62,267 nt of DNA from Catajapyx aquilonaris (lineage: Eukaryota), in the NCBI GenBank assembly GCA_000934665.2, contig KZ538557.1:1-62267 (forward strand). The letters are read 5' to 3'. Below are positions 1 to 62,267 of the stretch, piece after piece; position 1 is the stretch's first letter; each line of letters begins with the position of its first letter. Made by a program: the position numbers and the translations under genes. The notes under the pieces are model-generated. The model was not told where the DNA came from and did no database searches. It worked only from the letters and a program-made list of their open reading frames with translations.

Positions 1-53
1 GGGGGGGGTCAAAAACTGCCCGAAAATCGGTCACGTGGTTTATGGACGACCCC
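1..53. mobile_element. 3' end of a PIF/Harbinger-type MITE
   Basis: Ends ...GTGGTTTATGGACGACCCC followed by TAA, consistent with a Harbinger terminus and TWA target site. The other end lies outside the window. Confidence 0.5.
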
Positions 54-1335
54 TAATAGTGCCAGACGAATTTGCTGAAATCGTCGTACTTTACGAGAAA
101 TAAATTATTTCTTATTTGCGGCTTTCCTGTTACTTCAGAAATCTCCCACATTCATTTATTTCTCGCGAAGTGCGACGATTTCAGCAACTTCGACTGGCAA
201 GGTTCTCGACCTTAATATTCTGTATATTTTAATGTATTTCATAATTAAATCAGCCTAACAGTTGGCCAAAAATTCTCGAATCTCGAGTTTCTTTACAGCG
301 ATCTTTTTGGAAATTAATTTAGGAACTTCTAGAGGAAAATGGTTCCTAACACATTCATAGCATTTTCAATGAACATGTAAGTATAGCTGTTATCATTTTG
401 CAAAATATATTGTCCTTATCTTCAGAGTACGTGTAAGGGAAAATCTAGGCGATGGCCTAATGGTTGGCCAGTAGTACTTGAATTTCAAGTTATTACTTTT
501 GAAAATTAATTTAGGGACTTCCAGACAAGTGCAAATGGTTTCCAACACATTCATAGTGTAGAGCATGAATGTGTAAATGAATCTGTTATTATTTGTGAAA
601 TACGAGTATCTTGTCCTTATCTTCAGAGTAAGTGCAAGAGAAAATCTAGGCGATGGAATTTACAGCGATCTTTTTGGAAATTAATTTAGGGACTTCCGGA
701 CAAGGAAAATTGTTTCCAAGATATACGTGATACATTCCATAAATGTGTAAGTATATCTGTTATTATTTGTAAAATATCTTATAATTACCTTCAGAGTAAG
801 TGCAAACCAAAAGAGGCGGTGGCAGTATAGCTATACTCCGCGGTGAACTTTTGGAAATTAATTTATGGACTTCTAGACGAGGAAAGCGGTTCAAAACACA
901 TATACATAGTGTAGAGCATGAACGTGGCAGTATAGCTGTTATTATTGGTAAAATACTTATTTTTTAGAGGGAGGCATGGTGGTCTGTTGGTCTGTTGGTT
1001 ATGCCACTGGCCAGGCAAGCGGGAGGCCGGGGTTCAAATCCCGTCCCCGTCACCTCTGCTTGGATGGATCTTTTTCTGCTTTTCACCCGACGGGCCGTGG
1101 CAGAATTGCACTCTCTACTCTGCCCAGCACCAGGAGAAAAGGCCTGGTGTTTAAAGAATGTCAGAAATGACTACCGCACAGTGCCCTCCCTTGGGAACCT
1201 NCTTCCCCCCGAAGAGGGCCTCGGGCCCTATCACGTTTTTTTTTTTTAAATCTCATTTTTTATCTTCAGAGTACATGTAAGTTTAATAGAAACGAAAATC
1301 TTGGTGATGGTGGTATATCTGTGGGGCCCAAAGGG
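54..1335. mobile_element. piggyBac-like non-autonomous element (right part) with ~185-bp internal tandem subunits
   Basis: Ends ...CCAAAGGG|TTAA. About four diverged repeats (near 294, 490, 661, 845) of TACAGCGATCTTTTTGGAAATTAATTTAGG...CTTCAGAGTA...AATCTAGGCGATGG. Same family as 53773-54373 and 56622-58905. Confidence 0.7.
968..1247 (+). mobile_element. tRNA-derived SINE
   Basis: A-box-like GGTGGTCTGTTGG, B-box GGTTCAAATCCC, 3' hairpin tail GAAGAGGGCCTCGGGCCCTATCACG, then poly-T. Confidence 0.6.
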
Positions 1336-1886
1336 TTAAATTATGTCCTGTTCTAAATGACTCTGTGGAGACTTCCAAATAGTGGGTTCTCAAAAGCACC
1401 ATCCAATGTCAGGTTGAGGGGGCTGCACAGTAATGCAAAACATGAAAATCTTGGCCAAAACCTAGATGTTTGTTGGGTTTTTTTTGCAATTTTGCATGGA
1501 GGGGTTTCATAAGATGCTGATGTCAAATCCATTGTCAAAACATACTTAACACAACATGGCACATCTAACCTGGCATGTATATGTATATGTCACTTACATG
1601 TATATGTACTATCGGACGCAAAAAGAATGTCCAGGGAGAGTCTTCGTTCAGCCTGGTGGAGGCAAACCATTGCACAGATGTGTACACACACACTTGTGTG
1701 TACGTCCGTGCTTATCTGCTGAGCTTTTTCCCTCCTCCCTTAGCTACCCAGGTGCAATGGTTTGCCTCCACCAGGCTGAACGAAGACTCTCCCCGGACAT
1801 TCTTTTTGCGTGCCTATGTACATAAGTACAGTCTCGTTCATGTAGAGACCGGTACAACTCTATGGAAGAAATGTTGATCCTGATTA

Positions 1887-2342
1887 CACAGGCCAACAAC
1901 TTTTGTGTTGCATTGATGCCAACACTTGTTCTTACCTAATTCGAGGGCGCTGAATCCATATCTGATTTAGTTTTTCTCTGTAAGCTCTAGATTTTCTACA
2001 ATTAAAATTGTTAGTTTTCGCGACATTTTGATGCCTGTCGCATGATGACATGATCTCTCAGAGGAATTTATGGTCATACAGTCTTAAAGTTAGGCTTAAA
2101 CAACCGTCTTGGTAAAGATATATTCATTTTTGATTCACAAAAAGTCGGATGTGCATCACATCTCAAGCTAACCCTAATGTAAATAGCAAGGGGTGTCCTT
2201 TATTGCGAAAATCACAAGTTTCAAATTGCACGAAAACTAGAGCTTGGAGAGGAAAACCCATTTCAGATTGGAAATCAGGGTTGAATAAAAACCTAGAATC
2301 AGGTGAAAAATCTCATCCTACAGAAATTTTGGTTTGCTAGTG
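1887..2342. mobile_element. Chapaev3-like MITE (copy 1)
   Basis: TTA|CACAGGCCAACAA start; body closely similar to 34884-35377. Confidence 0.6.
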
Positions 2343-2732
2343 GATAATTATCCAGCATTATTCCCACCCTTATTTGGCGAAACCCTACGGTGGATATTCA
2401 ACTGGCGGACTGCGGCGCAATTTTGTCCGGACCGCGATGATATACAATAATTACAGTCATATCAGAAATGGAAAAATGTTTCAACATTCCTGCCTAGGAT
2501 AGGCCCTTGACCCTTATGTACATGTTTTCACTTCCAAGAAATGACCCCTACTTGAATGGACCCACGTCAAGAAAGGGGTAGACTACCATATGGGATCAAT
2601 TTACCGGCCCACTACTGGGAAAGGACGGAAACTATCAGCCGCATTTCCTTTTATCTCAATCTTGGTTCTACAATTACATTGGGACTTGTCAGAGGTCTTG
2701 ATGCTGATAGTCGCTTTTCCAAGTGATAAGTA

Positions 2733-3479
2733 GGGGAGAGGGCTGTACCATGGAACACTTTTTCAACATTTATTTTTATTTAGTAAAGTTGTTCATGTTT
2801 TCAACATGTGAAACTGTCCATGTATAAAGCATATTGTTGCCCACACAATGGAACTTACTCATTTTGTATGTCACTAATAACTTTACTAAAAATAATTAAT
2901 ATGTGATAGTGTTGCAAATGTTCCATGGTACAACATGCTGATGTACCTTGGAACAATCTGATGTATCCTTGGAACAATTTATTTTCCAGCATGATATTAG
3001 GCTCAACAATGCAAATATTTTATTTCGCGTTGTAGTTTTCATTCTTTTCAAAGCCAATTTTGAACACTATTCTTGATGACAGCCTGACACAACACCCTAG
3101 CTGATGTGTTCCAAGGTACATGCAGGGCTACTTTTAGAAATGAACTTGCCTCTCTTTCGTGCATTACATGATTGGTAGGTAATAATGATTCAGCACTGTA
3201 GACTATTGGTGTACACTTCAGAGCAGAACTTCATCTACTACAAATCTGTTATATGACAGGAGCAATAATCGACAAAAGGCCTGCCAAAAAATTTACTTTT
3301 GAGTATGAAAAAACATCTCCGCCACTCACTACCTCCAAAATGGCTACCTGCTAGGGTCTGCTTCTAACTAGGGGGCATATGCATCCTTTGATTCAGAAAG
3401 TGGCCAGTACATGTCAACACGAGCTGTGGTACATTGAGTGTTCCAAGGTACATTGTACTCAAGGTACAGCCCTCTCCCC
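2733..3479. mobile_element. pogo/Tc1-mariner superfamily MITE
   Basis: TIR GGGGAGAGGGCTGTACC / GGTACAGCCCTCTCCCC with TA on both sides; internal CCATGGAACA/TGTTCCAAGG subrepeats. Confidence 0.75.
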
Positions 3480-3643
3480 TACCATACTACCACCAAACAC
3501 AAAACTACTGATGACAACAATATTGCATCCAAAGGAAAACTTGTCAAACCTGACGAAACTAATTCGTCAAGCTGCTTCACTTCTCCTTTCTCAGTTGTGA
3601 GATCATGCGTCCCTATGGCATCATGGTATTGGACTCTTTCTAT

Positions 3644-4728
3644 CTACTTCTTTAACATGTCTGCTATATTCGGATATCCATTTCCATATGCTAACTGAGC
3701 CGCTGTCTTCCCCTTGCGTGTGGTGCGCTCCACAAAAGCCCCTCTCTCCAGAAGCATCTTCACCACACTCCTGTGGCCATGGTAAGCAGCCAGATGAAGA
3801 GGGTTCTCTTGAGATTCATTTATGGCATCCAGGTATGCATCCCTCTCCAGCAGCAGTTTAACCAACTTCAAGTTGCCACCCTTGGCTGCCAAATGTATGG
3901 CCTGGAACCCCTCGTAACATCTGGCACTCACATCTGCACCATTGTCAAGCAAAAATATTGCGACTTTCGCATGGCCGAATTTTACGGCATAGTGTAGAGG
4001 TGTCATCTCATCAAATCCTTCATCATCAATGGCGGCTCCGTTTCTTGCAAGGATGGTCACCACCTTCACGTGTCCTTCCGAAGCAGCCCAATGAATAGAT
4101 TGGTCTCCGCTCTTATCATAAGCTGTCACATCGGCCCCTCTATCAATGAGGAAATTGCATATTTCCACTTGCCCTTTCTCAGCAGACCTTTAATGAAAGA
4201 AAATATTAGTCAGCACGAGACAATGTTGAACTACAGGCACTTACCTGTGAAGAGGTGTTGCCCCTGTAATCTTGTTCCTCACGTTGATGTTGCAACCATT
4301 CATCAAAAGGTGCCGGACCACATTGATGTGTCCATTGGTCACAGCATTGTGAATGCAGGTTTCACCATCATAGTCAACTGCAGCCAAAACAGCCTTTATC
4401 CCATGCTTGGCCTCATATTCTTTCAGGACGTCGAGACAACCTTCTGAAGCAGCCTTTATCATGCCCTGAGAGATATCAAGAGTGGCATGTTAAATCACAA
4501 TATATGTCACAGATTACACATTGGCTAAACCTAACCTAAACAAGCCAATTATAATTTCAGACTCCCTCTGTTTTCTGATGTGCAATAATCAGTACTTTCT
4601 GGTAGCCTACTCACCTTAGTTGCTTTCTTACTAGGTTGTACCATAGAGGGGAGCTCTGCAACGGACAGATGGGAACTCTGGCTGCTTTCTTCAGATTCTT
4701 CAGACATGCTTGAGTTGTGCTTGCCTGT
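3644..4728 (-). CDS. Ankyrin-repeat protein, C-terminal part (exons 4728-4615, 4465-4245, 4187-3644; probable upstream exon from ~5270)
   Basis: About 7 ankyrin repeats (TPLHRSAEKGQVEICNFLIDRGADV, TPLHYAVKFGH, NPLHLAAYHGH). The 57-bp GT-AG intron 4244-4188 joins two ORFs in frame. Stop at 3644. Confidence 0.85.
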
Positions 4729-4887
4729 CTGTTGGCAGGAGAGGGCATGGAGTAGTTGTGTTTGGTGAGTAATTTGAGATCTCTCTACACTTACAGTTGG
4801 TAAACTTTGAAAAATCTTATCCATTTTTTGTGTGAAAACACGTGCACAATTGAAAATTTGATACAAAGGGCAACAAATCCAATAATT

Positions 4888-5134
4888 GAGGGGGTGAAAA
4901 TCAAAAACCGACAGCTCCGTCATGAACGTAACGGAGAAAAACCAGAAAAACCTACAGATTCTCGGTATATGTCAATGTAAATACCTGAATGTAGAGGCTA
5001 TTCCCATGTACATATGTAGGGTTTTTGATACCATATTCAGGTATTATGTAGTCCATGGCATGAGGAATGCATTTCCAGCGCTAACTCATTTTTTAAATTT
5101 TCTGAAGCTGTCGGTTTTTGATTTTCACCCCCTC
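4888..5134. mobile_element. Sola-like MITE
   Basis: 29-bp TIR GAGGGGGTGAAAATCAAAAACCGACAGCT; 4-bp TSD AATT at 4884-4887 and 5135-5138; GAG termini. Confidence 0.7.
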
Positions 5135-5715
5135 AATTGAAAATGTAGGGAAGGTCAACCTCAAGAAAGTCAGTTTTATAATAACTTATTTCTTCTTCTT
5201 TAGGCACGAAGACAACACTGTGTTCGCTTTCTTGATCTTTCTCAATCAATTTTGGCTTACGTTTGGTTCCCTGTTGGAAGTAATACTTTGGTCCTCAAGG
5301 TGCCAGCACAATTAAAATTACAAAAAATATAGTAACTGAATGTATATTTAGCAAGCAGTTCAGGCTGCATCACCCCAAAGAAACTAGCACATTGCAATGC
5401 AAAAGCCTATTCGACAACTGCATAATCTCACCTTCATATGACCTCTTAGCTCATTATTACATCATATTCACTTTACTTCAATAATACACTATAGTTTCAA
5501 TACTGCCAGTCATGTCCATTAACATCAATCTGTTTGCATCAGTTATCAGAGAAAAATATAATGAACAGGGCAAGGAATTCAGGCTTGGTTCCACTAAAAG
5601 GGCATGGCATTGTGAAGATGTAAAGCCATATTTCCTAATAATGATGACATATTTAATCGCGTATTTAATTCACATACCAGATTGATGCGAAAGGAGACAG
5701 ACTCTCTCCTCTTAC

Positions 5716-6257
5716 AGCCAGGTGTTGTGTTCTTGCGAACTGGGACATTACTTGCCTCTCCGCTCATACTCATTTGAATCATCACTCCCTTGTGATCATT
5801 CCTTTTTGCCAAGTCCAGCGGGGTACATCCGTCAATGTCCTTGGCTCCTGGGTCTGCCCCATACGAAATCAGAAGCCTCACTGCCTTTTCATGCCCAAGT
5901 CTGGCTGCATGGTGAAGCGGAGTACGGCCAAACAAGGACCTGGACAGGTTGACGTCCAGGTCTGCAAAATTCTCCTTGAGAATCTCCAGTACCCGATCAT
6001 GTCCCCCCATGGCTGCCCTGTGGACGCAGCTCTCCTTGAACACATCCAGGATATCCAGCACTTGTCGACCTCTGCTTTTGATCAACTCCTTCACCTTCCT
6101 TATGCGACCATACTCGAATGCAAATAGGATGTCCTCACAAGTCTGGGAAATTACATATATGTCATCTGATACCATTGTAATGATTAGCACAACACTACTT
6201 AAATCTACTGATAGTAAGAGCATCTTCCATCACCTCTTCAGGTCTTCCTGATGCCAT
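5716..6257 (-). CDS. Ankyrin-repeat protein (exons 6257-6234, 6142-5716); a separate gene or the N-terminal part of the 3644-4728 gene
   Basis: ESCVHRAAMGGH, RTPLHHAARLGHEKAVRLLISYGADP, CTPLDLA repeats. Phase-consistent splice MASGRPEE|TCEDIL; donor GTAAG at 5715. Confidence 0.7.
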
Positions 6258-6676
6258 CTTGTAAGAGCCTCTCTGTCCGCTAAGGTCTTCCTCAGATCCT
6301 CCACTTCCTTATGGATGCCTGTGGGGCACCAGGAAGATACTCGTCGCTTCACTCACAATCGGACACTGAGCTAGACACAGTAATTACCGTTTCGTCTATA
6401 CTTCTAGGAGGGATGTGACAGGGGGCTGTGTTGATGTGACTTTTGTCTGATAACCTTGAGACGGCCATTTTGTTTCCATTTCTTGGGGAGCCATCTTGAA
6501 GATAGAGAGAGATAGAGGCTGAAAAAGACTTTGAACCATGGCCACGGGAGGATCAGGATACTACCCTGGACACGACTTGAGGCAGCTAGCAGCTGGACAG
6601 GGTGGTCAGTAGCCTACACGATTTTTGAAATTCTGCCATTACAATCAACTATTGTGAATAGACATGTACAGTCGGT

Positions 6677-7658
6677 TAAAGGATTTCCTTTCCACATGAG
6701 GCGGGATTATTAGCCTCCAACAGAGGTGCTGCCTCCCCCTCATGCAGGGCCGGATTTACCCCCCCCCCCCCGGCCGCCCTTAGGCACTTGAGATACGCCC
6801 CCCCCCCNNNNNNNNNNNNNNNNNNNNNNNNNNNNNNNNNNNNNNNNNNNNNNNNNNNNNNNNNNNNNNNNNNNNNNNNNNNNNNNNNNNNNNNNNNNNN
6901 NNNNNNNNNNNNNNNNNNNNNNNNNNNNCCCCCCCCCCCCTCCCCCCAAACCGAATAAGCCCGCCGCAGGCGAAAACCTTTTTTTTTGTTCAAGGTCACA
7001 GTCTTAGGTGAATGTAATAACTGACAAAGTACAGTGGAATCTTCCTGTACTGTAAGCACATCGGATATAAGCAAGTAGAAAGATCGGTCCCTTCATATTT
7101 CCAGCAGTGCCAATGTCCAAGCACAGTTGAATCCGGATATAACAGACCTGTCTGCTATTTATATCTGACTGTACAAATCCTTATTCAGAATTGCACATTT
7201 GGCAAAGAACTGCACAGATTGTGTAGAACTGTACGCTACAGTAAGCCCTGAGAAGTAGTTGGATCTTACCTAATCAGTGCGACTTTTTTTAAATTTCGAG
7301 TCACATAATTTTTGGATCAGTTCGCCCCCCTACTGGGGGGGGGGGGCGCCCCACAGTTTGAGAACCGCTGATTTAATGTTATTTTATTTTTAAAAGATTA
7401 TATTGAAAGTTATGGCCGCCCTTTGGCAATTACCTTTTCTGCATGTAGTGGTAAATCAAGCTGTCAACAATTTGCATTTCTTTGTGATCTCGCCATCATT
7501 TCTTATTATTGTATTTGAGAAATATTATTTATTGCAACTCGCGGCCGCCCCTAGGCCAGTGCCTATTGTGCCTAATGGGAAATCCGCCGCTGCCCTCATG
7601 CAATAATCACTCGCACTCCCCTAGCTAATCCCGCCTCATGTGGAAAGGAAATCCTTTA
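6677..7658. mobile_element. MITE with 33-bp TIRs, interrupted by a hAT element
   Basis: TAAAGGATTTCCTTTCCACATGAGGCGGGATTA near 6677 and its reverse complement at ~7626-7658. Confidence 0.7.
6745..7592. mobile_element. hAT non-autonomous element (contains an assembly gap)
   Basis: CAGGGCCGGATTT...AAATCCGCCGCTG termini; 8-bp TSD CCCTCATG at 6737-6744 and 7593-7600. Confidence 0.8.
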
Positions 7659-7878
7659 GCCCACTGTACAGTGTACACTAAGCAACTCATTACTACCAGA
7701 CAATCCGCCTCCGTTGCATCTGGGAATGGACGCTGCAAATCTAGCTGTGTTCATCTACTGGGTATTTTGATCAGAATGATGCTTACATCCTATATGGTTA
7801 AAGAGCTGACAACTCTTTAACCACATAGGATATGTAAGCATCATTTTGATCAGGGTATTTTGATCAGCATGATGCTTA

Positions 7879-8871
7879 TCTCTATATCTATAAATAAGGA
7901 AGTTTGTCAGTTTGTTTGTCCCTAATAGAAATCCAGGGGAAGGCCCCTACACCGCCTTAAATTAGCATATCGGGGGTTACATTTTCCAAGGAATCTAACG
8001 CCGCATGTTTCAACTTCCGAAAATGAACCTAACTCTCACAACACGCATATTCCCGAATCTTCTCACTTCACGGGTCTCAACAATTAACTTACATAAACAT
8101 CAAATAACAATATATCAATTCACATTCCCATGGAAATGCCCTTATGCAACAATACCTATAGGAAATTAAAGCATTGCCGTAAATTCAACGCATCCACCAA
8201 TTGCGCTAATTGGCCACCTCACGTGAGTTCGTATCATATGGTCATTCTGGGATTTTGTGGGATTTGCAACTAGACTTCCAGACAAAAATAAGTACAATAA
8301 AATATCAGTAAAACTCCCATAAGTCGAACTTCCCTAAGTCGAAGTTCTCTATAAGCCGAAGAAAATGATGAGCTTGGTTGGTCACAATGCAAAATAATAG
8401 GAAATAAACTTCCCTAACTCGAATTGCTATAACTCGAAGTTCTCCATACCCACCATGCATCTGTACTGAGATCTGTACGTACATTTCTAAATTTCTTCAG
8501 AGCAAACATATGGAACGAGGTGGGGGTGAGAAGTGGAGTTGGAGGGTCAAGGGGTCAAAAATGCAGGGGGGAAAACACATGGCTGTCCAGTCTTTTCCTG
8601 GTCCAACTCCATCTGCATTCCTCTTTTTACACATCCAATCAGAATATCTGTGTCGACTACATACGCTATGAGACAAGTAGGTAATCTATCACAGAGAGTG
8701 ACAAACTTTGGCTTATTGCAACTTATAAGGCCTATTTTAAGACATATCGAGTTTCGAGTGTATGGAAGGGAAATTTTTACAAACAAACACACTTCCTAAA
8801 ATACTGTATATTATGTACCCCTATTTTACCAGCACCCCAACATACCCGGGCAACGCCGGGTAACCTGCTAG
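7879..8871 (+). mobile_element. Non-autonomous Helitron
   Basis: 5' TC(TCTATATCTATAAAT) start; 3' hairpin CCCGGGCAACGCCGGG followed by CTAG; inserted between A and T with no TSD. Confidence 0.8.
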
Positions 8872-9221
8872 TATCCTATATGGTTAAAGAGTTGACAACT
8901 CTTTAACCATATAGGATATGTAAGTATCACGCTGATCGAAATACCCAGTAGATGAACACTGCTACATGATAGCACAGTGTGCTCTGAATGTGCTATCATG
9001 TAGCTGTGTTGATTTGTGGGAGACATCTCTTAAAACTTCATAACCATTTACTTTTGAAAGCGGTAACATAATATCACACATCTCTATACAGGTGAAGAAA
9101 TCTTCACACACGTCCAGAGTATCCAGAGCCAGTCTGAGGAAATATCTGGACACTCCTCACTTTGGGAAGCCATCCTTTTTCGGGAACCAGAAGTCAGAGA
9201 TAGTGTAAATAACCCTGAGGT

Positions 9222-9636
9222 ATGATAAAGGTGCCATTGCAATGGGATCCCAAAGATATGATTAATGCAGTGGAGGCAGTAAGAGTGAAAACGATCACTT
9301 TCAGAAAGGCTGCTGCAGACTTTCAAGTACCAAGATCTACATTAAGGGATCGTGTTAATTCGTCTCTGCCTCCTGAAGAAACTGTGATTAGAAAACATGG
9401 GACACCACCAGAGATTACAAAAAGTGAACTTAAACAGTTGCTTGTCTAGTACTGTTTACAGATGGAGTGTACGTAATTTATTGGAGGAGCACAAGATAAT
9501 CCACACTGGCAAGAATCAGTATTCATGTGAAGTATGCAAAATTTACTTATTCCCACAGCAGAAAGAGAGTTACACTTTTTCACCCACTGTGGCAAATATT
9601 TTGGGTACAAATCTCACTTGGTTGAACATGTCTAAC
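9222..9636 (+). pseudogene. Degenerate HTH-psq (pipsqueak/pogo-type) domain followed by C2H2 zinc-finger fragments
   Basis: WDPKDMINAVEAVR...FRKAAADFQVPRSTLRDRV is a psq HTH; stop at 9449; then HKIIHTGKNQYSCEVCK and CGKYFGYKSHLVEHV* in shifted frames. Confidence 0.65.
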
Positions 9637-10921
9637 CATGTTGCTGTGTCAGCCAAGATCCAAAGTTACAATAATAAAAAGCCTGAGAGTGAAAGATATT
9701 CTGAGTAACATTTTTCTATTCTTCCTCCTTGCCTCTTGCCCCGCTTCACGGGGCAAGAGGCAAGGCCCTGCATGCAGGGCCTGTGAAAAACAGAAGAGTA
9801 AGTTATTGCTACGCTCCCCATGTGAATTTGTCCACTCCATATCTCGCGAACAGCTCATCCTATTTCACTCCGGTCACAAGTTTTCGACACAGCTCTCTCC
9901 AGTAATCCACTTTAGATAGATAAACTGCTACTCGGGCCATTCCCGGGGTCGCGGGCTGGGGTAAAAGGTCAATAAAGTTGAGTTACTTCGACAAGGGTAC
10001 AGCAAAAACTGTGCGTCGTGGAGGGTCGTGCCATGTGTCATTAGAACTGGTGTGCCCTCTGGCAGTTCCGTTCTGGACAAATTTTTTTCCTTAAACTTAT
10101 ACTTTCTGAGTTATTGTGTCATTACCCTGTTTCGATGGTGTTGGTTCGTTTGTCCCCTTCTCTCTCCATCTCTCAAGTCTCGCTGCTATCAGCCATTGAA
10201 AACCTTCCCCCATTTGACCTGAGGGATGCTAGCACCGCGTTGCTCCACCAGTTTGTCAATTCCTGCAGGGGTACCAACTGAAAGGTTGTACCCAATTTTG
10301 ACACTGATTGACTTGACATGTCAAGGCCATGATATCGAAATTCCCTTCCATTAGTAGGTTGACATATTATTCTGCATCATTGACCTCCCATTGTTTGACC
10401 TTTGACCTGCAGACACAGAGTTCCATGCTTGAATTGATCCGCTGACCTCTCAGCCCGCCCACGACAGATTTTCTCTAAAATGGCCAGACGTGACCTTCTG
10501 GCCCCTGCGGAGAGGCTGTGCAAATTCCACGAGGGTTCAAGAAATAGTTGGCGACCCAGGTCAGGTCAGGTCCAACCCCACCCATTTTGCCCTATGCTGT
10601 ATAGCATTAGTTAATTATGTTTAGTTGACTCATTTTACCTCAAATGAGAGAAATCAATGATGCAAACAATCAAGTGTAATTTGGCACACACGTATACAAA
10701 TACAGGTTTTCATGATTCCGTTAGACAGTTTCAAAATTTATTATTTATAAACTACGCAACAAATTGTGTGTGTGTGTGGGGGGGACTCCACCTGCATTCG
10801 ACTGATCACAACAGAGTTCGTTAGTTCATTTCATAATTATTGACACAACCGTTTTCCAGTGTAAAATGTGTAAGGTTTACAACTTCATAGAATTTCATTT
10901 AGATTGCAAGTTACATTGAAC

Positions 10922-12490
10922 TTAAGGAGAATGTACATCAATAACTACATCATAATGGTTTCCTAAAGTATGGTCCATGTAGAGTCCTCTGCACATTGAT
11001 GCCTTTCTCAGCCAATTGGGCTGATACGTCATCCAGTGTATTTCCTTATCCCTCCCAACTGCCTGGCTACGTGAATATGTATAAATATTGACACCAAGTA
11101 GAGCAGACACTGCGTAAAATTCAAGTTGAGAACACCACACTGTGCCATCTTTTGCTAATTCAGTTACATAAGAATCGAAAGTGTTCGGTACTTCCCAGTA
11201 ATAACATTTCATCCGTTCCTTATTTTTTTCTAAATAACACAGTGCAACGAAAAGAAAATCTGCGTGTTACTCGGAAGTCACTATGTAGATCATGTTAGTA
11301 GGACCCAAAGTAGCTGGGAAACGCCCGGGGTTTCTCTCCCAAAATGTGCAGGGGGTCCGGGTGACCAAAAATCCGAAAAATTCAAAATATTGACGTTTTT
11401 TGGCCTATTTCAAGGTCTGGCAACCACTGTAACTTCAGGATTTTGTTTTTGCTGGCATTAGGTGATACATGGGGCTAGTCTGAAGCCACTATGGTGCTTA
11501 AAGTCAATCTTTTATAGAACCTGTAGGTTTGCCAGGGTCCTTTTTATGGAAATTTCGTTTTTTGGTACATTTTCGTCTATTTTTGCGGAACAGTGTAAGG
11601 GCTTTCAAAAAAGTGTAGCGTAATGGGCTCTTTAGAGACCCTACAATCAAGGAATAATAAGTAGAACTTTCCTATGCAACCCTAATAAGCGTGTGCAAAA
11701 GCCTAATGTTGGGTAAAATCGCGTTTTTTCGCATTTTTGGTGATTTGACTTTTTTCAACATTTAAAACCAAATATTCCTCGGCTTTAAAATGAATGAATT
11801 CTTCTTAGGCTAACAAACTGTCAGGGACCCCCATAGTATGGAAAAAGACTACGATTTCCATAAGCAACCCATGTACTGTACGCGTACGCGTACAAAAAAA
11901 ATACACGCGTTTCTATAAAATATTGACTTTAAACACCATAGTGGCTTCAGACTAGCCCCATGTATCACCTAATGACAGCAAAAACAAAATCCGAAACTTA
12001 TAGTGGTTGCCAGACCTTGAAATAGGCCAAAAAACGTCAATATTTTGAATTTTTCGGATTTTTGGTCACCCGGACCCCCTGCACATTTTGGGAGAGAAAC
12101 CCCGGGCGTTTCCCAGCTACTTTGGGTCCTACTAACAGGATCTACATAGTGACTTCCGAGTAACACACAGATTATTTTTTTTGTTGCGCTGTGTAATCTA
12201 AGATCCGCAGCCTAACCTGGTGATAGTACCGTATATGTCAGATCCACATATGAAGAAGCTTAAGCATCTGAACCCGCAATTGCCATCGCCTCTCACTTTC
12301 ATTAATTTACTAGGTATGCCCAACAGCTTATTTTGCGGATTAGCATAACTCACAGATATGAATGGTATTAGAAAGATGTTACACGCCTTCTTCTGCCAAG
12401 ACATTTGTACAGGATTAAAGTAAAATTGTTCCTTGCTGCTGCCCGATACTTCTATCCTGTCACTGCCATCACCTTCAGGATTAGCAACCT
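10922..12490 (-). pseudogene. OTU-family cysteine protease (deubiquitinase) exon, split by a MITE and frameshifted
   Basis: Cys motif KVRGDGNCGFRCLS in ORF 12198-12404; WCSQLEFYAVSALLGVNIY and His motif GNHYDVV in ORF 10922-11212. Confidence 0.8.
11238..12193. mobile_element. Chapaev3-like palindromic MITE
   Basis: CACAGTG...CGCTGTG termini, 3-bp TSD TAA, ~280-bp inverted arms. These arms explain the twin ORFs 11264-11461 and 11969-12166. Confidence 0.75.
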
Positions 12491-13693
12491 GTAACTTTAC
12501 ACTTTGAAAGAATATATTTGGAAAGAGATGGGTCGAGAAGTAGATAACTCAGGGGCCCCACTGGTTAAGTGGTCAGGGGTGGTATAATCCCTCATTTTGA
12601 CGAAGGAAAGAAAACGCTTCTATTTAGTTTCCGAGGAACGAAAGTGACACTTTTTTTATTCCTTATTCTACGATAAAAAATAGATCATTCAAGTGACGGT
12701 TGCTATTCTTACATGATGCCGCACATATTTAAACAAGCTTATCAATAACGCTTCTCATTAATGGTTTGGACCATTCATTCATGAGAGGCGTGCTTCCAAA
12801 CAGAACAGGAACTCTTTACATGCTATAGGACAGAACGGGTGGGGTTGGACCTGACCTGACCTGGGTCGCCAACTATTTCTTGAACCCTCGTGGAATTTGC
12901 ACAGCCTCTCCGCAGGGGCCAGAAGGTCACGTCTGGCCATTTTAGAGAAAATCTGTCGTGGGCGGGCTGAGAGGTCAGCGGATCAATTCAAGCAAGGAAC
13001 TCTGTGTCTGCAGGTTAAAGGTCAAACAATGGGAGGTCAATGATGCAGAATAATATGTCAACCTACTAATGGAAGGGAATTTCGATATCATGGCCTTGAC
13101 ATGTCAAGTCAATCAGTGTCAAAATTGGGTGCAACCTTTCAGTTGGTAGACTACCCCTGCAGGAATTGACAAACTGGTGGAACAACGCGGTGCTAGCATC
13201 CCTCGGGTCCCCATTTGTTATTTGTTAAATGCAAGCTGTACCACCACCCTTGGATGAGTTAGCCACAATCATGCTCTGCAGAGCATATGTCATCAGTTCT
13301 TTTTTTTTCTTTAGTGAGTGCATACCAACAAGAGCATTTGCTTTGTTCCGTCTTGCATTTGCCATCCAGGATACATCAGAGTTGCATTCAGGCAATTTCA
13401 TTCAGTTTAATACCAACCCTCTCACCTCAAAAATGCCTGACAAGGTCAGAAATTTCGGCGGTATAAGTCTCAACACCATAGAATCAGCGTCGTAGCATCG
13501 AGAAGTAGCTATCATGATTCCATATCTGACACTTCAGTGCCCTCGGAAAGCACGGTCACTGGGCATACTCCACTACAAGACGCGTTTCTCTGTAACGTCA
13601 ATCAGGCCGCTAATCACCATTGCGAGGTTTGTGACCGAATGATGTACAAAAGGGTCACAGGAGAATTGCTGTTAATAACGATAAAAAGAAGTA

Positions 13694-13908
13694 AGGTGAA
13701 GTGGGGGAAGTGCATACACGGGGTAAGTGCATATATTGTGCCGCCATATTGGAATGAAAATGGATGACGACACCAAAACGCGGGGGATGTTATGTGCAGC
13801 TACACAAAAGAGTGCCTGACGCGTTTTGGTGTCGTCAGCCATTTTCATTCCAATATGGCGGCACAATATATGCACTTACCCCGTGTATGCACTTCCCCCA
13901 CTTCACCT
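13694..13908. mobile_element. Palindromic pogo-type MITE
   Basis: ~95-bp inverted arms starting AGGTGAAGTGGGGGAAG; TA TSD. Confidence 0.75.
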
Positions 13909-14978
13909 TAAATAAAACAGGCAGGTAAAACTGCCGAAAACTATTCTTCCTCTGGGTGAGATCAAAAGTAAAAAACAAGTCAATTGGTTGGGGTTGGTCT
14001 GTCTCATGGGGATGAATGAAATTCAATTGTAATTTAAAATATTCGAGCCTTGGGGTCAGGAAGAATTAGGCAGAGTACGAGAGTTGAAGGAGTATAAAAT
14101 ATAGCTTAATCTGCCTAATTCTTCCCGACCCCAAGGCTAGAAAAATTTTCATTTTTAGGGTGATAGCCCTTAAGTAAGACCGTAGCATAGATTTCAACAA
14201 TGTTTCAACAATGAATTTTTCCTACTTCTTCTTCTTCTTCTTCTTCTTGTTTTTCTTCTTGTTACGTTTTTTTTATTCGCCCTAACTCAAGTTCTGCTGT
14301 AGGTAGAGCTTCCAAATTTGAACACAGATCCCCACCGTCGTGACTTGATTTCCTACCATTTACACTTTTACTTAATTCCTCTTCAAAACGCCGCAAAAAA
14401 TTTAAAACCACCAAAAAATACGTTTTCATTTTTTTGCTCAATAACTATTCGGAATTCGGTTCCTTCTTCAACGGGCCGAAGGTGCAGTGGGATGGTGCGG
14501 ATCTATGCTCAAAATATCACAGTTCCACCTGGTGCAGGATTGGAGCTGTGATTTTTTTACCTCGTATTTTTTCTGTCATTACTTCATTTGTTCATGACGC
14601 CATCACCTAGAAACGTCAGTTGTTGTTTACCACCTCATATATTGTTGTGGGTCAAAGGAGGACAAGATGAGCGACGCCGAGTCGTACTGTCGCCATTGGG
14701 TTTTCACCCAACTTTAATGTACCGTTGTGTTTTTTTGTATCGTCTGGTACAGTTCTCAATGTATATATTCCGTATATTTTAGCGTATAGGCATTTCATAA
14801 TAATTAAATCAGACTAACCGTTGGCTGGTAGCACTCCACTTGCGTTTTTTTACGACTGTCTCTGTGAAAATAATTTTAGGGACTTCTAAGCGACGAAAAT
14901 CGTCTCCATTGCATTCATAGTGCAGACTGTATAGTGTAGAGCATCAGTTATGTGTACTGTCAAAAAAGAACTGAAATT

Positions 14979-15899
14979 AGATCAAAAACTTTCCCTTCAG
15001 TAAAAAAAAGAGAAGTAAGACCTCCGCGGCGGAATGAAAGTACTGAAACAAGGCAGGCGCACGTAAGACCTTCACCAATTGATTTAAGCTGTACCATAGG
15101 TCTTACTCAAGCAATTCTCAAGTACGGTACGGAACGGCTCGTAAAATGACTGCTGCAAACTACTCAGAGCAGTATAGGTAGGATTTTATTATGAAAAGAA
15201 AAAAATGGGGGAAAAACTAAACCCATCCTAACAGACTTGGTCCAATCGAAAAAGACCCTCTAAAATTCCCCAATTAACCTTTATATGTGAAAAATTAAAC
15301 GTTAGAGTTAAAATCAGCATCTAAAAGGGGTGTGCCGATTCTGCATGAATGTTTCATGGCAATAATTCGCACTAATCGCATAGAAATTAAATGTGCTTAA
15401 TATTGAAGTTCCTAATTTCATAAAACACTAATATGGAGTGGCTCACGGAAAACTAATACTGCCAATAAGAGCTAAGATACTGCTAACTTAGCAGTACCAT
15501 TGCACTACACTGGTACTGCTAAGTTAGAAGTAACTAGTAGTACGACAGCAATTCCAAAGATTTGTTTCAGAAAGGAGACTTCATGAGCAGTGAATTGGAA
15601 ATTGCTTGAGTAAGACCTATGGTACAGCTTAACCCTGTAATGCCACTAATCTAAGTAATGCCCACTGGGTCATATCTGGCACACCATTTAGTGCAATTTT
15701 TGCAACTTTTGCAATTTTTATATTTTCTGTAAGTGTGTCAAATTGCACTTAATGGTGTGCCAGATATGACCCAAGGGGCATTACAGGGTTAAATCAATTG
15801 GTGAAGGTCTTACGTGCGCCTGCCTTGTTTCAGTACTTTCATTCCGCCGCGGAGGTCTTACTTCTCTTTTTTTTTTACTGAAGGGAAAGTTTTTGATCT
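14979..15899. mobile_element. MITE with ~135-bp TIRs (AATT TSD, Sola-like)
   Basis: AATT|AGATCAAAAACTTTCCCTTCAG...CTGAAGGGAAAGTTTTTGATCT|AATT; the right arm is interrupted at its TTAA. Confidence 0.7.
15633..15788. mobile_element. piggyBac MITE
   Basis: TTAA|CCCTGTAATGCC...GGCATTACAGGG|TTAA. The empty TTAA site is visible in the opposite TIR arm near 15084. Confidence 0.85.
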
Positions 15900-16096
15900 A
15901 ATTACCAGTACAATTGAATTTCACCCATCCCCATGAGACGGCCAACGCCAACCAATTGACTTGTTTCATACTTTTGATCTCACCTAGAGGAAGAATAGTT
16001 TTCGGCAGTTTTACCTGCCTGTTTTATTGAACATTTCCAATATTTTAATTTTTTATTTCAATGATTCATGTCCTATACCTGCACTTACCTTGCAGT

Positions 16097-16380
16097 AGCC
16101 GGCCTTGGTGGACTAGTGGTTAGCGCGCTCGCCTCTGGTCCCAAGGTTGTGGGTTCGAACCCAGCCGAGGTTGGTGACTTGTCTCCGGGTGGTAGAAAAG
16201 TGAGAGTGTGCCTTCCTTCGGAGGGGAAGTAAAGCCGGCGGTCCCGTGTGCTTGTGACATTGTGCGAGTGCACGTTAAAGATCCCTAGAGTGGCCAAATT
16301 TCCAGGAGGAGGACCACCCCCTGGTGTCGGTGTTGAGCCTTAGAGGCAGAAATAGGCCGACGTTAAGCCCCACTGAACCA
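16097..16380 (+). mobile_element. tRNA-derived SINE with a Deu/Nin-like central domain
   Basis: A/B boxes (GGTGGACTAGTGG, GGTTCGAACCC); CCTTCGGAGGGGAAGTAAAGCC...GCACGTTAAAGATCCC; 14-bp TSD ACTTACCTTGCAGT at 16083 and 16381. Confidence 0.8.
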
Positions 16381-16623
16381 ACTTACCTTGCAGTGAAACA
16401 ACTACTTTCCTCCTGCAAGTCATGTACGCTCGTACAATCTTGTGCAGTACATGACCGGCTGGCAGGAACAAAAGGGTATTTTCACTGCAGGGTAATATCT
16501 TGGTAGAGTGGAAGTAAAGTTTTATTACAGGGTGTCATAAAGACAACAGGTGACTACAATTTCACACTGAAATTAATGTGTGAATATTTAAAATTTTATT
16601 CAGTGAGTCAGTGGATTGACCAC

Positions 16624-16637
16624 TATTATTATTATTG

Positions 16638-16711
<74 letters not shown>

Positions 16712-16712
16712 T
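16624..16712. repeat. (ATT)n microsatellite
   Basis: Direct reading. Confidence 0.95.
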
Positions 16713-16935
16713 ACGGAGTAGTGGCTGGTGGCAAGGGGGCTTGATTTGGTGAAGTACCGTATTGTATAGTGTAATATTTAAATTTAATATTCAGTGTCTG
16801 TCATCTGAGATGGGCGGGGGTGGGGGGTGGGACGGGTTGTTTATAGGTTTATTTTCACAAGTTTTCATTTAGTTCATATGTTCGGTTAGCTTGCGTCTCC
16901 CTTCATCGCTGACTACCCCTCATAGGGCAATGTCG

Positions 16936-16991
<56 letters not shown>

Positions 16992-17022
16992 ATGATTATG
17001 ATTATTATTATTATTATTATTA
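16936..17022. repeat. (GAT)n/(ATT)n compound microsatellite
   Basis: Direct reading. Confidence 0.95.
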
Positions 17023-19462
17023 CTAGGCTCAGCCTGGCGTTGCTTGGGTTATGAAATACTTTTCCATAGGAGTAACGCATTGATTTGGTAGTTACCTTTG
17101 CAATAATTAAGGCTATACAATGTTGGCATACCTGTAACATGGAGCATATTGCATATGCATGAAGTCCATCAAACAACACACTACGGATGTCAGATTGTAA
17201 TAAAATACACAATACACCTTAAAAATCCAGCAAAAGTATGTAATGAAAAATTGAAGATTGTGCAGTAAATGTAGAATAGCATTGAAAGACCAGCACCTCT
17301 CTTAGTTATTCTCCAACCCCAAAATGGCCAATCTAGCCTGGGTGACTCTGGCAGCAGGCAGCTATACAGTACATAGAGTAAATCGAACGTCACACAAATC
17401 GAAAAAGGAGAATATATTGCAACATGATGCCTGATCAACGTCAACAAAGAACAACAAATCTCATAATTGTACGGTGTGGCCGCTGCAAGCAATGTCATAA
17501 TTAGTGTTCCAGGCTTCCCTCTCCTTTCGCTTCGACTCTCCCGACCTTCACCGACCTGTGACCTTTCCCTGTCACCTTCCCGGGTCCAACAGGCCTACCT
17601 TTTGTTATAGACAACAATCCCACCTTTCACATTTTCATGGAGTAAACAATGACTGCTGCATTTCCATGGAGTAACAATAAAGGGTAGGCCTGCTTTTCTG
17701 CCTTTTCGCCTCCTGTGGTCAAGGACGACCTCGGAGGTCAAGTCCAATGTGCTAAAAATCACCCGGGGGCATACGTCAAGGCCTCCGTATTGATTTGCAT
17801 CGGGAACAACGGGACACACGTCTTGAGATAATGTATGTATAAGATTGTTGTTGTTGTTGTTGTTGTTGTTGTAGTGTCCTGCACTTTCCGATGCAAAGAG
17901 TAGCTACAGACTGACTATGTGTTTGGAAATAAATTGCTACTGTGTGCACTGTTTTTGACAGTGAGATCTATCATTATCTGACTGGCTTATTTTTGACAGG
18001 AGGGTTTTTGCTGTTCAATTGTAATTTTTATTTATTGCAATCCATGACAAGACCTGCAACACATACTATATCCCCCATAAAGATAGATGCCATTTTTGAA
18101 ATGCGCTCTTTCGGCGCTCTGTAAGTTTCTGGCGTAACTTGATGTCGCTCAGGAACATCTCAGGAAGCACGGGGAGCTCCTTCTCATAGGATGGTGACGC
18201 CATGGGATGGAGGGACTTTCGAGCCATACTTTGAACTGAAAAGCACATCATTCTCGAGAATATGAGGCCAATCCTAGAATCCTTCCCCTCATCATGACTG
18301 CGTGAACAAGATGATGCAGACCAATGCATGCAATAGGCTTCAAATTAATGTCGTGCGATATGTTAGGGTAGAAGCCAGTTTAACTCGATGGTTTCATCAT
18401 TGTTGAAGGCAGTAAGTTGCTGTGGCTAAGCTGGCGAGGACATGTTGTCAATTATCTGCTATACCAAGAGCTAGCTATACGGATAATGATGTTCATCCTT
18501 GATTTAATAGTGATCATGATCACCTACAACATGGCCTACAATTACCATCGATAAGAGCATCAGCAATACCAGAGAATACTCACAGCTGATCGACCTGAAC
18601 CTAACAGATTTTTAAAAGGCGCCCCAGACCTCTGAGAAAAGTTGCAAGTTTCACTGCTCCGCCACTCTCCTAGCAGTTAGCAGCAGGCTACAAGTTACCA
18701 TTTTACTTTGCGATTTTACCCGAAAGGCACAAAGAGTACGAAATTTGAACTGGGCGCCCGTTTTATTGGCCTGTGCTTTTAAATAACGTAGCGGTTATTT
18801 AAAGCGTTTTTATATTACGAGTAAATACGTGCATAGTTGATCAGGGTTACGAAACATACATATTGTGTGCCTCAATATGAGCGACGTGTATATATTCTGT
18901 GTATGACTCTAATCCCTTAATTTACTCAAGCTACATGCCCTATGTAAATGCAAACTGCCGATAATATAGCTATTAATAGCTAATATCATCAGTCATGGTA
19001 CCCCTGGAATTTGCTCGGGTAGTTGCTCCCCAGATGACTGCCTTCTATCCAAGCACTATAAAGCAATAAAAACGTGCCTGAAATTGCGTAAATATATATG
19101 GGTCATAACGGTGCATAAAAATGAGCAAAGGAATGATAGTATCGCAAGAGTTGGCATGCTGTTAGTTCGCGAACGATGGCGGCTACAGAATGTCACACAT
19201 AGGTAGCGCCTGCTGGAGTTTGTTGACGGCTGGCTCAGCTCGAGAATGCGAGCCTCTCAAGGAATTCGGTGCGTGCCTGCCTGCTTACGGAGACAATGCG
19301 CTGGGCAACGTGTAAATAAGATGCCTTTGAGGCCGGTTGATTCGTCACGCCCGTATCCTTCGTGAGGCGCTGGCATGAAGCAGATTGACTAGAGGAGGCG
19401 CGGTGATTAGTTACGGCTCCCACGACACACAAAAAAAGAAGCCTTGTAGAGCAGCAGGAAGG

Positions 19463-22400
19463 ATGAGACGGATTAAGAGCGAGATGGTTGGCCCCGAATC
19501 GCTACATTGGGTCGAGAGATTGGCCTACTGGATGCTGTGGATCGCAGGGGTGGCTTATGCCATCTACAGGGTGTATTTGGCTGGATTAAGTGAGTGGGCT
19601 ACACAATTGCTTTGGGGAGTACCGTAGAATGGAGCGACTTTGGACGCATTTTGGCAGTTTCTTATCTGTCTCATGCAGACTTATTGATGGAGAATTCTGA
19701 ATAAATTAACTTAGACAGTAGGAAATGGCCTTTATTGATGACCATAACAGTCATTCACATAAAAGTTGTTCTTTGATGCAAACATAAATCATCTGTGCTC
19801 TCCGGAGTCACCTCATTAGGTGGGGTGTCTTTGGACGCCCCTTGATTTCACGCTGTAGGGCAAGTTCACACATTAATATTGCAGCCTCGGACATGTATTA
19901 CAGTTTTTAAAAACTTACGAAAGTCACCTCCAAACAAATGGTGTTGGCACGGTACCAGTACCTGCTATTCGCAAGCGCAGCAAAGTGGCTGACATCTAGC
20001 GGACAAAATCTGAGTTCAAAAAATGGCGGCCACAAGGGGTCCAGAGCAGGCGGGAAAGGTGGGGATGAGTGGGAAAGGGGCACCAAATAAGAAATATTGC
20101 TGTGTGTGGCAGTGTAACTCACGGCTAAATGCGCGTGATGGAATATGGATCCACAGATTTCCAAAAGACCAGGCCTTGAAACGGGAATGGGAGGTCAGGC
20201 TGAAATTAGGAAAAAAAGCCACGCAGCGGCTAAGTCCATTTTTGGGGCGTGTAACACAAATATGTCCAGCAATAATGCATTTTATTCATTCATTACACTC
20301 ACGGCATATTCCCAAGATGAGGTTACCAGCCATGACCAGGTACAATCCACCTGACCATCTCAAACGACCAGTTTAATGAATCCTTTGGTGACTGGTCAGG
20401 CCACGCAAAGGATATAATGAAAAGGATGATGATGAAAATGATGATATGAATATACATACATACACATAAACACTCGCACAATGTACACATGTAAACATGC
20501 AAAAAATCACATTACAACTGTGCGAAAACAATGTAAACTGTCCAGCACGAAGTTGTGTGTTCGATCTTCGATGGGCGATGTAAACAGCTGTCACCATGGA
20601 AGACGACATCTCACCTAAAGGTGCTAGTTGACGATCGTCTCCAGTCGATGGTGTTGATCCCAGGTTGTAAATAGTCAGGAGCCACCAGACCTGTGTCCAC
20701 CCTCAAGGACAGCTAGCCTCAGAGATGGTCAGGTGGATTGTTCCTGGTCATCGCTCGTAACCCCATCTTGGGAATATGCTGTGAGGGTAATGAGTGAATG
20801 AATGAATAATGCATTTTAATGTCATTGGGTATTAATTGCACAATTGCGTATGTAGCTGAGCCGTGGTATGGATGCAAAAACTGTCAAGATTGTACCAGTG
20901 AAAGTTAAGTAATCAGCAGTTTTTGCTCATTTTATGACCCGTTTTTTTGGAACTTACTTAGCCGCCTTTGATCTGAGACCCCTCATTAGAGCTTAGAGGG
21001 TGATCAAATCAAATGTGACAACTTTCAATATGCTCTAACGTCCCAGCGGAAATGAGCATACTCTCAAAAGTGGACTCAAAATTCAAGGTGAACTTTGTAA
21101 AAATGTGGTTGGTGGTTCTGAAGTCATCCAAGCTAGTAGCACACATATTGGATTTTTTTTATTATCCCGGAGTGCTAACACCTGCATTGATATCCCAATG
21201 TTGAATTTTCCTGTGCCCAATGCCATTAAATGTGACAGTAAACCACTATGTACCAAATGGTGAAAAGTAACAATTAATCAGTTGAATTTACAATACTGTA
21301 TGTAATACAACACGTCCATGTAATGCACATCCACGAATGCACAGTAGATTACTGGTAATAGCACAAGCTCCGTATACATGGCAATTTTATGCAATTGTCC
21401 GGAGTAGTCTATTAAGAAGATATATTCTCACCTACTCACCTGGATCGAGGTTGCAATGGCATGCTTGCACTTCCCCGACTGTCCTGCCTTGCACGTGCAT
21501 ACCAACGATGCAATCGGTCCCATGGAGTGGTCATCTTTGTGGAGCTCCAATCTAACTTCATGTGGCTTGCCAGTAGCACGTCCGTGCCAGAGTAGTGGGG
21601 TTGCTGCTTTGAAGGCAGACAGCAACGACGATCTTGCAGGTTTCTGCATCTCTTCCAGTCACTCCGCAACATATCATATGCTTCTTGCCTCTTGATATCC
21701 TCTATTGCCTCCCCCCCTCTATCAGGCAGCGCTGTGCATCGCCGACATAATGAAAAATGTCGGACAATCTCATGTGTAAATCGTCCGCGACAGCCCAAAG
21801 AGCGTGCGACAGCCATTGCTAACTCGACGGCAGCGGAATCTGGACCCCTTGTGGCGGCCATCTTGGAATTAGCATCAGCGCCTCTATAGGCCGCTGCGCT
21901 TGCGCTTGCACGAGGGTCCTCTTGAGTTTGTAGAATATGTACTTTTTTTTAGAGGTACGATTGTTATGAAATAAATGTGTATTTTCGACGTCAATTAACA
22001 AGAACCGTAAAAATAAATTTCGAGTTTCCAACTGCTAAAGTGATGCGGGGGCCCTACAAGTTCAGTCATCAGCAAATGACAGCATTTATTTTAAGTCGCG
22101 CAGGGGCTCCTGTGATAAAGGAATAATCTTCTGCATAGTATGAAATTGTCAGTGTGGTGCTATGTGCAAAGGCTGGCCCTCAGAGTTAAAGACTCAGCCA
22201 CTCCGCCCTGAAATTTGTAGGGGCCCCGCAGAGGCTGTTTGTATAGCTGATTTCCGATAACACAACCGCCAAATTGCCTCCCATACTATTAATTTCAAAA
22301 AACATTGCATCCTTCGTTTTACTGCAAATATTTCACGAATGAAAATTCCAAATTAATACTGACCTTGCCTGGGGCCCCTTAATTTGCTATATTTGAGGAG

Positions 22401-25400
22401 TTTGGTTTTTTGACTGCCCCAAGGTCAAAAACAAATCAGTCAAAATATGAATGTCCATTATGAGTTACTTGTGACCTAAGGAACACAAATATGACGATGA
22501 ATTTCCATGGACAAAAAAAAAGTCAAATTTTGTTGCACAGTGTAATTCATTTAATTCTATCTCATGCTGGGATGTACTATATCGCCCAAAAAGATAGAGA
22601 CGATTTTGCATTTGACTCAAGTGCAACTTGCACTTGAATCAAATGCCAATCGTCTCTATCTTTTTGAGCGATATAGTACATTATGCTCATAAATGGGAGA
22701 TGTGAGTGAAGGCTGTAGAGAGTCGTCTTCAAAACCGTATGTAGCTACACTGTACTCTGGATTATCCTGGCTAATGACTGCACGGTGTCGTCGGATAATC
22801 AGAAAACATGGATAAATCGTAATGGTCCTGAGCTATTCACATATTTTTTTTGTACTGCTGTACTACTGCTTGGATTAACTCATATTAACTCGTATTAACC
22901 GCAAAAGTAATGTCGCACTGTTATGTGATGGCGTCCGCGACTTGTTGTTTAGCATGGGTTGTGGATTCCGGAATATTGCCAAATTAAGGTAGTTCTTGCG
23001 CTTAGAAACGGGGGGAAGGGGGTGGGGTGTTGAGCCTATGTTTATACATGGGACGAGCTGGCCAATACCAACTTCTGCGATTGTAAGACATTTCTGCTAG
23101 TATTTCTCTGAAACAGAGTTTTGAGTACGTGTTTCGCGTCGGATACGTTACGTGAACATTTATTTGGGGGATAATAATTCCCTCGTGCACTTTTGTCCCG
23201 GAGAAGAGCATAAATATGGCTGTTCCAAATACAGGAAAAAGTGCGGGAAATCCGGCAACGTTGCATACGTTGGTACCCCTTATAAACAACGTATCGATGT
23301 TTCGATGTATCGATATTTCCCCCCAGCGATATATCGAGTTCTCGATAGTTATCCCAACTATCGATATATTATATCGATGTTTTAATAAAATTACAGTGAT
23401 TTGAGCTTATCAGACATCGATATTTTATAAGTAAACCATCGATACATCGATAGTCCCATCTCCCCCGCCCCATTCGAACGTGCCTCGTTTGCTGGTAACT
23501 TAGGTAACTGTCTAGTCGATCAATAACTTGAGACCAGAGACCAATCTCCGATACACAATCATACACAATCATACACAATCATACAGTACCGGACCGGCGC
23601 GGCGCGGCGTTTCATTCAGAAACTCCACGGACAACACTTGCACTTCCCTTGTCAGTTACATGCCATTCTGAAACCTAGAAGGCTCGGGATTTTCAAATCC
23701 CGAGCGAAGGCCGCCTTGCCTATTGTTGCTTACAGCGTTGCCACTTCGACGCCAACTGTAGAGTCGGCTCCTCACAAAATGACGATTTGCGGGGGAAGGA
23801 CCATGGTGACCCCTATGAAAATCGCCACTAAATTAATCTCCCGACTTTCCCCCACATGAATATGGTTTTTTGTTAACATCTCAATGTTTTTAATGGAGCT
23901 AGGGACACTTTTCTCGAGGCCCGCAGACCGGCTCCCATAAGGCTCCATGCATAAGGGGCCGCCAGAAGCCCAACTTTGAAAATTAATATCTCACACACGA
24001 GATAGACGAACCTCTTGAAACTTCACAGGAGTATGTGCGACATCCCCAGGAATGGATGGTGTGATTTTCACGAAATTGTCAATGAATGGACTTAGCGCAA
24101 GAACTACCTTAACATCCATAACTCAGCAACGCCCATGCTAAGCAACTGGTCACGGTTGCCATCACATAACAGTGCGACATTACTTTTGTGGTTAATAGTA
24201 CATGTAGCTGTTTTAACTCAGTTCTGTTCAAAATAATGAAATTTACCATAGATTTTTAGATTGGCCTCTAGAAAAAGTGTTATATTTCTTCGTTTGTGAG
24301 ACATATTGACATTTTTTGGACTTTTATTTCTAACTATTTTTTTGTGATGCACGGATAATCCGCACCTGGATAATCGGGAGTACAGTGTATTTACTTTTCT
24401 ACATCATCACCACCAACAGCAGTCCACTTGTGCCGATGATGTACTAATTCTTCCCCTCCTCACGGTTGTGGGATCAGCACCAAGCACGAACAGCAGCCTC
24501 AACTTCTGCATTGGAGCTGTAACCGATTGCTATTCAGGTGTGTCTCCATTTCTGGGAAACGAAAGAAGTCACAGGGAGGAAGATCTGGGCTGTATACGCC
24601 GGATGAGGAAGTGTGGGGAATTGAGTCTGTGCAGGGCATCCGCAGTGTGATTGCTTGTGTGTGGTCGAGGATTATTATGGTGAAGAATGACATCCTTTCC
24701 TGGGTGTGTCATGTTCACTCACTCTTACCCAAAACCTCCACAGAGTGTCCACATGCACCTCAGAATTCAGTTTTGGGACCGGCCAGGAACTCGACATGCA
24801 CGACACCTTCTCCAGACACTCAAATTCGCAGCACTTCCTCATCTGGCGTGTAGCCGAGATCTTGCGCCCTGTGACTTCTTTATTTTCCCAGAAATGGAGA
24901 CACACCTGAAGGGCAATTGGTTCAGCTCTAGTGAAGAAGTTGAGGCTGCTGTTCACCCTTGATGATCCACCAACAACCCTGAGTTCTACCCTGACGGGTG
25001 GGAAGGACTAGTACATTGTTGGTGCAAGTGTACTGCTGTTGGTGGTGATTATGTAGAAAAGTAAATATATGGTTTTGAAGAGGACATTCCAGGCTTTCAT
25101 TTGATGTTATCTGCATTGTCCTGCGACATGTATTACACATTCTATGTGCATGGAGGCAAAACTTATCAGCATGCTCTCTCGTAATTTATGGGAAATGTAT
25201 TAGTTGTCGCATAGCTTTTATAATTACAAACTTGATATCATTTTCAGGGCATGTCCATCAGTTGTCAACAACAGACTTTGGACCTGGCTGGTGGTGGGCT
25301 GGTGGAACTAAGGACACCTCTGACTATGAGTGGGATGTGTGGTCCCCCACCCTCCGCCAGCTCCTCCCATACCTTGCTTGTCATGTTATAGGCTCCCGAA

Positions 25401-28400
25401 TGGTCCGCTGTTATTATCCCTTATTCCTTCCCTACTTCTATGTCCTTGCTTCTACAATGTACCTTTTCACCTTGGTAGGTCCCTACCCAATCATTTACCT
25501 TTCCATCCAAGCAATGGTCATGTTTGTGGTGAGCCGATGTGGAAGCCGCCTTTTTTTGTGGGGGACTGTCCTAGCCTTCCTGATGGCAATCAACTTTTCC
25601 AGCACAGTTGGGTCACTGCAGGCATGGTTCTTTGGGAATAATCCCAATTTGATATATGTTATGTCAGTGGCAGTTGCATGGACATACTCAAGGAGCCTCA
25701 GTTTTGGAATGGACCGGATTGCGCAAGGCCGAGGTTGCTGGCACTCCTGGCATGAAGACATGGTTGTAATGATGGCATATGTGCTGTACCTTCCACTCTT
25801 GCTGCTAGGACCACTCATCACCTTTGAGCAGTTCGAATATGATGTAAAGTACACATATTATTATTACATGGTAGACGCAAGGAGTGATGCTGCATTAATT
25901 GCAGATCTTGTGAAAATAGTTGGTTCAGAATACATTCATTATGAAGGGGGAGATCTCAGGAAGCTGACAAATTTACCTGTCCTTATAAGAAGGCACAATC
26001 ATAGTCAACGAGAGACAAGTTTGGCAAAGTATGCTCAGCATATTCTTCTTCCTTCTCATGTTGTAAGCACTACCCAACGCAGGAAAAAATATGCACAAAC
26101 CTATTGCAATGTTTTCTTATGATGTTTTGGTGACCGATGATATTCTTTTTCCAAATTGCGCTACATGTCAGCTGGCAAACTTTTGCAATATAATAATTAA
26201 ACCTGTCTGGAACAGACCCTGAACACAGTGGGTACTTTCCAGTCCATTATTTTTGCGTGGTCCCTGAGAATGATTTTTACATCCTAGTGTTAAGTATTGC
26301 AAAGGATCTCTTCCAGGGTTGACTTTGTTGGGAGGCACGATAATTTTTATAGGAAGTTGCTCCTAACAAGGTATGAAAAAGCGAAGCTCAATTTTTTAAA
26401 ATACAGGTAGTACCCGTTTTACACTGGTAATTGGTTACAGCAAAATGCGGCCAAAAGTGAAAAGGCATAAAACGAGACAAAATTATAATGGAAGTAAATG
26501 AGATAGGTTCCAAGATTTCCAAAATTTCCCTCAGGCAGTACTTAAATTGCTGTTTTTAATGGTGACTATGTGAAACATTTATTATGCACATTAATGGGAG
26601 TTTCCAGATTGAATGTTATCTGGTTTTGAGGCTCCTTTTTCCTTCTTTTGGCAAGGAATGCAGTAGACATAGGGTATTTAACAGCAGACTTCAGAGAGTG
26701 CCGAGACCAACAGTATGGTACTGTATGTATCGATAGTCCCCATCACAAGGCACCACGAAAAACAAAAAGCAATTATGGTTGTGTATTTTTTGGACTCAGC
26801 AGTGTTGCAGTGATATGTTTATGTTCAGATTGTGTTGTCATCGTCAAATATTTCACAATTTTTCAATTAAAAAATTTTAGGACTGCAGTTTCCAACCAGC
26901 GTTAATGTGAAGCGGCGTAAAATGGAGCAACGTGAAACGGGTACTTACTGTATGTCGTTTGAGTAGTGAAAACCTGGGCTTGAAAGTTGAGAATTAGAAG
27001 TTTTTTTTTTGAAATGGCCACAGAAAGTGCTAAGAACCTGCCAGAATTTCAACTTAATTTTTATAACAATATTTGGTAGATGATGGTCAATTTTTTGAGT
27101 CTCATGTGGTTCACTGAAACTTGTATACAGGGTGAAGGGAAACTCCCGCCAAATCGCCAGGTACACTGATAGTACTCGCAAAACTAATATAGGGATGTGA
27201 AATTAGTTTTTGGCTCTGTTGCGTATTTAATGCGTACAGCATGGTCAACGTTTCGTGATGTCACATCCGTTCCGCCAGCTTCTAAGAAGCAAAAGTCAGT
27301 TCGAGGGCCTCTGGTCCCTTGCCTTGATCCCCTAACACATCGTCCATGTGCAAAAGGTGATCAAATGCCGTCAGAGTAAGAATCCGTGTTCGACAGCCAT
27401 GCACTTTGTCGTTTTTGCCTCACATTCCAATTAGTATTGCGAGTACTATCAGTCTACCTGGCTATTTGGAGCGAGTTTCCCTTCACCCTGAATATTGAAA
27501 TTAATGATCATTGAACAATGTGGCAACACCTCAAATGGGGTATTACATGCTTAAGTTCATTTTAAATTTTACTAAAGGTTTTGCTTGTGATCATTATGCT
27601 GCTCAAAAAATTGGCTATCATCTGCAATTGTTATAAAAATTAAAATTCTGCCAGATTCATAGCACTTTCTGTGGCCATTACAAATGTGAAAAATGTGAAA
27701 ATTCTCAACTTTCAAAACCATGTTTTCACTACTGGGAAAACATTTAAAAACTGAGTTTCACTTTTAATATAATATTATTAGGAGCAATTTCCAATAAAAA
27801 TTATCATGCCTGACCACAAAATCAATCTTATGTAGAAGGCATCCTTTTTGCAGAACAGTGTAATTTGGTGTAGGCTCTTTAGGCCAGTGGTTTCCAACCT
27901 TATACCGATGGCAACTCCTTAAACATGTTTCCATAAATGTGCGACCCCCCTTCCTCCTCCTCCCCCTTTCCCCGGCCTCCCATACAACTGCCCCCTTTTC
28001 AGAAAACGTACACTCTGTATGGCCGCAAAAATGGTTTAATTGACACAGAAATTGCACTAACAAAAACGTGATGATTAGGCGCAGGGCACCTAGTTCGTGT
28101 TTTTTCCATTTTCGCCCACGAAATGATATTTATGGCCAGTTGAAGTGAACGGAAAACGGCGTTTCCGAAATGTCAATTTGATTAACATGGCGGAGGGAAT
28201 CACGAGATAATCGGACACATGTCTGAGGCCATGTGTCTGCAATTTTAATGCAACCGTGTCGAGTACGGTACCATTTTAAAGACCAAATCTTTGCGTGTGT
28301 TTTTCGAGATTTACATATTGTGACAAAGTGCCCTACAAAATGTGTTACCATATATTTACTGCTGCGCCCCCTTAATCCTGGGTATTACCTTTGCACATCC

Positions 28401-30715
28401 AGCCAGAACTTCATCAATTCTCCATCTTGAAATTAATCTTTCAATGTCCGATCACAGCGCTAATAAATGAGCTGCTCTAGTTCATAAGTCTGAGACAGTT
28501 TTTCCCTTAAAAACTCACTGAAGAGATTTCGAACCTACTTGGCCTCTGCTATGTCAATGTCACCGAAATGTTTCTCGAAACTCTCGTTTAGCATTTGCAA
28601 ATGTGTGGAGGTGACTCGCTCTTGAATTTTGCGCTACTGCCCCAAGATACTCTTGCAGACGATGAAACATTTCAAATGAAGATTGCTCCACTTTTTCTGC
28701 CAGCTAGAGGTCGAGTTTTAATAAAAATGCACTTATTTTTTCATGCTATGAAAAAATGTTCCTTGATTTAACCCCTTGCAGAGAAGTGTTGAGCACATTC
28801 AGATCCTCAAACATATCTGCAATGACTTTTTAAATAATTGCATCTGCTTCTCCTGGATAGCTCTTTCCTTCAAATGTAAGTGCACCTTGATTGGCTCCGT
28901 AGTGAGCTAGGTAGTGGGGCTTCCGCGGATTGGATAGAGAAGAGCGTGAAGGCGAATGTTGCTAGATTTCTCTCGCCGAACTATGGCTCAAACATAAAAC
29001 GTGTATACAGTGTTCACTCATTTTTTATTTTTAAATTATTCATTATTGCATTCATAAATTGGAAAAAAAATGTGGAACCAAGGCTCGCAACCCCCCAACC
29101 CCCCACAGGTTGGAAACCATGGCTCTAGGCTAATAGATTTGTGCTATTGTCACCTTAGTAAAATCATTATACTTTTCAGCTAAATCAGCCGTACAAGCCA
29201 TGGACTGGAAAGGAGATATTGATCCTGTCTGCAAATGTGTTCCGCTATGCCTTCTGGATGTTTGTTAATGACCTGATTCTTCACTACATCTACTTCAATG
29301 CCCTTCAATTTGAGCCAGAATTGGTGACTACCATGGGACTATGGGAAGTCTGTGGGATGGGCTACTGCTTAGGTCAATTTTTTATGACCAAGTATGTTGT
29401 CTTCTTTGGATTTCCTGCCCTTTTTGCACGTGCAGAAGGATACACTGCTCCAGCTCACCCGAAGTGCATTGGGCGTATACACCTGTATTCGGATATGTGG
29501 AAGCACTTTGATGGTGGGCTCTACACATTTCTGGTGACCTATATATATAAGCCTGTTTTGGAGGTATTCCCTGGAGGAGGAAAGCTCCCGGCTTCCTTCC
29601 TGTGCTTTGCCTTTGTATTTCTGTGGCATGGCATACAGGATTATGTGTTCATATGGTCCCTTCTCAACTTTCTTGGAATAACCTTAGGTAAGTAAATATT
29701 GTATAATTTTATACTGTTATGGATTGTGCATTAAACGATGTGCAAAATAATGTACATTGCAAAAATTCATATGCTTCCTCTGACCAATGATTTGAACAGA
29801 CTTTGAGAAGTCAGTCTGTTATAGCTGAAGCTGTTATATTCGAAGTCAACTATACAGGGTGGTCCAACTTCAAGTGTCGTTTTATAACGGCTATTTATAG
29901 AAGCGCTTTACGATTATCATAGCAGCCACGTGTAGAATGGCCCACTTCGGCGCCATCGAAAATATTAGCTGCCAATAGCAGCACACATGTAATGAACCCT
30001 GTGCAACCACATGCGGCACCAATGCCAATCTGGTGCCTTGGACGTCACCCATTTCACCCAGACGCATCGCAGGTCATGTGTGCACCTCCTTTTTTCCAGG
30101 TCAACCCAGCAGCAGGGTTGATTACATGTGTGCTGCTATTGGCAGCTAATATTTTCGATGGCGTCGAAGTGGGACATTTTACACGTCGCTGCTACGTCAT
30201 CGCAAAATCACTGCTATTAATCGCCGTTATAAAACGACACTTGAAGTTGGACCACCCTGTATAAGAAATTTGTATTGTTTCTGTACATTATTATAAATTA
30301 TGATACAGTCTTATAAATTGTTGCCTCGTAACTTTTGCAGAGGCAGTTTCAAGGCGAGTGTCCCAGTGGAGATGCTATCGTCGCCTGGAAAACAAGACTT
30401 GCCCATCACCATCTTGGGTCCAAAGATGGCGGATGATGTGGGTGTCTCCCTTGTTGATGATGTCTGCACTTTCAAACTTCTATTTTTTTGCTGGGAAAGA
30501 CACAGGAGATGTATTTGTCAAAAAAATATGCTGGGAAGGTATGCTGTTACTTGATGTAGCAATTGAGCTCCTCCTTTAACTTGCTTTGCAATTCAGGTTT
30601 TCCAGAAGGCACATTGATAGTGCTCATGTTTCTCTACTGTACCTGCCACGTTGGGAGTGAAATGGCTGCATATGAAGCGAAGAAGGCTGCAACTAGCAAG
30701 AAGTGTGAGAGATGA
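19463..30715 (+). CDS. HHAT: Hedgehog acyltransferase (HHAT/rasp, MBOAT family), paralogue 1, 515 aa; exons 19463-19589, 25248-25843, 29180-29687, 30341-30538, 30597-30715
   Basis: All junctions are GT-AG and phase-consistent (1548 nt). Motifs KDTSDYEW, YVLYLPLLLLGPLITF, HPKCIGRIHLYSDMWKHFDGGLY, and FVFLWHG (catalytic His). Confidence 0.9.
20023..20232 (+). pseudogene. THAP zinc-finger N-terminus of a transposase (Kolobok-like remnant)
   Basis: YCCVWQC...IHRFPKD...REWEVRL; truncated before the final C..H. Confidence 0.7.
20275..20815. mobile_element. MITE with ~85-bp imperfect inverted arms
   Basis: ATGCATTTTATTCATTCATT...CCACCTGACCATCTC (20275-20361) versus GAGATGGTCAGGTGG...GAATAATGCAT (20722-20814). 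Confidence 0.6.
21428..21861 (-). pseudogene. SWIM zinc-finger protein remnant (Kolobok second-gene-like)
   Basis: Frameshifted pieces VAVCLQSSNP / KPHEVRLEL / VCTCKAGQSGKCKHAIA (CxC...CxH), followed by a CAG|GTGAGT donor. Confidence 0.7.
22572..22681. repeat. ~110-bp near-perfect palindrome (mini-MITE)
   Basis: ATGTACTATATCGC...CAAGTGCAA/TTGCACTTG...GCGATATAGTACAT. Confidence 0.85.
22748..24387. mobile_element. Tigger/pogo-like MITE hosting a Kolobok-like MITE
   Basis: TA|CACTGTACTC...GAGTACAGTG|TA with GGATAATC subrepeats. Confidence 0.65.
22988..24108. mobile_element. Kolobok-like non-autonomous element
   Basis: TTAA|GGTAGTTCTTGCGCT...AGCGCAAGAACTACC|TTAA; purine termini with a TTAA TSD. 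Confidence 0.7.
24390..25068. mobile_element. Two inverted, degenerate 3' halves of a mariner transposase
   Basis: YSPDLPPCDFFRFPEM on (-); SRDLAPCDFFIFPEMETHLKG...GDYVEK* on (+). Confidence 0.8.
26404..26950. mobile_element. Tigger/pogo-like MITE
   Basis: TA|CAGGTAGTACCCGTTT...AAACGGGTACTTACTG|TA. Confidence 0.6.
27128..27490. mobile_element. Tc1/mariner MITE family A (copy 1), nested in a palindromic MITE (~26962-27733)
   Basis: CAGGGTGAAGGGAAACTC TIRs; similar to 33945-34392. Confidence 0.75.
27885..29122 (-). mobile_element. hAT (Charlie/Buster-type) deletion derivative with a transposase remnant
   Basis: CAGTGGTTTCCAACCT...AGGTTGGAAACCATGG; 8-bp TSD CTTTAGGC/CTCTAGGC; minus-strand ADMFEDLNVLNTSLQG at ~28775-28822. 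Confidence 0.75.
29855..30259. mobile_element. Tc1/mariner MITE family B (copy 1)
   Basis: TA|CAGGGTGGTCCAACTTCAAGTGTCG...CCACCCTG|TA; ~140-bp arms; inverted copy at 48725-49111. Confidence 0.85.
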
Positions 30716-31918
30716 CCATGATAGAGTGGATGCTTGGCCTGTGTCTGATACACACCTTTTATGTGGGGATCTTCCTAATTCTTTTACGAAAATGGTAATG
30801 AAAAGAATTGCTGTTCATTCTTTATAAACATTTCTGACAGGTAGTTTAGGAAGATTTGGGAAGCAAGTATTTATCTGGCTTTCAATAGTGAAATAAACAA
30901 GATTTTGGGAAAGGTATTCATCCTTTTTGTCTTATGGACATATTTTTGAAATTAACCACTTGATCAATAAACATGGGCCAGCTTCTGTAGGCTGCTTGGG
31001 AACATGAATTAGTTTTTTCAGGAAAATGCACCTCAGGTTATTGCACAGTTTTACACTCACTGCATAGTAGCTAAGTTTGCAGGTAAAGCCACAACACCCA
31101 TTGTTAATATGGCAGCCCCTGACAGAAGTACAATTATGGTGGGGGTGAGAATTTTGACCTCATTAAAATGAACAAGCTAGGTCAGAAAGGATACCTTTCT
31201 GAACTCTGCAGTTTACATAATGGCTCAATAAAATTGCTCCTAAAGTCATTGTTGAGAAGGCATTTTATTAAACCACTTACTGAATGGAAACAGCTGTGAG
31301 GGCTGTTAACTACCATAGTAATTGGTTTGTTATGACAGCATTGATCAATTTACAAATAGTAGTTGCGTACATTTATAAAGGTTGGTTTTAGTGACCCACA
31401 GCCAGTGAAGTCTTGGTTGCTGCACCGGCAACATTATTTTGCAATTTTTTTTTGTGGCACTTGTAATTGATTTATGTGGGTGGCCTTGACCTTGAATGGT
31501 TCCAACAGCCTTTGGGAACCACATGCTGTAGAACACCAAATAGTGACATCAGCTTATTTCGATTGGACTTGTCTGCATTACTATTGGCACATTAACCTAA
31601 TATTTCAGGCATTTGAAAATTAATTATCACATGTGAGTAGGATAATTTTTTAACTTTCCTAATTGATGTTTTGCCCAAACCACTTTTTATTTTTTGCAAA
31701 AAAAACATCCACTCTATAGATCTGTTTGTGTAAATTGATCAATCAGTGTGATAATAACTAAGATTGCACAAGTGGGCAAACTGCTTACAGTCAGAGCTTT
31801 CTGCTTTATCTTGGCACATTCTGTTTGGCTGCTGAGTGGTGATGAGCTCTTCTGTCTCTCTCCCTCGATATCCTCCTCTCGTTCCCAAGTCACTCCCAAT
31901 TCAATCCATATGCATATA

Positions 31919-32514
31919 CAGTACAACTTCTATAAGTCGAACTTCCCTAAGTCGAAGTTCTCTATGTCGAAGAAAATCGTGAGATTGGTTGGTCACAATA
32001 TAAAATAATAGGAAATAAACTTCCCTAACTCGAATTTCTATAACTCGAAGTTCTCCATAACTCGAAGTGCTGGCAGGGCCTTACGATGGGATATCAATGC
32101 ATTTTCAGTCTCCCTAAGTCGAAGTTCACGTTGCCGAGTACGGAAAATATTTTAATTTCCCAGCCGAAGGGTCGAGAGTAGGCCACATGGACAGAAAGGC
32201 TCAATTTCCTGATCTCCGTCTACCAGACGTACCGAAAGAAGTGTTTGACTCGATTGTGACAATTGAATCCTTGAATCTAAGAGTAGGCAAATGTCCATCA
32301 CAGAGATTTTTTACACCAAAACAACTAGGAACGTTGTAAGAGTGATAGTGACAGTTATTTTTAAGTTTTGAACACCTTTCGTCGCTGGATATAAAGGCAG
32401 CCTTCCTCATAGAGTTCTGTGCTTAAAAAATTCCAAACTTCCCTAACTCGAATCTTCTATAACTATAAGTTTTTTTCCGGTCCCATGGAGATTCGACTTA
32501 TAGAAGTTTTACTG
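31919..32514. mobile_element. Tigger/pogo-like MITE
   Basis: TA|CAGTACAACTTCTATAAGTCGAA...TTCGACTTATAGAAGTTTTACTG|TA; a 5' fragment also occurs at ~8306-8448. Confidence 0.8.
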
Positions 32515-33002
32515 TATTACTGTGTAACCCCCATTTTATTTTTCAAGCAGAAAAAAAGCTACATAGTGGTATAAATATCTCAACTACCAAAATAGGACTT
32601 TGTGGATTTCTCTTGCATGTTGACAATTGGCAGTTCAACCTCCATCACAGGGTCTAGTTGGTCCCGGAGCTAACCCTGCTGCTTGATTAAAGTTGACTCC
32701 TCCAGTCTGGGTTAATGGCAGCCAAAGTCAAGTTGGAAGCAGTGTTTTGGAGCTCCTGGAGGAGGTCAAGGCTCTTGACCAGGTATAGTACACCTCAGGG
32801 GAGTGTATATGAGGGACAGGGACACCAAGTGGAAGTGTATACTGTAATGTCATTTCTTCCCTCGAAAAGCCAGGGTCTGGTTCCTGTGTCAGAGGAAAGT
32901 ATCCCAGCACTTTTTTTTTTGTTGTTATGCACACATGGATGCAACTCAACCCTTACTCACTCACGACTTGGGGTTAATCAGCCTCATAATTAGGGCAGTC
33001 AT

Positions 33003-33271
33003 GTAAGGGCGACACGGTGGCCGAGTGGTTAGCGCCGCAGCCTTCCACCTCTGAGGTCCCGAGTTCGATCCCCGGGTCGGACGGAGGATACTTATGTGGA
33101 TAGAGTTTCGATGGGTTCTCTCCGTGTTCGCGTGGGTTTTCTCGGGGTTCTCCCGTTTCCTCCCACTATCAAAATCCATCACATTACAGGCAAATGATTA
33201 AAGTCGGGTATTCAAAAGATGATCCCCCAAGAGGCCCAAGGGGCCTATCACGGGGTATCCATTATTATTAT
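33003..33271 (+). mobile_element. tRNA-derived SINE with a V-domain-like body (copy 1)
   Basis: A/B boxes; GTTCTCTCCGTGTTCGCGTGGGTTTTCTCGGGGTTCTCCCGTTTCCTCCCAC; 16-bp TSD TAATTAGGGCAGTCAT. Other copies at ~36330-36480, 37040-37320 and 48575-48700. Confidence 0.8.
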
Positions 33272-33944
33272 TAATTAGGGCAGTCATTATGTCTAAGGAC
33301 CTGGATGTATTTATTTATTTACTTATTTATTTTGAGTGCAGAAGAGGTTGTGCAAGGTTATTGCTGTTCATGTGGTCAGCAAGTTAACTTTTTTTAAACT
33401 GTGAAATGACCAGGGTTGGAAAAAAGCTGTTAAGAAAACAACCAAAAACCCAATTTTTTTTGTTTAAACCAGGTTACATTTCAAATTTTTGGTTTAAATT
33501 AATTTAAACACGTTGTCACTTCTTATCATCTACATAATTATGCCCATTCTCCCATGGAATGGGACTTCCCCTTTGGAAGGGAATTTCCCATGGAATGGTT
33601 CATTAGAGTGAGGTGAGGTAAAATTGGTATAAAAACACCTTTTTTGGATTTGTCGTTCATTTTCAATTAACTGAATTGGTGGGTATACTGTATATGTATA
33701 TCCTCATTATTATTTTTTTACTTTATACAATGGGCTTATTGAAAGAAGAATGCCTCAATTTTTTTATATTTTATGAAAAATTAAACTTTATAACAAAAAT
33801 ATTGCACTCATGTTTTATACCCATTTTATCCCAGGGGTGGGTATACATGTAAAATGGGTAACTCGTGGGATACAATTCACATTTTACCACATTTTGCTTA
33901 AAAATCTACAGTAAGAAAATTAAAAGGGCAATTTCATACCTCTA

Positions 33945-34392
33945 CAGGGTGAAGGGAAACTCTAGGATAATAGCCAGGTAGACTGATAGTAATCACCAAA
34001 CTGATATAGGGATGTGCAATTAGTTTTGGCCGCCATTGCGGAGTTAATGTTTACGGTGCCTTCAAAGTTTCATGACGTCACATCCGCTCTGCCAGTTTCA
34101 ACAATCAAAACTCAGCTTGAGGACCTCCGAATAATCCGGCCTTAGTCCCCTAACTCATCGTCCATGTTCAATAGGTGATCAAATTCCGTCAGAGTAAGAA
34201 TCCGGGTACTTCACTCGTGCACTTTGTCCTTTTTACCTCATATTTTACCATCGAGCCCTCTACACTTTAAAGGCACCTTATGTATTAACTACGCAACATA
34301 GCCAAAAACTAATTGCACATCCCTATATTAGTTTTGCAAGTACTGTACTACCAGTCTACCTGGCGATTCTCTGCGAGTTTCCCTTCACTCTG
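33945..34392. mobile_element. Tc1/mariner MITE family A (copy 2)
   Basis: TA|CAGGGTGAAGGGAAACTC...GAGTTTCCCTTCACTCTG|TA. Confidence 0.75.
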
Positions 34393-34883
34393 TATAATAA
34401 TATCCCTTCAAGAATCCTTTACCTAACTGTACTAAATGTACTAAATGTAAATAAAATTGGAGAATTTTTCATGTATTCACAAAGCATGTAACTGGATAAA
34501 AATATTATTTTAGGACCCTTTTTTCATCTCTAGTGTCAGTAACAAAGGAAGTACTCCCTGTATTCAGAACTACCCGTTCTACCCCCACCCTACTCCAGAA
34601 TTCTCTACCTTCCTGCACATGGGAAATGAAGTTGAATAATCAAAAACAGCATATTTTCCCGCCGAGGGGCCAAACAATGGTCCGCGTTATAGCCGAAGCG
34701 AGGTAAAAATGAGTGTTACATCAGGAGTAAAACTACACAGGGCCATATGGAAGTTTGCCGGGACCTGCCTTTCAAGTCTGTTATAACTGAAAGTCTGTTA
34801 TAATCGAGGCTGTTATATCTGGAGTAAACTGTATTATTATTATTATTATTAAAATTAATTTTAGTTGGTTGATTGGCTGATTA

Positions 34884-35377
34884 CACTGGCCAACAAATTT
34901 TTTGTGGCATTGATGCCAGCACTTGTTCTTACCTAATTCAAGGGTGCTGAATCCAAATCTGATGTTATTTTTTCTCTGTAAGCTCCAGATTGAGAATAAT
35001 TGTGGTTCGTTCCTTTGCCTATGCTGTACCTATGCCCGCATAAAGGTAAAAGTGGCCCTTTTGGGAAGATGGCACGAAGCTCTATATATAGCGAGGTTGG
35101 TTTGGCACATTTAACACATTTGACATGAAAGGGCTAGGGTTATGATAGATGATAGTTATGCCTAATTCTCAAGCTAGCCCTAATGTAGATAGCAAGGGGT
35201 GTCCTATATATATTGCGAAAATCTCAAGTTTCAAATTGCATGAAAACTAGAGCTTGGAGAGGAAAACCGATTTCAGATTTGAAATCAGCGTTGAAAAAAT
35301 ACTTAGAATCAGTTGAAAATTCTCATTCAGCTGATTTTATTTCTGTTTTTCTTTTTTTCTTTTTTGGTTGACCAGTG
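34884..35377. mobile_element. Chapaev3-like MITE (copy 2)
   Basis: TTA|CACTGGCCAACAAA...TTGGTTGACCAGTG|TTA. Confidence 0.75.
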
Positions 35378-37039
35378 TTATTATTATTGGCAGTTATTGC
35401 AGGAATGAGGAAGAAGAACTTCAGCCTGTTTAACAATCATTTCCCCCCTTATTTGCCTTTCTCAGGCATCCTGTTTTTGTACGATGCTGGCCTCATTCCT
35501 TCTCTTCCACTTGTACTGGTTTGATTGACCCACCCCTGGCCCAGGGCCAATTGCCCCAGTCCATCTTCTCCCAGTCTTCCTTAGCCCAGGGGTTTGGGAG
35601 GGAGAAAGGGAGAAGTGATAGGCAAGATGAGAATTATGTTGTGAAATGCAGGAAAACTCGAGCGTTACAGTCTATTATAACCGAGTCTGCTATAACCGAC
35701 AGTTAGTTACCTCATTACGTTACAGTCAGGGCCCCGCCGGGGGCCCCATGGCGGGGGCATGCAGAGGAGGGGGGGGGGGGCTGGGTAACGGTTTTCTGTA
35801 ACGATCGAGTTTGCCTGCATGCCCCCTGATCCGATTTTAAAGACGTATCCACGTCTGCATGCCCCTGCCATTATAGTCGAGAAAAGTGAAACATAATGTA
35901 GGTTGAGCCTCAAAAGCTGCGGCTTGTATCCCCGACACAGCCTAATGTAATTTTTGTTGTCCTTTATCTTTTTGTGCATTTTGACTTTGTTTACATCATC
36001 AGGGGTGACTAATCCATCAGCTCTTCCCCATACCCAATCTTCCAGATCATCACCAGATCAAAGGAACACCCTGTGTATGTAGGCAGGCTGCATTTACGCT
36101 TCTTTTGCAGGTAGGCAGTTGATCATCTGCACCCCCCCCCCCCCCCCAATACCATTCCTTCCGTAAAGTTAATAAGTTACAGAATGTGCATACAGGTAAT
36201 TCGTAGCGGAGCTTCAAACGGGGTGAGATAGTGCCACATATTAAGGTTTTTCTTACGAGCAAACCAGAATAATATTGATATCTTTGAACGAATATAATAC
36301 TGCACAACATTGCTGCACATCTCACATATCAGTTTCAATGGGTTCTCTCCATGTTCGCGTGGGTTTTCTCAGGGTTCTCCCGTTTCCTCCCACAATCAAA
36401 ATCCATCACAGCGCAGGCAATGATTAAAGGTGGTTCACGAGAAGATAATCCCCAAGAAGCCTATCACAGGTATCTATTATTATTTTATTATTACTATGAC
36501 AAAATACCCTGGTTGGAATGACACTAATTTTGAACCCAAGGTGCTAACAGCATCAAAGATAAATGTGTTTCAAAGCTGGAGATTCTCCTTTTGACAGCTA
36601 GTGCAAAATTAATGAAAATATGCGCTTTAAATTGAACTTTTCTCTTTGCACACCTACTGAAGATTTCTATGGGTTGTGAACCAATGTACAGTACAGTACA
36701 GTACAGTACAGTACAGTACCTGTAAAGTATTCCTCATACTTCATGGATCTGTACTAAAGTGGAATTATTCAATATTATGTGAATTTTTTTTCATTGTTAT
36801 ATTATGATTTTAATATTTTCTAGCATAATTCTAGAAAATATTAAAATCATAAAATTAAACAAAAAATTCACATAATATTGCATAATTTCAGGGGAGGTAG
36901 CAGGGGAGGAGCAGGGAATGTTTCTAATGTGCTATTATTATTCTCAATTACTATAGTTTTCACAATAATGATGAAAACTAGTAATTGAGAATAATAATAG
37001 CACATTAGAAACATTCCCTGCCATGACATACAGTCAAGA

Positions 37040-37328
37040 TAAGGGCAACACAGTGGCCTAGTGGTTAGCGCCGCAGCCCTCCACCTCTGAGGTCCCAAGT
37101 TTGATCGCCCGACGCCCGGTCAGATGGAGGAGACTTATGTGGATAGAGTTTCGATGGGTTCTCTCCATGTTCGCATGGGTTTTCTCGGGGTTCTCCCGTT
37201 TCCTCCCACTATCAAAATTCATCACAGCGCAGGCAATGATTAAAGACGAGTATTTAAAAGATGATCCCCTAAGAGGCCGAAGGAGTCCTATCATGGGGTA
37301 TCCATTATTTTTTATTGTTTAAAAAAAA
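37040..37328 (+). mobile_element. V-domain-like SINE (copy 2)
   Basis: Similar to 33003-33271; TSD ACATACAGTCAAG at ~37027 and ~37329. Confidence 0.8.
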
Positions 37329-37720
37329 ACATACAGTCAAGGCTATATTGAAGGTTTGAATGTTTTCTAAAGTCAGTCAAGTTATATGCCTATTGGAACA
37401 TACTGCTAGATCTGTTGGTTGACAAAACATGTGATGTTTTTGACAGAATACGTGCTTTTCGAAAACTGTACATGGAAAAATGTGTTATTATACAATATTA
37501 TTCTTGTGATAATTATATAGCCTGTCATCTCAATAAAGTTTGGTACTGACATATTATGTTAATTTATTATTCTATTGTTCTGACTAGCTGCCATGCAGAC
37601 AGGGCATTGTGTACATGCTGAATATAATTACCCTTCATAGAGGTCATTACCCTTCCACTAATAATGGATTGATTTTTGTAGTCCATTTCTGGATAGCACT
37701 CAGAAAGTGTAGAAGTGGCA

Positions 37721-40700
37721 ATGGTGAAAGAAAGCCTCAAACATGCATCTCTTTCCCGAGAAGAATCTGTCATATACTGGGCCATATGGACAACATCCAC
37801 CATGTACTCATTGCTACGAATACATTGGGCTAGCATACGTAATGTACCACAGTATTTTTGTGTTGCATGCTAATGAATGACTGAAACTGAGGCAATTCTT
37901 TTACAGGTCTGAAGCCTCAGATGGACCCTTCCTTGTTTTCAGGAGGGTGTAACTGGATTCCAGTTGACATGGATGAGAGTGATTTTCACTGGGTAGAAGG
38001 TTCGGTTTTGTATGTCAACCTGGTGGGGGTCATGGTAGCTCAGGCTTGTGTGGCTGAAGCATTCAGCCGACTAATTGGCACACAGGTAGTAAGCTTCTCT
38101 CAATTTAGTGATCCTTATCATGGCATGAGACCCGTACATGAATTATGGGATAATTCTGTCCATTGCATCAATGTAATATTAATAGTGTCATTTATGGTGT
38201 TGAAGGTTTACCTGCTTAGTATGTTCCATTTGTAAATTCTGCCATTTTTTGGCTACAATTTGAGGATTAAATATCAGGTGGCAGGACATGATTGTGCTCT
38301 AGAACTGGAGATGTACTTATGTTACACTGAATCTTCTTAGGCAGTGAGGATCCTGTACATAACTGTTGGATTTGGAAGCTTGGTATGGCTGCTTGGAATT
38401 AAAATCACCACAACTTTGATGATCCAGCCGATGGTTATCCTGACTGCTTATCATTATACAGGAAGACGAACCTGGGTTCTTTGGACACTAGTTGTAATCA
38501 TATTTATAGGGCAGGAGACAGACCCTATTTTGACCTGGATGGTAGGACATGTTTTTAATAATAATAATAATAACAATAATAATAATAATAATAATATATG
38601 TTACACTGCATTACACAATGACATAATAGTTATAGTCTGGGTTCCAAAAAGCTGGGATCTCTCTACAAACATGGAATGCCTTGACCCATCATTCCAGAAC
38701 CTTGGTTGCCTTTAAGTTCCCCAATGGGAGCAGGCGTGGAAGGATTTGGAGAAATAATCACAAAACAGTCCTGAACTCTCAATAGAAGGGGTGGCCTTTC
38801 CTGTTACCAAGGGTTACAAAGAAGGAGGAGGGGTTTAGAAGACTGAGAAGGTCAGGAGACGGGGGCTAAAGAGGGGCAAGTCAACCAGATGTCATTAGGA
38901 CTTCCTGAACAAACCTGGAAAATAATTTTAACAAATTACTGTGACTTAGTCGTATATACTTTATAAATTATCTATGTTTAGGTCATCAGCAAGAGATTGT
39001 AATTTGATAGATTCTGTAAAAATGGTTTCTATTACCTCTACATGTAGAATCGCCCGCAATATGGCACAAATACCAAAATATATGAGTAGTTCATGGTTCT
39101 AAGCACATGTTTTGCATACCCTACACTTACAGAGAAGACTGACTGGAAGAGGAGTGACTGCATATCACTACCACATGGTCCAAGGCTGGCTGCTGTTACG
39201 ATGCATAAGTTACTTCTCTGAAATGAGAGCCAAGAGAAGTTGTCCAATTATTGCATCCAGTGTCTTGAATATTTTCGCCTACTTGCTCTACCTACCATAT
39301 TTGCCTGGAGGGCCTATAATTACATACGATCTCTTTGAGAATGGTGTAAGTTCACAGTTTTCTGCATCAGCATTATAATACTTAAGTTTTTGGTTCACAT
39401 AGCAGGGATGGCAGAAAATCATGGAAATGAATTCTATGACTTACGTTAGCCAAAATGTAGGCTTGTAATCTGGAATTTTTAATTGCATGAACGTGTTATA
39501 TCTAAGAGAACTTTCCATGATTTCCAAGACCCATGGGCTACTAGAACAGCTAAATTCTGTTACATTTGTGTCAATAAATTAATATCTGACATTTGTAAGC
39601 TGCCTGCAACATTTTCAGGGAATGGTATTCTTTGACACTTCTTATTTGACAGAATCCGATTAGCTCCCTTCTTTGCAGCCAAAAATTTGATGTATCTGGT
39701 ATTTTGGCTGAGCACTTGTGGGACTTTTCATGTATGAAACTTATTGTGCCTCAACATTTTCTCTCTTAGCATTGTCCAGATTTTATTGGAATTAATTTAT
39801 TTAAGGAAAATATAACAGAAGTATGCCTCTGAAGAAGTAGAGGTGATATCCTGATGTTATAAAACTTCACATAAGTTAATCATTAGAAGCTGCTACTGTT
39901 GCACCAGTAGAAAAGGGTGTCAATGTGAAAGATACCCTCATTGCAAACTCAACTCAGAATGTTTTGTACATCAATAATAAGTAAAAAATAGTTCGAATTT
40001 TTTCCCCTTCCAGTTACAATCAAGGTGCCTCTTGATGTGGAGCATGAAGCGATTGGCCAACCTATTTTACTTGGCTGTGAAACTGGTGTTGATCTTCCTA
40101 GTTGCTGAGTGGTGGCAACACGTCATATTTGGCTCAGCAATTGCCCAGAGTGAGTTGATTGACCAGCTCAGTCCCTGGGAGCTGGCTGGACTGGGATACT
40201 CCTACGTGCAGTTGTATCACTTGCAGGTAGTTATCTCTAGATCTTTATTTCAATGATGGATCAATGCATTGAGACAGTATTCTTTCTTTTTTGGCATACC
40301 ACACCTCTTTGGAGTTATGGAGGGATTCACTGCACCCTTGTCTCCAAAATGCGTTTCACGGATGTACTGCTTCTCTGATGTATGGCGGCACTTCGATCCT
40401 GGACTTCACCGTTTCATGGTCAAGTATGTGACTTCCAAGTGCCACATAACTCTGGGTCAAAAGGTATCATCAGCAGTCTTAAATTGTAGTCTGTGGAACC
40501 CTGAAGGGTCCACAAGAGATCCAGTGCAAAGGGTGATTCATTAGTCTGTTAAATCTTCCAATACAGCATATCAATTTGGTGTATTCTTCATAGAGTGATT
40601 TTTCTCACATCAGAGAGTAGCAATTTCAAAGACATTTATATGTACACTGCATATTTCCTAGGATTTTATGAATATAGCCCTAGGGACTGTCATCAGGTTA

Positions 40701-42925
40701 CAAGTAAAAAGTCACCAAGGTTTACGGTAAGACTGGTCAGGTTTTACCGAGAGGCAAAGGATTCCAAAGCAACAAAAGGTTGCAGGCTGCTGTTCTATAT
40801 ATTTGAGGCCTTATCTATAGTCTATTGCATATTTTTCTCACAACAAGATGTTATTCGCATGATTCAAAAAAAATTGATACTGGTGATAACTCTTGTTTGT
40901 GTACCGAAGCAGTTTGGTGGAGTGGATAAGGTGTTCGACTGCTAATCGGGAGGTCCTGGGTTCGAGTCCTGGGGCCGGCAATCCTAACCATGGTTTTCCG
41001 TGGTTTCCCACGGTCCCCCCAGGAGAATTCCGGGATTGCTTCCTAAATAATAGGCCACAGCCGCTTCCTTCCATTCCTATCCCAAAAAGCGAAGTAAAAT
41101 GAAAGCAAAGAGTTCCAGTCAAAACAAATTGGGATGAACTCCACCCCCTAAAGAGCCGTCGGCTGATAACGGGGTATGAATTATTATTATTATTATTAGC
41201 TCTTGTTTGTAAATTAGAGCTTGTTCTGTTTGCAGGATTTTGCTTACCTGCACCCCCCACGAGATGATTACATTCGCCTCCGTTCCGTGGCATACCTGTA
41301 ATTGGAGGCTTGTTTGCTTAAAATGACAGACTAAAATATCTAAATGCCCTCCGAAACCTTATGCTTAATCACAGTGACAATTCTCAATATTGAGTTCAAC
41401 CACCCAATTTGTCTGCTCAAGGCCATGTCACAGCAGTGAAAACTTCCACCACCGGACAAGGCTATTTTTATACTATGATAGTAGGAAAAAGCTTTGTCCA
41501 GCAGTGGAAAATTTTATATTGAACTCACCAGTGTGAATTATCACCATAATTCAGCAGAAAGCCTCTGGTCAAAGCCAAGGATTTCCTGATTTTGGGATGT
41601 ACTGTGCAGTATAAGAGGGATTGTAGTGGTGGATAAATTTTTGAATTCCCTAGCATGCAGCTGTCCTCTGTGATTGCAAGAGAAACAATTCAGTCCACCA
41701 ACCACCAATATTACTCTTGGTGGCAATAATATCAATATTGCACACTTCGCCTCTTTCAGTGTTTGAAAGCTATTGTAACTACTGTAGAAAAACGTGGAAC
41801 AAACTTGTTCCGTATAATTTTCAAATTCTAATGTAGCCGATCTGAACTGGTTGAGTTGAATTGCTAATGACGTCACAAATATGAATATTAGCTCTATCAG
41901 TTCCTATTTGAACCAAAACCTGTCCATGATGAGACTCAAATACATTAGGTGTCAATCTTGCCAAATGGAAGAGAACGAGATTTTTCCAGACATTGTAGCT
42001 GTGTTCATCCACAATTACTTCAACATAATCTGAGCTGTGGAGACCACAATAAAATAATCTCTTATAACACCTTAAAAATAGGGAGGCGGAGTGGCGCTGC
42101 GGTAACATATGCGTTCACGGATGTTAAGGTCCCGGGTTCGATCCCAGCCCGGGGTTCCCCCCTTCATCTCGTGCAGAGTTGGGTCGTCTCTGGCTTCGTC
42201 TCAGGTGAAATTTCCGCTAGACATATCCACCCGGGGGAGTTCACAAACTATGTAGGCCTACCATGTTAGAAACTTTGCACCGCACATTGCACATCCCCTC
42301 CTGTCACCCTGCACGTGGGCCCGGGCGTCTCATGAAAGGTCCCGCGATGTACAAATGTACCAATGGTCAAAAATAAAGGCCCGTCCTTGTACCCAAGGGG
42401 TCAAAAGCACTACCCACAGTTGTTTTTTTTTTTTATCTTAAAAACAGAATTCTTAAATGTCAGCTGTCCAGTTAACACCATGACTATTTTTCCAGATACA
42501 TTTATGGCCCACTCTCAGGCCCGAAGCCCACACTTCTGCGGAAGATCCTGTCATCTGCCCCAGTGTTTGCATCTATAGCCCTGTGGCATGGTGGAGCTGA
42601 CTTTGTGCTTGTCTGGGCAGCTGCTAACTTTGCTTGCCTGACAGCTGAAAAAATTGCTGAATGGGCATGTAATACAGTTTATTGGCAACAGAAGATGCAG
42701 AATCTGTCCCCAACATGGTGCAGGCGCCTGAAAGCATCTCTTTATTCACTGCTTCAGTCTGCATCACTGTGTGCCACCTTCTTCTTCTTCACTGACCTCA
42801 ATGGAGGAATAATGTTTGTGCAAACTCTTATTGGGGAAGGAGTGGCATGTGCAACATTTCTAGGCTGTCTTTACTGCCTTGCCAATGTGGGGATGGATGT
42901 TCAAAATTGGGAGAAGGCATGTTAA
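37721..42925 (+). CDS. Hedgehog acyltransferase-like (HHAT/rasp, MBOAT family), paralogue 2, 499 aa; exons 37721-37838, 37907-38085, 38341-38541, 39133-39345, 40014-40226, 40278-40423, 42496-42925
   Basis: Seven phase-consistent GT-AG exons (1500 nt). Motifs MDESDFHW, YLLYLPYLPGGPIITY, SPKCVSRMYCFSDVWRHFDPGLHRFMVKYIYGP, IALWHG. Confidence 0.85.
40903..41197 (+). mobile_element. tRNA-derived SINE family C (copy 1)
   Basis: B-box GGTTCGAGTCC; body GGCCACAGCCGCTTCCTTCC; (ATT)n tail; TSD CTCTTGTTTGT. Copies at 50758-51098 (+) and 61186-61525 (-). Confidence 0.8.
42080..42435 (+). mobile_element. tRNA-derived SINE-like element
   Basis: GTGGCGCTGCGG A-box, GGTTCGATCCC B-box, T-rich tail. Confidence 0.55.
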
Positions 42926-43027
42926 AAGGCTTTGTAATGATGTAAACAATCCCAGTTTATAGTAACACTAGGCTGTTGATATATGAAACTACAAATAATG
43001 TGCCAAAAACAACAGAAGCAAGAAAAT

Positions 43028-44601
43028 TTACATGCTGACTTTGATGGCAGCTCTCAGTTTGGCTGATCTAGACCTTGGGTTTTTAGCAACCTCTGCTTCT
43101 GTTGGCAAAAGCACATGTTTGTACAGTGGCTGCCATTTGCGCTGCATTATCTGAAATAAAATACGCCAATAAATTTAATTTTATTGTACCTGTTTAGTGT
43201 CAAAAATGGTAATTGCTGATAAGATGCTACATACCTCTCCAAACTCTTTCTCTGAGTGCCACTTGGCTGCATTGTGGTACTTCTGAGACAATGTGTTGCT
43301 CACAGCCTCATCCAAGTCAATCCCTAGTAAATGACGTTTCACAATACGATCTTCCAATGAGTGGAAGGTCAGAACAACTATCCTGCCTCCCACTTTCAGA
43401 TACCTGAAGAAGAATTAGATATTAGATATAATTTCTGGATAAAGCTTTAATATCATCTCAGGTATTTGTATATTTAAGTATCAACCCAAGTTTTTTCAGC
43501 TCTCAGAGTTTTTCCACTTTGATTATTTATGCAGCAATTGATGCATGTGGGAGAGACAGATCCTCCAATGAGTTTTTTTTTTGTCATAACTGGTTACTGT
43601 ATCTCCAAAGTGCCACTTTTCCCCATTCACTTGAGCAATTGGCTCCTTGACGATGAGTAGGGGGATTTTAAGATGTCACTAATTTATAGAGCTGCATTTA
43701 TGCATCACCACTCATTAAAACACACAATTCTGTACAACAAATAGGGTGCACCATATGCGTGTTTGCAAACCTTAATAGTGGAGGCAGTTGGAAAAATCAG
43801 TTTTGTATGGCTCACCTGTAAGCCAAGTCCATGGCATGGCTGAGATGGTTGAGCTCATCATTAACAAAAATCCGGAGGGCCTGGAATGTTTTGGTGGCTA
43901 CATGACTTGGGCGCTGCAGTTTGTCCATGCGCACCTCATCGTCACCCAGTATGCTGGCAACTAAGGCGGCTAACTCCCCTGTGGTCTCCAGTGGCTTGAA
44001 CAAGTACCTGGCTTCTACAACAGCTCGTGCTATCTTCTTAGCATGTTTCTCTTCCCCATATATCTTAAAAATACGTGCCAATGACACTTCATCAGCATGG
44101 CGTATCACATCTGCTGCTGTCGGCTCCCCTGACTCTTGATTCATCCTCATGTCCAACGGACCATCACTTGACACTGAAAATCCACGGTCTGCATTGTCAA
44201 ACTGCATCGATGATGCACCCAAGTCCAACATTATCCCATCCAGTGATTCAGGAGGCACTCCATGGAAGTTAAGTAATGATGGTAAGTCATTAAATCGACC
44301 CAGGAGATGGCAGAAGCGACGGAATTCACAAGACAGGGCATGGCCATATTCATTAGTGACAGGGTCTCGATCAAGTCCATACAGGTCTATATCCTGGCAG
44401 GTTTCAAGAAGGTGCCGTGAATGGCCGCCAGCACCAAAGGTCATGTCTAGAAAAGTGCCACCCTTTGTTGGGTTGAGGGCAGATATCACTTCCATGGGCA
44501 TGACTGGCATATGTGGTAAGGGCTTTGATTTTGCTTTGGGCAAGGCAGTGGCACTGCATAAGCAGCGCAGTTGCTTGAAGGGTACTGTTGCACATTTTAA
44601 C
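43028..44601 (-). CDS. METTL15: Mitochondrial 12S rRNA m4C methyltransferase (RsmH/MraW family); exons 44601-43816, 43403-43235, 43150-43028; first coding exon unresolved
   Basis: HMPVM, DMTFGAGGHS, DLGASSMQFD, RGFS...GPLDMRM, TKTFQALRIFVNDEL, TFHSLEDRIVK, NPRSRSAKLR; phase-consistent introns. Confidence 0.92.
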
Positions 44602-45283
44602 CTGTGAATGAGTTGTTGTAAGTGTCAGGTTGACCAATGTAAACTTGCTATATTAGACTGTATTTTCTATTTGGAATAATTTAACTCAAAAATCTATTTA
44701 CAACATGCAAGTAGAACTCTTGACTTCAAGTCTTGGTTTTCAATAGCCCTCAAATATGCTGCACACAAATATCTGGTCCCATCATGTAGATTTAAGGTAA
44801 TTCACTCCCTCCACCATCTTGTTTTCATGAAATATCTGTACAGAATGGAACACAGATATGCTATGTGTAGTTTCTAGTGAGTGTGATACCTTACAACCTG
44901 AGAAGTAACCAGCATTAGAGAAGGTGTTTAAAATGTCCTCCACTGGCTAGTGGACTAATGAGAGTAAAAGTTGCAACTATTGGTAATGCTAGTCGTCAAA
45001 ACAGTGTACTGGTCATATGGTTCATGAAAGCATATATAGGGTGGTACACCTACATATGTTAACACCCTACTGTAAGGTAGAGTAGGAAGTAATGGATTAC
45101 TTGCTCCAGCCATTCCCACTGGTAGCCTGCAAGACTGGAGCATGCATTTATAACTAGAGCAAGCAATCAATCATGTTTCACCCAACCCCATTGTTGGTGT
45201 CCACTTAAGACACACTACACCCTGTATATTGAATTGATAATTGACAACAAACACTAACATTCTTGGTGGCAACTTTGTCGAAA

Positions 45284-45706
45284 TTATTTCTTGTTAGTAA
45301 CTGAAGCCTTCAGTTTCTCAACGAGTCCTTTCTCATCTTCCACAAGTTCATTAATGAAGTCTGTGGACATGATCTGTCCACATTTCTGGGCATCCAGGCC
45401 TGTGGCACAGGAGTTGTACAGCCTAGGGTGCAGCTTGGCGTGATGGTCTGTTGCTAGACGTGTCAGGCTGGACAGCTTCGCCCCACACTCCACCTCGTCC
45501 ACTCGGGTTGCTGCTCCCTGATGAAATGCCTCAGATATCTTCACACGTAGGTGCTCACCCAAATCCCTTAGAAATAAGAGTACAATTATAGCGACTCAAG
45601 CAAACCGTGCACCTCATGACCTATACACAAACCTGCCCTTCTTGTTGAGATCGACCGGCCACTTCTCCAGAAGCCTCAAATAGTTTCTGTACGTCGCCCC
45701 ACTCAT
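45284..45706 (-). CDS. UQCC2: Ubiquinol-cytochrome c reductase complex assembly factor 2 (exons 45706-45633, 45566-45284)
   Basis: MSGATYRNYLRLLEKWPVDLNKKGR|DLGEHLRVKISEAF... matches the UQCC2/M19 signature (Y..F/YL.L.E.WP.D..K.GRDLG..LR); 66-bp GT-AG intron. Confidence 0.88.
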
Positions 45707-46008
45707 TACATGCGCCTTAAACCGACTTCAACTCATGCATTCCCACTGATTCCCACAGAAATCCGGTCGCCATGCACATGTGTAATGACGCCTACTTCCT
45801 GTGCCCGGTGATGTTGTGCCGGGCCTACTCCCTGCGTCTTGTTGAAAATAGAATTCCAAATTATTGGGTACCTAACGACGTCAATTGTCAGTTGTTTGAC
45901 GATCTAAGTGGAGCTGAATTGTCGAGAGGATTCAATGTAGGCTTCTGCTGGTCTGACCTGCTGTCGGCCCTCTAGGAGCTATCCCCTTCACTAGTCTTCT
46001 CGCCCAGG
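45707..46008. promoter_or_regulatory. Putative bidirectional promoter UQCC2 / DLST
   Basis: 302 bp between divergent ATGs; CpG-richer than the flanks; ACTTCCTGT (ETS-like) near 45794, CATGCGC near 45709, GATGGCGGC (YY1-like) at the DLST ATG. Confidence 0.65.
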
Positions 46009-49000
46009 ATGGCGGCGATACTCAGCTCGTATTCTCGCTTCTCCCGCTGCAGCCGGATATTGGGCACTCCGGGCTTGCTGCAGGCTTGCAAGGATGGACA
46101 GGTAATAGTTATACCTCGTTGCTCACTGGAGGGTTCGGCCACGGTTTGTCGCGGGGCTCCGGACATGCCTGCGAAAGAGGGTGCACAGGGGTTATGGTAA
46201 AAGTAGCTGGGAGGGGGTTGGGATTCGCTCGATTTTATGAATGCAGGCTACGTCGGGCTATTACAAGGATCTGGGTTACGTCATTCCTTCGTGGAAACGA
46301 GGCAGCCCGGTGGATGATTTAGGTCGGGAGTGTGGGACAGGTGTGTAGGGGATGTTTAGCAGGAGGTCGTGAGGCTGCATATGGTGGCATTGAACCTGTA
46401 GGGTTACAGCACAATGTGGAGGATGCAAAGGAAGATGTCAGTTTATGTTAACCATGTGAGTGGGTGCAACAGGAAGAGGTTGACAGCAGTGAGAATAAAT
46501 GGGGTGTTGCGTAAAAGGTTACCAGTAGTAATTGTACATTGACTTTCAAATTGTCAAGGTACACAGATGCAGTAGTTGTGTACATAGGCCTAGACATACA
46601 CAATTGCGCTTGGTACAGTGACATGAAAGTAGACCATGCTGCATTTTCATTCAAAACCCTGGAGTCAGTGGAGTGTATGTTTGAGATGTTATATAAGCAA
46701 GGATTTCGAGTCAACAATTGCTTGCAGGTCTTACACTGGAAACTGCTGATATAAATTTTCCATATTGCAAACTGTTTTTTTTGTTGTTGGAAAAAGCCAT
46801 CTAACATGACATGTAAGGATCCTGTTATTATAGAGCTAACTGGTGATACCAAATATCACAAAATTTTAAGTCTAGAATGATGTGACACAGGATGATTCAA
46901 CAAGCATTTTAAGTTTTCATAGAGGCACGTTACATGACGCCGCTTCGAGGCGGTTCGGAAAGGCGCGCAGCTTACAGAGCAGCATCTCTGGCATGTAACA
47001 TGTGAAAATGCGCATCAACTGAACTGAGCAGCCAGTGAGCCGCAGCCAGTTGAACAACCATTTACCTGCGCATCAAAAGGTTTGATGCCCACCACTCACC
47101 TTTTAGAGCAGTGGTTCCCAACCTTTTCGCCATGACGCCCCCCTTTTCGTTTTCACCAAACACTCACGCCCCCCCCCCCAATAAATTTTAGCTTTTCTGA
47201 ACCGCTCAGAACCAACCCAAACCGGCAATTCAGATCTATTCTCCAAGGCCGTGCTTCAAACTGATTCAAACCTTCAAATAAGGTNNNNNNNNNNNNNNNN
47301 NNNNNNNNNNNNNNNNNNNNNNNNNNNNNNNNNNNNNNNNNNNNNNNNNNNNNNNNNNNNGGGGGGGGGGGGGGGGGGGGGCGCAACTAAGCTCACGCAT
47401 AGGGGGAGGGAGTTGCGAGACCTTGTGTATACGGCCGTGGAATGGGGCAACTGAATGGGGGCACAACAAGCTACAAAAAAAACTGCTATCGGGCAATAGC
47501 AGTTATCCAAGTGACCCGGATATTTGGAACACCCTGTATATGTTCCAAATTCTGTGGGTACCATCACATTACCAAACACGTGAACTTCTCTTTTAGCTAC
47601 ATGACCCAAGGCAAAGGCCAGGGCATTTAAATGTTATATTAGAACTGCCAACATGCAATACTGAATGTTTAATAAATTGGCTTACATCCATATCAGTAGA
47701 AATGTTCTGGACTCTCTTGGTTCATGTTGTTCAGGTTGGTGTTCATGATTGCACCAAATTTTAGTTGGACAGGAGTACACCTAATGTACACCTTTCCCAT
47801 TCAGCCACTTGGCAGTGGCCTCTGCCCCTCTCCTTTTTAGACTTTTTGTCATCATTGAAAAAAAGTCTTATAGAAAGGCTCTGTCCATCCATCTGTCTGT
47901 CTGTGGACAGGTATCAGGGCCTAAACTGCAAGAGATAGCGACAAACGGTTGTCAGATTCGGATTAAGCGTGACCTAAATAGGTTTCATGGTCAACTTCCG
48001 GTGACCTGCCACTTGTGGTTTCCGGGTTCACTATCAGTATCTGCACAAGTCTATTTTACAGGCGGGTTATTGTTGGTTTCGAAATTAGTTTCCCTGGATT
48101 CCTGACCATGTGTTTCGGGGATTTAGCCAAGGTTTTACCTGGCACTCTAGCACAGGGGCTGTGGAATTAATTCCTGATGTTGGACATGTTTGCAATGCAC
48201 GCCCTCTGCCACCATGAGAAAAAGTCTACTATAATCACGCTCATGTGATTTGCCAATCTTGTTTTCTCTATCCCTTTCCTCACCTTCAGGATACTAGCAG
48301 GACTTGTGAGTGTAAGCAACATTTCTGCTGATACAGATGTAAGCTATATTGTGAAACACAGTGTGAGTCTTACCTTGTGGAGTGAACTAAGCCCATGTCT
48401 GTGTCAGTGGAAGTTTTGGGTACTCATCTGGTTCATGTTGGCCACCATGGTTGCAAGGCATATTTTCTTCCATATGCATATTTTCTTCCTTTACCTGGAT
48501 AGGATACATGAGAATTAGCTAGATCCAGGGGATTCTGTGAAATTTGCTACCACTCATAAATGTCGAGAATATCGGAGCAGCATTGTGGTGCAGTGGTTAG
48601 CATACTGTCCACTTTCCACTTCTTAGGTCCTGAGTTCGATCCCCATATTGGATGGAGGACACTTGTTACGTGGAGAAAGTTTTGATGGGCTGTTGCCATA
48701 TTCATATTGTTTTTCTGATGTATACAGGGTGGACCAACTTCAAGTGTCGTTTTATAACGGCGATTAATAGCAGTGATTTTACGATGACGTAGCAGCGACG
48801 TGTAAAATGTCCCACTTCGGCGCCATCGAAAATATTAGCTGCCAATAACAGCACACATGTAATCAACCCTGCTGCTGGGTTAACCTGGAAAAAAGGAGGT
48901 GCACACATGATCTGCGATGCGCCTGGGTGAAATGGGTGACGTCCAAGGCACCAGATGGACCTGTAATGCAAGGGGGAAGCCTGCAAACGAAACACAGCTA

Positions 49001-51029
49001 ATATTTTCGATGGCCCCGAAGTGGGCCATTTTACACGTCACTGCTACGTCAATCGTAAAGCGCTTCTATTAATAGCCATTATAAAACGACACTTGAAGTT
49101 GGTCCACCCTGTATTGTCATTCACTGCTTACAAATACTTGCCATATAAGCATGAATGGAATGTGGCAGGAATCCAAATTTTTATGTGTGTCACATCTAGA
49201 TATTTGTGAGACACCAGGTGTTCCATTATATACTTTTATAGCAAATGTTAATCTGTAGGCTAACACAAAATGCAGGATATCTAAGTGGAAACACCACTAT
49301 CTTAGCGAACTAATGCCCTATAAAATTCAAGGCCACATTTGGGAATCAGTGCTAAAATCTTGGGGAATTTCATGTGCATGCCCAGGATTGTTTCACTGAT
49401 TATATTATATGCAGAATTATACATGTAGGTATTGTGTTCAGAAATTGTGGAGTAATTCAAATATGGATGTAATAAAAATATTTTGAAGACAATTTATGCA
49501 ATTCATGAGTAAAAATTGGGTTAAACACTCGCCCCCTTGCTATTGGCACACCTAAATAAGCAATGCGTTGATGTCATGTAAGTGACAGGATATTTCTGTG
49601 TAGGATTCTTCAAGTGCTCTGTTCATTTATACAGGGTTCGGAAATTTAATCTGTCTTCGCTTTGGATGGTAGAGGGCAAAGAGCTTATACTAGGAAGAGT
49701 GGAAAAAACAGCTGGTAGCATAGCAACCGTGTCGCCAATCGACTGACCTGCCACCTGGCGAGTCGACAGCGAAACTCGATACTGTATTGTACAATACGGT
49801 AGATCGAGGCAGTGCCGGAAATATGGCAATAAAAGCCGCAGAGGTTGGAAATAAGCTATAAGCACTCGTATACTCTCGTTGGTGTAAAAATTGACGACAA
49901 AACACGATGTAGAACACCTGTGAATAAAATACCATCACGAAAAGCAAATTGTTTGCCAGAAGTTTATTGCCACTACAATAATCCCACACTCTGCGCTATA
50001 CAATACACACCACGGTAGGCTACTGTACACACTGGTCATGATGCTGAACGTGGTCATGACAGGAAGATGTACCCCCCGCTGCTATGTCCATCTTGTGGCG
50101 GGACGGGCTTGCTGTTCTTCTACCGTGAACTCGAGAGCCGTGGAGGGTCCTTTGGTAATGAAAAGAATGCGATCCGAGACCCCGTGCGCGAACAGCAGTA
50201 ATAGCACTCGGCACCCAACCCCCGACCGTCTACGCCCCACTATGCCGGCCTTGGAACTTGTTCTATTTCAAAATTCGAATGTGATTTCTAAGCAACGAGG
50301 TGATTATTTGGATTGTTAGGTGCAGGTTGGCAAGCTGCGTCGAATATCAGTTTCGGGTCCAAAATTAGTGCCTTAACTGCATACGACCTCATATTGGTCA
50401 GTTTTTAGATTTATAACTCTTAATTATGTGCCTCTTGATATTAAATCAACACAGTTTATTGAAATTCCTCTCGACAGCACTCGACGGTGCCGCCTAGTGG
50501 CGCTGCGTAGTGAGCCAACAGCAAAACACGTTGGCCAAACAACTGGCCAAAAAGTGGCGACGCTTGGAAACCCTTTTTTGCACTCTTCCTAGTATAAGCT
50601 CTTTGGTAGAGGGGTTCTAGGCGATCATTTTAAGTATAGGTATCGTGTGTCTCCGAAGCATAGTTACCGAGATAATGTGCTTCAAACACAAAGTATACAA
50701 TTTTCTGGCAGGTATGTGTCCCTCCATCCAACCTTACCTTTTTCATTTATATTTAAGACCGAAGCAGCTTGGAGGAGGGGATATGGTGTCCGACTGCTAA
50801 TCGGGAGGTCCTGGGATCAAATCTCAGGGCTGGCAACTCTGACAGTGGTTTTCTGTGGTTTCCCACGGTCCTTCCAGGGAAATTCCGGAGTTGCTTCCGT
50901 AATTAATAGGCCACAGCTGCTTCCTTCCATCCCTATCCTATCCCAAAGGGCACAGTAAAATGAAAGCAAAGAGTTCCAGGCAAAACAAACTTCCCCCCTA
51001 AAGAGCCGATGGCTGATAACGGGGTATGA

Positions 51030-51098
<69 letters not shown>

Positions 51099-54000
51099 TA
51101 AGGTGTCATCATGCAATTTAAATTTAAAACGCAATCCCATTACGCGTAGCAGACAGTGGCCTAGGCGATGACAGTGTGGTAGCGATGAGGCTGTATCCGA
51201 AACATAGAAGCTGGTATAATGCACTTTTTATTTAATGCCAATTATTTTGGTAACTAACTTTGGAGAGCCATGATATCTATACTTAAAATGATCATCTAGA
51301 ACCATTCTGCTATCCCCCAAAGCGAAGGTAGAATAAATTAACGAACCCTGTAGAGTGAAACCGCAGAGTCACTCTGTTCTACAAAAATTTTCTGCTTTGA
51401 ACAGATATTTGTTATGTACTGCAGAAGTGCATTGAAAATCCTGCTCCAGACCCAAACAAAAGTTCTGCTTGTTCGCTGTATATGACTGAATTCCCTTATC
51501 CCAGTTGAATGAAAATATTCTTTTGGATTTGATAGATCTGCAAGTGACAATTTTTGCACTTGAAATAGACTTGGACAACTTTTTTAATTAAATTATAATA
51601 TTATTTTGACGTGTCAAATTGTCATTATTAGTTTTGTGACATTGAAAGGTCAATTAACTAGGTGATGTATCACTTACAGGTGGTGAAGCAGCTGAAGCCC
51701 TGGAGAAGTTCTGCAGGTACTTACAGTATGATCCATATCTTAAAGAATTGAGTTACCTGCACAAGTGCAATGATTTGAAATGAGTTTTTTCCAGCCCTTC
51801 CACCTTTGAGGTCACTGCAGAGTTTATCATCATGCAGAGTGTGGAGAGTGTGAGTTGAAAAAGTAATATTAGTTGAAGCAAAGCATTGTAATCATGGTAT
51901 TTTATTCTTGCAGTCAAGAAACACATGGAAATATCAGCCCTCTGTTTACTAGCCAATCAAGTATTACCACCTCTGCTGCCTTGTGTGAGTTGGAGGGGTG
52001 CATGACCCTGCATGTGTTTAGTTTGAGAGCCATGCATCATGTTAATGCCATTCACGTTTTATTTCAGGGGATGAAGTGAAAGTGGTGATGGTGCCTCCCT
52101 TTGCTGACTCGGTTTCCGAAGGAGATGTCAGGTGGGAAAAGGGTAAGGAAGATTGTTATTAATTTTTCTTTATTGTTGAAATATGTGAAAGGCTTAAGGC
52201 CATTTCACAAAAAAAAATGTCGCGCGGCAAACGGCGCGACTTGCGGCAAATTTTTATTTATATTTATTGTTGCCAATTGTTGGCAACAATAAAATTTGCC
52301 GCAAGTCGCGCCGTTTGCCGCGCGACATTTTTTTTGTGAAATGGCCTTTACTGAGATTCATTTTTGCAGCTGTTGGTGATACTGTGAATGAGGACGAAAT
52401 TGTGTGTGAGATCGAAACTGACAAGGTGAGTGTAGGAGTGGACCTTGAACAATTCTAAAAACCTGCTCATAATATACTATTTTCAGACATCTGTACCGGT
52501 TCCATCACCAGGAGCTGGGGTAATTGAAGAACGGTTAGTTGAAGATGGAGCCACTGTTCAGAGTGGTGCCCAGCTGTTCAAGATCCGCATTACAGGTAAA
52601 TTGTTTAGGCTTTGCATTGATATAATAGTGCAGAGTTTTCCCTTTACATGAAGCTGCTTTATGTAAAGGAAAAACTGAGCCAGAAGGCGATACTTGTGCT
52701 TCTCCATTAATTTCCACCACTGTACTTCAAACATGTCAAGAACCTTCTCTCATCTGTGAGGAAGATCTGGTCATAATATAGTCTTACACGACTCCACCAA
52801 TGTGGCAGAAAAAACTTTCCCAAACCTGGCCTCTGTAACTAAGAAACTGCTTGGACTTGTTTACGTGACATTTCATCACCATCAGGAGCAACCCACTTTT
52901 TCCCACCCCAAGAGATTGCATTTGCAGCTCACCCACAATGATCAATTTGATACCAGTTTCATGCAACAAGGTACTTGAAAAAATTAAAGTGTCCTGAGGC
53001 ACATCACATATTTTATTTTTAAATTCATTAGGAGATACTCATCAGTCCTACGTAAGTGTTGCAAAAATACTGCATGCATAATTATGCAAACTATGAAAAA
53101 GTATTTTTATGGCAATTCTTGCTCCATAAAGTACTAGTATGAATATGTTCAAAGTTATGATTTTGAATTTTTGTGTGGTTCTCCAATGCTTTGGGATGTA
53201 ACATTCCGTGTATATTCGACTTTAGCAAGATCCCAAACCAAATGTGCAGATATTGTTGCAGAATCTACACAAATTTCATTCTGGCTGATGATGGTTAACA
53301 CCTGTTCAAGTCAATATTCCATATCAGCATGCATGTCAAGATACAGCTTCAAATTTTTTAAATTCTATTGAACATGAACTGGTATCTTGACTGGTGTACA
53401 CTTATTACATTTTTGGATGGTTATAGGTGTGGTAGTTGAGAGGGGCAGCATTTCTCCAGGTTGCCACATTAACAACTTGCATGCTGGTATCATATGAATG
53501 ACATCTGTGCATGTACTATCATCACAGAAATGGTCGGTACACTTGTCAATGGCCAGCCTACCCCAAAGTGTCTGGACCATTTCCGTGCTGCTAATATAGT
53601 GTTTAAGAAAGTTTTATAGCCCTGGCCTGAACCTCATTTATGTGTGACTTCAGACCTCTGGATAGGCAGGCCTCGTATACCTCCCCGGAAGCTCTGACAT
53701 CATCATACCCATGATCATTGCAGAGAAGACTTTAGATTTTATCTTCATCTCAATTTTCAAAGCACTGATTAACCCCTTCTCCCCCAGAATCTAGGTGATG
53801 ATATTCGCTTCAGTTTAACTTGCACATACTCTGAAGATAAGGACAAGATATTTTACAAATAATAACAGCTATACAAGTTTACAGATTCATGCTCTACAGT
53901 CTACACTATGCATGTGTTTGGAACAATTTTCCATGTCAAGAAGTCGCAATATCAATTTCCACAAAAAAAATTCCATAAAAACTCGAGTAAATTACTACCG

Positions 54001-54546
54001 GCCAACTGTAGTTAGGCTGATTTAATTATTAAATATGTTCAAATATTCGTAATAACAACCTTGAGAACTGTGCTAGACGAATTTGTTGAATTCGTCGTCC
54101 TTCGCGAGAATTAAATTAATAATTACTGCGGCTTGCCTCTCACCTCGGAAAACTCCAAAATTGATTTAATTCTTGCAAAGTACGACAATCTCAGCAGATC
54201 TAGCACTGTTCTCAAGGTTGTTATTCCGTATATTTTAACATATTGAAAATAAAATTAGTGTCACAATTGGCCAGTAGTAATTTGATTTTGAGTTTTTACG
54301 GCGATTGTTTGGGAAATTAATTTTGTAACTTCTAGACATGGAAAATTGTTCCAAACACATTCATAGTGTAAAGCAGTGGTTCCCAATCTGTGGGTCATGG
54401 AGCCTTTTCCGGGGGGTTGTGTGGTGGGCGTGGTTTATTTTTACTTGCAATCAATTTTATAGGAAATTTCACCACGAAGGTTTTTTAAAAACACTTACTT
54501 GTACATATTTTAATATGTCTACACTCCCACAAGCAGAAGTGATAGG

Positions 54547-54620
<74 letters not shown>

Positions 54621-57600
54621 ATCAAAGCTCTCACAATCATAAAATCTAGCTCATGGCTGAGGCTAGGGTTGTTTGTTTGGATAGGTGTAATGGCATAGGT
54701 TAATTATTAATGGGTAGAATATTCACTGGTTTGTGAGGAATGGCAGTGTCCATTGAATTCTTCCGAATGGCTAGAATGTTTGCAGGTTGGTGTGAGGAGT
54801 CGGCGTCTGGAAGTTTATACTTGGGCTCTGGGTGCTGTGCAGAAATACAAGGTTGGCAGATATCTCGGGCACAGTAATGCATAGGTTGACACCGGTAGTC
54901 ATTCTTGCAAGGGTGTCTGCCTCTCTCTCTGTCCTGCACAGCACTTGGAGTTCGAGTGTGGATTTCCATATGCTGGTTCTTCTCCCTGGTTCTGAATATC
55001 TGGTCTGTTTTGCTAGCAAATGAACCATAAGCGTAAAATTTCAAGTCAAATGAGATTTTGACAAAAATCCGCATCGAACAGTCGCTCCCTCTAGTGGTGA
55101 GTAGGGAAGCTCCGAAGACAAATTAAGATGGCAGCCCCCATAGCGATGAAACCACGCGCAAGCCAGGTTTTTGTGTTTACGACCTGAGCGGAACCCGCCC
55201 CAGGTGCCAAGGGTTATGGGAGGGTGAGTGGGAGAGAGGAGCACAAGAAATCAGACCATACGGCCAAGTGATGCTTGGAATGATGCCCATCGCGGGATAC
55301 ATCCATACCAGTTCGAGACTTACCAAGACTGGTAGTGTCGCGAAGTATAATTCAGAGGGAGACAAGGAATACGCATTGCCCACATCTGGGCCGCATGTGA
55401 CGGCGTCGGAGGCAGGGCCAAGTGATCCATCCACTTTCTAGTTCAAAAATGGACTTCATGGCTAAGCTAATTTCATTGGGCAGCAGGCCCATGCAGGTTA
55501 CCGGGATCTCTGGGCGGCGCTAGCAACTCGATATTACAGTAGCGGATTGACCTGATGGAATTTGCTTATGCGGTGTCAGATTCAAAAACCGACCACGTTT
55601 TTGGAATCAGGAAGTCGTCCTTGATCTTTGAAGCCCAATATGCGAACTCACTGAACCCTTCCTTTATGAGAGTTGGTGTTTTTACAATTTATTTTTGCAA
55701 TCTTGGGAAGGTAGGTGTACACGTACTGATGTCTTATTTAATTTGCAATTTCCAGGAAAAGGTGCAGCCAAAGCAGCTGCTCCAGCAAAGGCCAAACCAG
55801 CTGAAGCAGCTGCCCCACCACCCCCACCTCCACCTCCACCTGCAGCAGGAGCTCCACCACCGCCACCGCCGCCGCCCCCACCTCCTCCTTCAGCTGCACC
55901 TCCCTCCTCCCCACCTCCTCCACCTCCTACTCCCCAGGCACCTGTATCATCAATGCCAGTGGCTGCCATCAGGCATGCCCAATCCATTGAAGCAACAACC
56001 GTTCGGGTTCCCCCTGCTGACCCTACTAAAGAGATCACAGGAACACGTACAGAGCAGAGGGTGAAGATGAATCGAATGAGGCAGAGGATTGCTCAGAGGC
56101 TCAAGGAGGCACAAAATGTGAATGCCATGCTGACCACCTTTAATGAGATTGACATGAGGTGAGAATAATTGTCTTATTTTGGAATTTTACAAGTATGATG
56201 TTGAAAACTTGACACCCCTATGAACCAGTCTTGCCCTTGGATGCTCTACACTGCATGTTTCATAATTGAGCCTGTATCAATGTTGCTGAAAATCTCTTTC
56301 CACTCTCTTCTGTTGTCTCACTTTCTTGTGTGGCAGTGAGTGACAAACATTGCCGGAATGCTAATTTAATGGCTTTTTCAACAGTATGATGATTCCAGTG
56401 CATTCACAGGAGCGAGTTTTACTGCAGTCTTTCTCCTGATACTGATGTGAGCTAAATTCTGAAATAAACAGTGCATCTAAATATGCTTATGAAGCTGAGG
56501 TTATCACAAGTGTTGTTTTATTAGTGGATGCTGCCATGAACTATTGATTTACGATACTTAAAATCTAATTTAAAAGTGCAAGTCAAGTTGATTTTTACAT
56601 ACCGTAAGCAATATCATTTAACCCTTTCGTCCCCAGTTATACCGCCATCGCCTAGATTTTCGTTTCTGTTAAACTTACATGTACTCTGAAGATAAAAAAT
56701 AAGATATTTTACCAATAATAACACCTATACCAGAGGTTCCCAAACTTTTTGAGTCGCGGAGCACTTTTCAGGAGAGATATTCATGATGGAGCACGAACAT
56801 CATCGACGGCGTAAGCAGAAAAAAATTCTGGGGCAGTGGGGGTGGGGGGTGGGGGCAGTGCCAAATTAGTATATGGGAAGGTGAGGGGCGAAAGGGTGCC
56901 GCAGGCGAAAAATTTTTGGGTTCAAGGTCACACAAGCTATTGAGAGATTTGAATGGGTATAGCTTATTGAAGAATTCCTTTTTTTCCCAACCTCTTCGCA
57001 CAGCACTTGGAGAAGCTTCGCGGAGCACAGTTTGGGAAACTCTGACCTATACTTACACGTTCATGCGCTATGCTATGTATGTGTTTGGAACAATTTTCCT
57101 TGTCTAGAAGTCCCTAAATTAATTTCCAAAAAGATCGCTGTAAATTCCATCGCCTAGATTTTCGCTTGCACTTACTCTGAAGATAAGGACAAGATATTCC
57201 ACAAATAATAACAGATACACTCACACATTCATGAAAAACACAATGTATGTGTTTGGAACACATTTCACTCGTCTAGAAGTCCCTAAACAATTTTCAAAAG
57301 TAAAAGCGTGAAATTCAAGCACTACTGGCCAAGCCTTAGGCCATCGCCTAGATTTTCACTTACACTTACTCTGAAGATAAGGAGAAGATATTTTACAAAA
57401 TAATAATAGCTATACTTACACGTTCATTGAAAATACATGGTGATTCTCTCGAATGGAAACCCAAACATTCCTCAATAACTTTTTAACTATGGTATGGTTC
57501 CCGGTGAAAATTGACATGTACTTACCTTGTATCATGCCAAACAAGGTCTGACTAAAGAATATACCAAAAGTGGTAACCTCCAGCATCCAGGAATTTTTTA

Positions 57601-60600
57601 ATGCGAGTCTGCATCCGTTGCCTTGAGATTCCCCCTTGGCAAGCGGGCGGGCGGGCTGTAGATTGAGCCATCCCCGCCGCCAGTCGGCAGGAGTCTTCGG
57701 TAAAGATGTAGACTCACATTAAAAAATTCCTGGATGCTGGAGGGGACCACTTTTGGTATATTCTTTAGTCAGACCTTGTTTGGCATGATACAAGGTAAGT
57801 ACATGTCAATTTTCACCGGGAACCATACCATAGTTAAAAAGTTATTGAGGAATGTTTGGGTTTCCATTCGAGAGAATCACCCTGTACTATGAATGTGTTT
57901 GGAACAATTTCCCTCCTCTAGAAGCTCTTAAATTAGGCTGGGTTCACACTAGGCGTTTTTGTCGCGCGACAAAAACGCCGCGACAAGTCGCTCAAAACAG
58001 AACACATGTAAACTTATGGTGCGTGACACACCACGACTTCTTTCCTGCTTGGTCGTCGCAAAACGCAGCATGCTGCGTTTTTTCTGTCGCTACAAAAACG
58101 CCGTGACAAAGTCGCTGAAAACTGAACACATGGTAATCAGTTGGGGCAGACACACCTGGCGACAAAGTCGCGTGAAAAGTGTTTAATTTTGACTATTGTG
58201 GAACGGTAGTTGCTAAGGGTCAGGTTGGCAACGCTGCTCGGGTTGCATCAGTAGGGGAAGCAAAACGCGCGACAAAAACGCCTAGTGTGAACCTCGTGAG
58301 GCGTCAGCGACGAAAACGCGGCAACAAAGTCGCAGGCGACAAAAACGCCTAGTGTGAACCCAGCCTTAATGTCCAAAAAGATCGCTGTAAAAAATCCCAA
58401 AATTGAGAACTGCCGGCCAACTGTTAGGCTGATTTAATTATTAAATACGTTAAAATATACGGAATAACAACCTTGAGGATAGTGCCACACGAATTCGCTG
58501 AAATCGTCATATACGTCCAGAGAAATAAATTAATTTGGGAGATTTCCGAAGTTACAGGAAAGCCGCAGGTAAGAAATAATTTATTTCTCGCCAAGCATGA
58601 CGATTTCAGCAAATTCGTGTGTCATTATTATCCAGGTTGTTATTTCGTATATTTTAAAGTATTTCATAATTATTAAATCAGCCAAGTAGTTGGCCGGAAG
58701 TACTCAAATTTCGAATTTTACAGCGATATTTTTGGCAATTGATTCAGGAACTTCTAGATGAGGAAAATGGTTCCAAATGCATTCATAGTATTTTTCATGG
58801 ACGTGTAAGTATCGCTGTTATTTTGTGTAAAATATCTTGTCCGTACCTTCAGAGTACTCGTAAGTGAAAAACTAGGTGATGGCGGGTATAACTGGGTGCA
58901 AAGGGGTTAAAGGATACTTCGTAAGCAAGCCATTATTGTGGCCCAGGAGTACATCCATGGGAAACAATAGACTGACATGGGGAGGTGTAGATGGCCGAGA
59001 TGGTAACGTCTCGGCTTGCTGAGTGAAAGGCCCCAGGTTCGATCCCCGCCTGGGGAACTTTCCTTTCACCTGCGTCAGGAGGGTCTCTGACCTGCACCAA
59101 GGAGGTGTCTGGCAACCTAACCTCCTGGGGAACAGCACGTGACCCCTTTACTAACATTGCCCTTGCACCAGTGTTCCCTCCCCAAAAATCCCTATCCCTA
59201 CCCTACATCCTTGACTCCTTGCACCGGTGAATGAAGGTAATATATGAAAATGGAGTGAAATGGTGGTATTCCACCCACCTAAAAAGGCTCAGCCTTATTA
59301 CGGGGTAACGTATATATTTTTTAAAAAAAAGCCCTGACATACTGCTTTCTGCTTGCTTTTATTTAAAAATTTCTTAATTTTGTTTAAACCTGAGAGCTAC
59401 AGTACCATTGTAGTATAGGTGACATGACCTTAACCTGTTTGATTAGTGCATGTACTTTTTTGACACTATTTAAGGCTTGCTAGTAAATTTACTGGAAGCA
59501 GAAAAGTGGCAGAAACTACTTGTTTGAGATATCAAGTCTTCCTGCAACTCACCTGCATTATTCCCAAATAGATGAGTGCAAGAGCAACATTTTATGTTAT
59601 ATGAATCATAATTATTAACACTAATCATGATTATAGATAGGACATGGGACCAGTTTAACTGATAGTAATTGAATGTTTACTTGTCAGTTATCTTCACATG
59701 CATTGTTGCCTCCTTCCAAGATATGTGCAGTCAGTGGGGAATAGTAGATTAAGTGAAGCTGGCAACAGGGCAAGTGATTCATGTTTTATGTCCTCAAAAG
59801 CATGGCCTTGCTCTGTTTGGGAGGTCATTTCATGCCACTGGACTGGTCCTTTTTGCATTCTGACAAAAGCCTTGCACAATTTTCTATGTGGAGAGAAGAG
59901 TTGGGACCAACCCCCGAACACTACCCCTATAATCTTATCTTATTGCCTGCCAGGGCGTTCTGCATGAGGTGCTCACTTGAGAGCGCCATGAGACTGCCTT
60001 TCACTGCTACATTATGTGGAAACCCTACCGGACCGCGCTGAACTTTATAGGTACACAAGGGAAGCACTACATTGGGGGACCCAACATGGTCGCCGGCGGC
60101 CATGTTGGGCCCGCATGTAGCGGCTTCCCTTCTACCTAAGTTCAGCGCGGTCCTGTAGGGTCGCCACAAAATGTAGCAATGAAAGGCGGTCTCATTGCGT
60201 TCTCAAGTGAGCACCTCATGCAAAATGCCCCGGCAGGCGATAAGAGATAGTGACCAGACCTTAGTATTATAAGACCATGGTTGGGACAGTCATGCATGAA
60301 TTTTTTCGAACTGAAATTTCCACCTCAATTTTATTGAAGTCTCAAAATTTTATTGTGGTATGATTTACTATCTTTCTGGGAATTATGAAAACATACAAGT
60401 GCACAGATGTAGCAAGGTTGCCCAGATCTTTCTCCTTATAATGCCATTATTGAGAAGGGCCATTTGACCTTCAAGTAGGGCATATGAAGTTTTGCCTGTG
60501 TATTACAATAGCACATTCGAGAGAGTTAATTCATGTTGCACAGGAGCCCAGGCAGGAATATTATCAGTGTTGGTCCCAGGTTGGCAGAGTCATGAGTGGC

Positions 60601-60858
60601 TGTGTATTATGAAGTTGAAGTTATGTACTGCTTTTGGCTAATATTAATTTTTCTTTCAGCAATGTGATGGAACTACGCAAGAGCCATCAGGATGCTTTTG
60701 TGAAGAAATATAACATTAAGTTTGGATTCATGTCTGCTTTCCTGAAGGCATCTGCCTATGCTCTTCAAGATCAACCTGTGGTTAATGCTGTTATTGATGG
60801 CGGGGATATCGTCTACAGGGATTATGTCGACATCTCTGTGGCTGTGGCTACTCCCAAG
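46009..60858 (+). CDS. DLST: Dihydrolipoyllysine succinyltransferase (2-oxoglutarate dehydrogenase E2), partial; exons 46009-46101, 48290-48305, 51680-51716, 51914-51984, 52068-52142, 52370-52425, 52487-52595, 55756-56158, 60660-60858; continues past the window
   Basis: [19 protein letters not shown], lipoyl site [58 protein letters not shown]. All phases are consistent; the small exons 2-4 are less certain. Confidence 0.92.
47835..48228 (+). mobile_element. Helentron/DINE-1-like non-autonomous element
   Basis: Subterminal inverted TAGACTTTT / AAAAGTCTA, a 5' stem-loop, and a (GTCT/ATCC)n microsatellite. Confidence 0.55.
48725..49111. mobile_element. Tc1/mariner MITE family B (copy 2)
   Basis: TA|CAGGGTGGACCAACTTC...GGTCCACCCTG|TA; inverted relative to 29855-30259. 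Confidence 0.85.
49677..50605. mobile_element. P-element-like non-autonomous element
   Basis: 25-bp TIR CAAAGAGCTTATACTAGGAAGAGTG; CA...TG ends; 8-bp TSD GTAGAGGG. Confidence 0.75.
50758..51098 (+). mobile_element. SINE family C (copy 2) with an expanded (ATT)n tail
   Basis: Similar to 40903-41197. Confidence 0.8.
52197..52347. mobile_element. PIF/Harbinger palindromic MITE
   Basis: TTA|AGGCCATTTCACAAAA...GTGAAATGGCCT|TTA. Confidence 0.8.
53773..54373. mobile_element. piggyBac-like element fragment (same family as 56622-58905)
   Basis: TTAA|CCCCTT start; shares the CTCTGAAGATAAGGACAAGATATTTTAC subunit. Confidence 0.6.
54547..54617. repeat. (AAT)n microsatellite
   Basis: Direct reading. 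Confidence 0.95.
56731..57044. mobile_element. hAT MITE
   Basis: CAGAGGTTCCCAAACT...AGTTTGGGAAACTCTG; 8-bp TSD ACCTATAC. Confidence 0.85.
57436..57884. mobile_element. Tc1/mariner palindromic MITE
   Basis: ~170-bp near-perfect arms; CAGGGTG-type end; TA TSD. Confidence 0.85.
57936..58365. mobile_element. PIF/Harbinger MITE
   Basis: TTA|GGCTGGGTTCACACTAGGCG...CGCCTAGTGTGAACCCAGCC|TTA. Confidence 0.85.
58979..59320 (+). mobile_element. tRNA-derived SINE family D (copy 1)
   Basis: GATGGCCGAGATGG A-box, GGTTCGATCCC B-box; inverted copy at ~61545-61899. Confidence 0.8.
59939..60244. mobile_element. Palindromic MITE
   Basis: ~80-bp imperfect arms CTTATTGCCTGCCAGGGC...GCTACATT / AATGTAGC...GCCCCGGCAGGCGATAAG. 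Confidence 0.65.
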
Positions 60859-61182
60859 GTAAGGTATATTGTATTGGATATTTTAGCTTGTTAGATACAT
60901 TCAGTAGGGAGGTTTTGTGTAATATGGAGAAGAATGAAATGAATCTTATGCCCAGATCTTTCTTCTGGATGGGAAGGTTTCCATCAACAAGTTTGAAGTG
61001 ACATAGATACTTTGCTTCTGCCCGTAAATACATGGCATTTTTTTCTTCCCAAGGTTGGCACTTTTGGTCAAAATGAGCTAGTTGCCATATGGTTAACATA
61101 AATAGTGTGAAAACTGCACAAGTACATAGTACTTTAAAAATTGAGATGCACATGGTGGAAATGTCAAAGATTGCTCAATTAT

Positions 61183-61185
<3 letters not shown>

Positions 61186-61249
<64 letters not shown>

Positions 61250-61525
61250 TCATACCCCGTTATCAGTCGGCAGCTCTTTAGGGGGGAGTTTTTTGTTTTG
61301 ACTGGAACTCTTACTTTGCATTTTTACTTCGCTTTTGGGGATAGGATAGGGATGGAAGGAAGCGGCTGTGGCCTATTATTTTAGGAAACAACCCCGGCAT
61401 TTACCTGGAGGGACCGTGGGAAACCACAGAAAACCACGGTTAGGGTTGCCGGCCCCGGGGATCGAACCCAGGACCTCCCGATTAGCAGTCGGATACCTTA
61501 TCCCCTCCGCCACCACTACTTCGGT
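61186..61525 (-). mobile_element. SINE family C (copy 3)
   Basis: Reverse complement of 40903-41197; TSD GATTGCTCAATTATTTA. Confidence 0.8.
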
Positions 61526-61544
61526 GATTGCTCAATTATTTATT

Positions 61545-61899
61545 GATTTATTTTATTTATTTTATTTAAGTTACCCCATGGTAAGGCAGAGCCCTTTTAG
61601 GGGGATGGCACACCACCATAAGTTTTCCAGTAACTTTGTACTATTTTTTCTTCGCTCACCGATGCAAGGAGACGGACATGGGTAAGGTTAGGGATTTTTG
61701 AGGAGGGAACATGGGGTGCAAGTGCAAGGTCTGTAAAGGGGTCAGGTGCTGTTCCCCAGGAGGTTAGGTCGCCAGACACCTCCAAAGTGCAGGTCAGAGA
61801 CCCTCCTGACGCAGGTGAAAGGAAACTCCCCAGGCGGGGATCGAACCTGGGGCTCAGCAAGCCAAGACGTTACCATCTCGGCCATCTACACCTCCCCCA
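61545..61899 (-). mobile_element. SINE family D (copy 2)
   Basis: Reverse complement of the 58979 head; TSD GATTGCTCAATTATT. Confidence 0.8.
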
Positions 61900-62267
61900 G
61901 ATTGCTCAATTATTAGCTGGCTACTTGGTTGAGAGGGTGACTGTTTTACACTTTGTTGGCTGATGAACTTGTACACACTTCTCCTAGACCCCCCTGCCTA
62001 TCCTCCAATGGCATAGCCAGCTGCTGAGCATATAGGGGTGGTTCCATTTCAGATCAGCCAGTGAGTGAAAAAAGGTGTCAGGTCATAGTCATCGATTTTT
62101 TTGAAAAATATATATGTGAAACACACATCGAATTGAACTCTTATGGAACAATCAGTTTTACCAGATTAAATTTAGTTATCGAGTTATTAATATTTATTTG
62201 AAGGGGTACCAAAATCACAATCACGCGAAGACGCACTTTTTGCCGCTTTTTCCATTGCTTTCAATGA

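Follow-up and report, generated by a model that had tools for sequence, protein, structure and literature searches.

The genes encoding UQCC2 and METTL15 lie in tandem on the minus strand of a 62,267-nt stretch of the Catajapyx aquilonaris genome (contig KZ538557.1, assembly GCA_000934665.2; hereafter the window), and are probably expressed as one spliced dicistronic mRNA. An 822-nt transcript contig extends from the UQCC2 leader across both UQCC2 exons and the UQCC2 stop codon into METTL15, of which it covers 201 nt, although contigs may merge separate transcripts. The start codon of METTL15 is assembled across an intercistronic intron, an unusual detail of this gene pair. The METTL15 gene model is corrected accordingly, in that the gene has a normal start codon and presequence, reached only after removal of that intron. 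Because the intron begins in the UQCC2 3' UTR, a gene finder would not look there for the first intron of METTL15, and an intron placed within a neighbour's 3' UTR probably also explains several fused annotations in insects.

Identification of the UQCC2 and METTL15 genes

The upstream gene was assigned by sequence similarity to the family known as UQCC2, CBP6 or mitochondrial nucleoid factor 1. Its spliced product of 118 aa aligned end to end, over 114-119 residues, with proteins such as the 'UQCC2-like' protein of Hyalella azteca (E 2.8e-32) and the 'mitochondrial nucleoid factor 1' of Strigamia maritima (E 3e-34). Exon 2 alone matched PF20180 at E 3.9e-5 and 24.5 bits, under the cut-off of 27.9, and as a query it retrieved 89 proteins from a representative library at E <= 0.001, all of them short (63-207 aa). 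Judging from a paper title, UQCC2 presumably has a role in cytochrome b expression and complex III deficiency. The UQCC2 ATG lies at 45706, and the coding part of exon 1 (74 nt) ends CAG/GT in phase 2, as had been described previously. The leader of 235 nt holds five upstream ATGs, and a further five ATGs are internal to the UQCC2 ORF.

The downstream gene was identified as METTL15, an MraW/RsmH-type methyltransferase, from its large exon, which matched PF01795 with an E of 6.2e-64 (216.8 bits, cut-off 27) and encodes the DxTFGxGGH and HxPV motifs. Across a 13-sequence alignment, residues D52-H60 showed little or no variation and H30 was almost invariant, and identity to arthropod proteins named as METTL15 homologues was 51-61%. 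Both gene identities thus agree with those first proposed. From the source names of its relatives, we take METTL15 to be the 12S rRNA N4-methylcytidine methyltransferase. The introns on either side of its third coding exon span 43815-43404 (412 nt) and 43234-43151 (84 nt). An MBOAT gene on the plus strand converges on METTL15, and its final coding exon is overlapped by the METTL15 3' UTR.

Table 1. Features of the UQCC2-METTL15 region, with positions given in the window.
Feature	Position	Strand	Details
DLST-like exon 1 (2-oxoacid dehydrogenase E2)	45922..46101	+	ATG 46009; donor CAG/GTAATA at 46101/46102
Head-to-head region, putative bidirectional promoter	45707..46008		between the UQCC2 and DLST-like ATGs
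UQCC2 exon 1	45633..45941	-	leader 45941-45707 and coding 45706-45633; contig record 2
UQCC2 intron 1	45567..45632	-	66 nt, GT..AG; contig joint
Shared exon	45259..45566	-	remaining UQCC2 CDS; stop TAA 45286-45284; spacer 45283-45261; AT 45260-45259
Intercistronic intron	44602..45258	-	657 nt, GTTAGT...CACAG; contig joint
Large METTL15 exon	43816..44601	-	starts with the G of ATG; presequence, HMPVM, DMTFGAGGH, most of PF01795
METTL15 third coding exon	43235..43403	-	contig record 1
METTL15 last exon	42662..43150	-	stop TAA 43030-43028; 366-nt 3' UTR; contig record 1

Transcript contigs and the METTL15 start codon

Transcript data were drawn from one public sequencing run, its kind not on record, that is stored as assembled contigs. 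These were aligned to positions 42300-47250, where six records were placed, four of them listed; the records and joints described here come from those four. Record 2 (822 nt, 0 mismatches) covers 45941-45632, 45565-45255 and 44597-44397. Each of its joints is flanked by 201 to 311 letters, and after alignment shifts its introns are 45632-45567 and 45258-44602. Record 1 spans the remaining METTL15 exons and does not overlap record 2, from which it is separated by a gap of 11 nt. On the minus strand, all of the listed joints (4/4) are GT..AG and match coding exon borders; records 1 to 3 align without mismatches, and one contig end, that of METTL15, sits 21 nt past an AATAAA (at 42683). Given these joints, borders, contig end and perfect matches, the run looks like cDNA from the species of the window.

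The preliminary description had held that METTL15 appears to lack a start codon of its own. It had correctly placed the start of the large exon at 44601, in phase 2 behind the acceptor TCACAG/G, and had noted that no in-frame ATG precedes the HxPV motif in that exon; the exon frame is open only from 44624 onward, and its earliest ATG, at 44510, falls inside HMPVM. The donor AAT/GTTAGT at 45259/45258, positioned 25 nt past the UQCC2 stop codon and spliced to 44601, had been missed, and it yields an in-frame ATG. The junction reads ...GCCACCAAGA ATG TTA AAA..., with AT contributed by 45260-45259, at the end of the shared exon, and G by 44601. This ATG lies 23 nt past the UQCC2 stop codon in the context CCAAGA/ATGT, with an A at -3, and opens a METTL15 ORF of 359 aa in another frame than that of UQCC2. 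When the UQCC2 frame was read on by hand through the spacer and junction, a second stop codon (TAA) was met after nine more codons. With a stop codon between them and with different frames, the two ORFs are separate and there is no read-through fusion. In unspliced RNA the same ATG would open only an intronic ORF of approximately 30 codons, therefore full-length METTL15 depends on the splice.

The 30 residues ahead of HMPVM include six K/R and no D/E, a composition that fits a putative matrix-targeting presequence. Arthropod METTL15 homologues are 350-372 aa in length and carry 24-45 residues ahead of HxPVM, and the Catajapyx protein is alike.

Conservation of the gene pair

The named best matches of both proteins were from arthropods, with none nearer than approximately 60% identity for METTL15 and 45% for UQCC2. 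PF20180 and PF01795 occurred together in three of 120 METTL15 relatives, among the matches listed (Timema monikensis, Carabus blaptoides and Microctonus aethiopoides), and in all five long relatives of an insect UQCC2 (from Trachymyrmex, Odynerus, two Vespula and Mischocyttarus). These eight fused gene models come from the Phasmatodea, Coleoptera and Hymenoptera, and are most simply read as annotation artefacts of abutting genes on the same strand. When Catajapyx UQCC2 exon 2 was used in the fusion search, none of the 89 candidates was fused.

A metagenome scan recovered 80 METTL15 loci, 78 of these at 39-47% identity, and UQCC2 was present at one of the 80, an ant-like contig (L002) whose UQCC2 is 83% identical to an ant gene model. 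On this contig neither gene has an intron, and the UQCC2 ORF (28-399) overlaps the METTL15 ORF, which begins with an ATG at 386, by 14 nt; four ATGs lie between the UQCC2 and METTL15 starts. The METTL15 start is consequently found within 25 nt of the UQCC2 stop in two distant lineages, those of Catajapyx and of the ant-like contig. Taken together, the comparisons of these sequences indicate that the adjacency of UQCC2 and METTL15 is old and has been kept across several insect orders. The arrangement is not universal, as the D. melanogaster locus differs, as does a eukaryote-like METTL15 locus with an intron (L001), which has no UQCC2 within its 6847 nt.

Intercistronic interval and putative promoter region

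The minus strand of the 682-nt interval from 45283 to 44602 contains no AATAAA or ATTAAA, and the only TATAAA is at 45152, together with weak variants. The interval has a GC content of 0.38 and two CpG (observed/expected 0.08), and is not a CpG-rich promoter, in agreement with what had been reported by eye. Within it, the intercistronic intron encloses both the TATAAA at 45152 and an unused 47-nt candidate exon.

The start codons of UQCC2 and of a DLST-like gene on the opposite strand are 302 nt apart, head to head, and the 5' ends of their transcript contigs overlap by 20 nt (45922 to 45941). The region between them has a GC content of 0.50 and a CpG observed/expected ratio of 0.75, whereas this ratio is 0.57 over the window as a whole and 0.08 in the intercistronic interval. 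A CpG-richer spot was thus found only upstream of UQCC2 and not in the intercistronic interval. A bidirectional promoter common to UQCC2 and the DLST-like gene would be the simple reading of this region, and the data are compatible with one promoter for both UQCC2 and METTL15.

Record 3 (2172 nt) covers 45922-46103 of the DLST-like gene, and its loose end is an exact match to 51682-51711. The intron so defined spans 46102-51679, with the acceptor ...CTTACAG/G at 51679/51680 and exon 2 at 51680-51716; the junction is GT..AG only on the plus strand. The encoded protein has a basic, serine-rich N-terminus, with lipoyl and 2-oxoacid dehydrogenase catalytic domains farther on. Other interpretations of 45972-46103 were rejected on account of the canonical plus-strand GT..AG junction; these had taken it for the terminal exon of a minus-strand gene lying upstream, or had invoked an AT-AC intron or the insertion of a transposon that had duplicated 6 nt. 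An Rfam search over the whole window returned no matches.

Probable dicistronic expression and alternative explanations

In the proposed mechanism, transcription would begin in the region of approximately 300 bp that is common with the head-to-head DLST-like gene, pass through both UQCC2 exons and the UQCC2 stop codon, and end at the AATAAA near 42683. Removal of the 657-nt intron, from its donor 25 nt past the UQCC2 stop, would create the METTL15 start codon (AT/G) 23 nt downstream of that stop. The 359-aa METTL15 would be made separately from UQCC2 and would carry a mitochondrial presequence of its own. Its translation would proceed by internal initiation or by re-initiation near the UQCC2 stop. 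Ribosomes are unlikely to reach the METTL15 ATG by leaky scanning, owing to the five ATGs in the leader and the five within UQCC2; the ant-like contig likewise has its four ATGs ahead of the METTL15 start. That the restart lies so near the stop in both lineages is in keeping with termination-coupled re-initiation. Re-initiation after an ORF of 118 codons is usually inefficient, and by eye no calicivirus-type UGGGA motif was seen ahead of the restart site in either the Catajapyx region or the ant-like contig. An IRES or a cryptic promoter is also a possible source of METTL15.

A dicistronic UQCC2-METTL15 mRNA had been one of two suggestions in the preliminary description. It fits the bridging contig, which is the sole transcript evidence, though a contig that spans two genes does not prove a single molecule; transcripts overlapping by at least 31 nt would be merged by assembly. 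Single molecules that carry both ORFs are likely, with the same reservation that assembly can merge overlapping transcripts, and we infer that most or all METTL15 comes from such bridging molecules.

The most serious competitor, which we regard as possible though clearly less probable than a dicistronic mRNA, is that the two genes produce overlapping but separate mRNAs that were merged by the assembler. Transcription of METTL15 would then start inside UQCC2 (exon 2 or intron 1), its short 5' UTR would overlap the end of the UQCC2 CDS, and UQCC2 would be polyadenylated elsewhere, for example in the 657-nt intron. Such overlapping transcripts are indistinguishable in contigs from a single one; a second cistron would be poorly translated behind so many upstream ATGs, and the TATAAA variant at 45152 lies within the intron. 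Monocistronic alternatives are also common at Drosophila dicistronic loci, according to the available part of PMC4528330. Against separate mRNAs, no contig in the run extends unspliced beyond 45255 and no branch breaks a contig at 45259 or 44601, a weak argument in that contigs drop rare forms, and the interval offers neither AATAAA nor ATTAAA. Furthermore, because the METTL15 ATG is within 25 nt of the UQCC2 stop in Catajapyx and inside the UQCC2 ORF in the ant-like contig, a separate METTL15 promoter would need to lie in coding sequence in both lineages. Linkage of the two genes has also been retained across several insect orders.

A stronger version of the dicistronic reading is that UQCC2-METTL15 is an ancient and obligately dicistronic arthropod gene, gated by splicing and co-regulated with DLST, in which METTL15 is translated only by ribosomes that have finished UQCC2. 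We consider this rather doubtful. If such obligate coupling were true, the supply of a methyltransferase of the mitoribosomal small subunit would be linked to the supply of a factor for cytochrome b and complex III assembly, through termination-coupled re-initiation within approximately 25 nt of the UQCC2 stop.

Far less probable is that METTL15 starts in the 47-nt exon at 45147-45101, the fallback of the earlier account, or that a spliced leader is added in trans at 44601 as part of an operon. An ATG at 45147 and a donor AAG/GTAATC are present in the sequence, and spliced-leader trans-splicing has been reported in some crustaceans. The 47-nt exon is absent from the run contigs, which gave zero cover both there and across 44624-45121; this is not evidence of absence. 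Instead, a cis-splice connects 44601 to 45259; no foreign leader is present there and, in this one run, 44601 shows no loose end of the kind that would mark a spliced-leader operon. Without the AT of 45260-45259, there would be no start codon ahead of HMPVM.

The least probable explanation is the one that had previously been favoured, in which alternative splicing links UQCC2 exon 1 (45706-45633) to 44601 and gives both proteins a common 25-residue N-terminal targeting exon; its phases agree and the frame remains open, but only 45633 to 45566, a joint that the preliminary description had also named, and 45259 to 44601 were observed from these sites, such that a junction of 45633 to 44601 is absent from the four listed joints (rare isoforms being possible), the chimeric N-terminus would have two more acidic residues and 24 more residues in total than the actual one, and homologues carry short, independent presequences. 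METTL15 has its own 30-residue presequence, and the two proteins have no sequence in common.

Comparison with known dicistronic genes

Arthropods have an accepted class of dicistronic mRNAs, as described in the accessible part of PMC4528330, and UQCC2-METTL15 would be a new pair within that class. For Drosophila melanogaster, the same portion of that source gives 159 FlyBase 'gene_with_dicistronic_mRNA' pairs (release 6.04), with only 45 of the 159 loci appearing exclusively dicistronic. As in those genes (PMC4528330, in the part available), two unrelated conserved proteins would be encoded in tandem on a processed arthropod mRNA, and translation of the second cistron would require internal initiation or re-initiation. 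The Drosophila pairs often have no obvious functional link (as far as the available text of PMC4528330 describes them), whereas UQCC2 and METTL15 are both mitochondrial. A further difference from the Drosophila genes is that the METTL15 start codon comes about through the removal of an intron starting 25 nt past the UQCC2 stop codon.

The MOCS2A/MOCS2B pair (Mocs2/CG42503) is a deeply conserved two-ORF mRNA in which the ORFs abut or overlap, according to the available parts of PMC2276209 and PMC4528330. MOCS2A and MOCS2B form parts of a single enzyme as its subunits, whereas UQCC2 and METTL15 act in different steps, the former in complex III assembly and cytochrome b expression and the latter in methylation of the small-subunit mitochondrial rRNA. 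Co-transcription of neighbouring genes is also a property of the spliced-leader operons of nematodes and tunicates and of green-algal polycistronic loci (PMC1657053 and PMC7896298, in the parts available). Unlike the spliced-leader operons, the Catajapyx locus showed no trans-spliced leader, and the join at 44601 is a cis-splice.

Among the titles and abstracts searched, no work was found on a UQCC2-METTL15 nuclear gene pair; the full FlyBase pair list (File S1) lay outside that search and may bear on this point. The pair is not mentioned in the available portions of PMC2276209 and PMC13670568 and is not named in the accessible text of PMC4528330, and in PMC8455400 UQCC2 appears only in the reference list. 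If the mRNA is dicistronic, the pair would be a deeply conserved addition to the few two-gene mRNAs of animals with both products active in one organelle, and would provide a simple natural system for the translation of a second cistron after a first ORF of 118 codons.

In D. melanogaster, CG14683 is listed by FlyBase as sharing a promoter and 5' UTR with pug, and not as dicistronic with a UQCC2 gene (PMC4528330 File S2, rows 148-149, in the portion available). One source name gives CG14683 as the METTL15 homologue. CG14683 lacks a promoter of its own and relies on that of its neighbour pug, as METTL15 of Catajapyx may rely on that of UQCC2; what is shared in Drosophila is a non-coding exon, not a dicistronic mRNA with UQCC2. 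In both of the cases considered, METTL15 appears to use the promoter of a neighbouring gene, that of UQCC2 in the Catajapyx window and that of pug in D. melanogaster. We take pug to encode an enzyme of the formate-tetrahydrofolate ligase type. As a separate observation, a formate-tetrahydrofolate ligase gene adjoins METTL15 on the ant-like metagenome contig, in convergent orientation.

Gene neighbourhood of METTL15 and UQCC2

METTL15 appears to retain a formate-tetrahydrofolate ligase neighbour in both the ant-like metagenome contig L002 and D. melanogaster, where pug is a formate-tetrahydrofolate ligase-type gene, although the orientation differs between the two. This is suggested by the convergent arrangement of METTL15 and the ligase gene in L002, together with the D. 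melanogaster METTL15 homologue, which is nested in pug and is listed in PMC4528330 as having a 5' UTR in common with it. In the C. aquilonaris window, an MBOAT-family gene on the plus strand runs convergently to METTL15, and its final coding exon overlaps the METTL15 3' UTR by about 260 nt. Another MBOAT-like gene was found at about 25-30 kb, hence the two may constitute a tandem pair.

The 235-nt UQCC2 leader, taken from the contig, contains a minimal upstream ORF (ATG-TAA; within 45711-45704, minus strand), whose last base is also the first of the UQCC2 start codon (ATGTAATG), and four further ATGs. The first intron of the neighbouring DLST-like gene spans 5.6 kb (46102-51679); repeat-like sequence lies within it, as does a stretch of Ns near 47.3 kb. 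Each of the three genes surrounding the putative UQCC2/DLST-like promoter codes for a mitochondrial protein.

Features of the window and of L002
Feature	Position	Strand	Remarks
DLST-like 2-oxoacid dehydrogenase E2 gene	45922-46101, 51680-51716, about 52070-61000	+	divergent from UQCC2
Formate-tetrahydrofolate ligase gene	L002 1798-3084	-	PF01268, E 4e-177
MBOAT-family gene, last coding exon	42476-42925	+	
METTL15 3' UTR	42662-43027	-	
Repeated tRNA-like, SINE-type sequence	40838-41317 (-), 61350-61685 (+), 50817-51227 (-)		
THAP-domain ORF	20014-20376	+	PF05485, E 1.8e-5
Ankyrin-repeat exons	3644-6229	-	

Homologue names, repeats and other ORFs

Several METTL15 homologues (P0075, P0101 and P0116) are labelled in their sources as, for example, 'receptor-type tyrosine-protein phosphatase mosPTP-1' or '...gamma'. 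These labels are probably propagated misnamings, given that PF01795 was the only domain in P0075 and P0101, and was listed with PF01189 in P0116.

Translations of the tRNA-like, SINE-type repeats had a 24-residue string in common, whilst long AAT/ATT microsatellites translated as poly-N or poly-I runs. The THAP-domain ORF is possibly of transposase origin.
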